Origin: Trichosphaerium sp. ATCC 40318
Taxonomy: Eukaryota; Protista; Tubulinea
Reading direction: 5' to 3'
Assembly: GCA_038496445.1 (NCBI GenBank)
Contig: JALMLS010000594.1
Span: forward strand, 143,520-207,519
Length of the DNA: 64,000 nucleotides
Shown: piece by piece, positions 1 to 64,000 of the stretch
How positions within the stretch are numbered: the first letter of the stretch is position 1
Layout of the letters: each line of letters starts with the position of its first letter
Position numbers and translations under genes: made by a program
Notes under the pieces: model-generated
What the model was told of the DNA's origin: nothing
Databases searched by the model: none
Seen by the model: the letters and a program-made list of their open reading frames with translations, nothing else

Positions 1-3000
1 CAATTCAAGCGCTCTGGAGAGGAAAGAAAGCGCGTACCCTAGTATCTCGTATAAAGGCCGCTACTACTATCCAAACAGCCTACAGAGGGTATGCTGCACG
101 CAAGAGGCTTGCTACGTTAAAGAGCATCGTCAAAATCCAAGTACGAAAGAGAAAGATCAAGACGAAACTCTGACATTTCTACTTTTTAGTCATTGATTCG
201 TATGACCAAAGAACGCAATGATTTTGTTAAATCAAGAAGCTCTATCGTTTGTATTCAGAGTCTTGCTCGTGGTAATGCTGCCAGGCAATCAACTAAGGAG
301 TTGCGTGCCTCTATCAAGATTACTGCGTTCATGCGTATGGTTGTTGCTAGACGTCAGTTTATCCGCTCGAAGAATGCTTCAATCAAGATTCAATCTATTT
401 GGAGAATGCATAGTGCTAAGAAGTCGTACACATCAACAAGAGAAAGTATTGTACTCTTACAGAGCGCTTTCAGACGTGCAACACAAATGCAGCAACTTGA
501 GAAAGCAGTACAAGCTGCCACAACTATTCAAGTATGGTTTTTCTTTTTTTTTAGTTATTATTTTCCTTTTGTGCTTATGTTTTGTCTCCAGTCTATCGTT
601 AGAGGCTTTGCTGCAAAGAAACGTTATATCACTGCTCGCAAGAATATCATCCGTGCACAATCTGTTGTCCGTAGGCATCAAGCTCAATCTAAATACAACA
701 CCTTGCGCCAGTCTACAATCAAAGTTCAAGTAAGTTTTTTTTGCCTGTTCAGCCTTTTTTGCACTTTTTCTTTCTTCTGTTGCTAAATTCTTTCTTTTAC
801 AGGCATTGTGGCGTAGCGTTCTAGCTCGTAAACGAACATCTAGAATGAAGAGTGAGATTAGAGCTGCAACAATGATACAATCACTTGTTCGCATGCACCA
901 ACGTCGTTCTGAATACAATGCTCTTCGTGGAAGCGCAATCAAAATACAAGTACGACTTTTACAGCCACAAGAGATCTTTTACTGTGTTCTGACTATTGTA
1001 TAGGCTGTATGGCGTATGTCTTCTCAGAAGAAAGCGTATACTACTCTGAAGGCTGGTGCTATTAAGATCCAATCTATTTGGAAGATGACTGTTCAAAAAC
1101 GTGACTATAAAAATCTTATCAATGCAACAATCAAATTGCAATCTCTTTGGAGAGGAAAACGTGCACGTGCTTTTGTTTCAAAAATCAAAGCTGTAACAAT
1201 TATTCAATCATTATGGCGTGGTAGACAAGGTAGATCAAGCTTCCTTGCGCTCAAAAAGTCAGCAACAAAGATACAAGTAAGTATTTAGTTTTTATCTCTT
1301 CTTCTTTGTTTTTTTTGATGTCTTTGACTTACTCATCAACAAGGCTACTTGGCGCATGGTACAAGAAAGAAGGACGTACCAAAAGCAGAGAAAGTGTGCT
1401 GTTAAGCTTCAAGCTTTCTGGCGTATGTGGGCTGAGAGACGTGACTTTAATGAACTTAAGACTGTGATGATATTGGCTCAGTCTTTATGGCGTGGTGTTG
1501 CTGCAAGAAAACATGTTAAGAAACTTCGTGCTGCTATTAAAATTCAGTCGATTTTCCGCATGGCTAAGCAACGCTCGTTGTATAAGAACCTTAAATCATC
1601 AGCTATTACAGTACAGAAGCTATGGAGAGGTAAGATGGCCAGAAAAGAAGCTTTGCGTTTGCGTTCTGCCATCACCATTCAGGTTCGTTTTTCTTTCTTA
1701 TTTTTTAAGTATTTCACCTGTTGCTTGTTTGTTGTTCCTTATTGACCTCTAATAATAGTCTACATGGCGTATGGTAAAGCAGAAGAGGCAGTACACCAAA
1801 GAGAAATCGAGTGCTGTTAAGCTTCAAGCGTTCTGGCGCATGTGCTCTGAAAAACGTAACTTTCAAGTTTTACGAAAGTCTGCAGTCATTGTACAGTCAC
1901 TATGGCGTGGTATCCGTGCGAGAAAGTTTGCCTCAAAGATCCGTGCTATCATTACCGTACAAGCATTATGGAGAGGCAAGAAAGCTAGACAACATGTCAA
2001 AGAAATTAGAGCAGCAATCAAAATCCAATCTGTTTTCCGCATGGTCAAGGAAAAACGTTCGTTCAACAAGATAAAATCATCTGCTATTACAATACAAGTA
2101 CGTTATTAAAATAAGAGCCAAAAAAGGGTGACTCTCTTGGTCGTGAAAGCGAAAAACTTTTTTTTTTTGGGCTTTTATTTTTGACTTTTGTGCTGATGAT
2201 TTTCTTCTTAGGCTGCTTGTCGTATGATGTCACAACGTTCTCGTTTTAATACTCTTAAAGCTGGCGCTATAAAGGGTCAATCCCTATGGCGTATGATACG
2301 CCAACAGCGCTCTTTCCTTGCGTTGAAAGAAGGTGCTATAAAGGCACAGTCTTTGTTTAGAGGAATAAAAGCAAGACGTGATTACAAGCGATTACGTGCT
2401 GCTATCACTATCCAACGTTTCGCTAGAGGATCGTTGGCTAGAAAAGCATACAAACAAGATGTTGAGAAGGTCAAAAAAGCCCAAGCTACTGTCAGAAGGT
2501 TTTTGGCTCAAAAACAATATGCAAGATTAAGAGCTTCTATTGTCCTTCAAACACATGTACGTCACATGATCCTTTATTGTTTGTACTTGATTTACACGCA
2601 TGTATCCTTACACATTTGTTCAGGTACGAGCATTTAACGCTTCTCAAGAGCTCAAGAGAGGTGTTAATGCGGCTGCCAAGATTCAAGCTGCTTGGCGTGG
2701 TCACGTTGCCAGAAATCATGTTGAATCTATCAAGGCTGCAGCTGTTGTGATTCAGAAGGTATGGCGTGGACGTCAAGCCAGAAGATTTGCTGCCAAATTG
2801 AGAGCTGTTATTTTCATCCAGGTATGTTTTCTCTTTTTTGGAGCTTCGCGCAGCGACATCTTTGCTTACTCTTCTTTCTAGTCTCAGAGACGTATGGTTG
2901 TAGCCAGGAGAGCTTACCTAAAGCTTCGTTCTGCTACTGTCAAGATTCAAGCACAGTGGAGGATGCAAAAGGAAAAGAAAGCATTCAGAGTTAAACAAAA

Positions 3001-5279
3001 CGCTGCCATCAAGATCCAATCTGTTGCACGTATGGCTCAAGAACGTGCTAGATTTACTACTCTAAAATCTTCGGCTATCACATTGCAAGCCTTGTGGAGA
3101 GGCAAGGAAGCTAGAAAACAAGCTATTTACCTCAGAGCTGCGATTAAGATTCAGGTACTTTTTTTTTTTGACATTTTTTTCTTGCTTTTTTCTTAGAAAA
3201 ACAACTTGTTGTTAACGTATCTCTTTTTTAGTCTGCTTGGCGTATGGTTTCTGAAAAGCGTCGATATGAGGCACTCAAGAGCGCTACAATCAAAGCACAA
3301 GCGCTTATCCGTGGAAAGATCCAAAAGCGTTCTTTCACTGAGAAGAAAAAAGCAACGATTGCAATTCAAACTGCTTGGCGTGCAAACAGAGCTCGTGCTC
3401 TTCTTGCAAGGATGAAAGCTGCTGTGAAGATCCAATCATTATGGCGTATGTCCTCACAAAGGACTCAATTCCTAGCTCTTAAAAAGGCAGCAACAGCTGC
3501 TCAGAGTCTATGGAGAGGACGTAATGCTCGTGTTCATGTCACTCAAATAAGATCTGCTATTAAGATACAAGTAAGTCAGAGGAAGAAACTACTTTTTTTT
3601 TTCATTCTTGTTTTGGTTGGAAGTGAGTGAGCTTGTGTGCTAATGTTGTATTTCTGTAGTCTGTTGTACGTATGGTACAATGCAGGAAATCGTTTGTAGA
3701 AAAGAAGGATGCCTGTGTTACATTCCAACGTATTTTCCGTGGAAAACAAGCAAGAGAACAAGTTGCTAGACTCCGTGCTGCCATTAAGGTTCAATCAGTT
3801 TTCCGTATGTACAAAGCAAAGATGATCTTGGCTCAATTACGTCGTGAACATCATGAACGTCAGCAACACAATGCTGCAACTCTTATACAGTCAATGGTAC
3901 GCCTATTAGTACTATAAAATCGAAGTTTTGGCTAATAATAATTCAGATACGTCAACGTAATGTCGCCTTCAATGTTTGTGTTAACGTGAATCAAATTGCA
4001 AAATGCCAAGCTTTCTTTCGTGGATTCTTGGTTCGAAAACAACTCAAAGAAACTCGCCGAGCAGTATCTCTAGCTCAAGCCCTATGGCGTGGAAAGATTG
4101 CACGCACTCGTGTTGCAAAGCTTAAGGCAGCAAAGGTCATCCTTACTCGATACAGAGCTATTAAGGCCAGAAAAGAATTTCTTTCTTTGAAACGAGCAAC
4201 AGTTTTGATTCAAGCAAGATTCAGAGGTAACAAAGTACGCGATTCTTATGCCCATATTCGTGCACAAAGACAAGAATCTGCTGCCTTGAAGATACAGAGT
4301 CTTGTGAGAAGACATGCTGCATACAATCGTGCACAACGTATAGAGCCTTCAGCTGTTAAGATACAGGTGAGTCTTATTTTTTTCTTTATTTTTTCTGATT
4401 CTTGTCCGTTTTTCTCTTCTGTTCTTTTGTACTAAGTTTAATAATAGTCGTTATGGCGTGGATATGTATCTAGAAAACGTACAACAAAGAAGATTCAAGA
4501 TATTCGCGTTCGCCTTGCAAAAACACGTCAGGAGTTTTCAGCGAATAAAACACTTGGATACAGAACAAAACAAGCACTTCATACTCTATTGAAATCAAAG
4601 CAATTGACACCAATCAGACGTGCCTTGAGCCTACTTGGTACGTTTAACACTCAGAAAGTGTATGAATCTATGTATAGTTGTACTGACGCCTTGTTTTCGT
4701 AGATCTTTCGACCAGATATTCACCTCTTTGCGCATCGTATTGTGTTCAAATCAACTGCGTTGATATCATCCTTGATCTCTTAACTCGCCTTAACCGCTCT
4801 GCTCCTCATCTTAGTATCTTAACTCTTGGTCTTAATGTACTACTCAACTTGTCTCTTTACCCAGCTACATCTAGTGCTGTGTTCTCGAGCAATTTGTGTG
4901 TCACTACACTAATGACTGTCATGACGAAGTATAAAGACCAAAATGAAGTTTTCAGAGTTGCTGCACAACTCTTCTATGTACTCCTATCTTTTTGTCCTGC
5001 GAGGATGGAAAAGCTTCGCTCAAGTGTATATGGAGGTCGATGGAATCACAAAGCAATCGTACAGGTACGTTATCTTGATGATGAGTTTTCTGAACTTTTT
5101 TGATTTATGAGGGGTTGATTGTTGACTTGTTTTTTTTCTAGCAATTACAAGCTACCAAGAGGATGATGGTAAAACGTTTTGGTATGCAAAAGAAAGCACG
5201 AAAGCCTGTTAATATGCTCACGTCTACAAAACGTGCTATAAGCCAATTAGACTCACTTCTTGGTGTTCTTGTAAAGTAA
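1..5279 (+). CDS. ASPM: ASPM/Asp-like protein, 3' part (very long IQ-motif array plus C-terminal ARM/HEAT-like region); 5' end lies outside the window
   Basis: Dozens of IQxxWRG/IQxxxRM motifs across multiple exons. The post-IQ region (KTLGYRTKQALHTLLKSKQL...LTRLNRSAPHL...KYKDQNEVFRVAAQL) resembles the ASPM C-terminus. The last exon ends LLGVLVK-TAA at 5277-5279. Confidence 0.85.
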
Positions 5280-5505
5280 AAAAAAAAAATCCAACCGAAT
5301 AAAAACCACAAAGTGTACTTTTAGTCATTGACTTTGTTTTTTGTCGTTACTTGGACTACATTCAATACATCACGTGATCAGAAGTTTTGTAGTTTGAAAA
5401 AAAAATACAATTGAACTACCATTGACTTGAGTTTGTGATTGTTAGTACTCGTGTTGAACCACCAACGCTAGCTTAAGTCTCGCAGTACAAGTTTATTTTG
5501 TATTG

Positions 5506-7146
5506 ATGTCTTGCGAGACATTTTGGCCTTTACACCTTGAATGCAGCGGAAGAGGAACTTGCGTTAATGGTACATGTGTATGCAACCATGGGTAAGCGTA
5601 AATAGGGGTTTTAATAAATAACAAGAGGTAATCGCCTTATTTCTTTTTAAAATCAGCTAGATGGTCTGGTGACGGCTTAATGATGAGGTTAATAGACGAT
5701 CAAGGGCATAATATTGCTTGTTACTCAAATAAATACGCTGTAATCGGTGCATACAGTGTAGCGCTTCTGGTGGGCACAATATCAGTATTTATAGCGCTGT
5801 GGAAGCTCTTATCAGTAATAAGCAAGTATAAATGGCCAGATATCTACAACTTTGATAAAAACCTTAGCGTTTACCTCCTTATCATTTTCAGCGGCGTAGG
5901 TACAGACCAAGAATGATTTAGTGTTTTTGCAACGCTTTATTTTTTTGGATTTTCTTCTCTCCCTCTCGTATCCAGCACGTGATTACAAAGTAATTGATTT
6001 GTATATACAATATATACATTGTTAATTGCTAAGCATGGATTGTTTGGGAGGGTATTTTTAGCTCAAAAATCATTCTCAACTTGCGGTTACTAAAGTTTTT
6101 TGTAGGAGGTATTTGTACAGCAGCACTTGTTATTGGCGGTTTTAAGATTACAACGGATGTGACATTACTTATATTTGTGTTATTTTCTTCAAGTAGTAAC
6201 AATGCAGTACTTACAATTATGTCTTTAAGACTCACAAGGTGCGACACTAAATTAAGAAAAAAAAACCATTACAAACTTGACATTACTCAGTTGCTTTCTA
6301 TTTGCAACCACGTGTTTGTTTTGAAGTTGCGTATTCATTATATTATTTTTTTGCTGATCACGTGAATACTGACTTGTTTGGCTATAGAGTTATTGAGAGA
6401 GTGCCTCATGTTTCTCGTTTCAGCAGTTCAATGACTTGGATAAAAACAGTTCAATACATTACCAGTTTTGTATTTGTTACTGGATTTTGGTGTGTTCCAA
6501 TGCTTGTATTTTTTTCGAATGGGTCATCATTCAGGGGTACGCCATCACATTGAACTAAATCCTCCCTTTTTTGGTTTTTATTTAAAAAGCAAGTGTACTG
6601 GACGTGTTTCTCTCACATACCTTCCGTATACATCAATATTCTTTTTCCCGTTAAGGGCTATTTTTGATGTACAAGAAAAGTATGAAAGTTTTTTATAGTG
6701 AGGGAGAGCATGCAGAATACTTGCATATTTTATGTCAGCTAATGTTTTCCTTAGTTCGTTTGCTTTATCTTACGATCATACTATTTGTTTTTACATTCAT
6801 ACCGCAAACTATCCTTTATCTTGTTTTTACTAGAAGGATAATTCACGGATTAAACAAAGGAATAGAACTTTCTGGAAATGCAGAACTTGTCAAGCCAACA
6901 ATTAAGAAATTAAAAGGATTAAGGTTATCTCTTATTATACCATCATGTGTCATCATGGCACTTGTTTTTACTGTATTGTTATTTATTGCTTTAATGGATT
7001 ATCTCATATTCATTGCTTTCTGTGCACATAACGCTGGTTTGATAAGAATTACATGGATTGTACTTAAAGAAAACAACAAAAATTCATCAACAAGTAGCTC
7101 CAAGAACTCACGGCCTGCACCTGTTAATGTCACTGTTGGACAATAA
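5506..7146 (+). CDS. EGF-like domain plus about 7 transmembrane helices (GPCR-like receptor)
   Basis: Spliced N-terminus MSCETFWPLHLECSGRGTCVNGTCVCNHGWSGDG (intron 5592-5660) joins ORF 5680 in frame. About seven hydrophobic segments follow over the later exons, then a Ser-rich tail. Confidence 0.65.
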
Positions 7147-7408
7147 AATACCCCCCTTGTACTACTAAAATACCTTTCTATTGGGTTTGCAAATACTGTT
7201 CACATAATTGATGAGCTGCTTTTTTGAAGCACCCAAAACATCATCCAAAAAATAGAACAAAACGGCTAAAACTTACTGTTTTCAAAGAAATATATAACAT
7301 GCTCCAAATTTCGCAACAAGTAGTGTAAACCCATTACAGTACTCTAATATGTACAAAGAACCAAAAGAAACAATCTTGGCAATGAAAGCAGACACTGAAT
7401 TCAAGCTG

Positions 7409-8420
7409 CTATAACTCAAAGTCTAGTTGATGTAAAGCCCATATATCATCATAAGAGGGGGTGGGCCCAGATGACCAGCCACTGTTTATAGATAAATCAT
7501 CATAAAAGTCAAGCCCTGATGAATCAGTGTTTGGAGAGAAAGGATATCCACTTGTGAAGAATACTATACCAGGAATTATCACGTCTTCAGTCACAAAAGT
7601 ATTATGTGCTATCAAAGTATGAATACCTTTCAATACCTTAACCCCATCATCACTAACTTTGGTATGACTAACATAAAGAGTATGTACACCGACCAACGCT
7701 TTAATACCTTCATCAGTAACCCTAGTACCTGTAATATTAACCTCATGTGCACCAGCTAATTCCTTGATGCCCTCATCAGTTATTTTGTAGCAATACGACA
7801 AGTCAATAGTGTGTACACCAGCCAACGCTTTAACACCTTCATCAGAGAACGTGTTACATCTACCCAAGTTTATAGTATGCACACCAGCAAGAAACTTGAG
7901 TCCTTCATCAGTAACAAATGAACTCCTTAAGTCGACAGTATGAATACCACCCAATGTCATAATACTAGCATCAGATGGTGCAGCTTCGCTAAGATCAATT
8001 GAATGTAATCTACAGCACTCGTAATCGACATCTTCTCCAAATAGACCTTCAATACCTGATGTTTTAAATCCAGCAAGAACACAGATAATATCATCCCCAC
8101 GGTCGTTGTCTTGTAGAAAGAAATGTTAGAATGATTAGATGATGTGATAGACAGGTGTTGTACCAACAATGTTATTATCTAGGGTTAGGACTTTAACTGC
8201 AGTCTTCGTCTTTCGTGCTTCAGAGAACATATTGTTGAATAGGTACGCTTGAGCTAGTGTTCTTATTATCACTGTATTGTACCCAACGATGTTATGAATG
8301 ATAGAGCAAAGGTGTCTACAACTTTGTGACACTGAGAAGCGGGTTTTTGTCGTATTTTCAAGTATTTTACTCAAAATCTCAATAGGGAGCTCCAGTAAGT
8401 TTGTAGGTCTATGTTGCGTA
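7409..8420 (-). CDS. F-box/LRR protein (AGVHTI..VTDEG repeat family); start uncertain
   Basis: F-box LLELPIEILSKIL...SQSCRHL. One GT-AG intron at about 8162-8111 restores the frame into the LRRs (LAGVHTINLGRCNTFSDEGVKA). Confidence 0.8.
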
Positions 8421-8654
8421 TGAAAAAATATTTGGGGACAAATTAACGTACGAATGGACGTTATATCTTTCTGACATGTTGTAAACGCCTTTGGTGACTT
8501 TTTTGGGTTAAAATTGAAGCCAAGTGAGGGTCTGTTAACTACACGTGGTGTTATCACGTGATTCTAGAATGGAAAATCCGAAAATAATTTTGATAGCAAT
8601 CACAACTTGCTTGTGTTATACTGAGAATAGCAACTGACTGTACTTGGTTTATCA

Positions 8655-8760
8655 TTTCGCTAATGGATTGAGGCCTATGTCTGTGACTCTTGTCCACTTT
8701 ATATATACACTCCATACAACGCTACATCTTCATCCGTCATACCGTGAACTCCAGCAGGAC
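8655..8760 (-). pseudogene. Decayed LRR fragment
   Basis: Frame-broken peptides PAGVHGMTDEDV and WTRVTDIGLNPLA resemble the local LRR consensus. Confidence 0.35.
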
Positions 8761-9083
8761 TTTGAATTGAAAGCAAGAAGTGAATGTCAGATGATAGGCC
8801 AACCACAGTTGGCAGCCTGTTTAAGTATTGCAACATTTGGCGTATAGACTATATTCTTTTGAGCGCAGGTCAAGGACGTACAGCTTTGATATCTCCTATT
8901 TGTTAGATAAAACAGCCGAAGTTCACATTGCGGAGGTCCAAACGTCTCAACGAGGGACGTAATGGTGTCTAAACAAAGTCACACAATCGCGATTCTATGG
9001 TGTCATTTCACTTCGCGTGTAGTTTACACTTTTGGTCATCTTGTAAGGTATCCAGGGATTTTTATTGCTTTTGGTGATAGTGT

Positions 9084-12000
9084 TTATGAAACGTATACAT
9101 GGTAAATATCTGTTTTTTTAACATTACCATGTACATCAACAGCAGATATATAGTAATCCAAAAGAACTTGTTTGTATCCTTTTAGTTCGTAAAAGTATCC
9201 ATCGCTTATTACTGTAGGTGGGAAAGAGAATTTAACATTACCCTTTGGATCAGCTGCAGGCATGGTGCGCTTTGTCATTGTGAAAGTCTACAAGTACAAG
9301 GTGAACATAAGCGAAAACTACAGTTGGTATGTTGGTTTGTTGTATGCCGTACCTTCCAAGGACCTGGCGCATCTAGTCCATAATCTTTAGGCTCATATAC
9401 TTCATTTGAGTTATCACTAAGAGGATTGACACCATCTGAATCCTCTCGGACATTCAAAGTAACATTTTGGACACCACTGACATCAAAAACTGAACTTGAC
9501 GTGAGCAACACTACTACTTCTGCAAATAAAGGAACGTACCAAAACTGTACACGTAGAAATCACGTGACATATTAGTGTATTTATAGTTCCATAAAGATCC
9601 CATACCATAACCACCAGGGTTATAAGGGTGTCGCATTACATACCTAACAATATAAACAACCAAAAATTGTAAAAAAAATAGTACTCACCATACACTTGGA
9701 GGAGTCTTATCTTGAGCGTTATTGGAAACTGACAACGCTTTTTTAGCGTGTTCTATTGCTGTATTGCAAGCAACAGATTGTTTATCAGCCATGTCTTGTA
9801 CTGCACCATAGTACACTATAGAGTTAAAGAAAGATCATAAACGAAAGAAGAAAAAGAAGTATTAAGGATACTGTAGCCAGACGTAAGAGAAGGAAGGTAG
9901 AAATGCCAAGCTAGTTCAGCCTCAGTAACTTTCCCTTTTGTTGGATTTTGTATTTGAGCAGTTCTAACACCACCTGATACATTTGCCGCCATTTCAACAT
10001 AATTCTAGGCAGACAAAAATTAGAAAATTAAAAAAAAACACTAATATCAATACGTACTTGTGCTGCTGTTATAACTGCCCAGTTACGTTCATTTACAGCC
10101 CATCCGTTAGGTATATCATAGTCAGGATATTGGCCTTTACCTTGAAGAGGTCTGTTCCAGTTAATGAATCTAGGAGATCCAAAGTCACCGTCTGCATTTA
10201 CCCTTCAAAAAAAATAAAGTAAACAAATAGTCTTAAAATCTTCAACTCACCATGGACCGTCTTCTACGTGAATGACATCATCTTCATCGACAGGGAAGTC
10301 TTTCAAGTATTGATTTATAGTTGTTGGATTGTATCCGTCTGATACAGCTGACTTTGCAAAGTTTTGTACACATTGCATGTAGTAAGAGTATCCGCCACCT
10401 TAATTTTTAGTCATTCTTCCAAAACAACGTGTGTCTGTTGTTGTCAAAATGGCGTACCAAAATCGTTATCGCCATCGTGAGCGAATAGCACTAGCATAGG
10501 ATGCTTTGGATCATTTTTGGAAGCTATATTTTGGATATCTTGTGTACCATAGCATTCGTAACCATCTTGCCAACTAAAATTTAACAAAGTTAGATACATT
10601 TACATTCTGTTAAAATACTCGCTTATTACCTCATTGCTTGGGCTGCTGGTACTACAATTATTTTATGCTCTTCGCCTGTATTAGGATCTACATGCTTAGC
10701 ATAATGAGGACGATATGAGAAAGGCTAATATTAGTACTTAGCATAAAACGATCAATCTTTGCAATTTGTAGTTACGTATGCATTGTTTGGCGTGCATCCA
10801 CGGGAAATACTTTGTTGGTGATAATCGGATTGCTTTGGGTTAACTTGATCAGCTGGATTAGGTGGGTTATTATTATCGCCATGCTAAAGTAGTTTTAGCG
10901 TCTGAGGAAGGTAAAGAAAAAAGTGAAAGAAAAACCAAACTCAGTTTTGTCTTTTCACAAGAGACTATTAACAGCGTACAATCGAATAAGGATAATCCTT
11001 GCAAGCACGTGATATGTGATTATTTGGTACAATAACCCATTCGATACCTTAACAAAAAATAAGATTGTAAAAGTCAACGAAAAAAAACACGTATTTGTTT
11101 TGTGATTCAGCCTCAAATTTCTTACCTTGCTTAACTAGTGTTGGTATCATACGCTCCGAAAAAGACATTTCTGCAGGAAAGAAACCTTTAGAATAAGGCA
11201 CGTTACCCCACGTCTTCGAATACATGAGTTTATGAGTCTCAATCTCAATATTAAAAGCCACAGGATCAACAAGAGGCGCAATAACACTTATTGGTGTTAG
11301 TACATTATTTTCATTTCAAATGCGTAACTGATGGTAAGTAAATGACACCATATCAAGCTTAGTTTCTCCGCCTATAAACATTATAAATACCGTCACGTGG
11401 AGAAAATACCAACACCTTCCTTATTAAGACAAAACAACAAAAAAAGAAATTTCTTTGTAACATTTTCTGTAGTTTTGTAGCGCACCTGATGTCTTATGTG
11501 ATGCCATATAGTTCGCATACGTTTTATTCCAGTCTTTGCCATACTGTCCATTATTCCAACCGTTATTAGCAAGACTGTTGATGTTCTCAATCAAGTCTGC
11601 AGCGTAGCTCACCTTACAATTGTTAGACAGGTCACAAAGTCTTGTTAAGCGTCAGAGACATACCTGAGCGCCTGCGTCTGCAAGGTTTGCGATAGTATTC
11701 AAAGCATCAGCGGCTCTGGATTGATAAATCGCCACACGATCAGCTTTCCCAAATACACTAGACATATCTGTCTCTGGGTGACCGCCTTGTTGATTTTGAA
11801 GCTATTTTAACGTTGTTAACCGTTGCACACGTGAAGAAGAAAAAAAAAGAATGTCGTCAAAGCACCAAGTTGCTTTATTGGTCTGATCTCGTACCTGGAG
11901 AGACTGGTATGCTTTTTGGTAGTTATTTGGGTCTGTTGGGATAGGTGCAGGCCACTATACGTTGTAAGGTGATAAAATAGCATCTAAAAGCTAATAAACG

Positions 12001-12114
12001 CACGTAAATAGGTTGTTGTAGGTGCCAGTGCCATGAAGTCTGAATGTTAGTATTTTGAGCTCCTAATACGCCTAAAAGGGAGACTAAAACTATTACTAGC
12101 GGTTTTATACCCAT
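9084..12114 (-). CDS. Secreted GH57/GH119-like alpha-amylase/amylopullulanase
   Basis: Signal peptide, then WHWHLQQPIYW (CSR1-like), GFFPAEMSF (putative nucleophile Glu), LFAHDGDN (putative acid/base Asp) and VEDGPWV. Multi-exon. Confidence 0.75.
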
Positions 12115-12510
12115 TTTGGTCTGAAAAGTAGAAACGGGGTGCCTTAAGCCACAAAAGCGAACTGTTCCCTTATTTCGACAAAACTAGAAAGTTTTGTTCC
12201 CCATTCTTGGCCATACAAATTATATTTGAGTCTCTGACGCTCCTTTCGTATGGTACCCTGCGATACCATTGTTGATGGTATCAGGCCTGTATTTTGAAAG
12301 GTGCAAATGTGACACATGAACACGTGAGACAACCGCATTTGTTTTCAAAGTTTGTATTATTTGGATATTTGTTAGCTGAGCTTATTACATGTATGCCATG
12401 TTAGCCGTATTACTAACATCAAATAGTTTATCTAATCACGTGACTTTGCAACATTGTATTCCGTTATGAATGAACATGAGTATATTTATTGGCAGCCCAA
12501 TTTTCTAAAG

Positions 12511-12903
12511 GTTACTTTAAAGGTGCCCATGGTGCTGTGATAATGAATAATTGTACAGACCAAAATTGGTTTGAAAATACACAAAGCTGGTTGCAAGCGC
12601 TTGATAGAGAGGCGCCAGATGATATACAAAAATACTTGTTGGAACAAAAAGTGACCTCCTAGAAGAAAGTGTTGTTGATGCTGATGTTGCTCAGGTATTA
12701 TAGCAACTGTACATTTTCTTAGTAGTAGGTGTAACCAACTTTAGGCATTTGCTGCTACACATGAGATGGTTCTTTGAATGCTCTGCCAAAGAATCTATGA
12801 ATGGTATGAAAACGTTAAGTCATACAAGTGTTTAATTCAGTATTTTGTAGTTAAAGAAACCTTTATTCTATTGGCATCCATGATGTACAACAATGAAGAA
12901 TGA
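12511..12903 (+). pseudogene. Truncated, frameshifted Rab-family GTPase
   Basis: YFKGAHGAVI...WLQALDREAPDDIQK / ILVGTKSDL (G4) / FFECSAKE (G5). Two frameshifts (about 12633 and 12769), and no G1-G3 boxes visible upstream. Introns are retained. Confidence 0.7.
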
Positions 12904-13029
12904 CTGGTTATTGTATAGTAAATCTCGTTGTTTTATTTAACAAGTGGAAATCTGTCTTGGAGGTCGCATAACAATATCAGCTTGTTGATGGACTAAAAAA
13001 GTCTATTGTTGAGGTTTACTTGGTGTAAA

Positions 13030-13098
13030 ACCTTCATCAGTTACTACAGTGTCAATGAGATGAATAGGATTAACACCTCTCAAAGCTTCCTTCATCAT
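13030..13098 (-). pseudogene. Decayed LRR fragment
   Basis: DEG-[deletion]-ALRGVNPIHLIDTVVTDEG matches ALKGVHTI...VTDEG of the F-box/LRR genes. Confidence 0.5.
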
Positions 13099-13209
13099 AC
13101 CGAAACCATGTTACTAACTGTTTTTTTGTTTTTACTGAACTGATGACACGTGTATGTCTATTTCATACATGTTTTATTAGAGAAAAAAATGTGCTTTGCT
13201 TTATTGTGC

Positions 13210-15610
13210 CTACAAAGACTCCTCCTTTTGTATGGTTTTACGGCTGAAAGGTGTAATTTTACTCCTCAAGTATGGCACTTTAAGCCCAACCACAGCAATC
13301 ACGACAACAGCAACCAACAACAAGATGACTATCACAATCGCAGCTACTGCAGCTGATGATAGCCCTGATTCATCCTTGCATCTATCATCAACAGAGAACA
13401 GAACAGAATAGTGTCCTAAAAAGTGTGCTTAGATAACTAACACAAGGAGATGAATTACCTTCTTTATCGTCTTGAGGTGTTCCAGTTATTCTTTTGCAAC
13501 CTTTATCAATTTCTTTGATCTTTATGTTGTCTAGTTCAGCACAATCTACTTTGTCATAGATAAAGATATCCCTTAACTAACTGGTGTCACAAGATGTACT
13601 AGCACGCTCAAATACCTACCTCACCATCTTTTATGGTGTTAGAATCAAAAGTGACATCACCAGTAACACTCGCACATTCTAAATCGCGAATGAGTATAAG
13701 CTATTTGGTATTGAACCCATAGTACCTGAAAACGTGAGTACAGCGTCATCTGCAAAAGTTTGAGTTGTAGTGAGTGTTGCTTTGTCATTGAAAACAAATG
13801 AACCATTCCAAAGAGTAGGAGTGGTGATAATAACAGGATCATCAGCAACCCAATCACCTAATACAAACGAACTCAGAGAATGCTTGAAAGAGTTGTTTAG
13901 TACCGTTCACACATGTAAACCCTTGTCGTTCGTCGCCTATACATTCAAAGCCTTTTGTCCACATGTCTACCAAGAGTTATAACAGGCTTCTGTTACATCA
14001 AAGTGACTACCTCCAATACAAAAGTATTGACCATCAGGTTTTGGGTCTGTACATATTCTCTGATATAACGTTATTTCACTAGTTACAGTCTATTCATTGT
14101 ACCGATTGGAATGCGCCAATATCTTCTATACCTAGTCTTCGAGGGTTTCCATCTATTTGAAAATCAAGTTAATTACAGTGGCAGAAATACAAGTACCTAT
14201 ATCGGTCGCTGCACTACTAATTCCGGTTATGTTTCCTACTAAAGTGTTAACCTGTCTTCTTCGGTTTCCGCAATAAGGTGAAATCACGTGCTGTTAAATA
14301 TTCTGGTAGCTGTGTTCTTGTTTAATTTATAATCTCCTTTCGAAGTGCTCACAAACAGCTTTCCTCTTGTCTTAATTACAGAGCCATCAAATGTTTCACC
14401 TGTCATGATGATTGACGTCTTAAAACTCCATCGCTTGTCATTGTCAGCTTCAATCTTTTCGATACCTATCGCTTATAAGTAGTGGAACGTTGCTATCAGT
14501 TGACTACCTTCACCAAAGGTTCCATACTCAAGACTAAAGTCACCTCCTTCCGAATAACATTTTGTATGGAAGACTATTGTTTTTAGAGGCTTACGGAATG
14601 TCATTGGTTGTACCTGCTTGAATATTACCGTATATCAAAACGTTGGAAGCAAATACTGTTGACTCATCATGACAGCTACCCATTAAGTCACAACCAACAA
14701 AAAAAAGAAGCGTTTATCGTACTCAATAATCTTTGTTGATTCACAATTGTCGGGAGAATGGTACTTGAATCTATCTAAAGGTCCTTTAATTATCACGTGA
14801 TGTAAGAAGAATATTTTTAACGTAACATACCTATTTTTATAAAAGTGCTTTTCTCAGAGCAGTCGCTTGACGTCCTTATAAATTCTAATACTGTTTAGAT
14901 ACGCTCAATATTAACACACATACTATGACTGCACCCAGTGGCTGAAATATCTAAAAGTTGTACAAAGCCAGCGTTTATTTCAACGACTTCATCTCTTCGA
15001 TTTTGGTTTGGTAATATTGTAAAGTCAATATCGCTGAATACAACACTACGGATACCACTACAATCAGGATCAATTTTTACTTGATTATTCCGAATGACAT
15101 TAATTGTTCCGTTTCTGAAGAAGATATCACGTGAGTCTACGCGTAACAGTCAGTAAGTAGATAAAACTAAACGAAACGGCTTACCTCCAGTAATCTGTAT
15201 TGTACCGTCTCCTTGGTTTCCAATTGTAAACCCATAAAACGTAATATTTCTACAGTCGTTTAGACTGATAGACTCGAATACCATCTACCAGGTATTAATT
15301 TAGTGTTTTTAGAACAGAACACATTGCTGTTTTGTACGTCACGTGATAAATTGTATGTACCTTTTTATTACCGTCCCAGACTACTTTAATATTGTTATAG
15401 TCTTCCCAGTCGACTTCCAGAGTTTTGTCACCAGTTATATGGATACAGTCGCCGTTCTAAGCAAGATATGTTTGTCTGGAGTGGTATATCTAAATGTACC
15501 TTGTTTACAGAGTTTAAATTACGAGCATCTCTACAGGCAATGCTAAAACCCACTAAAAATACTGCCCACAGCGTAAACATACGTTGTACAGTGCCACGCA
15601 CTCCAAACAT
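13210..15610 (-). CDS. Type I membrane/surface protein with beta-helix-like and Cys-containing extracellular region
   Basis: Signal peptide (MFTLWAVFLVGFSIA) and beta-helix-like repeats (ISLNDCRNITFYGFTI; IRSVVFSDIDF). Many exons, then TM AAVAAIVIVILLVAVVVIAVVGL and a short basic tail ending EESL-TAG. Confidence 0.65.
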
Positions 15611-16190
15611 GACTGTTGTACGTTAGATAATGTAAGTACAGGAAGATTCATTACCCTTTTTACAGAATAAAACTTTATCGCAACACGTGACCTACAAATA
15701 CACGCAGGGATATCAAGATAATTTATGAAACGGGATGGAATGTGACACCGAACAAACTAAGGCAAGTGAGCTTAATCATAATCCTGAACAATTTTACATG
15801 GGTTACAGAATGTTCTATACATCATTTGTTACTTTAACACCGCCAACACCTTTCAACAAGGTCCAAAGTAATAGTACACCTCAAGCTTTTTATTAACTTG
15901 CTACGCTCTTCTGTGGCACGACAACCCTCATGTGTTATTCGCCAAAGCAGTTTGTTTCATCTTGTAGTCGAACCTTGAAGCCGTCGCTGTGTTTTTGGAC
16001 AAAAAGAGACCAGCCTACCTAGTCTCAGTATCACAATTGCCATAAAATCTTACGGTTTTGGTAAATTATACCCGGGTCTATAAGAAAACTTTAATCATCT
16101 TCTACATGTGTTTTTTTATTGAACATACTTTGGTTCAAATTACAAGTTACATTCTGCGCAGTTTGCCATGGCAACGCGAAAAATAATTAA

Positions 16191-16271
16191 GCTTGTGAAG
16201 GTGTTCCTATCGGTCGCATAACTGAGTTCTGTGGTGTGCCGGTAATGATATGACAAGTCGGGTTTTTTTTT
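16191..16271 (+). ncRNA. Candidate small structured RNA (long G-U-rich hairpin followed by T9)
   Basis: Stems GCUUGU/ACAAGU, GUGUU/GAUAU, UAUCGGU/GCCGGUA, CGCA/UGUG and AAC/GUU. A T run at 16263-16271 resembles a Pol III terminator. Confidence 0.35.
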
Positions 16272-16352
16272 AAGCTGCTGTTATTTTATTCACAAATAAT
16301 CGTACAAGTACAAAAGGATACAACAAAAAATCATTCAAACAATGTTGTGATG

Positions 16353-18093
16353 TTACCCAATGAATGGAGTATCATCCAATTTGAATGATTCGATGTCAAG
16401 AATGAAAGGCTTTATCATACCTTCATCTACAAGCGTACTAGTAACAGCACGATTGTATGCATTCTCAACAAAACCAAAATAGAAAATACAATGCCAAAAA
16501 TTACTTGGTGTTAAAGCTACATCTTTCAAACAGAAAGATGAAGGAGTAACATCTTCAGAACTTTCAAATTCTTCCAAAACATCATCACGTGATTCCTTGT
16601 ATAATATCTTATCTACAACTACTTCATCTTCATTCCCAGGTAACCACCATGTGACTAATAGTATTATAAGACGAAATGAAGATGACTTTGATGAAGTGGG
16701 TAGTTGTCATACCTGTGAATGATTCATTTTTTTTTGTTTCATGAAAACTTTTTTCGATTTTGAAACACTTTTTCTTTGCTGCAATCATTCTATTCTCTGC
16801 CTCTTTCAACTTGTTCAAGCATTCCTCACATGTTTCATCTAATTACTAGTATGAGGAGAGTGTAAAAAAAAAGTGTGTTAGGAGTACCAGCACCAAAAGA
16901 AATAGGTGACTTATAAGTTCCATGTTTACATTCTTCGGTATCAGAAGAATCATCTGATCCTTCAGATTCCGAATCAGAGTCATCATCACTGAAGTCATTT
17001 AGATCATCATATTGCTCGTTTATAGCCTCTACACATTTTTTGATCATATCACGTGCAACTTTTGATGATGGACAGAGCTCTAAAGCTTTCTCAAAAGCTA
17101 CTTTCGCAAAAACATATTTTGCTGGTATCATCTCAAAACATGCTATTCCCTTCCTCAAGTGACCCTTCAAAGAAAATCAGCATATGCATAAAACACTCCA
17201 TAGTAAAGTGTTATATTACCTTTACGAAATCAGGTGCAATTTCAACACAATTAGACGCATCACGAAGAGCACGAGCAAGAAAAATTAAAGAACCAAATTC
17301 ATATTGTTTTGACTCTTTGTTCAACTCTATAAGAGTAGCTGCTCTGTTGCTAAGCAATACATGCATCATATCCATGTGCTGCTTAGGGTTTTTCTCAGCA
17401 ATATCAATAGCACGTGTGTACAAGGCGTTGGCTTCAAGGAACTGTTTTTTTCCATATTTTTCGTTTCCGAGTTTTTTAAGCCTTAGTACTTCGTTTTTTG
17501 TCTTCTTAAGCGTCTTGAAGGTAGGTCTGAGTAGTAGATAAGCATAAAAAGCACTTTAGAGCGTTTTTTAGTAAAATTTACATAATGTGTTTTCGGTTAC
17601 ATTTGTAGTCGTAAGAGCATCCATTCGCTGATTTATATGCTATACAGCGTTGAGATGGTATTTTGTGGGCGTGTCTACATTTTTCGCCATACTTGCAGCA
17701 TCCAGCCAGAAAGTATTGGCATAGTTTCTGTTGGCAATATGAGGACGAGAATCAAGAAACGGCGCGTACACGATGAGACTTGTTTGAAGCCCATGGGTGT
17801 TCTTCTTCAGTAAAATCAAGCATTGATAATACCAAAGGGCTATGCAGAGGGTGGGGGCACGGTTCTGCTTCATTAGAGTCCTTGTAATAGTCTTCTAACT
17901 TATCGAGCATCATACTGAAGCTTTCATCGGTAACACCGCCACCATATGGTCGGTCTTCTTTGTCCCAGAACATGTATTGTAACGGATCGACAAACGCGCT
18001 TGAGATAATGTCATTGACAGTTTCATCGCCTGAGTAGCCGTAATCGCCGTAGTCTGAATCATCAGAGTCGTAGTAAGAGTCGTAGTAGCTCAT
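16353..18093 (-). CDS. Tandem CCCH zinc finger plus TPR protein with acidic tracts
   Basis: A spliced exon (about 17728-17583) gives CQYFLAGCCKYGEKCRHAH and CIAYKSANGCSYDYKCNRKH. TPR follows (LKKLGNEKYGKKQFLEANALYTRAI...SNRAA...APDFVKGHLRKG...FEKALELCP). Confidence 0.8.
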
Positions 18094-18435
18094 TGTGTGT
18101 TTAGAATAATAACCGCTATTTTTTTGTGATTATTGAGCTATTGACTTAACGACATTTTATTCGAACGCACCTTACATACAGAATCACGTGATTTGTATTT
18201 TAGAGATGACAATACAACCGTGTTAGTAGGCAATTTAAAAAAAAGGTTGTGGAGAGCTTTGCACGAACGGACGGAAACTGTGAATTACAAACAGAATAAA
18301 CATTGTTACCACTCATTTTCAAGTGCGAACCTGACTGTTTATTGGTTAGATTCGTTTCAACTCATTAAGTAAACGTTTTGCTACTTTCACAATGTTGCCT
18401 ATTGCGTCCTTATCTCTTGGCAACTATCGTTGGTA

Positions 18436-20621
18436 ATGTCCATTGCGCACTCCAACATTCACCCTTCGAGGATTGTGTCTTTTGATACCCTTATCCACCA
18501 ACTTGATAGGAGTGTAGAGAACAAAGGTAAACTACTATTGACGTACATAGATTCTTACAAGCTTCATAGAAATTAGTTTTAGAAAAGATGAGGAGACTGG
18601 TTTAGAAGTTTACCGCTACAACTTTGGTTCTTTATCTCCTAATAAGCCACAAGCTGTAGGAAACTTGTGTAGAGGATTAGTAATTCATAGGGTCTCTCAG
18701 AGAGTTGTCGCACATGGGTTTCCAAAATTCTTTCACTATGCCTCAGAAGTACAACCAGAGGTCAGCGATGAAGTGTTGGAAGTTACCGAGAAATTTGACG
18801 GTACAGCACTAGTTTTGGGTTGTTATCACGTGGGAATAACTTCTACGCCATAGGGTCTATGATCGTAGCTTTTGTTTGGAAAGGGAGGCTCGAGACTACA
18901 ACAAAAGCAAATATGGCTTCAGATCAAGCGCTGTGGGCTAAACAGTGGCTTAGTAACAATGTAAATGTTGCTTTGTTTCAGAGCGGCTATAGTTACGTGT
19001 TTGAGGCGATCTACAAGGATAATACAGTAATTGTTGAGTACAATTTTGAAGGCACGTGATTAACTTACTCTTTTTAAACTAAGTGTTTAAATCTTCAGGA
19101 TGTGTACTGCTTGCCATATACAACAATAAAGGAAAAGAACTTGGACTTGCCGAAGTACAAATCGTACTATTTCATTCTTAATATATTCATATCTCAACAG
19201 GTTTCAGCGACTGCCAAAACACTTGGCGTTAAATGTGTCGAGACGATAGAAATGCGTTTTGAGGAACTCCTTTGTAAGCTAGAGGACGACGACATTGACA
19301 CCGAAGGTATGCCGATTTTCATTTAAAACTCGGACTTTTTTATTTGGGCTAAGTACTCTTGTATTGAATACTTTACGCCCACGATTCCTACAAAGCAAAC
19401 GCTAGATAAAAGAAAAGTTTGGACAAGAGCATAAAATTATGAGTTTTCTTAGGGACGATTTGGTCTATTACGTACCATTTCTTGGTACAACAAAAGGCTT
19501 TAAGTGATTATAGGCCTCTCTTTTCCAAAAAATGTTCCCGTTTTCAATGAAACCCGACATGTTTCTTTGTTCATTACAAAACATCTAATCATTACTGCAG
19601 GATATGTTGTTAAGATTAAGAGCGTCAATACAAGACTCAAGTTGGTAAAATCTGAATGGAAGAGAGCTAGTAATATAGCGCGGAAAATATACCCTTTATA
19701 CATTTGGCAGTTGATGAGATACAAAAAAATTGAATCATTCCGCTCTTCAATTCGAAATTCAATGCACTTGAAGGAATTTAATGCGATTTATAGTGCCCTG
19801 GATACTCAGCTATCTAACCTTCTATTAAAACATAGCGGTACGAGAGTAGTGAAGATATACTTAGAATTATTGTCAATACCATACTGCAATATCGAAGATA
19901 AGAAATATCCTATTGTTGGGCTCCAAGGTGCAATATCTGTAGCTCTTCAAGAGTTAAAGTACATTTTCTCCCTGTGTTACATCACATTAAACGAAGATAG
20001 GAAGCTTCTGCCTTCTCGCTTTAGTGGACACATTCGTTCAGCAATTACTGTAAGTACTAAACAACAATTTAAATGCTAAAAACGGATTAGCATTTAGCTT
20101 TACAACAAGTTCTTTACGAAAATATAGAATCAATGAAACATTGCGAGTATAGAATAAGAGAATCCTGGCGGCTAGACTATGAATCAGCGGTAGCAAGTGT
20201 TAAAGAAGTGAGGGGCTTGCTCATTGATAGAATAGCTGAAGTCTATAAAAAGTGGGTTACAGAAAATAAACGAGCATACCTGGAAGATATCAAGCCAATG
20301 AATAATGAGATCAAAGGATACACTCCTTCTCAGAACTTCAAACAAGCGTGGGCGAAATCGTGGCCATACTTGACTGAACCTAGTTTCAGTTCTGACCTCA
20401 TGTTTCCTCCCGAAATCATGTTGGAGATATTTAATAATCTAGAACCAATCAACATAGCAAAGTCTAGGCAAGTATGTCATCACTGGGATAATCTCTTAAA
20501 CCTCGAGTCGTATAGAATGACAATGGATGAGTACAAAGAAGACCTTCGTCAAGCACAGTATGGATATTGGCGGAAACACACATCTTCATACGGTAGTGAT
20601 ACTGAACTCTATGATTTCTAA
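18436..20621 (+). CDS. T4 Rnl1-like ATP-dependent RNA ligase with C-terminal F-box
   Basis: CRGLVI..VVAHGFPKFFHY, motif I TEKFDGS, motif III FEAIY, motif IV EGYVV, motif V RLKLVK. Splices in frame (last acceptor at 20090) into MFPPEIMLEIFNNLEPINIAKSRQVCHHWDNLL. Confidence 0.85.
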
Positions 20622-21073
20622 GAATACACTATTTGCGAAGTACATTGTCAAATAAAACTAGTTAGGCGTTTGATATCACACGATGCTTTTAAAGCATGAC
20701 ATGATAACTTAGCCTGCAAAGAAATAGTTAAATGCCAGGTTTATTTACAAAGCAAAAAAGGGTACTTACTAGTAACAAAGACAGCATTCTGTATTTGCTG
20801 TTGTGCATTGCCTATGTAGAATATTGTGAAATTAGTTGCCTACTATATATGGGAAAGCTGTAAATGTTCTTGCAATAAGAAAAAAGTGCTACAATGATTG
20901 CTTGCAACTCAAAAGCACGCTCAACTGAAAAAGATTGATTTTTTGATTGAAAAAAAGTTGCCTTACGACATAAGACTTATTGTCTTCGATTGATTTATTG
21001 AATATTCATTTTCGTTAAATTCTACTGAAGTGAAAGCACAAGCGACTACAATATAAATCACGTTACAAAAACA

Positions 21074-22593
21074 ATGATCCCATCACCACTAAAGAAGGTA
21101 ATTGCAACCGTTTTCATCAAAAAAAAACTCCTAAACTCGTTCTAACTTGTACCCATCAATAGCGTAATAATGCATCTACTACACAGTTTCATACCCAATT
21201 ACTAGAACTGCCAATGGAGTTACTTCTCGATATAATCGATCTAGACTCAGAAATCAATCTTAAATTTCCGCTTCTATCAAAATCAACGGCGATGTCAACA
21301 AGGTTCGATTGTGATCTTAAGAAACATGGTAAATGGTTGAAATACAAAAAACATTGTGAGAAGGGATCACCAGATGGATCACAAATCGTATGTCAGGAAT
21401 ATTGGAAAAATGGTAAACAACACGGAGAATACAAGTCATGGTACACCAACGGAAAAGTGTCTGTTCAATGTAACTTTGTAAACAATGTCTGGGAAGGGCA
21501 ATACAACTGTTGGGACCCTAATGGGCAATTGAATGAACAGTCTTATTATGTCAAAGGACAATACCATGGAGAGTTAAAACGTTGGTTTGAAAACGGACAA
21601 TTGAGAGAGTTATGGACGTATGTCAAAGATATAAAACATGGCATCGTCAAGAGCTGGCACTTCAATGGACATATAGAAAAGCAAGGAACATATGTTAATG
21701 ATGAACTATCTGGAGAGTATAAGGAGTGGTATGATAATGGAAAACTGGAGGTAGAGTGTACATACAAGAATGATAGACGTGTTGGAATGTACAGGGAATG
21801 GCATCCGAATGGAAAACTAGAAATGGAATGTACCTACGTCAATGGTAGACAACAAGGACACTACACCTCGTGGCATGATAATGGTCTAGTTTGTTGTCAA
21901 TGTATTCATGTTGATGGTCAAAGAGAAGGAGAATGCGAGGTGTGGTATGAAAACGGCAAAATATGTGCACTGTGCACGTGTGTAAACGGAAAGAAATACG
22001 GAGAGTACAAACAATGGTTTGACAACGGACAACAGCAAATGCAGTGTAACTATATTGATGACAATCTACACGGAGAGTTTACAGAGTGGTATGAAAACGG
22101 AGTAATAGCTGTTAATTGTTATTACATCAATGGTAAACAATATGGAGAGCGAAAGGAGTGGCACGAAAACGGCGAAAAGGAGCTACAGCACACTCTTGTA
22201 AATGACAAATACAATGGTGAATACATGGCTTGGTACGACAATGGACAGCTGTACAAGCAAGCCACCTATACCAATGGTATCTTAAACGGAACCTATAACA
22301 AGTACTATCGCAATGGGCATTCATGGAAGCAATGTACTTATGTCAATGGAGCCAAACACGGTGATTACAAGGAGTGGCATGGAAATGGAGTGTTGCTTTG
22401 CCAGTGTAATTTTACACATGGATTGAAAAATGGAGAGTACAGGCAATGGTATGATAATGGTCAATCATGGATACAATGTTATTGTGTTAATGGCAAACGA
22501 GAGGGTGAGTATAAGAGATGGTACTACAGTGGCAAATTGGGAAAACATTGTACCTTCAATGAAGGTAATCGAGTTGTATTCAAAATACGCTGA
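21074..22593 (+). CDS. F-box plus MORN-variant (YwqK/MORN_2-type) repeat protein
   Basis: Exon 1 MIPSPLKK (21074-21097), intron 21098-21162, then ...QLLELPMELLLDII...FPLLSK (F-box-like). About 16 tandem 24-aa repeats follow (HGEYKEWYDNGQL...CxYVNG). Confidence 0.8.
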
Positions 22594-24045
22594 AATCCAT
22601 AAAAAAAACTAACAATGAAATCAACGTCATACGCTATCAGTATATCCAATAAATGCAACGTCACACATCTCGTGTAATACCAGAGCAAGTTTATTTTATC
22701 AAGTCCATACATTATCTCAGTAGTGCGGAATGGTTTCTGGTGCTCGTACTGGTAAACATACTTCTAACACATTAAAGATATTACAAGAATCTTTATCGAG
22801 CAATCTTCCCAGAGTACATGAGTAATTGCGCTGTTTTTTGTGGATTTAAGTATCACGTTACACAGCCACTTGGGTCTAAAGTACAACCTGGCTATACACC
22901 AAAGTCAGTCTCACATGTTACGGTGTCCCACTGTTCCTACAAACATTATTGTACGATTCTAACTGTATCCTAGATTCCACTACAAGCAGTAATGTATGAG
23001 AAAAGCATAGGAAAACACCGGCAACGTATTTTTTTCAACACGTTGTTCATTGAATTTAACAAAAAACTAGTCAGTTGGGGTAGCATGTCGCCTTTCTTTA
23101 CTTCAGGACGCGTCAGGAAGTCACGCACTAACAATCCTGAAAATAAATACTGTATGAAATCAGTACATGAACTCACGCCACAGAATCGTAGTGCTTCACT
23201 TAGTGATGAGAGTAACAACTGAATTTGTGTGGTGTCATGGAAAGAGAAGCCATTTTCGGGTTGGTACTCAAGTTCAGGAAAGCGACAACACGCTGCTAAG
23301 AGTTACCACAGTGTTGGATAGTACGTCCTTTCAAGTACAAAAGCATTTCTGTCTGACTAGGTTACTACTCCGAAATTGTACGTGGGTACCGTTTAAAGTG
23401 TCCATCTTAGCTAACGCGAGCTTTTGTTTGTGAAAAAAGTGTAAATGGCGTAAGCTGAGAAGAATTCTAGTTTATGGCATAGTACTGCTAAAAGTCACTA
23501 TGCAGATGTATCTTGAAGGATTTAAATAGAATTTATAGCGTCAGACAGTTATTCTTAGACAATACCTTTTTGAAATTCTTCGGCGTACTGTGAGTGTAGC
23601 GTTTAAACCATTTTATCGCTCGTTTTGATCAAATAACGCAATAATGTACCAAAAATATTGTGTAGCGCTTCTTTTAGTATATTCGCAGCATACAGTTGCC
23701 GTTCCTTATTTTAAATGCAGTTCAGGAAAAGAAATTCTACAGGTGTTGGAATTCTTGCATGAAACCCTTAGTTGCCACTAACAGATGCTGCTATGCATGT
23801 AGTAAGCTCTCACATTGCATATTTTGTGATTCATAAAAATAGTCGCACAAAAACAAGACAAGTATGGGTCATCGCTAGCATATTTTATTATAAGCCATAT
23901 AAAGGCCGTCAAAATGAAGCAACATAGTGGTTCAATATTATATCGAAGCCAGTTGTGTAAAAATTTCGCACACGTCCGCGAGAGACGGTTTTTTTTGCTT
24001 TTTTTTTTTGTTTTGGTTTTTGTAGATTTGTTTGGTATTTTTTTT

Positions 24046-26380
24046 TTACTTCTCCGCGGACGCAGCAATTAGTTTTGTTTGAGTATTGTGCCCAAAGGCA
24101 GGAAGCATACTACGCAATTTATTCAATTGCTCTAGAACCTCCATAGGGGTCTGATTAACGGCTGAGCATTCAGGTTGTTGTTTAAAATGGCCGATGAGAG
24201 TATTTGTTAGTGTTAGAGTCGATTTTAGGACTTCAACGAGATTATGTGATTTATTATCTAAGAATTAGGGTTAGTACATAAGGGAAATATAAAAGAAATA
24301 ATAAATGAACAGTTTAATCCACACGTAGATTAAAACCATTTACGCAAAAAAAAAAATACAAAAAAACCCATTAATACGTACATTGTCTGCGTCTACGTTT
24401 TGTTGTAGTGTTAGATCGCTTTATAGTACAGTGTTTTGCGGGTGTTTTGCCCTTAATATTACGTTTTTGTTGTTGTTGTGATAAATGTTTCCTACAAGGA
24501 AAAAAAACCGTTAGGACTCAAAATTAATCAACAAGTAGAGAGGAAAGAAAATGAGCCAAATTTAGGAATAATAAAAGGAAACTTGGCATAAAAAAAAAAG
24601 CAAAAAAAAAGTCAGAGTAACTGAATCAAGGGGTACTTACTCACGAAGTGGTGCCGAGAGGCGATGCAATGCATAGTTTGTGTTAAAGAGTTGATAGCGT
24701 TGTTCCTCGCTTAGTTTCAACTGAAAGTTTGCTTCGTGAGCGCAGCATTGCGCATTGATAGATGTGTATAGCCAATCTGGTGTAACCCTGAATATGCCCC
24801 ATTCGGTAGCATACCGGAACTTTAAACCAAGAGTAGACTAAAAAATAATCAATAAACAATATAAGAATACTCCCAAATCGTAGTATATATTTAACAAGAG
24901 CGAAAACGATGAAGAAAAAAAAAAAAAAAAGAACAAAACAAAAACCGTATTTGGTGGTTTTTTAATTTTTTGATTTTTTCACTACGCGCGTAAAGTCTGC
25001 ACATAAAGATGCTTCTCTTGCACGTAGTGAATGATAAGTAATCAAAAAAGCGGGGTATATTCTAGAAATATATAGTCCGCAGACAACTATAGTCGGTACA
25101 ATAAATTAAAAAAAAACACCGAAAGGATTCACAAAAAAATCAAACAGAAGACAAAAACGGCATGCCGTACCTTGGACAAAAGATGTGTGCACCGTTTAGA
25201 TAGGTGAGGTGTATAAACGCCGCCATGGCCCTCAACGAGTTGTTGCAGCTGTGCACGCATTGCTTGACATGACAGTTAGTGACATAAACACAGAGAGAAG
25301 GATAAAGAAGAGATTTCGTAAAACTTGTTTTCAAGAAAAAAGACATAGGAACTCGAGATTTTCTTGATCATTCATTTGTCACTCTTTGTTTTGATTTCTT
25401 TGGGTTTTTTTTTGAAGTTTTTGTGTATGTATGTACCTTGGCTGAATCCAGTAACAGATATCATCAAACCAGCAAATGGTGGTAGTTTAAAGTCATCAAT
25501 AGGTAATTGCTTACGTGCTTCCCAGCAACGCTGTATGTACAATGGGTGAAGCACAGGCACACCTAATTTGCATGCAAGCTATTTTCAAGAAACGTCAGAA
25601 AAAAACGAAATGGCGGTTATTTTAATGTCGAATTACAAAAAAATCTAAAACAAGGCACCAGGCGTACCTTATAATTTACAGAACCAACTCGTGGAGTTAT
25701 GAGGTAGTCAACTGACTGGTCGAACGTGGGAACACAAATACCACCCATAAAGGTCAATCTCGTGTGTAGCCCAGCCTTTAGAAGCGTATTAGTTTTGTTT
25801 TGTGATTGTAGCAATGCGAGTTGACAAAAAAAGCAAGGGACAAGTACTTGTTCGCTAAAAAATACTTTTAGGATTGTCTATGTACCTTGACATGAGGTGG
25901 CATAGTGCTAAAAGCGAAAGTTTTGCCCTCTAATGCCCGACACAAGATGGGATGCCCTGTGCTCGGCAGTTGGTGATTGTTTCGCATTGCATCCTCTAAA
26001 ATGGAGGTCCCTGTAGCGAGTTAGTTACGTGTGGTGGGTATTGACGGTCATATCGCTTAAAGAGGAATTCTGTACGGAGACGCACCAATAATATGCGCGC
26101 CACGCTTGCAAAGCTCAGTAAATAACGGCTAGGTAAAGTAAGCGTCTGTTTGTCCGATCTGAAAGGATCTCTCCCAGTCTGTTTTTTTTTGCTTAAAAGG
26201 GCCGTGATGTACCTGTTCAAAGTCGTCCATCACATACGTGACCTGGGACTTTTCCGAAGAGGCCGCTTGCGCGTAATTGTAATATGTGCCACCGCGCTCT
26301 GTTATTTCCTTTGCCAGCAACTCTTTATCACATACATTACATAAAACGAACGTTTGTTGCGAAAGTTTAAAGTTATTCAT
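24046..26380 (-). CDS. Triple-BRCT protein, TopBP1/Rad4/Dpb11 N-terminal-like
   Basis: BRCT signatures: EITERGG; LTFMGGICVPTFDQSVDYLI...LGVPVLHPLYIQRCW; FKLPPFAGLMISVTGFS...VEGHGGVYTPHLSKRCTHLL...KFRYATEWGIFRVTPDWL. Start uncertain. Confidence 0.75.
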
Positions 26381-27361
26381 TTGGGATTGTGTTGTTGAGT
26401 AAGTAGAGATGATGGTAGGAGGTGTGGTGGCTTCTAGGATAGAGGACAAAAAAAGAAACAAATATAAATTTAATAAAAAGTGCCGTTAGAATTTCAGAGG
26501 CTTTTTTCGCAAACTTTTTTGAGAAAGTCTTACATGTTCTAGAAACTGTTGCTGTTACGTGCGTATACCTCCGCGCGCCTAATATTTGAAATAATGGTAT
26601 TCATGAATAGTGAGCACACAAACTGAAATCGTTGCAGCGGTAATTTTTGCGCCATTAAATTCTATACAATGTATACAGTGGAATTCCGTAGTTTGGAGTA
26701 GAATTTACAAAATGGGAACAATTACCAACAAAACAACCAGAAATACAACCACTGACGCCATATATGCTGTATTTAGTGCCTATCTTGATTACCCGGACTT
26801 ATTGAAGTTATTACGATACTCTTTTGGTAAACCAGCGACATTTACACCAATACCTACTAAAAACAGCACCAAAAGTTATATTCCACATTCTTTTTTTACG
26901 TACTAAAATAATGGTATCTCACGTACTCGAATATTAAAAAAAGAAGCGCTTTTCTGCAATAAAACTAATGTCCAAACGCATAAATAGATTATACCAACTC
27001 CGTCAATAACATTTAGTTTGCTTTCACGCGTGAACACGTAAAGTAGAATAGATGTGCGTATATCTTCAGTTTAAAACTGTGTAGCCTGTATTGGCGTTAT
27101 ACAGACGGAAGTTCTCAAAAGTAGATTGAGTTTGGTGTTCTTGCAAGCCAAAAATGCGCATAGTGGTGTTTCGGAAACGGAGAAGATATTAAGAGGGGAG
27201 TTTCAGCTGTTCTTGATTTAATAGCGCTTTCCTAGTTAGCCTAAACTCAAAACATCTTTTACCTATCGTTGTTGTGGATACTATCGGGTTTGGGTACATC
27301 TTTTTCCTCCTTCATGAATTGTGTAACTCGCATGCGAAGCAAACGACTTAACCTTTTGCTG

Positions 27362-27380
27362 TTGGCGCGAATTTTTCAAA
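27362..27380 (+). promoter_or_regulatory. E2F/CHR-like (DREAM-type) element
   Basis: TTGGCGCG-AATTT-TTCAAA lies about 10 nt upstream of the primase ATG. A related GCGCGCC-TAATA-TTTGAA lies at about 26573-26590. Confidence 0.45.
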
Positions 27381-27390
27381 ACATCTCAAA

Positions 27391-29634
27391 ATGACCGCCA
27401 TGGACGTAGATGTTCCTGCTGGCGTTGGTAAGTAAAAGAATTAGAAAGCGCGGGCTAAAATTGTTGTTAGATGACCCAAATGTCCCTGCATATTATCCAG
27501 AGGAGTTAAAGGCTTTCTACAGTACGTTACACGTATAATGTTAAACCAACCGAAATGTAGAGCGCTTGTTTCCTTTTGAAAAGATGTATGACTGGCTCAG
27601 TTATGGCGGTAAACTAATTTGGCGTATAAACCAACGCTTATAAGGCTTAGATAAGGATTATTTTGCAAGGCGCGAATTTACATACACGTTTGATTCTATA
27701 TTCTCCAGATACCATTGCTACAACGTACGGAGTGATCACTTGGCGTTCTTTTTAACTAAAACAATCAAAAGGACGTTCAAACCTGGGCAAGAAAGTTTAG
27801 AGCTTCTAACCCTGAGCGTATGGATATAGGCGCTGTGTTTAACATACAAGTACGCACCAACTTCAAAACGAAGAGAAAAGTTTTTTTGAATTTTGTTTCA
27901 CTTGTACTTATTCGACTTGCTCGTAGCCCAACAAGCTTAATAAAATGAGACCAGAGGCTCTTGTTGCACAGCAAAAAGAATTGGTATTCGATGTGGATAT
28001 GGACGATTTTAACGATGTTCGGCACGTGAATGAAGTGATTTTTTTTTTCTTCATTTTTTTGTATTCTTCCAAGTCTTCTTACAGTTTTTTGCAGCTCGAA
28101 TATCGATAATTCACTTCCTGGTATCAGAAATGATTGGGCGTTTATGACAATTACTGTCAAAGTACTTGATAGAGCATTAAGAGGTATGTTGTATTATGAA
28201 AGCGCGTAAAAGGCTTCATTGTCTGATTTTTTTTGTCAAGAGGATTTTGGCTTTGAGCATTTGTTGTGGGTATACTCTGGACGTCGTGGTGTGCATTGTT
28301 GGGTGTGTGATAAGCGCGCAAGAGGTACGAACGTGGAAAATCAATTGAAACAATTTTTGGTTGCAAAGGCACCTCCTGACTCGAGTCATTGAGTGGTGAC
28401 GCTTAATTGTTTTATTTACAATTTATTAGAATTAAGCGAGCATGCGCGTAAAGCTGTTGTTAGCTACCTTAAGGCTGTCGTCGTAGTTGACTCTGATAAA
28501 CCACAACAACCTAAAATCAATAACCAACTTCATCCACTCTTTGCGTACGTCCGAAGATATTTTAGAATTCCAGATTTTTTTTTTGATTTCTAGTTTGGGT
28601 TTGCTTGCTTACTGGGTATTTAGGAGAACCTATGATACTATTTTATTACCTTATTTTGAGAATCACGTCATTCTCGAACAACGTCTTTTTGAAGAACAAG
28701 ATAACTGGAATAGGCTTTTAAGCTTCTGTGGGTATCCAGGTACGCAGTGAGGGATCTATTCTAAACAAAAAAGAAAAAAAATAGAACAAAAAATCTACGC
28801 GCGTAGATGATACTAAAACTAAGCTTTTAGATATTGCCAAACAGCTTGATAAAGACTTTTCTTCACAAGAAAAGACACCAGAAGAGCGATGGGCTTCAAC
28901 TAAAGCATCATTACTAAACGCATACAACGTAAGGAAGCTTTTTTTGAGTGTTGACGGATTTTTTTTTTTTTTGGCTACGCGCTTACAAGTTTTGTAGAAA
29001 GATCTTAAGAGTAGAAAGAGGCCACCTTGTAACCCAGTTCATAAGATTGTCATGGCATATACATGGCCAAGACTTGATGAAAACGTATCATACGTAAGTG
29101 TTCAGGCTTTTATTTTTTGTTTTCTTTCACTTCTTGTTGATGTTTTTGCTACGATTGCAACCTGTTGTTATGTGTTTGAAGCGTTTTGTTAATTATTTAT
29201 TGTAGAAACTCAACCATTTACTCAAGAGTCCTTTCGTTGTTCATCCAAAGACTGGTAAAGTACGTAGCTTGCACTAGAGCACTAAGCTTTTTTTTTCTCC
29301 TATTCTACAAACTTACATCGTTTGCTAGGTTTGTGTTCCTTTTGACCCTAGCACTTGTGAGAACTTTGATTTGAATGATGTTCCTAATGTCCGTACACTT
29401 ATGTCAGAAATGAGTCCTCCTGGAGAGGCAAAGGAGGGTCAAGGTGAGTCTTGGGCTGACTTTTTAACCAAAAAAAAGAGCGAGAAGAAGAAAAAACGTT
29501 TTGTGTTAATGGCTTTTTTTGTAGATTACAAAACGACGTCCCTAAAGAAGTCTATGAAAGTATTCCAGGACTTTTTAAGCAAACTTAGCCGTAGTCAAAG
29601 AAGTGAGGCTGCAAATGACTCTATGGAGTTTTAA
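27391..29634 (+). CDS. PRIM1: DNA primase small (catalytic) subunit
   Basis: [89 protein letters not shown]. Confidence 0.93.
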
Positions 29635-30271
29635 AGAAAAAAAGAAGAAAAAAATAAGATTACCTAATCTCTCTTGTACATCATTGTTGTGAAAAAAAAA
29701 AATATAAGGAACCTCAAGTTATAGATAAGTTACCATAGCGTATTATTCATAAACGTATCTTGAAATTCGTGGTATAACTTATAGTCTATTTTGTTGCAAA
29801 TCCACGGAGTTTTCAATATTTTCAGAAAAAATTACCAGACCTTTTTAAAACGTTGAGAACTTTCATTTCCTAGCGGAAACATAACGGTTAGAAAGTAGCT
29901 GTAGGAATTGAGCTGGATTATCGACAAACAAGATTATCTACAGTCACATTTATAAACGCCTTACACAACTAGAGTGTCATGCTACCAAATATTTTTTGTA
30001 TTTGCATCAACGCAAGTGATGCCTATCATGGTCATCTATCCTAAACCGTGTATTTTGGGCAAATACAAAAATAGAAAATACAAACATTGTATCCTTTAAG
30101 CAAACTCTTCACGATCCACATTTGCAGTCTTAACACTTGAGTGTGCCTCAGATTTAGTGCAACCGGCTAAGCTGCATCCTAGATAGTATTTGCTCATTCA
30201 TCAAGGAGCCAGTTTAAAAAAGTCAACGAAAAGACTTATTTGGTGATACCAGAACGCTACAAGATCAAACC

Positions 30272-31408
30272 TTGATGGAAACAGCGATAAAACAAGTTAA
30301 TCTTATTGAAGAGCTTCCACCAGAGACATTAACACTTACTCTTCGTTATTTAAATAGAAAACAGCGTATCACAGCTTCATCAGTGTCTCACCTGTTTAAT
30401 AACGTTATTCGTCACAATATTGGCTTTGAAAAGATCAAATTGACAGAATCATCAGATTGTCACGTGTTAAAAGGCAGTCCGTTGCTTAAGAACACTACAA
30501 TTTCTTCTTTTCGGCTTAAAGTATCAGCAAGTGACTTGGCTTGTCTTTGTGGTGTCCACACGATATCTCTGGGCTCTTCAAACGTCACTGATGAAGGTGT
30601 ACTTTCTTTATTACAACATGGACAACACAGTGTTCATACAATCAACCTGGCATGTACAGATATCACAGATGTTTCATTGAAGGCACTTAGCAGCACCGTA
30701 CACACGATTAACATTGCCAGATGCAAGAACATTAGTGATGAAGGTGTTAAAGCACTTAATCATGTTCACCGATTAATACTTTGTAAACCACGTGAGTCTT
30801 GGTTCAAATATCTCGCCAACATCCACACACTTAAGATTTACAAAGCAGATTCCTTTACAGATGAAGCAGCTAGATTATTAACTAACGTCAAAGTCTTACA
30901 TCTTTCTTATTGTGACACAGTTACAGACAATGGATTAAAAGATCTGGTCAATCTTGTTCGTCTTGATATTAGAACATGTGATAGTATCAATTACTCATGC
31001 CTACATAGTTTGATAAACCTTAAATATCTCACAATAAGGGAGCTTTTAAAGGAAATAACTGATGACAAATTGAAGTATTTGACAAATCTGGAAAGTCTTG
31101 TTCTTTTAAAATGTGGTAGTATAACTGATGAAGGAATGAAGCACTTGGTTAACCTTAAACAACTACTTCTTTGGAGCTGTGTTAAGATAAGAAACTCAGG
31201 ATTGAAACACTTGATCAACTTAGAATACCTCATTCTTATGCACTGCAAGAATATAACAAATGATTGTTTGAAACATTTGATATCTCTTAAATGTATTAGG
31301 ATCTCTGGTGAAAGCCGTATTACAAATGAATGTACTGATAAATTGGGTGTTACTATGAATAGGCGTGACACTGTTGATGTATATGAACCTTTTCGATATT
31401 TTAACTGA
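30272..31408 (+). CDS. F-box/LRR protein (intronless)
   Basis: LIEELPPETLTLTLRYL...SSVSHLF followed by about 11 LRRs (ITDEGMKHLVNLKQLLL). Confidence 0.85.
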   Translation: MMETAIKQVNLIEELPPETLTLTLRYLNRKQRITASSVSHLFNNVIRHNIGFEKIKLTESSDCHVLKGSPLLKNTTISSFRLKVSASDLACLCGVHTISLGSSNVTDEGVLSLLQHGQHSVHTINLACTDITDVSLKALSSTVHTINIARCKNISDEGVKALNHVHRLILCKPRESWFKYLANIHTLKIYKADSFTDEAARLLTNVKVLHLSYCDTVTDNGLKDLVNLVRLDIRTCDSINYSCLHSLINLKYLTIRELLKEITDDKLKYLTNLESLVLLKCGSITDEGMKHLVNLKQLLLWSCVKIRNSGLKHLINLEYLILMHCKNITNDCLKHLISLKCIRISGESRITNECTDKLGVTMNRRDTVDVYEPFRYFN

Positions 31409-31864
31409 CTAACAACTTACTGTAATAAATAGTCACGTGATTTTGTTCACTTATCAAAGTAGGATTTGTATGAGTGTACATACATTTGATATAGTTGCAA
31501 GAGCATCAGTTACTTCTCTATCATTTCTATACGTATTGCTTTGAAGCATTTCAAACGTGCGTGTTATTGGCGATGTACAGCTGAGGTACTATTGTATTAA
31601 CAAAATGTGCTTAAACATGGTACTGGGATAAAAGCATTGTAGATCATTAATATGTGGTGTCCAAAGAATCGATTTAAATTACAATCAACATTGAAATTTT
31701 AATCGATTTGTCGTACTTGATTGTGGCGAGTTGTTAGTGCGAGTAAGTGTTTTGATGATACAGTAACTGATAGCAAGTCATTTGTTTGCAAATATGAAAA
31801 AATTGGGCTCCTAAAGAGGTGTCAAACGCTTTTTTAACAAAAGCTTTGCTTTCATTGTTGAGCT

Positions 31865-33383
31865 TTAGTTTGTTTTTATTACACGTCTAGCTTTATTTAC
31901 AGTTTTATGAAATGCTTTTCGTTGCTCTCTATCTATTTTATAGTATTGTGGGCTAATACTCAAATCATTATTAACACGTAATACAACTCCTATACCATGT
32001 AAGTCAGGAGAGACAAATAGATTTGTGAATGATCCAATTTTAAAATGTGAAAAAAAAAACTCAAGTGGGCTATTTGTTGGTGTCATTCTCGCTTGTCATA
32101 AGTTTTTTTCTCGTACCGTTGTTGTCACACCGATCACAATAATCTGATGCACTGAAAATATGATGTATGTTATCATCGTGAGCTGTGATATATCCTTCAA
32201 TCATCATCTTATGGGAGCTTATAATACTCTTCAAGTTATTCGTTTTAAGGAAATTCTGTGTAATATCTTGTCCAAATGTTTTCCCTGTTTCAAACAAGTC
32301 AACACTCACTCTGAACTGTGATTTCAAATCAGCTTACCACAATTCGGATTGATAAACCATCCGTCATGGCCTTCATACTCTGACCAAAGAATATCATACA
32401 CCAAGCCCTTATAAGGTACCTCCTTAAATCTATCAATTGAAGTTATGTCATTAAGTGTCGTTACTAACGGACTAAGACCGCTATTAACACAAAAGTACGT
32501 ATTCCCAACAGTAGCAGCTAAAACAGAAGAAGTGTGAGAATAACTGAATACAAAATTTCTTTAGAATAGTACCAAGAGGGAGAGCATCAAATGCAAAATT
32601 AACTACATGCCAAATATGTTGATTGTAATATTTTATGCATTCATCAGTAAAACCAAACACATGAGCCATAGTTCGTGTATCATGACGACCTCGTAGTAAA
32701 TGTATTCTATTAGGATACAAAATCTTTAAAGCGAATAATAGTGCTACAACACGGATAGAACAGAAACCTCTAACAATTAAAAAAAATTAGTTGAAGAAAA
32801 AGAAGAAAAAAAGAGGAAAAACAAACACGTGATTGAACATTTACTTGTTGATATAGTTTCCTAGAAATAGAAAATTTGTATCTGATGGCATCCCCTCTAT
32901 TTTAAAGACCTCAATCAAATCTGCAAAATGACCATGAATACTACCAACAACAGATATAGGAGCATCGATAGTAAGAACATTTTTTTCTTTTTGTAAAACT
33001 TTCGTTGCTTGTGTTGCAATTACTTCCAGCGTTTCTATTGTAATTGGCTTATGAGACATGCAAGCATCTATCATCAAGCTCGCCAAGGCATTTATATCAT
33101 ATGAGTTGATAAAGGCGAAGCGTGGATCCATCTACAAAGTCATCATCCCAAAACAGCTCTTACAGTCCAGTTTTACAACACGTACGTGTGTCGTGTCTGT
33201 TTTGACACCCTCAATTGGCTGAAGGCCTGTGTTACGTAATATAAACGTCCAGAAACGCTCATTGCTTATTATTCCACGTAAATAGACGCAAGAGGCGTTT
33301 AAACAGACGATATCTGCGTATTTTAACGAAGTAGTTATTTTAAACAGCGTCTCTGTTGGTAGACGCAGTAAGTGAGCTGTCAT
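31865..33383 (-). CDS. F-box fused to PP2A-like PPP-family pseudophosphatase
   Basis: N-terminal F-box LLRLPTETLFKITTSLKYADIVCLNASCVYLRGII...FW, spliced in phase 0 to a full PPP fold. Motifs are degenerate: GSIHG, GNYINRG, RGRHD, CVNSG, SSH. Confidence 0.85.
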
Positions 33384-33645
33384 GCTAAAGAAAAGACTGT
33401 CTAGGCACAAAAAACAAAAACTAGCTAATCTAAGAAAAGTGACTTAACTGATATGCCAACACGTTTATGAGTGCCAGCGAACGATATTATAGCTTCAAAA
33501 CTGTCAGTTGGCTCAATAGCAGCCAACAACAATTCTGGGACAGTAAATACCTTCTCCGTTTGTGATTTGTCCACGTGCTATTGAAATGGTTTGACAAATT
33601 TTGTCAAAAACTGTTTCTTGCTTTACAGATTCGCTTTCACAAAAC

Positions 33646-36600
33646 ATGAATTACATCGTATTATTACTTGTGACCACGTGTCTGTTCTGGCTAACAACAG
33701 TACACAACCTACAACCAAGAATTAACTAAAATAGGCTGTAGGCAACTGAAGACGTTGGTTTTCTCGACATTACTTTGTCTCCTTACAACGCAGACCCTTC
33801 AGGCGCTAGTGATTCTACAATACCAATCCAAAAAGCTGTAGAGGTACAAGACAGCTCTAATATAATCATAAACTATTTCTAATGACATGTAGTACGCTAG
33901 AGTCAACAGCTTGGTTGTTTTCTTTCCTAAAGGTAAAGCACAGTGAACACGTGATTATTCTTGCGTTCGTTTTGAACATTTCATGCGAAGTTTCGTTAAC
34001 CTCAATCTAACATATCGCTAAGGTCAATATGTTATAACCGATACGATAAATTGCACCAGCGGTTACATGCCAGCAAACCCCTTGAACCCGCGGTTAGTAT
34101 TGCAGTACACGTGATTATTCTTAACTCATGTCCCTTTGTAGTTCATACCCAAACGCTTTAGTTGGACAAGTACCAGCTTCTGGTAATGTTGAGGATAGAC
34201 CGACACTAATAGTCAAACAATCAACACCTGGTTTTACTGATGCAGATCTTCCTAAATATGTTGTTCATTTCTGGACATACGGTACGTGCCTTTTCAATAA
34301 CTTTATCTAAATGCGGGTAAAAAGGAAAGACAAAAAATGTAGAACCTAACGTAAACTTCAATCAAATATTCCAGGGCATCAATATCAAGTATGTACATTG
34401 CTACACGTGCGAACCGTATCGTTAACTTATGCATAGAGTTGAGAAAGGAAACTATGGCGCTATTGGTATTAGACATAGGTACACAGTACTATCAATTGAC
34501 ATGTTATAAATCGTGTATTTTAGAGCAGCACAAGGATCAAGTATTCAAGACGTTTTTATTGAATTAGAAGATGGCACTGCAGGCGTACAGGTAAATTCTT
34601 GTTTCACACTTATTTGAATGACTTACCACAATTTTAAAAGGGCGCTGCTGGAAGTGGTGGAAGCCATATTGGTATCACTGTACATGGAGGTAGATTTGGT
34701 CTTGATTTGAGAGAAGCTCAGCCAGCACCAACAGTACCAATCTAATCGAAAATTTTCTTGTGTTTTGAAGTCGTTTTCGTATTCTCATTTTCGAATCTAC
34801 AACTTGTTTTCTAAGTTTCCGTTTTCTCATTATCGTGTTGTAGATAACAGGAATGACACTTATAAATCAATCATGTTCAGCAATATTATACGAAGGTAAG
34901 TTGTAAGGTGTTTTGTGGGTGACTGAAACTCTAGTTAGGTTTGCAAACGCTTACGGCAGTTGGTATAAACATACAAGCAAGTGAAACCAAATATTGAATA
35001 CGTACTTAATCTGACTTCTAGGTTGGAACTCATGAATCTACTGAACCAGCAATACGAATAACCACTGACGATACAATGCCTACAAACCCTAAATGCAAAG
35101 TACCCTTTACAAAAAGCAACCCACAAGTACTAAAACTACTTTGATTCGTTTCAAATCTAATAATTTAGACATCACCACCGGCCTTATCAGGACAAGTTAG
35201 TCTTGTAGACTCTTCTATAGAATACATTCAATATGATAAATCATCTATTGGGATCATTACTGCACGTGACATATACTTACAAAACGTGTACTTTAAGGTA
35301 TTATTGTCAGCTTTTGTTGTATGTTTTCCTTACACTTATGTTTAGAATTGTGGTCAGTTAGTTTCTATTCCTACTCTCAAATATGTTGTCAACTCTGAGT
35401 ACCCTGATTCATGGACAACGTGAGTAATAGTGATTTATACCTGTTAATATCACTAACTATCGAAAAGGATCAACGAGTATGCAAAAGGAGTAAAGCCTCC
35501 TGTATATTATTCGAAAGAGAAACCGTACTAAAACTATAATATGATAGCGCTGACAGACCGCAAGGTTCCAATATGAGTCTCCAACGTATATTAATGGCAA
35601 ACGCACATTTGACGAGATTAGAGATATTACGTATAAAACCGACCCACCTTCGGATTTACAAGTACTGTGTTCAATACAATATGACAGTACTAAAACTAAA
35701 TTTTAGGAACAACATTTATGGAAGTTTACTACTTTTCCTTCTTTTCAAAGTAGTGATGCTGTAAACGTCAAACTTGCTCCATACAACGCCAAAGGGTAAT
35801 GTTTAATATCTCTTTAACATTGAATTATTAACACAAGAGAATAAGAGATGGACTCACAGATGACACCAAAGCAATACAAGATGCTCTTGATCAAAATCCA
35901 AACGGAATTGTATTTCTACCCAAAGGTACTCCCTTCCTATCAAATTGTTTGTTATTGACAAACAAAAGGTTACTATCGCGTTTCTAAAACGCTTAAAATG
36001 GCACCAGGACAAAGCCTTGTTGGCATAGGTAAAAAAGCAATAAGATAGTTCACAGTTTTCTCATTTATTTCTTACTATATGTTTATTTTAAGCTCGTCAT
36101 CTTACATTCATTGCTCCTGTAACAGATGGCCTTGGTGGAAACCCTGTTGTTGAAACAAGTGATTCTCACAATATCATAGCTTTCTTGTCAGTCAAGGTTT
36201 GTAATACGTTTTGTATGTCCCGCTAAGCTGTGGTTAGGCGTATTGGCATTTGAAAACAGATTATGCAATTCGTTGGTTGGCAAAGAGGCACAATTCTTTT
36301 TCTCTCATTTTCTCTTCTCTTACACGTGATTATTAGCGATCAAGCTATTTATAGACAGGTGCATACAGATCGAGCTAAAGAGTGTTGGGAACTGGTTTAT
36401 CTATTAAAAATCAAAGTACCTTGTAAGAATGCAACGAATATTACTGTACCTTTGAATATCGTTTCTGGTAAGAACACCGTTTTATTTTTGTTTTACATAG
36501 ATCTAATGCCAATGATTGTAGGCAGTGGTGGTCGTTTTTACAACTTTTTTCAGGAGAACTGGCAATATCAGGTAAATCCATATCACGTGATAATCACGTG

Positions 36601-37400
36601 TATTTTATTTTTGACACCACTTTCGATAGGACCCAGGAGCTCGTCATTTAAAGATAGTAAATGCATCAAACATAAGGTGAGTGTTATCAAGTTTAAAAAA
36701 CATCAAATAGCTGATACAGTTGCCTCCAAACAGATGTTATCAATGCAACACTGAACATGGAAGAGGAGATGCCAATTTCGAAATATCAAACTCACACCAT
36801 ATTGATATTTACAGCATCAAAAGCGAAGGCAATTTCCCGGTAAGTGTCCAAAGAAGCTAGCATAAGGCACTTCTATTTATCTTCATGTTTAGGTACTTTG
36901 GGTAAGAGACAGCAACTTTATCAGTGTTTACGGGTATGGCGGAATAGCTTCGCCTTTACCTAATAATACTCACTACCCTCCCGGATACTCATTGATAACA
37001 CCAACTTTATTTCGCATGGAGAATGTAAGACGACAAAAACCACGTACTTCTATTGTTTTAATATGTTTATTTCAGACACCAAACTACATGTTGGCAAATC
37101 TATGGGACTATGGACATGTTCAAGGTGGCAATTGGTTCGATTTTTTTGGAATAGGTATTGTTACTGTTTGTTATTTTAAGTGCCAGTACTTACATGCTTA
37201 GGTGTAAATCCGAAACTATGGAACTTTGCAGTGGACATTAGAAATAACAATGCAATTGTATGTCCTTTTTGAAACTAGTCCCCAAGTGCTGTACTGATCG
37301 AAACTTTTAGGTGCCAACTTGTCCATCGCCCAACAAAGGAGAGCTATTTACTTGTGTCCTCGATAGACCTATTATCATGAAACATAGTAGTACTGTCTAA
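33646..37400 (+). CDS. Secreted double beta-helix glycosidase (Pectate_lyase_3/GH55-like), copy A
   Basis: Signal peptide. Two Pectate_lyase_3 starts: PYNADPSGASDSTIPIQKAV...VVFFPKGQY and APYNAKGDGLTDDTKAIQDAL...IVFLPKGYY. About 25 introns. Confidence 0.8.
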
Positions 37401-37861
37401 GCAAAGAGAAACAAAGCTCAGTGTTTTCGTTTATATGCTCATATTTGTGCAATGTAAACGTGACGAAATAAAACTGTTGCAGCTCAAAGTATCTTTTTTG
37501 TTTACCAATTACTTCAAGCCACGAGAATGTTATTTGTACTATACTTTGCAACCTTAACCGTTGAAGCAATAGGCCGCCGCTGTCGGACATGTGATTGGCG
37601 CTGCATGCAGCGAAAATATTGTTTAAATACCACCCAATTATTTATTGAATGCCGTGTTTCACAAGTTTCAGACAAGCTTACTTTGTACAAAAGGTTGTGA
37701 GAGTCACTTAAACACTACTTTCCTACAATAAAGTGATGAGGTCAAGGAGTGACCACTTCAAATGGAGTTCAACAATAAAACTAGCGAGCGAAAGAAGAAA
37801 TCTAACTTTATTGCAGTTACACAAAGTAACTCTATTACACTGGGCACACTCAAGAGCAAAT

Positions 37862-40170
37862 CTACTTTGGTGGCGTTTCAAATACCCATTGTTGATTCTG
37901 ATTATCTGATCTGGAAGACCACAAATACACGTTCCTAAATTAAAACGAATAAACAAGATGAAACAATATTGAAAAGGACATACTGGTTGTTTGATCCTCC
38001 ACCATTACCATCAATAGAGTAAGCAACATTACGTTTTTTTAATCTATATGTACTTCCAGATACATGAGACTTCTCCCAATGTTGATTAACATTATCTTGG
38101 TTACACCTGTGGAGCTTCACATTCCTGAAAAAAAAAAGTTAGAAAAGATGTGATATTAAGTACTTATTGAAGAATATGTACGCACTGTCCATTGCTACCA
38201 CCAGTTTTACCATCAAGGCAATAGTTTGTATAACGCTTACGGTAGATATAATATCCGTTGCTGTGTTGTGTTTCGACCCAATGTTGATTTTCATTTTTTT
38301 TGTTGTAGTTGTAAAGGTACACATTGTTGTCGTTGGCGTTAGGCTGCTTTTGAGTTGTCAAAGCATACCCCAGTGAATTTTTCTTTCGAAGGATATATAG
38401 CTTTTCATCATTAATAGAGCTAAGGCAATCAATACTTCCAAGTTTTGTACATCCACTGGCTTGACTTTTCCTCGAAAACTTTAACCATTTGTTCAAGCTA
38501 CACAAATATCGTGAGCGCTGTGACATTTAGACGATAGCCAATAATACGTACTTCTCATCTGGCATGCTATCCCTCATTATACCTGCGTTGTCAGGGTCAT
38601 GGTTCATATTTATAAGGTGTCCAATTTCGTGTGCAGTGAGGATGGTACGTTTACGAGTATCACCCATTTCTTTCACTTCGGCTTGAAAATTTGATCCACA
38701 AACACCACCTACCCATGCGCTTCCTAATAAGGTTCCAGCACTACAGTCATGATATAACACAGCTATTGGTGGTCGGGGATTCGAATAGTAACTGGTCGCC
38801 CAAGTATCAAAATCACTATGGACATCATTTCTTCTCATACACTGCCAACCGGCAGCTAAAAAAAAGTGGTTAGGTAATTAGTATTGTGTTGAGTAGTTTG
38901 TACAGTAGTCATCCCGATCCTTCATTATAAGCATCTCTGATACAACAAGTTCCACGTTCTTGTTTCGTTAGTACAACAGTTTACTTGTTTCAAAGGAAAT
39001 ACTTACCAGTTCTAGGTTATATATTGCGTTCACGTTGTGAATGTCTAAACAAGACTGGTTAGCAAAGCAAATAATATTAACTTCAAAAACTATCCCAGTT
39101 CATACTGTTGGTGACATAATTTACTGAATCGTCAACTCCTCGGTTATCATACATACTCTCATCAACAACCACTACCTATCGACTGTGTTAGTACCACAAA
39201 ACACCAATACAATTCGTGTACCATACGGAGAACTTCTAAGGATGAAGGACAACCTGTAGGTGGAGGATCTAATGGTAGTGTATCTCCCATAGGGTACACT
39301 CTTAAACAAAAAAAAAGTTAGTCTTTCCTGTGACAAAGAGAGAAACTACAAACCTTCTTGAACGTTTTGAACGAGTACGTTTACGTCTCTCTGACTTAAT
39401 CATGTCATTACAAACTCCGCAGCCAAGTGATTCTTCGTGTTGTAGAATATTGCGCCTTTTAGAGCAATGAGATTTCGGACAATGTACGGAAATGGAACAA
39501 CGGACAAAAGGCTTCTTACCTTAGAATCACGTGTGTGCCGGACCCAAGTTTTTCCACATGGTGTGGTGCCATGAAATCTATGTGCCTACGAAAAAGAAGT
39601 TGTCAGTCAACAGCTTCAAATAGGAAAAAACTTACTTTTTCGCTGGCTCAATTACAAGCATCTCATCATTTACGAACAGAATACCTTCTATCGTGCCATC
39701 TTTATGAGCCATAAACCGGAAGCGATAGCTATCGTTGATAGACTTGAAGGTTGTTGATGGAATAGGAAGGTACTTTGAACTGTTTCCTGAGCTTAAGATA
39801 ATCTGCAATGTCAGGTTAGAATAAACCAATACAAAACAAAATCACCCACCCTTGAATCGAACGTGAACGGCGACGCTTTGATACATTCAACAGTCAGCGA
39901 ACCATTTTGTTTGTGTACTGTTAGTACATGAACTCCTTCAGCGCTACGTTTCGGAGACAGTGATAAATCAACTACAAACAAAACAATCAGCTTTCGGTGG
40001 TTTTGACGAGACAACTTAAATCATACCCGACGTAACAACTTCAAAGTCCTCTACGTTATCCCAGTACTGCTTGTCATGGCATAAAACAGCGGTAGCCAAA
40101 AATACTAATTGAGGTAAGTCTCATGATTCGTTACCATAGAGGCAGTACCAACTACACAAAGCTTCCACAT
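37862..40170 (-). CDS. Secreted M12B (ADAM/reprolysin-like) metalloprotease with C-terminal ricin-B lectin domain
   Basis: Signal peptide and prodomain, LGSAWVGGVC, zinc motif AHEIGHLINMNHD plus Met-turn GIM. QxW repeats NENQHW, NVNQHW, NQNQQW. Confidence 0.85.
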
Positions 40171-40914
40171 TGTTGTCGTGCTGTTTGTGTTTAGAATGTT
40201 TTGGTAAATCTCACTTATTGAGTTAAGTTACTTTTAGTGGTTTGGGACAAACCACGTATTTTCTCGCTTTTGTTCTATGAAACGTACTTTTAGATGGTTG
40301 GATGCGGTTAACTAGGAGACGGATATTCTCGGACAAACTGCTTATTTTAACAAGCTAATTATCTGAAAAATAACCTGCCAGTCGTCAGGGTTGTTTTAAT
40401 CACGTGCACATTTTGGACGTGTTGTTGTTTTATAGCGTGTAATACTAAACTATGGCTATAATATCACCACATGGCAATGGAACGCGAAGCCCACAATGAG
40501 TTGTGATATGCTAAGCGAGAATATGTGGTGTCTCGCTCTCATCCAGTGAAGGTCTATCGCGCCATACAATTTGTTGTGTGTTTATATGACGGTATAGTTT
40601 CGTCACGGTTGAATCTTTAGCGACACAACTCAATGGTTTAAAAACTACAACAAAACTCCTTAGCTTAGAAAACTTCATGTAGAATTGAAATCTTTTATGG
40701 CTTGCTTACAACTGCTAATAGTAACTTTGCGTAGCAAGAAAAGCTGTAGAAAAAAACCTGGTACTAATACGTTGTTATTTTCGAGAAAGCCTAGAAGCTA
40801 CCTCTCTCCCACACACATGTCAAGCGGAGACAGTTCATGACTGTATTGTATAAATCACTCACAAACATAACAAAAACGTATTAACTACGTCTGCCAAGCT
40901 TTTATTGTGTTGGT

Positions 40915-43900
40915 TTAGTAGACCGTGCTACTATACTTCATGATAATAGGTCTATCGAGGACACAAGTAAATAGCTCTCCTTTGTGGGGTGATGGGCAAG
41001 CGGGTACCTAAAAAAGTTGATTAGCACTTGGGGACTAGCTTCAAAAAGCACATACAATTGCATTGTTATTTTTAATGTCCGCTACAAAGTTCCATAGTTT
41101 CGGATTTACACCTAAGAACCTTTGTTATTGTTCACCAGTTATAACTCAAAAAAGTACCTTCTCCATAAAAATTAAACCAACTACCACCTTGAACATGTCC
41201 ATAGTCCCATAGATTTGCCAACATGTAGTTTGGTGTCTGAAATAAACATATTAAAACAATTGAAGTATGTGGTTTTTGTCGTCTTACATTCTCCATGCGA
41301 AATAAAGTTGGTGTTATCAACGAGTATCCGGGAGGGTAGTGCGTATTGTTAGGTAAAGCTGCAGCATTTCCACCATACCCGTAGACACTGATAAAATCGC
41401 TGTCTCTTACCCAAAGTACCTAAACATGAAGATAAATAGAAGTGCTTTTGCTAGCTTCTTCGGAAACTTACCGGGAAATTGCCTTCGCTTTTGATGCTGT
41501 AAATATCAATATGGTGTGAGTTTGATATTTCGAAATTGGCATCTCCTCTTCCATGTTCAGTATTGCATTGATAACATCTGTTTGGAGGCAACTGTATCAG
41601 CTCTTTGATGTTTGTTAAACTTGATAACACTCACCTTATGTTTGATGCATTTACTATCTTTAAATGACGAGCTCCTGGATCCTGTCCAAGAGTGAGTACA
41701 AAAAATAAAATACACGTGATTATCACGTGATATGGATTTACCTGATATTGCCAATTCTCTTGAAAAAAGTTGTAAAAACGACCACCACTGCCTACAATCA
41801 TTGGCATTAGATCTATGTAAAACAAAAACAAAACGATGTTCTTACCAGAAACGATATTCAAAGGTACAGTAATATTCGTTGCATTCTTACAAGGTACTTT
41901 GATTTTTAACAGCTTTATCAATTCCTCACACTCTGAAGCTCGATCTGTTTCAGACTGTCTATAAATAGACTGATCGCTAACAATCACGTGTAAGAGAAGA
42001 GAAAATGAGAGAAAAAAGAATTGTGCCTCTTTGCCAACCAATGAATTGCATAATCTGTTTTCAAATGCCAATACGTCTACACAGCTTAGCGGAACATACA
42101 AAACATATTATAAACCTTGACTGACAAGAAAGCTATGATATTGTGAGAATCACTTGTTTCAACAACAGGGTTTCCACCAAGGCCATCTGTTACAGGAGCA
42201 ATGAATGTAAGATGACGAGCTTAAAATAAACAAATAGTAAGAAATAAATGAGAAAACTGTGAACTATCTTCTTGCTTTTACCTATGCCAACAAGGCTTTG
42301 TCCTGGTGCCATTTTAAGCGTTTTAGAAACGCGATAGTAACCTTTTGTTTGTCAATAACAAATGATTTGATAGGAAAGGGGTACCTTTGGGTAGAAATAC
42401 AATTCCGTTTGGATTTTGATCAAGAGCATCTTGTATTGCTTTGGTGTCATCTGTGAGTCCATCTCTTATTCTCTTGTGTTAATAATTCAAGGTTAAAGAG
42501 ATATTAAATATTACCCTTTGGCGTTGTATGGAGCAAGTTTGACGTTTACAGCATCACTACTTTGAAAAGAAGGAAAAGTAGCAAACTTCCATAAATGTTG
42601 TTCCTAAAATTTAGTTTTAGTGCTGTCATATTGTATTGAACACAGTACTTGTAAATCCGAAGGTGGGTCGGTTTTATACGTAATATCTCTAATCTCGTCA
42701 AATGTGCGTTTGCCATTAATATACGTTGGGGACTCATATTGGAACCTTGTACTTCAGTCAGTCTTTTAAAAAAAATTAGGCTTACTTTTTGTTTTCTCTT
42801 GCTACGTATATTGGAGGCTTGACTCCTTTTGCATACTCGTTGATCCTTTTTGATAGTTAGTAATATTAACAGCTATAATCACTATTACTCACGTTGTCCA
42901 TGAATCAGGGTACTCAGAGTTGACAACATATTTGAGAGTAGGAATAGAAACTAACTGACCACAATTCTAAACATAAGTGTAAGGAAAACGTACAACAAAA
43001 GCTGACAATACCTTAAAGTACACGTTTTTTAAGTATATGTCACGTGCAGTAATGATCCCAATAGATGATTTATCATATTGAATGTATTCTATAGAAGAGT
43101 CTACAAGACTAACTTGTCCTGATAAGGCTGGTGGTGATGTCTAAATTGTAATTTTAGATTTGAAACGAATCAAAGTAGTTTTAGTACTTGTGGATTGCTT
43201 TTCGTGTAAGGTACTTTGCATTTAGGGTTTGTAGGCATTGTATCGTCAGTGGTTATTCGTATTGCTGGTTCAGTAGGTTCATGAGTTCCAACCTAAAGTC
43301 AGATTAAGTACGTTTATTCAATATTTGTTTCACGTGCTTGTATGTTTATACCAACTGCCGTAAGCGTTTGCAAACCTAACTAGAGTTTCAGTCACCTACA
43401 CAAGCACCTCACAGCTTACCTTCATATAATATTGCTGAACATGATTGATTTATAAGTGTCATTCCTGTTATCTACAACAAACATGAGAAAACGAACTCAT
43501 ACTAAGAAAATTTTCGATTAGATTGGTACTGTTGGTGCTGGCTGAGCTTCTCTCAAATCAAGACCAAATCTACCTCCATGTACAGTGATACCAATATGGC
43601 TTCCACCACTTCCAGCAGCGCCCTTTTAAAACTGTGGTAAGTCATTAAAATAAGTGTGAACTAAGAATTTACCTGTACGCCTGCAGTGCCATCTTCTAAT
43701 TCAATAAAAACGTCTTGAATACTTGATCCTTGTGCTGCTCTAAAATACACGATTTATAACACGTTAATTGATGGTACTGTGTACCTATGTCTAATGCCAA
43801 TAGCGCCATAGTTTCCTTTCTCAACTCTATGCATAAGTTAATGATACGGTTTACACGTGTAGCAATGTACATACTTGATATTGATGCCCTGGAATATTTG

Positions 43901-44602
43901 ATTGAAGTTTACGCTAGGTCGTATATTTGTTGCATTCCTTTCTGTTGCAAAATCAACTAAAGTGCCTCTACAACGTGTTTAAAGGCACATACCGTAAGTC
44001 CAGAAGTGAACAACATATTTTGGAAGAGCTGCATCAGTAAAGCCAGGTGTTGATTGTTTGACTATTAGTGTCGGTCTATCCTCAACATTACCAGATGTTG
44101 GTACTTGTCCAACTAAAGCGTTTGGGTATGAACTTCACTAGGTAGTTAGTTTAGAAAAATCACGTGTAGTGCTAACCGAGGGTTCAAATGCACATCACCG
44201 CTCATACAACTTATCGTATCGGTTATAACATATTGACCTACAGGGCAGTAAACAGTTTGATTGCGGTTTTCTATTTCAAAAAAAAAACAGCAAATGAGCA
44301 CGTGTTGTTGTTTACCTTTAGGAAAGAAAACAACCAAGCTGTTTGCTCTAGCGTACTACATGTCATTAGAAATAGTTTATGATTATATTAGAGCTGTCTT
44401 GTACCTCTACAGCTTTTTGGATTGGTATTGTAGAATCACTAGCGCCTGAAGGGTCTGCGTTGTAAGGAGACAAAGTAATGTCCAAAAAACCAACGTCTTC
44501 AGTTGCCTACAGCCTATTTTAGTTAATTGTTGGTTGTAGGTTGCGTACAGTTGTTAGCCATAACAGACACGTGGCCACAAGTAATAATACGATGTAATTC
44601 AT
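40915..44602 (-). CDS. Secreted double beta-helix glycosidase (Pectate_lyase_3/GH55-like), copy B
   Basis: Near-identical inverted paralog of 33646-37400, including most introns. Confidence 0.8.
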
Positions 44603-44712
44603 GTTTTGTGAAAGCGAAAAAGTAATACACAAAGAAGAATAAAAAAAGTCATCCATGTCGTATTAGGTCATGCCAAACAACTAACCTACGAATTTTGGTA
44701 GTTCACATCGGA

Positions 44713-44774
44713 GGCATCAAATCACTTGCTGGTGTTCATACTATTAATCTCATTTGCACCTTGTAACTGATGAG
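44713..44774 (+). pseudogene. Decayed LRR fragment
   Basis: GIKSLAGVHTINLICT-[frameshift]-VTDE. Confidence 0.6.
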
Positions 44775-45038
44775 GTCTACCACCAAGCTTACACTTCAAC
44801 TGAGGCTAAAACTCACTTTGACAAGTGACATTCCGAAAGACTTCTTAATCACCTATCGTGTCCTTTTGAAGGATACAAGGCTCTACACTCTTAGAATGTG
44901 TACCAAAGTCTCGGATTCATGAATGACAGACCGGGTATAACTGGAGGGAGAAAGATTTAACCGGCCGACTTAAATATTCTTAAGTATCTTAAGTTTCATA
45001 ATTTTATTGAGCACAACGAACAACAATCAAAACAACAA

Positions 45039-46638
45039 ATGTCAGAAACAAAAGAAAAGGCAACTATGGAGAAGCTCCGAGGTGATAAACTCAATACAAA
45101 CATGACATACAATTACCTTGGTAACAGCGGCATTAAAGTGTCTTCAATATGCATGGGTAAGCCGTTTACAACCTTTTTACTTTCTTTTGACATCTGTCAA
45201 CCGAATAACGCTTTAAAAGGCGCTATGACGTTTGGAAAGATTGACAGCGAACACTGGCTACCTACAGTCACTACAGAAGAGAGTTTTGCTCTCATGGACA
45301 AGTTTGTAGAAGCAGGTGGTAACTTTATCGACACAGCCAACGTCTACGGCATGGGAGAAAGCGAGAGAGTCGGTACGTTGTTAAACTGACGAGAAAACCC
45401 AAAAACAACCAAAACGGTTTTTTCTGTTTGTTCGCTTTAAAAGCCTCTAATTCATCAACTAATCGTTACAACAGTCGGTAAATGGATGAAAGAAAGGAAA
45501 AACCGCAGTGAAATCGTTCTAGCTACAAAAGGTATGAGCCAATAAACTCAGTCGGAAAAACTTTTCACCCATTTTATCATTTTTATTTTCTTTATTTTTT
45601 GACGTTGTTTAATGTCACTTTAGGGTACTTCCGGTTTGGAAAAGGTCCTAACAATGCTGGATATAATAGAGGATTTATTATGAGAAGTGTGGATCAATCA
45701 TTGGAGCGTCTCCAAACCAGTTACATTGACTTGTACCAAGTACGGGGGTTTTTTGAAACAAAAAATTAAACAATGTTTGTATTTTCTTATGTTCTAATAG
45801 CTTCACTCGTTTGATCCTGGCACGCCTATCCGCGAACTCATGACAACATTAAACGACTTGGTTCGTCAAGGAAAAATCCTTTACATTGGTATCTCAAACT
45901 GGCCGTCATGGGCTATCCAACAAGCTCAATGTATCGCCAAATACGAAAATATGACTCGTATGTCCACTTTGTTTCAACGTTTTTGTTGACATCTATCAAA
46001 GGTTTTGTCTCCCTACAAGCGCAATACAATCTGTTGGCTAGAGGACCTGAATGGGAGATGTTCCCTGTGTGCCAGGTACATTTGTCATTTCATAGTTGAA
46101 GTTGAACGAATTAAACTAACTTTTCTTCACAGGCAAACAACATGGCATACTTGCCTTGGAGTCCTTTGAAGGGCGGTTGGTTATCTGGTCGCTTTGACCG
46201 TGACTCCAAAAAACCAGAAGAAGGACGTGTAGCTTGGGCAGAGAAAGCAGGTTGGTCAGAGACTGACTGGGGTAGTCTTGCCAATGAAGAGTAGGCGTTT
46301 AGTTTTTAGGTAAATCCAGTTTTTACTGACTTTGTTTTGTTAGCACGTGGAAAGTTATTGATGTCTTGAAAGAAATATCAACCGAAACTAAACGCCCTGT
46401 TGCTCAAATAGCACTTCGTTGGATCATGCAACGCCCAGGTGTTACATCAACAATCATTGGTGCCCGTAAAATGAAGCATTTGATCGATAACCTTGGCACT
46501 GTTGAGTTTTCATTGACAGAAGAACAAATGACTCGTTTGAATACTGTATCTACTCTAAAAGCACCATACCCATACAATCTGCTCGCTACATTCCCAGCAC
46601 GTGATGGCAGAGCAAGAGAAGGTAGAACAGACTTTTAG
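45039..46638 (+). CDS. Aldo/keto reductase
   Basis: [76 protein letters not shown]. The D/Y/K/H catalytic tetrad is present. Confidence 0.93.
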
Positions 46639-47145
46639 ATAAAAATAAAAATATATTTCATGTGTAGTTGTTGTACTTGTATCTCGAAAAGGCAAACGCG
46701 TTTATATTCAAAAAACAATAATACCATACTGATAATAACATGGTTTTGTTGACACATACAACAGGTAATAACTAAGCAAAGGTATAAGCAGTAATTAAAT
46801 AGCCCCAATAGTAACATTTTTATTTAACAAACATGTTTGAAATGTACACTAATTTTATCCTTTCGTTGTTCATGTATTGTGTACGTTCTTCGACTTTATA
46901 TAAAAAATAAAAAAAAAGATTAGAATACAACGGTCTCTAAAATAAGTCATTCCAGTACTTTTCAGGGCATCCACGCATAAGATATTACAGCAATTTACCA
47001 CAATATATATTCAGTGAAATAGCCCGTTGACCAAGCAAGAATACGCTTCAATCTGAACGAAAAAATTTTCAACATTTCCAAATTTCGAAAAGAAGCTTCC
47101 ACAGGCCAAAATAAAAAGTGTCAGCGGTGCCAGGGCAAGCAAAAC

Positions 47146-47217
47146 AGTCCCCGACGGGACTTGAACCCGCAATCCCCAGATCCGAAGACTGGTGCCATAC
47201 CATTAGGCCACGAAGAC
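47146..47217 (-). tRNA. tRNA-Arg(TCG)
   Basis: GTCTTCG..CGGGGAC acceptor stem, D arm TGGCCTAATGGTATGGC, anticodon loop CT-TCG-GA, T arm GCGGG-TTCAAGT-CCCGT, downstream TTTT. Confidence 0.93.
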
Positions 47218-48135
47218 TTTAACGCTGTGAAGAAACTTGATGAGTACTGACCCGATCAATTGTCATGTTGACCATCACTGACCGTGTTTCAATGTCCATC
47301 TGTAGGCTTAATGGCGTTTGTGTTATCTATTGATACTCCTATACTGTTTAGGGGAATAAAAAAAGTGATTTTGGGGTTTTCAACTTTGTCGCGTTGTTGA
47401 ACCGTCAAAAATGAGTATTGGTTATCCGACGTTGTTTTATCTCAAGTGAACTACCTATTTCATCCATAGGCGGCTAATATCATTCTTTTTTGGACTGGTC
47501 TTTTTGCCAAACGCTCAAAATACGCGAGTAGCGCTTGGTGATAACCTCTTTGGTGTAGATTAATACCGTATCGTTTTAACGTATAATTATGTTTAGTGTG
47601 CGCCTAATAGTTACGAATGCGGTCCATATCACGAAACAAGGCGCCTACAAAGATTTGAGTCCACCTTCTAACGTTTGTCACTTCTCGCATTTGCAAAAAA
47701 GCTTTTTTGCGAGTTTTCAGCACACGCTTAACTCCCTTACAGAACTTACGCAATTATACCCTCCTTCCATATCTTTGGAGTCAACTGACGCTAAATTAAT
47801 TTCTTGAAACTCGTAGCTGAAGTTATGTTTGCGTCCTTTTTGTATAGCTCAATAAAACAACCTCGTAAATACAAACCATACCTTAGTGACTGACCGCATC
47901 TGTATCTATGTGTTCATTTATTCCTTCTTTCATCATTATTGTAGTGGTGGGAAGTTTTGGTTTTCGAATGACTTCAGTTTTTCTACTTGACTTTTGTACA
48001 AATTGCGTGCTGTCAACTAATTGTAAGGAAATTATTTCCTGTTCTACCTCATTGTCAATGGCGAAATTTTGTTGGCTCAACCACCTCCTCTTGACTTGTT
48101 CTACCACGGCCACTTTAGTAGTACGCATTGAGCAC

Positions 48136-48540
48136 TCACGTCGAATACGCGATATACATAACATTACAATCACTATTCAACATAGACTGTGCACGTGGTA
48201 CAACATCGAGCTTTGCTTTGATTGTTTTATCAGTATTATCGGCAATAGGAATGCTATTTTCATTTTTCTTCAACATGTCTTGTATGTCAATGTAAGCTTC
48301 TCCCATAAAACCATCTATCATGAAGTCATCATCCCTATAAATAACACAAGACCGTTAATCGAAACTTTTAGTTTTGTTTTCAACTTTGGCATTTGCTAAG
48401 CCGGATTCGACTCTAGAAACTAGTCTAAGATGGTTCTAGTTATACTAGTCTACGTACCAAACTTCAAACTTTACATATTTTTCATCATTGTACTCTGTGT
48501 TTGCCTTCTCTCGCCATTTTGGGTTAAAGTAATAGAACAT
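48136..48540 (-). pseudogene. C2-domain fragment (partial gene or pseudogene)
   Basis: FNPKWREK...VKFEVW|DDDFMIDGFMGEAYIDI across an intron. No clean 5' exons were found. Confidence 0.5.
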
Positions 48541-49598
48541 AGTCAATGCTCCTGTTGTATTCTATTCAACCCAACATAACAAGGTGATCCTGTGAATGCA
48601 CTTGTTGTGATGCTGTTTTTGTAGCATGGAAAAGTCTGATGGCCATGCAAAGATGCCCGGATTTATAATATCTCAATTATCTTGAGATTCCATGGGCATT
48701 TCATACTAATAAAATAGTATGAAATCTCCCTAATAACATAATTTAATAACTAAACTCGTGTTACACCTTCTCTTCAATCACTGACTAAGTACGTCGTGAT
48801 ATTGTATGTACTAACTAGGTAGTAAAAGTACATAACGGACGCTTTTACAGCCATTGTAAGCTAAGTTTGTGATGGAGTTGGCCTGACATGACATTAAAAC
48901 TAAAGCTACGTTTTATAGTAAGCACATGATGTTCTACTATTGCTATCATGAATGCTCCATAAGAGAGCTTCCTTTTTGGGACAGCTACAACAGTAATTGT
49001 GAGTACTTCTACAAGACCAAATGGAATCTGTCTTAATACAACTTGTGGATGTGCGTGAAACACCGTTTGCGAGTCCACCTTTAGCGTAACAAAGCAAGAG
49101 TGACATCAATGCTTGGTGATTAGATATTGGGTGGATAGCTTGTACAGTGTAACAGGGTACCTGGCGTAAACCATCTTGAAACACTACCTGCAGCCAGTAA
49201 TTTCAAACTCAAATAGTGATGTCAAGAATTTTAGCAGTCTACAATGCTGGTAATATGTAACACTTGTACTTGTTGACAGTTACGCTTTATTTTAATAGCT
49301 GGATAGAGTGTTAGAGCCAGCTATAACTCTTAAACAGCTAACTCTCGCAGCCAATAAACTCTGAAAACAAGCATAATGTCACTAAAATAAGAGTGTTTTT
49401 GTTTGAAAGTTGCATAGTTTTTTGAGATGCAGTAGTACAAGCAGAATATCTGGCATAATCAGTGGCAACAACCATAGGCAATTGCTCACCAGTTCACAAT
49501 ACTGCACCTGTCCTTGAAGCTGATTAGAACATGTATTGTATACAGGTGATTAACAGTTGCGACTGATGCATTCAGCACCCTAATATGGTAAGGTATTT

Positions 49599-49712
49599 GT
49601 GATGGTCAACATGACAATTGATCGGGTCAGTACTCATCAAGTTTCTTCACAGCGTTAAAGTCTTCGTGGCCTAATGGTATGGCACCAGTCTTCGGATCTG
49701 GGGATTGCGGGT
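49599..49712 (+). pseudogene. Truncated tRNA-Arg copy with 61-bp upstream flank; perfect inverted repeat of 47165-47278
   Basis: 114/114 nt reverse-complement identity. The copy breaks inside the T arm (GGGT then GT plus an A run). Confidence 0.9.
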
Positions 49713-50084
49713 GTAAAAAAAAACTTGCCACCAATAGTTTTATGTGTAAATCAGCACAAAATAGGTGTTAAACGTCCAGATTGTCGCTGTGATATTCCTC
49801 TATAATATTGTTTATAATCACCCTTGTTTTACAGTATTCAGTATTCTATTTATGTGATTATAATACAATATTTCGGACGCAGATCAACATAAAAATTTAG
49901 ACAACTTTAGTTCCATGTGTCGGGGTTTGTACAAACCGTAGATCATTGACGTTTGGTGCCTGGTTTGTCATAAATACTTAAAATACTGGTAACCTCTTCT
50001 GCTTATTCAAAGTTATATAAAAGATGATACAATAATCCTCACTAACCAATAGCAGCATTAAAAACACTTATTCATAAATGCCAT

Positions 50085-50220
50085 AAGTGATTTGGTCCCT
50101 TCATTTGTAATGCTGTTATAACGATCAACATAATGGTATGAACACCAGTAAGAACTTTTATGCCTTATCTGTAATCCCTTGATAATGACTAAGGTTAGTA
50201 GTATGTAAGGTGAGTGCTCG
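50085..50220 (-). pseudogene. Decayed LRR fragment
   Basis: LHTTNLSHYQGITDK-[frameshift]-IKVLTGVHTI-[frameshift]-RYNSITNEGTKSL. Confidence 0.55.
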
Positions 50221-51095
50221 TTTATTGAGCGGATTGACAGATTTAGACAATGTTTTGGTAGTTGTAGCATGCTGGATTGATTATGGGGAAGGCAATAACA
50301 GGTATGAAAGTAAGAAAATACTTAGTATTGATTTTTAAGGCTGGTAGTTAACATTTAGTAGGTGCATTTAAATCAGCAGATGCTTTACTTAAAGGAAATC
50401 ATGAAATTATTGCAGGCTGTAATAGGCAACCAAAAAAAAAAAAAAGAATACCTAGTCAACTATTTTTGATTTGGTTTTTTTTTCCTAACCAAGTTTGCTC
50501 GTGCTTTCTTGTTTATATTGGTACACACGTATTCATAATGATTTTTGCTTCTGTTTAAGGGTCTTTACTAATGAGTTGTTAAAGGTATTCCTGAGGAGGG
50601 AGAAGATGACGATGAGGGTGAAGATGCGGAAGAAATTGAAGAAATTGAAGCCAACGTAGAGCTCATTGATAAACTTCGAACAGGATGGAGTTGTGAAAAC
50701 AAAGTAATGTTCTACTGTAATGACATAAATTATATGGATCCATTCATAAAGAAAGCCGAAAACTAAAGGATGCGACAGTACGCCAAAGAGTTAACAAAAA
50801 TAACACTTCAAAAATTTTACTTTATTTTGTATTGTTTTTAACTGAGACATCCAAGGTATCAAACAATCTTGACGATGTCATAACGTTCGGTTTAAATACA
50901 AACATAAAAGCTAAAATCGAAGGATCAAGTCCAAAAAGTATTCGGAAAGTTGAAGAAGAAGATAAAGGAAAATTGTTGATATAATAAATTACCAAAAATG
51001 CAAGATTTTTTAATGTCTAAAATACAACCAGCTTGTTTTTTGTTTTATTATTTACAACATAGATCGCCACTTGACCAAAAAAAGAAAATAAAGGG

Positions 51096-53870
51096 CTATG
51101 TCTCGTCATCTTCATCATCATTATCATCAAATGAGACGCTTTTTTCATTACTTTTAGATCGACCTGTAACAGAACCTACAACAGGTTGTTCTAAAGCAGG
51201 AGGCATACTATCTTTTCTATGACCACTTGGTTGTACTCTATCCGTAAGGTTTGGCATCTCTCTTATATACCGTAGACGCTGTCCACCTATTTGATTAATC
51301 AGTAAGCATTCGCCAAGCAAAATATGTATAAGTTCGCCTTGAGCCCTTTTTTCTTTAAGAGTTGTGTCAAAACTTTCTCAAATTGTTCTTAAAATAGCTT
51401 TCATCTTTTAGCGCTGTTTTTCAGGTTTATTCGGACTATCACGTGCCTAGTACGTTTCCTGCAGTATCAGCTGTAGTCCATTTCATAGGATCAGATTCTG
51501 GTTTAGAATCACGTATCTAGAGAGGGAACAGTCAGAAAGATAACTAACGCTTTAAATTGTTTTCCCTGCTTTTTACCTGTTTTGGATCCCACAGGGATGG
51601 TAATATTTCTGTATCTTCTCCAGATACTCTGAGTGTTTCAGTTTGTGTGTATTCGTCAATAATAGTTAAGGGCTCATAAATCTCGACCCTCCAAGACCTA
51701 GTATTGAGTCAACATCTATAACAAGTTTTTTTTGAAAGTTTTTTGCTTGTATTTTGTTTGCATGTCGTTTTTTTGTCGTACTTTGGTCTATACGCTACTT
51801 TAACTGGTTTTGGTTGATTACTCTTTTTCTTATTTGCTTCTGCACGTTTATGTAGCGCCAGAAGAGTTGAACTATGTTTCAACTGAATAGCTGCTTTTTC
51901 TTTTCTTATTTTTTTCTCTTTAATGATTTTCTCCCTTGCTTCTTCTCTGAGGGAATCAATCTTTGCTTGAGGTAATCCCCCAAGCCAAATCTTATCGAAA
52001 GCAGTCGAAAATAAAACACCTAGAGGGTATGTTAATGCAAGAATATTAATGGTTTAAAAGACGAAGTATTTTAGGGTTTTTTCTTTCGGAACTTACTAGC
52101 ATCTCCAACACGACCAGGTATAGACTTTAAATACTCAAGCAAGGTCTCAAAGCTCTTCTCTTTAAGTATCCTCCCTTCAAACATTTTAAATAAAGCCAAG
52201 GCTGTCCTGAAGAGCATTTTTTGACCTTCAAACAAGAAGCAATCTGGAGGGGAAAAAAAAACATTAGATGGTGATTGCAAATGATACTAAGAGCATACCA
52301 AGAAACCTTAGAGCAGGTTCAAGTGGTAGAATGTTTAAAAATACAGAAAGGAACCACTGAAGTGTAACAGAACGAAGATCAATCTCCAACTTGTTGATGT
52401 GTTCGTGAACCTTTAGGAACAAAAATGAGAATAAAAAAAAATATCCACAAGTCACGCGATTAGAAACTTCTACAATAAAAGTTGCTTTATTTCCATCACG
52501 TGATAAGAAAAAAAAATGGTATATCTGTCTATACCTTTGGTAGCTTGAGCGCTAAAAGCTCATTTAATACGTAAGTGTCTATCTCAACACCAATCATTGA
52601 ATTTGTGTAGTAATCTGGAGGAATAATTTTGTCGACCAAGATTCTATTAGTAACTATAAGAAAAAGTATCACGTGATAGTTTAGTGACATTTCTTTAAAA
52701 CGTCATATCGTCAAAAAATATTTTAAAATACATCTACAACATTGGTATCCTACAGGTATGCAGTAATTGAGGTTTTAAGAATGTTCTGCGAGAAAAGAAA
52801 AACACGAAGAATTTTCAAAAGTTTTGCAAGAAATAACGACATGTAGGCTTACTTTAATAACCAAAAGCTTGATTCTTCATCTAGAAAGAGTAACAACATG
52901 GCTGCTATAAAATTCATAGCTTGACAATAACCAACCTAGCAAACAATGAGATAAGACAAAACAAAAAGAAAAAACTGACAAAAAATCATCTGGTGATAAG
53001 ATTGACTCTAAAACAAACCACACATACCTCTGGGCGTATCCAACTGAATGCTGTTAGTACATTCCTAAGCTTTTCTATACCCTCTTCAGAGCGAAACATT
53101 ACATTATCGGGCATGGATCTATAAACATCTTTTTCAATTTCATAAGTAGCTTTTGTTAGTTCTCCCTTCTTAGCGCCAATGATATCTAAATTACACGTTA
53201 ACAAAGGCGGAGCGGAATAATTAAGAATATTCAAACAACATGTCATAAGTGTAAAATACCAAAGAACAAGCTTATAACGAGCCCATCAGAGTAGAGAGAT
53301 TTAAAAAAAAAAGTTGGTCAAATGAAAAAAAAATAAAACAGACAACTTTGACGCACCAGCATACGCAAGTAAGTTATTTTCAAGTTGCTCCTGTGCTCCT
53401 GTAAGACGCATCCATACCTTTATTAAATATACCGTGAGATTTTAAGAGATAATAAGGCCTCAGAATGGAGAAAAACACGAAAACCAAAACCCCAAACAAC
53501 AAAAAAAAAATCAGAAAAAAAACAATTTCAGAACTTCTAGCGCATTTCTTTTTTTAACACTTCCGCGTTTGGCGTAAACAACCATGTACAACGGTTTAAA
53601 TCAATAAAATGTATTTTATAAGCGTACCTGACCACGCTTTTCCTTTGGAATACCAAAGTAACGTATTAATTGCTTCAATTCAGCTGTTCTAGATAGCCTA
53701 GTGTTTCCTTGGTCTACTGTTTCTAAATATTGATCCCAAGCAGTTTGTTTTGGACTATGCAGCAAACGCCAGAACTGTGAGCTTCTTAAACCACTTTTTT
53801 GTTCTAAAGACGCTTGTAAATAATGCGTACAATGAAAGTACAAGCGCTGTACCTGTTCGTTCGTCGCCAT
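51096..53870 (-). CDS. TBC-domain Rab GTPase-activating protein (start uncertain)
   Basis: GIPKEKRGQVWMRLTGA, R-finger IEKDVYRS, LRNVLTAFS, Q-finger VGYCQAMNFIAA, QWFLSVF, DCFLFEG. Confidence 0.9.
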
Positions 53871-54354
53871 GACGCACGCCGTCTGCGTTGAGCTGAAATC
53901 CATACTCACAGACATCGCTTGGGAAGTGTTAAACGATTTTTGACCCATTTTAAAGTGAAATTGTTGAAAAACTGAAATAACTAGAGTAGACGCAACAAAA
54001 TAGCGTTTAGCGTCATTCTGAAGCAAAGTTGGTACGTACGGACTTCCTACATTACTATCGTAACTGCTCATTTTGGCGTTAAACGATATTTTATGATGTA
54101 ATTACAACGAGATAGCCAAATCGGATGAAACGCAAGTGTTGCGTTAAACAGCCAAAAATCCACTTGATCAGAATTTGAATCTTGCGTCTAACTCTTTGCC
54201 ACAAGCCGAAAGTAGTCAAAGCCTTGACACCAAAAACAAAAAAAATATCTGCAAGTAATTGAGACTTAAAGGAAAATCAACTAAGTCACAGTTTTTTTCA
54301 CTTTCCTCAATAACACGAAAGCAATAATTGTATCTATAGTTGTATAAAAACACC

Positions 54355-56100
54355 ATGACAACCAAAATAGAGAGTGGAGAATTAGGAACTTGGCTAGAAA
54401 CTCTAGCACAATGCAAATATCTACCAGAGCAGAATTTGAAGCGCTTATGCGACTTGGTACGTCATACGCGAGTTTCAGTATATAGTGGCGTATTTTTGCG
54501 CTGTTTTAGAGCGTATACAATAAGTTACCGGCTCTTTTTTCGCCTTGTTGCAGATTAGTAAAACGGGCCACAATTCTTATGTAGTGCTTAGGTAAAAGAA
54601 CTACTACTCGAAGAGTCCAATGTGCAACCTGTTAGTTCTCCAGTGACGATCTGTGGCGACATCCACGGCCAATTTTACGACTTAATGGAACTGTTTAGAA
54701 CCGGCGGTTCTCCTCCAGACACTAATTACATTTTTATGGTGCGTTTAAATTCAGACTTCGGCATTTTGGCAAAATACTTTAATTCTTTTTTGCTTCGCAT
54801 TCTACTAGCGCATTCGTAATTGCTTTATTAAACTATATTTGCTCCGAAATAGCGTCAAAACAGAATTGATAAAAAAAAAAAAAACGTTATTCTTGTTCTC
54901 TCACTTTTAGAAATTACATTGGATGCACCACTATCCTATTTCTTGACCTTTTCTTTGCGAGATATTAACAAATCTTCTTCAGGGCGATTTCGTCGATCGT
55001 GGTTACTATTCCCTTGAAACATTCACCTACCTACTATGTCTTAAGGCTAGGTAAGCAGAAGAAACCCATTTGAGCGGGTTTTTCGCAAACTTCGATTTTT
55101 GAACCTCACTTTTTCGGTAGATACCCTGATAAGGTTACTCTATTGCGTGGTAATCACGAAAGTAGACAAATTACTCAAGTATACGGGTTTTACGATGAAT
55201 GCCAACAAAAATACGGCAACGCCAACCCTTGGAAGTACTGCACTCAGGTTTTTGATCTCCTCACCATTGCAGCTGTACGTTTGGATTTATTTATTGTCGT
55301 CAACACTAAGAAAACCTGAAAAAGGAAATTATTGCAATTCGGGACCGCTTTTTTATGTTTTTGTCGATTTCTTGCTTTGTTTCACTCTTTTTGACTTTTT
55401 CTTGTAGTTAATTGATGGACGTATCTTGTGTGTCCATGGTGGTCTATCTCCAGGTGCGTCGCTGTACCTCTAATTTTTTTTTGGAGGATAAACGCGGTTT
55501 TTTTGATAATTGGTTTTTTTTTGCTTACTTTTTTGGTATTTTAGACGTTAGAACAATGGATCAAATTAGAACCATCCCACGTAACCAAGAAATCCCTCAT
55601 GAAGGTGCTTTCTGCGATTTGATGTGGTCCGATCCAGATGATATTGAAACCTGGCATGTATCCCCTAGAGGAGCTGGTTGGTTGTTTGGTCATAGAGTAA
55701 CTAGTGAGGTACGTTAGCAGAAGCATGCAACAGATAGAGATTATTTTTGATCCATTTTTTTTGTTAATTTGATGCTGACTTGTTTTCTCGTTTAGTTTGT
55801 TCGCATTAATAAGTTGAATATAATTTGCCGTGCGCATCAATTGGTGCAAGAAGGTTACAAGTATCAATTTGAGTCCCAATTGGTTACAGTTTGGTCTGCT
55901 CCTAATTATTGCTATCGGTATGTTGTTTGGATTCTTTCTTTTTTTTTGTTTATTTTGTGCTTATTTTCTTTAGTTGTGGTAACGTTGCCAGTATCCTTGC
56001 TCTTGATGAGAACCTTAATCGCGACTTTAAGATCTTTCATGCTGTCCCTGACTCTGATCGTGTTATTCCACCACGTCAACCAATGCCATACTTTCTCTAA
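54355..56100 (+). CDS. PPP6C: Serine/threonine protein phosphatase 6 catalytic subunit (Sit4-like)
   Basis: [87 protein letters not shown]-terminal PYFL. Confidence 0.93.
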
Positions 56101-56431
56101 ACATGAAATAAGAAAAAGAGACAGTTTATTGTCATTTTTCACCCTTAGTAATCTCCTGTTAATCAATTAATTAGTAAAAGCGATCCTTTTAATATAACTA
56201 CACGTCTACGCTTTCTGGGTTCTTCATGTGTTTACTTTTATAACCTTCGGTTGTTGCTGTTTTGATGATAAAAACAAAAGATGTAGGTGCTCTCTATGTT
56301 GTAACTAAGTTTTTACTTTTTTTTTTTTGCAACACGTTTTGGGTTTTGAATGGGTTTGCTTTAGTACAAATCACGTGTCTTTTCTATTCTTGTTTGGGTT
56401 GTTTTTGTTTTGTTTTTTTTTGGTTTCTTCG

Positions 56432-58200
56432 TTAAAATCCTGAGTATTGAGTGTCGCCTGTTTTGTAGTAGTTGTAAGTTGGTGCTTGGTATTGTCTATC
56501 ATATACTGCTGGTTGTTGTGTTGTTCGTTGGGGAGTAAGATATGGTGAACTAGCGCGTGATGGAGTTGTTTGATAAGACGCTTGGTACGGTGAACGTCTT
56601 GGGACTGTCCCTGGCGTATGATAAGGTGATTGTGCCGTAGGTGTGAGATAAGGAGAGCGACTAGCCATCAATGATGGTGTATGGTATGGTGATGATGCTA
56701 TTGGAGTACGTGGTAGACTTGCAGCGCTTGGGGTATGGTAAGGAGACTTTGAAACACCATTTGAATACGGAGATTGAGAAAGTATACTTGGATAAGGTGA
56801 CCGAGAAATCCCGTTTGGACGTGGAGATTTAGGTATTGTACTTGGATAAGGTGACTGAGTAATTCTAGTTGGGCGTGGAGATTTAGGTATTGTACTTGGA
56901 TACGGTGATTGAGAAACTCCGTTTGGATATGGTGATTGAGAGTTTCTGCTTAGATACGGTGATTGAGAATCTCTGCTTGGATATGGAGATTGTATTTGTA
57001 ATGGACTTCGTTCTAGGTCTTGTGTTTGTACTGGTAGCTCTGTTTTTATCGTTTGTTCAAGTGGTTGTTCTGTTTCTTGCTCTTGTTCTTGACCTTGGTC
57101 TTGTTCTTCGACTTCTTGTGATATTGGTTCTATTATCGTTTCGGGTTGTTGTTCTTGGTGTTTTACTTGTGTGTTAACCTTTTCTAGTTTTTCTTGAAGT
57201 AAGTTTGCTGTGTTTAGAAGCGTTTGACATTTCTCAAAGAGTTCGTCATTTTCTACTTCTTTCATTTGCATGAGGTTATCCAGAGTCTTTATTTAGGTGT
57301 GAGAAATAGTCACGTGTATGATAGTTTAACGTACATCTGCACGTGATTTTTGTCGTGCGAATTTCATGTCGTTTAAGTATGTTTCTTGGGTCATTGTTTT
57401 TGTTAGTTCATCGACTTGTAGTTCTAACGCATCTATTCTACTTTTACTTTGTTTTTCAAGAGCGTTTAGCTTAGATCTAGTGACCATATGTTCTGCTTTT
57501 TCTTGGTGAAGATCTTCGAGTAGTTTTGACTCATTCTGGACGCACGTGTTAGCGACGATTTACAAAAAGACGGTTCTTCCTCAAGAAAAACAGTTTTAAT
57601 TTTTTTTTGCATTTCCTTTACCTCCTTGTAGCTCTCTAGTAAATTCTGGGCCTCGAGGTGCTTCAATTCGATATTATTAAACGTCTCTTGTCGCGCTTGA
57701 AGTTTTCGTAACTAAACAGTCTGTAAGAGAGGAGAAAAAAAAAACCTTCAAAGAGATACATTATCGCGTTATGGTTTTATCATATCAAATAATTTTAGCG
57801 TACTTCTGATTCCATCTGACCTATTTTACGCTTATCTACTGTCTCTTGTACATTCTTCTCTTCTAAATATACCTCACTTTAATACAAAGTGTTTGGGTAA
57901 CATTACCTACTAGTTTTTGAAGCACTTCCTCATAAGCAATGATAATATTTTTAAACTTCAAGTTTGTTTCTTGTTCTCTCCTTAGTACATCTTCGTAGTC
58001 CATTTGTATTATCTGTAGCTCATTCATAGCCTTTTAAAAAAATCAGTAAACTATTAAAAATAACACGTGATACTCTTAAATACTAAAATATACAACCTCT
58101 TCGATCACGTGATCGATCTTACCTGATGATAAATTTCTTTTTTTAATTTTGCGATATAGTCTCCTGCTGATAGCTCCGATGAACTGAAAGGTAATTCCAT
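56432..58200 (-). CDS. TACC-domain-like coiled-coil protein with C-terminal Ser/Pro/Tyr repeats (start uncertain)
   Basis: FKNIIIAYEEVLQKLV, NLLESYKENESKL and LMQMKEVENDELFEKCQTLL match recalled TACC-domain patterns (IVAEYEKTI; EGFRKNEEVL; KNKEIEELTKICDELI). Confidence 0.6.
56540..57005 (-). repeat. Coding tandem repeat, about 27 nt/9 aa, (Q/K/R)SPY(P/H) units
   Basis: QSPYPSRDS QSPYLSRNS QSPYPNGVS QSPYPSTIP... in ORF 56432-57271. Confidence 0.8.
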
Positions 58201-59853
58201 AGTGCGTCGATAATAATTCAAAGCAAATACAGAGCAGTTGGGTGTGAAGCTTGACTCCCTTAACTAAACAAGCCTTAAAAATACTTTTTACCATGAATCT
58301 GCAACCATACACAGCGTGCCAGTACTACGTGAATAGATAGTATTTGATTGGGTATGAAGGTGGCTTAAGCGTAGAAATACGCTGTATATTAACTGTTTAT
58401 AAGTGGTGTAGTCGGCTAAGCCTGGATCGGACCATGGCCACCTCTAATCGCTGGCTTTTGAAAACGAGGAACGTACACAAATGGATTCTTATTAACATCA
58501 TTTGGTAATCCAAGCAAACTAGTTTGGATTATCCTCAGTATATGTACAACTATCTTTGGTAACATTCTCCATCTTTCGGACAATGAAGGTTACTCTCAAT
58601 CAATGTTCAGCCATGATTTTCACATAAGAGCACATAAGATATCAATATGCAACATCTTGCGTTTACAACAATGCAAAGTGTCACAGATACTGTTATGGGC
58701 TAGCAGTACACTTTCAATCGCCTACACAATAAGCTATAGTCACGTGACAGCTACTAGCAGAAAATACATCATTTGATGAAACTAACGGATGACAGCTGTA
58801 CTAAAAAGGATGCTAGTATTTTTAAAATGGTTTTATATTTGCTGGAGCAATCCTGTTATTTGATCTTATTAGTAATGTGTACGAGTTCATTATTTTGTCT
58901 TCAACAGTTTGTTAGCAATCCACTCTTAGTCCCGATCAAGGCTTTAGCCCCTTCTTTGCTAACATAACTTTTCCTAGGCGCAAAACAGCTGTACCAAAAA
59001 GGATGCTAGTAATTTTCAAAGTTTTACTAACGTTGACAAAGATAAAGGATGTTTCGAAGCTTATTTTGATTTAACGTTCTTAGCACAATAGCGTGGTATC
59101 AATTGCACGTTTAACAAGCTTTAAATCGTGATGTGGATGTTTATATGCTCTTATCCTGTAGGAAGCCGCAATACACTTTTGTGGGAGGTGGTTGATTTTA
59201 CAACGCTTTGAGGTAGATAGCATAGTATGTTGTATTCAATAATTACAAAGTAACAAAAGCCACACTTGACCCTAAGCGACATGCATGATAGTATCCAGTC
59301 TAGTGTCAACAATTGTACCTGCAAAGATACAATCTCTCAAAAGTGCACGTGACTAGTAAATAAAGTTCAAATGGTTTGGTGACAAACCGCCAAACCTTGC
59401 TGCCAGTGCAAGGTGGTGTATTAAACAGTTAGATTGTGAAGCACGCTTAAATCTTGACTCGTGTAACTGTTCCTCACTATCCCTAGATTACCATATACTA
59501 GTATATAATTGATACCAAAACAAGATCACACCTCCTTCCCGGGCCACAACAATAATACACAAATAAACCCTATGCGTGCATGTAGTATACGTAATGACTG
59601 GTACAAGGTTAAACACTAGTTGATTTGCTGTCTATTGTTTATAAGGTTTGCCTAGTACCAATTAAGTTATTGGCAGTATCGCTCCCCAAAACCTCTGCAG
59701 TTGCATATGAACTACAATACTTTGTGGTGTAAAACAAGAGATTCATATCAAATTGTTTAAGGGGGCGTGCCCCTTAAGCCTAACTGATGCATTAGGCACA
59801 AAAAATACAGAGTATAATAATAGGATTTATTATTTTTGTTGGGGTGAACAACT

Positions 59854-61882
59854 TTAAGTTGTTTTTTTGTCGTGATTGTACAGTTGATAGTCGTTATTAG
59901 GTATATGTAACTTTAGTCTTATATGTTCATTGTATTCCTTGAATGTAACAGGAAACGGTCCTTTTTTACTTGGACTATCACTCCATGTGACATTCTGATC
60001 AAGTGTTGGTTTTGGTTCAAACAACGGTTTTGCAAAAAAAAACTTTTTGCTGTTTAGAAGATCAGGATACTCTTCTACCAATAAGTCATATGCACGAAAC
60101 CAATGTACCCATTGAATACGCCTTCTACCACCCTATACATAATTTTAAGTACAAAAGAGGATACAGAATATGCAGAGACCAAAAAAAGAAACAGAAAAAA
60201 AAAGGATGAAGTGAAGTCTTTCAAAAACTAAACATTAACAGTTCACTTGTTCTTTTCAAAATGAAGCTCTAAAACTGATTTGTGGATTATTAATAAATGA
60301 TTGGGAATAGTAATGATAAAGATAAAAGATTATCAAAGTCGATGGTTAACTTACAGATAAAAACCAAGGTTTGCCTCCAGGGAAATGCCAAACTTTTGAA
60401 TTACCGAGCCAGTTTTGATTGTATAGCCCATGAACGTTTCTGGCATCAACAACATAACCCCTGGTTTAAAAATTATCAATACAGAGAGTAAGGATACACT
60501 CAAACGAAAGTTGTTGTTCAAAAAAAAAACCCATCTCAAAGAACGGAGAATGTGAAATGAACGTACCATGGTAAAAGATTCCATCTCAATGAATCATTAC
60601 GTGCTACAAAAGCATAGTTAAGTACCCACTGATCACAACATTCCTTCAACTGCAGTTCTGCTATAAAGTGTTCTCTGAGCACTTTTACAAGATGGTTGTA
60701 AACTTTATCATTCGGTTCAAAAACGAAGAAACCTTGTGTTAAAAATAGATCAGTATTTTCTTGTCAACTTGATTCATAGCATACCTGTATTACAAGCTTC
60801 CTCATCACTACGCGCCCAGTATTCTCGATGTGCTAGTTATAGTTAGATAGGAGGTAAGTGTATGATGGTGTTCGTACCAGCTGGTGTTGGATATGTGAAT
60901 ATATCATCAATGTTTTTTGTAATGACCATATCAGCATCAATAAAACATGCTTTGGTGTATCCTTTCATGAGCTTGAATATCTTTAATTTAGCTAATCTAG
61001 TTCCATGTTGTTTGCTCTAAGCACTTCTGTCAGTAAAAGTAAAATAGAAAGCAACGGAAAAAAAATATACTGAGTTCTTTTGTCAAATGGGTCAAGTATT
61101 TCTTAAGTGACGCACAGGTTTCTTTGTAATGTTGTATTCCATAAATAATTTAGTAACATTAAATGGTTCTATGACTCTTATTTCATCAGCCAACTTCTCA
61201 TACGCATCTGGAAGCTACAACAAGAACCATAAAGTCAAAAAAAAAAAAAACAAAGCAGAATCAAATCAAAAAAAAGAAAAAAAAAAGAGAGTCCTTCCTG
61301 CCGTACTTCGTTAACCAGATTTTTTGTTATGAACAATATAATTGGATACTTAGGTTTCTGTAGTTTAAGTGAATGTATCATAACAGCTGCTGACATGACA
61401 TACGTCTTTGTCGCTAAAGCAAAAAAAACAACTTTAATAAAAACGAATCAAACGCATAGCAATGAGTTTTAAGCGTACTCATCAATGCAATGTAGCAATA
61501 CTTCGCTAATGGTTTCACGGTAGGTTCTTCCACTCCTTCACCCATCGTTAAAGCTATTGGTGGTTCTAAAGGTGCCGAAGACTCCAAAGCTATGTCGGTA
61601 GATGCAAAAAACGGCCCAGTGTGCGATAATACCCCCGAAAAGTCTAAACATCGTTACAACATTGTAGACGCTAAAATATAACGAAGTATCACTTGTTCGT
61701 GTGTTTGAGGAGTAAAAGGTTAAAACTACGTGGTTTTCACGATTCACGATTCACATTGTTTTTCTCTGCGTACGTATAACAGCAGTGCATACAAACACTG
61801 CTAGAGCCATAATAATTATTCGTCGTCCTGGGATCATCGAATATTGTTTTGAAGTACTAGAGTTCTCCATTTCAGGCTCCAT
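59854..61882 (-). CDS. Type II membrane glycosyltransferase family 8 (glycogenin/PGSIP-like)
   Basis: N-terminal TM (RRIIIMALAVFVCTAVI), YVMSAAVMIHSLK, AKLKIFKLMKGYTKACFIDADMVITKNIDDIF (DxD motif), NTGFFVFEP, CCDQ. Confidence 0.85.
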
Positions 61883-62529
61883 ACTCAAAATAAGCTTATG
61901 CGATGAGTTGCTATTACTGTGGAAACTAATAAAATCTCTTGCCGGTCAAACTTCTTCTACGACTACTTGAGACGTCGATTCGCTACATTAACTAGAAATA
62001 AACAGCTCTTAGAAATAATGCAAAATGGTTTTTATACCTATAAGTATAGAATGTTAGCTAACATGTGAAAATAGTAATTGAAGTTTAAGATAGTTCTGAG
62101 GTGAGTAAAAACGTCTCAAAGATTCTCGAAATCCTGTAAGTATCCAAAAATTCGCATAGTTTTCGAAACTGTCTCAAAAGCGATGCGCCCCTATCAAAAG
62201 GTCCAGTCCGTGAGTCCGAGATAACGCTATTTCCAAGGTCGATTGACTGTTTACAACTTTAAGAGTCGCTGAACCCAAGAGCCAAAGAAGGAGTTTTTTT
62301 TATTGTCCGTACATACAATGGGTAAAAGAAGCAAACCAAAAACCTGCAAGACTTTTCTTGAAATCACTTTTCGTGGCCTCCTAACAATAATATTCAAAAG
62401 TATCTCTATAAGCAGTGAAAACAAGCTTGTTATTTCGGTGAATAAAGTAGCACGTGAAACCCGCTTAGTTGTCATTTGTACGTTTAAGCAAATATAAATC
62501 TATTGAGCAAGTTGCACTTGTTACAGTTG

Positions 62530-63110
62530 TTACCATTCAGGGTAGCCAATATATTCTGCGCCCTCAAGTGCCTTGATGCCTTCAGAAGTTATTGAAGTTT
62601 CGTAGAGGGAAATAGTATGAACTCCAGCAAGTGCTTTAATGCCTTCATCAGTCACATTCACACATCTAGCAAGGATAATTGTGTGAACACCTTTAAGTGC
62701 CTGAATGCCTTTATCAGTTACTGAAGTGCCATCAAGGTAAATAGTATGTACTCCAGCAAGTGCTTTGACACCTTCATCTGTTACTGATATGCCACTGAGG
62801 TGAATATTATGAACTCCAGCAAATTGTTTGATAATATCATCTCCAACATATGTTTTAACTTCAATTTTTGTGTATTTCAGAATACCTGGATGTTTTGAAG
62901 CTGATTTTGCTTGACTTAACGTTCTAAGTACAATAGCGTGGTATCCAATAACGTCATGAACGATTGAAGCAAGGAAACGACAGGTTTGAGCAGCTTTGAA
63001 TCGTGATTTGGTTGTTTTACGCAAGATGTGTGCTATTATATCTGTTGGAAGCTGTGATAAAGTTGGCTTTTTAACTGAGAAAATAAAGAGTGTCAATGCA
63101 AATCTGGCAA
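62530..63110 (-). CDS. F-box/LRR protein, paralog of 7409-8420 (start uncertain)
   Basis: LSQLPTDIIAHILRKTTKSRFKAAQTCRFL followed by AGVHTI..VTDEGIKAL repeats. Confidence 0.8.
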
Positions 63111-63652
63111 ATAAGCCTAAGAGGGTTAGTGGAACTGTAGGACGTTCTAATAGATGTATACGAAGGGTGAAGAAGTTGGTATCTTGTATTCGTGTGAAAA
63201 ATGAACTGCGGGAAGTGTACAATACAAGGGATCACGTTCTGTTAACTCGGATTGTAAGTCTTACAAAGGTCAACATCGAAAATAAATTGCTTTGACTGCC
63301 AGTACTTTTACTCACTACAGCACAAACTAATCACAAAATAATTTCCCCACGTACAATTAAAGCAACATAGCTACATTTTTACATAGTCAATTGAAGTGTA
63401 AAATGGTTCTGAGGTATGTAAAAACGCATCAAATATTCTCCAAATTTACGGTTTACATTTTTTGGATACTTTGTAATAGGATACATAAGCTTACTAAAGT
63501 AGTAAAGATAGTTTTGCATCATGTAACATTTCGCTTTTATCAAAATTAAGGATATAAGTGGCTCAACATCGATTTTCTGCCATGACAAAAAGATAGCCAG
63601 AGCTGGCATTCAAAGGAGTAAGCCATACCAACTTACAGATAAACTTATTTTA

Positions 63653-64000
63653 TTAAAGCGTTCTCAACATCTTCAGTACTACTTCAAGGTCCTTATTGTT
63701 CATGTGAACAACATAAACATATGCACTTGTAACAAACATAACATTATGTTCAGTAAGGTATTTTTTGCTTTTTCTTTCATAGATGAAACAAGGTAGTATT
63801 TCTCCAGAAAGTTTATGTTTAACCATCCTTACATCTGCAGTGTCGACTGTTCTTTTCTTAGTAACGTCATCAACAACTATAACAGTATTTAGCAACCCAG
63901 TTACGACATAATAGTTAAACCTACAATCAAAGTCATTTTCCAAACACCCTACACATAACCGTCTCCATGTGTTCCTAGGACGCAATTGTACAAGTAAATA
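63653..64000 (-). CDS. Hypothetical protein, 3' part
   Basis: An open frame of at least 110 aa with globular composition runs towards the window edge. No family was recognised. Confidence 0.35.
   Translation of the reverse strand, partial: YLLVQLRPRNTWRRLCVGCLENDFDCRFNYYVVTGLLNTVIVVDDVTKKRTVDTADVRMVKHKLSGEILPCFIYERKSKKYLTEHNVMFVTSAYVYVVHMNNKDLEVVLKMLRTL

Follow-up and report, generated by a model that had tools for sequence, protein, structure and literature searches.

A predicted fusion of an Rnl1-type RNA ligase and a C-terminal F-box in Trichosphaerium sp.

The window analyzed here, a 64,000-nucleotide stretch of DNA from Trichosphaerium sp. ATCC 40318, contains a gene predicted to encode, in one reading frame, an RNA ligase of the T4 RNA ligase 1 (Rnl1) type followed by an F-box. 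Rnl1-type ligases are phage counterdefense enzymes and, when fused to end-healing domains, tRNA-splicing ligases, and the F-box is the plug that links a target-binding module to an SCF ubiquitin ligase. We propose that a single gene joins an acquired ligase to an F-box extension and that its product is a Skp1-docked ligase acting at RNA ends; taken as a whole, we give this proposal an even chance of being right.

RESULTS

Ligase and F-box in a single predicted gene

The predicted gene model occupies positions 18436 to 20621 of the + strand, consists of seven exons, and yields a product of 556 aa that ends at a TAA stop codon (20619 to 20621). All breaks in the frame are bridged by GT-AG or GC-AG introns of 37 to 53 nt, apart from one of 294 nt. 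Where the protein is aligned to relatives, four of the six junctions lie in stretches without gaps, and a fifth, that of intron 4, lies beside a short insertion. Exon 1 (18436 to 18526; aa 1 to the first base of codon 31) starts with the ATG at 18436 and encodes the N-terminal helix (Rnl1-specific N subdomain), which aligns without gaps to the N terminus of the clade profile. Removing intron 1 (18527 to 18569; 43 nt, GT-AG) restores the frame at a junction colinear with relatives. Exon 2 (18570 to 18800; aa 31 to 108) carries Arg65, Lys83, Phe85, and motif I (KFDG), and intron 2 (18801 to 18853; 53 nt, GT-AG) splits the Gly108 codon of that motif. The start of this intron, placed differently in an earlier sequence-only reading of the window, was corrected to 18801 because this is the sole donor that gives KFDGS, matching the KxDGS of all relatives. 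A donor at 18819, which yields a 562-aa model, was rejected, as it adds six residues in motif I that are absent from every relative.

Exon 3 (18854 to 19051; aa 108 to 174) contains motif Ia (TK, 18901 to 18906) and motif III (VFEAI, 18997 to 19011). Intron 3 (19052 to 19098; 47 nt) is a GC-AG intron (AAG/GCACGT) and the sole in-frame solution at this site; its removal produces NFEG/CVLL, which aligns without gaps to the DFEGLVLL of relatives. Exon 4 (19099 to 19163; aa 174 to 195) is colinear with the clade profile, and the frame is restored after it by intron 4 (19164 to 19200; 37 nt, GT-AG). Exon 5 (19201 to 19306; aa 196 to 231) ends within motif IV (EG), where intron 5 (19307 to 19600; 294 nt, GT-AG) splits the Gly231 codon; splicing gives TEG/YVV, again gap-free against the EGFVV of relatives. 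The rest of motif IV lies in exon 6 (19601 to 20049; aa 231 to 380), together with motif V (KLVKSEW, 19639 to 19659), the helical C-terminal domain, and the beginning of a lineage-specific insertion. Intron 6 (20050 to 20090; 41 nt) has a GTAAGT donor and an AG acceptor. Unspliced, the frame stops at 20077 to 20079; once the intron is removed, the ligase's own conserved tail motif comes back into frame.

Exon 7 (20091 to 20621; aa 381 to 556 plus the stop codon) is a single ORF that holds, in sequence, a helical insertion, the ligase tail motif, the F-box, and a 34-aa tail. The tail motif (KPMNNEIKGYTPSQN, 20292 to 20336, + strand; aa 448 to 462) fits the pattern RPxGNxLxGYxPS, which is found 9 to 12 aa from the C terminus in 95 of 120 members of the ligase clade. 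A tail HMM scored 15.4 bits on exon 7, a value reached by none of 20,000 shuffled sequences (maximum, 8.8). Since the tail motif and the F-box share an uninterrupted ORF, the fusion rests on more than the predicted 41-nt intron. The ligase and the F-box thus form, on this predicted model, one gene with one reading frame. The sequence-only reading had likewise proposed a single spliced gene over these coordinates, with the same junction between 20050 and 20091.

The enzyme part is a complete Rnl1-family ligase by sequence

By sequence, the enzyme part is a complete ATP-dependent RNA ligase of the Rnl1 (T4 RNA ligase 1) family, with an N subdomain, a nucleotidyltransferase domain, a helical C-terminal domain, and the C-terminal tail motif of its clade; the Rnl1 type had been suspected from the motifs. 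Against a profile of its six nearest bacterial and phage relatives, the spliced protein scored 213.9 bits; against one built from 120 PF09511 proteins and T4 Rnl1, it scored 113.6 bits. Pfam models were run on separate exon pieces; RNA_lig_T4_1 (PF09511) scored 19.8 bits on exon 2, under the cutoff, because exon 2 is only a fragment of the domain. PHROG 562, the T4 gp63 RNA ligase family, matched exon 2 (1e-6; profile positions 29 to 107) and, colinearly, exon 3 (8e-10; profile positions 107 to 175). With exon 3 as the tblastn query, 123 phage records were found, and all 20 of the rows listed were annotated as RNA ligase. Exon 6 found no match among phages by tblastn and none among 1.84 billion representative proteins by phmmer; we attribute the latter result to a C-terminal domain too diverged for recognition from a 150-aa piece. 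No kinase or cyclic phosphodiesterase (CPD) domain was detected by Pfam in any exon piece.

The closest relatives of the ligase are bacterial and phage enzymes, the nearest being a Tepidisphaerales protein (L087) that itself scores over the PF09511 cutoff. The BLAST alignment with this protein reaches aa 354, and homology to the relatives extends to about that residue. The C-terminal domain also holds the lineage-specific insertion, of about 85 aa, and roughly 90 extra residues, which carry the F-box, follow the ligase. In a profile search of PDB sequences, T4 Rnl1 was the sole solved relative; searches of PDB sequences with single exons gave no match for the ligase pieces. On one viral contig (L032), the related ligase gene comes immediately after a PNKP end-healing gene. 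A PADLOC scan of the exon pieces, the nearest relative, and two ORFs beside a related viral ligase returned nothing.

An active site largely kept, with a deviant motif V

Fifteen of 17 catalytic or ATP-contacting positions of T4 Rnl1 are kept, against a background of 31% overall identity and of 83 clade-invariant columns, 51 kept and 32 changed. Motif I supplies the predicted AMP-accepting residue, Lys105 (18791 to 18793), and every one of 120 clade members has the K, D, and G of this motif. The Rnl1-specific residues of the N subdomain are present as Arg65 (T4 R54), Lys83 (K75), and Phe85 (F77), and motifs Ia, III, and IV are kept as TK at aa 124 to 125, Glu158, and EG at aa 230 to 231.

Motif V departs from this pattern, reading K-L-V-K-S-E-W where relatives have an invariant K-x-K-G-x-x-Y. 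Of the two lysines, the first is retained and the second (T4 K242) is replaced by valine; a lysine one position further on takes the place of the invariant glycine, and the invariant tyrosine (T4 Tyr246) has become tryptophan. At motif V, the window protein thus does not conform to the Rnl1 family, where K-x-K is followed by Tyr. T4 Rnl1 requires both K242 and Y246, residues that are invariant in the two sets of relatives (121 of 121 and 120 of 120), while K240 is found in 121 of 121 and 119 of 120. In the related Trl1 ligase, the two lysines of motif V each make contact with the alpha-phosphate of ATP (PMC6379707). Given these departures and the known roles of the residues, adenylylation may be impaired. 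The motifs had earlier been described as intact: the strings KFDG, FE, EGYVV, and KLVK are indeed all present, but an intact motif V would read K-x-K, which KLVK does not.

A canonical F-box after the ligase tail

The F-box lies at 20403 to 20501 (+ strand; aa 485 to 517, residues 105 to 137 of exon 7), within a wider predicted three-helix unit at 20394 to 20516 and close to the interval first reported (about 20394 to 20498). Exon 7 exceeded the cutoffs of both Pfam models, with 28.9 bits for F-box-like (PF12937; cutoff, 24.3) and 25.4 bits for F-box (PF00646; cutoff, 20.5), and the best PDB sequence matches of the region were all F-box proteins. For exon 7, AF2 run on the single sequence gave an unusable model (pLDDT, 49). 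With an eight-sequence F-box alignment, AF2 returned three helices with a core pLDDT of 73 to 82, in a model steered by that alignment. About 28 of 33 Foldseek PDB matches to this alignment-steered model were chains from F-box-protein entries, each match being weak (best E value, 0.29); nearly all of these entries were solved with Skp1, and KDM2A/B (FBXL11/10) was among the matches. By HMM comparison, the C-terminal motif is a real, canonical F-box, with the fold evidence carrying less weight.

The order of the modules, with the putative target-binding part N-terminal to the F-box, is the opposite of the usual one. At least three further F-box/LRR genes lie in the window; their F-boxes belong to a different subtype, and that of the fusion is no copy of them. 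The Skp1 of the organism is not encoded in the window. A MORN gene neighbors the ligase/F-box gene, and the best neighbors of the contig are in marine protist transcriptomes.

Origin and distribution of the fusion

Three features suggest that the gene was acquired horizontally a long time ago: a host-like GC content (39% in the coding sequence and 38% at third codon positions, compared with 37% in the window), six spliceosomal introns, and a very long branch (length, 2.72, against a median of 0.41). In this respect, the suggestion of a domesticated foreign RNA-repair gene agrees with what we find.

Two profile searches of a 5.8-billion-protein collection gave matches dominated by bacterial and phage ligases, and the fusion is absent from the 240 relatives listed (the best 120 of about 3,800 matches in each search). 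Scans of IMG/VR and JGI metagenomes with exon 2, 3, or 7 as the single query returned spurious short matches only. No orthologue or paralogue of the fusion was found in these limited searches of proteins and metagenomes, and so far the fusion is known from a single gene. A limited literature search found nothing that pairs T4 RNA ligase 1 or Rnl1 with an F-box. These results, from limited searches, are consistent with the view, already put forward from the sequence alone, that the combination is undescribed.

DISCUSSION

Proposed history and function

We propose that the ligase gene was acquired horizontally, long ago, from a bacterium or a phage, and that after the transfer it would have gained a host-like base composition, six spliceosomal introns, and the insertion of about 85 aa. 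The ancestral stop codon would have lain about 12 aa before the F-box, with reading now continuing into the F-box-coding segment. In the resulting protein, the ligase module would bind ATP and the ends of RNA. An active enzyme would form Lys105-AMP and seal breaks with 5′-phosphate and 3′-OH ends, for example in nuclease-cut tRNA, while the F-box is predicted to dock the protein on Skp1. Coupling of the ligase to an SCF complex is a reasonable inference from the domains present. The earlier ideas that the protein ubiquitylates proteins at the break, or that it acts as a bait for toxin or viral effectors, are likewise conjectural. For this docking, we favor a role of the ligase module in target recognition by an SCF ubiquitin ligase, such that whatever sits on broken RNA would be ubiquitylated; alternatively, docking of this kind may simply keep the ligase short-lived and under SCF control. 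The most far-reaching form of the idea, in which the acquired ligase became an SCF substrate-recognition subunit that senses broken tRNA or other RNA ends, or the nucleases or toxins that make them, and triggers ubiquitylation, is rather unlikely to be correct as it stands.

How much catalysis the protein retains bears on another reading, in which efficient catalysis has been lost and the fold serves solely to bind RNA ends or nucleotides, thereby lending an SCF complex its specificity. The changes in two motif V residues that are invariant in 240 relatives (V for K, with a lysine one position on, and W for Y), the very long branch, and the alteration of 32 of 83 clade-invariant columns all point in this direction. 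However, pseudoenzymes mostly lose their nucleophile, and here Lys105 persists along with 14 further residues of the catalytic or contact set, a rate of retention far higher than the background identity; moreover, the lysine adjoining the lost one could compensate for it. We consider such a receptor rather unlikely. The partly degraded active site would also suit a young or neutral chimera, produced by chance read-through into an F-box segment and either without a selected function or decaying. F-box genes are locally abundant and a fused orthologue was not found in the searches made, in keeping with such an origin. Yet the ORF is unbroken over 556 codons in seven exons with GT/GC-AG at every intron, the F-box consensus is preserved well enough to exceed two curated cutoffs, and the neighboring F-boxes, being of a different subtype, did not supply a copy. 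We think such a chimera unlikely.

The last reading divides the locus into two genes, a ligase that stops at 20077 to 20079 and a separate small F-box protein that starts from an ATG at 20133. Unspliced, the ligase would be 389 aa long, near the length of phage Rnl1, and an ATG-initiated ORF of 162 aa does extend from 20133 to 20621. That second ORF, however, would then carry a tail motif that belongs to the C terminus of the clade's ligases. Only 53 nt would separate the stop codon from the ATG, and the 41-nt interval that we read as an intron has a consensus GTAAGT donor and the length of the other introns. Two separate genes seem to us highly improbable, and a single gene for ligase and F-box is the reading that we carry forward.

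Comparison with known systems

Bacterial and phage Rnl1 ligases (PF09511; T4 Rnl1/gp63) have in common with the window protein the sequence features that define the fold over aa 6 to 360, including motifs I, Ia, III, and IV and the Arg, Lys, and Phe of the N subdomain. The C-terminal tail is shared with a clade of proteins annotated as RNA ligase from Tepidisphaeraceae, Phycisphaerales, Bradyrhizobium, and IMG/VR phage contigs, and the pairing with PNKP on contig L032 is as in T4. These relatives are proteins of 339 to 415 aa, encoded without introns and ending 9 to 12 aa past the tail motif, whereas the window protein, only 28 to 34% identical to them, has six introns, the insertion of about 85 aa, the deviant motif V, and the F-box extension.

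Among eukaryotes, the known case of an Rnl1-like ligase domain in a multidomain protein, as here, is the Trl1/RNL ligase of fungi, plants, and kinetoplastids, in which an Rnl1-like (or Rnl6) ligase domain is fused to kinase and cyclic phosphodiesterase domains. The motif V lysines of Trl1 have the same role as those of Rnl1-type ligases (PMC6379707). The partner domains differ, those of Trl1 healing RNA ends without a link to ubiquitin and that of the window protein being an F-box. The ligase itself resembles T4 Rnl1 more closely than Trl1, as the PDB profile search matched T4 Rnl1 only.

Enzyme modules that act on nucleic acids or chromatin and are combined with an F-box are known from KDM2A/B and from FBH1, an F-box DNA helicase, and in these, as proposed here, the location or target of the enzyme is coupled to SCF. 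The enzymes are different ones, their F-box lies at the N terminus or inside the protein, not at the C terminus, and no sequence relationship to the window protein exists beyond the F-box. A C-terminal Skp1-docking motif that follows a target-binding module is seen in poxvirus ankyrin-PRANC proteins, the comparison originally drawn for this gene. The likeness is one of position only: PRANC, an abbreviated form of the F-box, has a Pfam model to itself, whereas the motif here, a full F-box, exceeds the cutoffs of the standard models, and neither PRANC nor ankyrin models matched any exon piece at an E value of ≤10.

Significance

If the most far-reaching form of the proposal is true, the protein would connect RNA repair physically and directly to the ubiquitin system, a link of which we found no description. 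An Rnl1 ligase with an F-box would be a new means of wiring RNA damage or repair to protein degradation, by a logic comparable to that of FBH1. The gene would also exemplify how a foreign gene can be rebuilt after transfer to a eukaryote, through introns, an insertion, and a new domain. Finally, the altered motif V would make the gene a natural experiment on the extent to which a reused ligase fold still requires its active site.

Results

Three-frame translation and comparison with relatives resolved the ligase gene into seven forward-strand exons (18436-18526, 18570-18800, 18854-19051, 19099-19163, 19201-19306, 19601-20049, and 20091-20621) encoding 556 amino acids. The introns span 43, 53, 47, 37, 294, and 41 nt, the short ones (37 to 53 nt) being unusually small, and five of the six are GT-AG. 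Intron 3 (19052-19098) is GC-AG (AAG|GCACGT...CAG), the sole in-frame solution, and gives NFEG|CVLL against DFEGLVLL in relatives. For intron 2, the donor at 18801 yields KFDG|S, which aligns with the family's KxDGS; a donor at 18819 was rejected, as it adds six residues to motif I that are found in no relative. The junctions of introns 1, 2, 3, and 5 sit within ungapped alignment to the profile of the nearest bacterial and phage relatives (the PF09511 clade), the pattern expected of real introns in a coding gene and not of a decayed bacterial gene; intron 4 adjoins a short insertion. The coding sequence is host-like in composition (GC, 39%; GC3, 38%), unlike the GC-rich relatives, and the introns have a GC content of 34%.

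The assignment to T4 Rnl1-type ligases, proposed from the sequence alone, was borne out by profile searches. In a scan of the exon pieces, Pfam RNA_lig_T4_1 matched exon 2, and PHROG 562 (T4 gp63 RNA ligase family) matched exons 2 (1e-6; profile positions 29-107) and 3 (8e-10; positions 107-175) colinearly. A profile of 120 PF09511 proteins plus T4 matched amino acids 21-304 of the spliced protein with 113.6 bits. By pairwise BLAST, the spliced protein matched a Streptomyces phage ligase (E = 3e-20) and T4 Rnl1 (E = 7e-5), and tblastn with exon 3 hit 123 phage records, of which the 20 listed are all annotated as RNA ligase. A profile search of PDB sequences matched T4 Rnl1 as the sole solved structure and did not recover Trl1.

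Pattern-based searches covering IMG/VR and prokaryotic genomes, each species represented once, gave 160 related loci after confirmation against exon 3. The best full-length matches are two Tepidisphaerales MAG loci (L087, with 29% identity over 352 aa [E = 3e-39] and itself above the Pfam cutoff, and L096), MAGs of Acetobacteraceae and Obscuribacterales, and two viral contigs. Among the matches listed in the protein search, the relatives form a large bacterial clade of 366- to 415-aa proteins, with PF09511 as their only Pfam domain (in some also the related PF09414), to which the window's protein has a highest identity of 32 to 34%. On viral contig 2548877000_000017 of IMG/VR (locus L032, 428-2472), the start of the ligase gene coincides with the end of a PNKP gene (HAD phosphatase plus kinase). 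PNKP and ligase are the classical heal-and-seal pair, and the clade includes T4-style pairs. A quick maximum-likelihood tree grouped the window's protein with clade sequences (11 rows in all; SH-aLRT, 92), although its exact sister group is not secure because its branch is very long (2.72 versus a median of 0.41).

The motif RPxGNxLxGYxPS, common to the C-terminal region of the six best relatives, occurs 9 to 12 residues before the end in 95 of 120 clade members (the best of about 3,800 matches). Its counterpart here, KPMNNEIKGYTPSQN (aa 448-462; 20292-20336), lies in exon 7, whose ORF runs on without a break to the F-box 22 residues downstream. It gives a further colinear match to the clade profile (positions 351-380 of 386), and a tail-only profile scored 15.4 bits on exon 7, while 20,000 shuffles all scored 8.8 or less. 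The physical continuity of ligase and F-box is therefore visible in the DNA itself. Without excision of the 41 nt at 20050-20090 (GTAAGT...AG), the ancestral ligase would itself be split. Because the ancestral stop would have been some 12 residues short of the F-box, the fusion appears to have arisen by reading on past the C terminus and not by intron-mediated exon shuffling. Amino acids 360-445 form an insertion of about 85 aa, predicted to be helical and absent from relatives.

The F-box itself, earlier placed at about 20394-20498, was recovered at 20403-20501 (exon 7 residues 105-137; aa 485-517), above the cutoffs of both Pfam F-box models. Its best PDB sequence matches, each weak, are FBXW7, FBXO31, FBXL5, and SKP2. 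By eye, the segment from FPPEIMLEIF to HHWDNLL aligns without gaps to the Skp2 F-box consensus, with the Pro, hydrophobic ladder, Val-Cys, and Trp in place. An AF2 model of exon 7 from the single sequence was useless (pLDDT, 49); with an alignment of eight F-boxes (from the window and from MMETSP and other matches), the core formed three helices at pLDDT 73 to 82. This model had 33 Foldseek PDB matches (best E, 0.29; rmsd, about 1 to 3 Å over 31 to 39 columns). About 28 were to chains from entries of F-box proteins, nearly all of them solved with Skp1. This lends support, though not independent support, since the F-box alignment steered the model.

To trace catalytic residues, T4 Rnl1 positions were mapped onto the same 120 clade members and the window's protein. 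Tyr37, Arg54, Lys75, Phe77, Lys99, Asp101, Gly102, Thr118, Lys119, Glu159, Leu179, Glu227, Gly228, Val230, and Lys240 are kept; in the clade, all of these are invariant or almost invariant. The motifs had been read as intact, which holds for the residues of motifs I, III, and IV but not for motif V, which is K-L-V-K-S-E-W against K-[LVI]-K-G-x-E-Y in the clade: K242 is replaced by Val, the adjacent invariant Gly by Lys, and Tyr246 by Trp. Neither K242 nor Tyr246 varies in a 121-member actinophage-type set either, and mutational papers from the Shuman laboratory reportedly found both essential in T4 Rnl1. In the related ligase Trl1, the ATP alpha-phosphate makes contact with both lysines of motif V, for which a role in stabilizing the adenylylation transition state has been proposed (PMC6379707). 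At 31% identity, the window's protein keeps 51 of 83 clade-invariant columns. Judged from sequence, the active site is preferentially preserved, yet not untouched; the protein probably still binds ATP and RNA, with an uncertain catalytic rate.

The surrounding 64 kb has a GC content of 37% throughout, few long ORFs, and genes of clearly eukaryotic type interrupted by very short introns. A PP2A-family (PP6/Sit4-like) phosphatase (55099-56170, +), an aldo-keto reductase exon (45039-45386, +), and tRNA-Arg(TCG) (47145-47218, −) are ordinary housekeeping content, confirming a cellular eukaryotic contig. A multiexon gene at 1356-4435 (+) has six ORF pieces matching Pfam IQ (best, 2e-19), each with several calmodulin-binding motifs, and resembles an ASPM/abnormal-spindle-type array; gaps between its pieces go down to 26 to 48 nt. 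At least three F-box plus LRR_6 genes (7409-8557, −; 30272-31408, +; 62530-63222, −) share one F-box subtype, LPxE(I/T)L...(S/T)(C/V)(R/S)H(L/F), which lacks the Trp; given this difference, the ligase's F-box is not a recent copy of a neighbor. The best relatives of the second gene are in MMETSP marine protist transcriptomes (40 to 46% identity), with weaker matches including Willaertia, and the third has a 63-nt tandem period at 62606-62831, near its LRR_6 match.

The MORN_2 repeat gene 590 nt downstream of the ligase gene (21214-22593, +; 459 aa; 172.6 bits) is intronless among intron-rich neighbors and could be another foreign acquisition. Upstream and divergent lie ORF pieces with acidic Asp/Ser/Tyr-rich runs (17752-18093 and 16835-17170, −) that matched no family; a shared promoter may occupy the 342 nt before the ligase gene (18094-18435). 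Of two adjacent ORF pieces at 38164-38838 (−), one has an HExxHxxxxxH zinc-site motif and the other appears lectin-like; among 21 ORFs scanned together with Pfam, one matched reprolysin-type (M12B) models and one matched ricin-B lectin models. The two pieces may belong to a single secreted protease-lectin gene. Tandem repetition with a period of 27/54/108 nt (56739-56992; 62 to 77% matches) lies inside a 279-aa ORF (56432-57271, −) without a Pfam match and coincides with strong AT skew (−0.28) at 56-58 kb.

Discussion

The sequence-only reading knew of no description of such a fusion, and our searches are consistent with this. Among the papers searched, none joined RNA ligase, F-box, and Rnl1, and none joined T4 RNA ligase 1 with an F-box domain; none of 240 listed relatives (the best 120 of about 3,800 per search) exceeds 415 aa or carries another domain; and exon 6 had no match in a protein search without a length limit. 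These are weak negatives, given the share of matches covered, the exon 6 query, and metagenome scans that detect only near-identical 8-mers.

F-box proteins are substrate receptors. The gene joins ligase and F-box in one architecture; by family, the ligase module would recognize 5′-phosphate/3′-OH RNA ends and the F-box would bind Skp1, and by analogy the resulting SCF complex would ubiquitylate proteins at broken RNA. Enzyme-F-box designs are known in FBH1 and KDM2, and a C-terminal position of the docking motif is functional in poxvirus ANK-PRANC proteins.

Equally simply, the F-box could render the ligase itself an SCF target or client. The altered motif V would fit a reading as a pseudo-ligase receptor, the kept residues of motifs I, III, and IV an active enzyme. 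The protein can also be read as a neutral chimera in an F-box-rich genome, as the local abundance of F-box genes might suggest. Two separate genes are unlikely, with tail motif and F-box in one ORF. We rate the ligase-F-box fusion, a single predicted case, as a new domain architecture.

Follow-up and report, generated by a model that had tools for sequence, protein, structure and literature searches.

The window analysed here is a stretch of 64,000 nucleotides from contig JALMLS010000594.1 of Trichosphaerium sp. ATCC 40318; it is eukaryotic, with 37% G+C and short GT..AG introns. On its minus strand, positions 33383-31865 hold a six-exon gene whose predicted spliced product, 384 amino acids long, would join an N-terminal F-box to a phosphatase domain of the PPP type (hereafter the F-box-PPP gene and protein). 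An intact PP6-type catalytic subunit is encoded on the plus strand of the same window (54355-56100; eight exons, 309 amino acids, canonical motifs, ending in PYFL), and the seven introns of this gene, of 56-244 nt, were used as a local splice-site reference. Shortly downstream of the PP6 gene, on the opposite strand, lies an ORF of 279 amino acids (56432-57271, minus strand), whose N-terminal half is acidic and rich in Q/E and which contains an extended series of SPYP/SPYH-type repeats. The window also contains a 459-amino-acid intronless ORF with approximately 20 MORN-like repeats of the form G.Y..W..NG (21214-22593, plus strand) and a tRNA-Arg(TCG) (47145-47218, minus strand), which is its sole Rfam match.

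Four F-box loci of the window, including the F-box-PPP gene, pass Pfam F-box models, the three others being located approximately at 8255-8413 (minus strand), 30290-30448 (plus strand) and 62917-63075 (minus strand). Thus, the window can be described as rich in F-box genes. Two ORFs, at 30275-31405 (plus strand) and 62530-63222 (minus strand), consist of an F-box followed by leucine-rich repeats with the pattern GVHTI(N/S/Y)L; the protein encoded at 30275-31405 is 40-46% identical to two MMETSP transcripts, after which come weaker matches to unnamed metagenome sequences, Willaertia and Protochlamydia.

Gene model and junction of the F-box exon

The six exons of the F-box-PPP gene are given here in transcript order, all on the minus strand. 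Exon 1 (33383-33186, 66 codons) starts with the ATG at 33383 and encodes the F-box and a linker of approximately 17 residues. Exon 2 (33131-32845) encodes the PPP N-terminal helices, the motif GSIHG and the start of GNYIN, and exon 3 (32769-32573) the end of GNYINKG and RGRHD. Exon 4 (32517-32338) carries VNSG, IDRFKEVP, LWSE and an NPNCG loop without an equivalent of Arg214; exon 5 (32284-32117) carries KTFGQDITQNF, SSHK and SASDYCDRCDN; and exon 6 (31989-31865) supplies the final PPP beta-strands (VVLRVNNDLSIS...) and a basic tail, ending at the stop codon 31867-31865. The ORF that starts at the ATG 33383 on the minus strand encodes LLRLPTETLFKITTSLKYADIVCLNASCVYLRGIISNERFW.

The five introns measure 54, 75, 55, 53 and 127 nt, and all five are bounded by GT..AG. 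Intron 1 (33185-33132, minus strand; 54 nt, phase 0, GTACGT...TTTGTAG), predicted from the sequence, combines a GTACGT donor, a branch-like TGAC and a YAG acceptor, its donor and acceptor resembling those of the window's PP6 gene. Introns 2-5 likewise exhibit branch-like YTRAY motifs and the donor types of the seven PP6-gene introns. For intron 2, there is one other possible acceptor, and its use would lead to a stop, as judged by reading the sequence by eye. The preliminary description of this locus had reported that GDFVDRG is replaced by GNYINRG; the motif is indeed altered, but its final arginine does not stand, because it was read from an AGA containing the acceptor AG, and the spliced motif is GNYINKG, with a split codon AA|A. 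Intron 5 (32116-31990, minus strand, 127 nt) is the least certain of the introns. Among the six 3' models compared, the one that includes it fits the PP2A/PP4/PP6/PPG1 profile best (282.4 bits versus 275.7 bits for the intron-free model); all other 3' ends, namely the model without intron 5 and four other donor-acceptor pairs, were rejected with lower scores on this profile.

The intact spliced ORF noted in the preliminary description was recovered: its 384 codons contain no stop, whereas the two other frames contain 31 and 45. At this composition, the probability of meeting no stop over 384 codons is approximately 2.5e-13. Under a codon model whose training set consisted of other window genes, the chosen frame comes out best in every exon, and the F-box-PPP gene follows the order GC1>GC2>GC3, like the neighbouring genes.

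The F-box itself spans residues 5-49 (33371-33237, minus strand) and matches the Pfam F-box-like model PF12937 with 27.5 bits (E 2.7e-6), approximately 3 bits over the curated cut-off of 24.3 bits; the classical F-box model PF00646 gives 14.1 bits on exon 1, under its cut-off of 20.5. The F-box exon is in frame with a complete PPP domain, one canonical 54-nt predicted intron lying between the two. Intron 1 ends in an in-frame TAG (33134-33132), which is immediately adjoined by the ATG (33131-33129) forming the first codon of exon 2, and the methionine of this codon matches, in the alignment, the point at which PPP catalytic subunits naturally begin. If intron 1 were left unspliced, the F-box ORF would be 83 amino acids long and would stop right before an ATG able to start a PPP-only protein. 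The position of this ATG straight after the intron, together with its match to the PPP N-terminus, suggests that an existing PPP gene acquired an F-box exon ahead of its original start codon, on the upstream side. The ATG of exon 2 looks like a relic of this ancestral start, and could possibly serve as an internal start for a PPP-only isoform.

As for the earlier proposal of an F-box fused to a dead PP2A-like phosphatase, the F-box and a complete, metal-site-altered PPP domain are both present and in frame, whereas the splicing that fuses them is predicted. The best explanation of the locus would be a real, lineage-specific protein-coding gene, composed of an F-box, a short linker and a complete PP2A-like fold whose metal site is ablated.

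The PPP domain and its catalytic site

Residues 86-363 align to positions 13-293 of the PP2A/PP4/PP6/PPG1 profile with 282 bits (E 2e-88) and a single small gap, and the Pfam Metallophos model matches exon 4 alone with E 9e-4. To describe the departures from active enzymes, the domain was set against 10 PPPs with canonical motifs (insect PP2A-C, the window's PP6, fungal PPG1s, a PP4-labelled sequence, three calcineurins and two others). The F-box-PPP protein keeps 32 of the 51 columns that are invariant in these 10 active PPPs. Changes are concentrated on the catalytic positions (metal, phosphate and general acid), seven out of 10 being altered, versus 12 out of 41 for the other invariant columns (Fisher one-sided p 0.023), and these 12 other changes are mostly conservative (T/S, V/I, E/D, D/E, N/D, F/Y).

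The seven catalytic changes are given here in PP2A numbering. Four of the six metal ligands (D57, H59, D85, N117, H167, H241) are altered, through D57S, D85N, N117R and H167N. Both phosphate-binding arginines are gone, one through R89K and the other, R214, being absent from a loop that is one residue shorter; in the acid pair H118-D88, the aspartate is changed (D88N) and H118 is kept. The retained catalytic residues are H59, H118 and H241. On the minus strand, D57S lies in GSIHG (residues 129-133; 32945-32931, exon 2), the changes D85N, D88N and R89K in GNYINKG (32861-32766, across intron 2), N117R in RGRHD (residues 188-192; 32693-32679, exon 3) and H167N in VNSG (residues 238-241; 32488-32477, exon 4), the last two motifs showing in addition E119D and G168S, respectively, beside the catalytic residues.

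Most of the motif changes first read from the letters are therefore found again in the spliced product, where GSIHG, RGRHD and VNSG replace the GDIHG, RGNHE and VHGG that are intact in the window's PP6; IDRFKEVP (residues 255-262; 32437-32414, minus strand, exon 4) and FGQDITQNF are present as well. The reported change from RAH to SSH holds for the loss of the arginine and the alanine, but not for that of the metal-ligand histidine, which is retained in SSHK (residues 310-313; 32219-32208, minus strand, exon 5). The C-terminal YFL is indeed lost: the protein ends in ...KARRVIKTN, with no DYFL, when the window's PP6 ends in PYFL and the PP2A reference in TPDYFL. In place of TPDYFL stands a tail of 21 residues (31868-31930, minus strand), with eight K/R and one D/E (RKAFHKTVNKARRVIK), and this basic tail might be a nuclear localization signal.

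Single changes at these ligands lower activity by orders of magnitude, as known from the mutagenesis of PP1, lambda phosphatase and calcineurin. In view of this mutagenesis, of the loss of ligands and of the phosphate clamp, and of the inactivity of the Plasmodium protein PfPPP8 discussed below, we judge the PPP domain to be very probably catalytically inactive. Indeed, with four of six metal ligands and both arginines altered or missing, a dead phosphatase carried by an F-box protein is the natural reading, although the persistence of H59, H118 and H241 makes some residual metal or phosphate binding conceivable. Judging from the predicted product, the fold is preserved while the catalytic site is dismantled.

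Relatives and ancestry

When the exons were compared one by one with PDB sequences (phmmer), exon 2 matched calcineurin with 59 bits and PP2A-C with 53 bits. PP2A-C was the best match for exon 3 (54 bits) and exon 5 (45 bits, versus 42 for PP5 and 23 for PP1), and the best native chain for exon 4 (47.7 bits), the list being topped there by a calcineurin fusion chain, 9b9g_I, through two matched stretches. Over the domain, identity reaches 43.6% with insect PP2A-C in a local alignment, 41% with PPG1, 40% with the PP4-labelled sequence, 40% with calcineurin and 35% with the window's PP6; over 294 tree columns, the identity to PP2A-C is 39%. PP2A-C and PPG1 are nearly tied for the best alignment score (582 versus 587). 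In exon 5, SASDYCDRCDN (32153-32121, minus strand) includes the motif YCxRCxN, which is of the PP2A/PP4/PP6 type, the pattern C-x-R-C-x-N being known from these three families.

Maximum-likelihood trees (LG+C20) place the F-box-PPP protein outside the PP2A/PP4/PP6/PPG1 clade (support 98/97), with or without the other degenerate sequences described below. These trees were built without PP1, PP5 and PP7, their groups were named after the tree had been seen and long-branch artefacts are likely, so that the placement outside the crown may be a long-branch effect. The terminal branch of the F-box-PPP protein is 1.1-1.3 substitutions per site long, versus 0.2-0.45 for PP2A and PP6. A branch three to five times those of PP2A and PP6, on which the ORF is still intact, argues for selection on a non-catalytic role. 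In AU tests, a sister relationship is rejected both with PP2A (p 0.0035) and with the PP6 of the window (p 1e-5); the rejection is weak for a grouping of the crown with the query (p 0.0285). Hence, the ancestry in PP2A-C that the preliminary description had drawn from IDRFKEVP and FGQDITQNF is upheld in so far as PP2A-C is the top family by similarity, but the trees and the AU test against a sister position to PP2A speak against it. ‘PP2A-like’ is a fair term for the domain, whose descent from PP2A-C would not be established by the trees.

A recent duplication of the window's own PP6 gene was also considered, and is ruled out by the 35% identity and the AU test on that pairing. Intron positions differ between the two genes, as judged by eye from the residues at the exon junctions.

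A HMMER search with exon 2 against 1.84 billion cluster representatives returned 3,532 PPP matches, the best of which had E 1.7e-22 and 42% identity; the highest identity in this search, approximately 54%, was confined to short stretches. No F-box was found among the N-terminally extended exon 2 matches that were inspected. A word-indexed search, seeded with an alignment of degenerate PPPs and with the exons, gave 12 matches, none of them with an F-box. Scans of metagenome proteins, of exact 28-mers and of viruses brought up no relatives, and the ESM Atlas yielded generic PPP fragments only.

Four degenerate PP2A-like proteins of metagenomic protists (P0039, P0086, P0057 and P0012, from loci L001-L003), which are unnamed in any source, show a motif decay similar to that of the F-box-PPP protein (GS/GN..G, GN..N.G, HSG). 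Their first two motifs read GSIYG and GNFVNNG in P0039, GHILG and GNYISSE in P0086, GNIHG and GNYVDKG in P0057, and GSLHG and GNFINNG in P0012. Unlike the F-box-PPP protein, to which they are 35-42% identical, none of the four has an F-box. P0039 and P0086 group with the F-box-PPP protein (support 83/92), a grouping that may result from the attraction of long, AT-biased branches, and P0012 groups with Tritrichomonas sequences. PPP-type pseudophosphatases may be commoner in protists than the literature suggests.

PfPPP8 of Plasmodium, described in 2023, is reported as the first pseudophosphatase of the PPP type to be characterized by experiment; it is essential, and inactive in vitro (PMC10317984). 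GDXXDRG, the only mutated motif named for it, is changed from GDxxDRG to GNLINRG, and the protein is filed with PPP8 homologues of Apicomplexa and chromerids, with no F-box reported (PMC10317984). The F-box-PPP protein resembles PfPPP8 in its PPP fold and in a GNxxN[RK]G motif (GNYINKG, versus GNLINRG in PfPPP8), and the non-catalytic role of PfPPP8 is what we propose for the F-box-PPP protein as well. It differs from PfPPP8 by four further degenerate motifs, by the F-box and by the PP2A-like character of its domain; the additional motifs and this PP2A-like character make an origin independent of PfPPP8 likely, as far as sequence comparison can tell. With PP2A-C, PP4, PP6 and PPG1, the F-box-PPP protein shares a full-length PPP fold, all motifs in order and the YCxRCxN loop; unlike them, it possesses an added F-box, changed metal ligands, arginines and D88, and no TPDYFL tail.

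F-box proteins whose second domain derives from an enzyme are known, for example KDM2A/B (JmjC), FBH1 (helicase) and the Dictyostelium protein JcdI (PMC9485057). The F-box-PPP protein is similar to these in combining an N-terminal F-box with a globular enzyme fold as second module. The enzyme domains of KDM2 and FBH1 are active and, to our knowledge, none of the enzyme domains in KDM2A/B, FBH1 and JcdI is a PPP phosphatase. The pair STYX-FBXW7 also ties a dead phosphatase to SCF function; however, the fold of STYX is that of the cysteine phosphatases (DUSP), and STYX acts in trans, as a protein of its own, to block the F-box protein FBXW7, whereas the F-box-PPP protein would be a covalent fusion with a PPP fold. 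In the literature searched, no F-box-PPP fusion was found, only STYX-FBXW7 in trans and unrelated papers. The ‘F-box PP2’ of plant papers is phloem protein 2, not a phosphatase. A survey of 2026 states that no PPP-fold pseudophosphatase has been reported in humans (PMC13216928), and a paper on PPP evolution mentions Kelch and EF-hand fusions but not an F-box one (PMC8249667). F-box proteins and PPP-type pseudophosphatases are both known kinds; what would be new is their combination, found in no database or paper searched.

Proposed function and competing readings

The reading that we prefer, and hold to be moderately probable, is that the F-box-PPP protein is a non-catalytic substrate receptor of an SCF (Skp1-cullin-F-box) ubiquitin ligase, with the dead PPP fold as its binding module. 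The F-box would dock the protein on Skp1, which is encoded elsewhere than in the window, within the SCF complex, and the phosphatase fold, no longer hydrolysing phosphate, would choose the targets of ubiquitination. The favoured targets would be the usual docking partners of PP2A-type catalytic subunits, i.e. regulators, chaperones or foreign proteins targeting PP2A. Indeed, with both phosphate arginines and four of the six metal ligands gone, binding through the phosphate pocket looks weak, which favours the recognition of docking partners over the trapping of phosphorylated substrates.

A bolder extension of the SCF-receptor reading, speculative and in our opinion rather unlikely, would make the gene part of a bait-and-degrade repertoire, in which adaptors of cullin ligases (here the F-box) are fused to degenerate versions of the host's own core proteins. 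As an integrated decoy, the dead PP2A-like fold would then catch PP2A-targeting proteins of intracellular bacteria or giant viruses and deliver them to SCF for destruction.

The locus could also be evolutionary debris, that is, a young exon-shuffled chimera, functionless and still undisrupted. The lack of close relatives in the collections searched, the very long branch and the wrecked catalytic site are all consistent with such an origin. However, neutral decay is expected to break the reading frame, and here a divergence of approximately 56-60% from any active PPP is accompanied by 384 codons without stop or frameshift, by canonical sites at all five introns and by the conservation of 29 of the 41 non-catalytic invariant residues. 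We therefore regard this explanation as unlikely.

Within the SCF-receptor reading itself, a particular case would be that of a phospho-degron reader, in which phosphoserine or phosphothreonine is still bound by the dead pocket and the proteins that carry them are brought to SCF. H59, H118 and H241 are retained in the pocket, which has acquired the basic residues K162 and R190, and a trapping role of this kind has been proposed for PfPPP8 and demonstrated for the pseudophosphatases EGG-4/5 (PMC10317984). Yet PPPs hold phosphate chiefly through their two metals together with R89 and R214, and the F-box-PPP protein probably has no metals, lacks R214 and has a lysine in place of R89. Moreover, PP2A-type catalytic subunits owe their substrate specificity to regulatory subunits and not to the pocket, which also counts against a phospho-degron reader, and we consider this case improbable.

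The junction between exons 1 and 2 bears on another alternative, according to which there is no fusion: the locus would encode two separate products, an F-box ORF of 83 amino acids and, from the ATG 33131 on, a pseudophosphatase with the PPP part only, or would produce mostly the PPP-only form through this internal start. The TAG|ATG placed exactly at the junction, and the alignment of the exon 2 methionine with the natural PPP N-terminus, are what such an arrangement would display. Two eukaryotic genes without any spacer would, however, be unusual, and so short an F-box protein would have no target-binding part, whereas the 54-nt interval is in phase and has the typical GTACGT donor, the branch-like TGAC and the YAG acceptor of an intron. 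For these reasons, the absence of a fusion seems doubtful to us.

Lastly, the protein might still be an enzyme, a phosphatase or phosphoesterase of an atypical kind whose site has been rebuilt, anchored on SCF in order to dephosphorylate components or substrates of the ligase; this we consider most improbable. H59, H118, H241 and Y265 do remain, and yeast Ppn2 is an active enzyme although its GDxVDRG motif is non-canonical (PMC13216928). However, the two-metal centre loses four of its six ligands through D57S, D85N, N117R and H167N, the general-acid partner and the phosphate clamps disappear with D88N, R89K and the absence of R214, and PfPPP8 is inactive with only two D-to-N changes (PMC10317984).

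If the SCF-receptor reading is correct, the F-box-PPP gene would represent, after PfPPP8, a second and independent case of a PPP-type pseudophosphatase, more thoroughly inactivated than the first, and, within the literature searched, the first to be found wired directly to a ubiquitin ligase. Were the bait-and-degrade extension true, it would be a counterpart, working through ubiquitin, of the integrated decoys found in the NLR immune receptors of plants. Provided that the fusion is expressed, it would offer a simple, testable system in which to look for the binding partners of a PP2A fold without metals, and it bears on a route by which protists could acquire new ligase specificities through exon shuffling.
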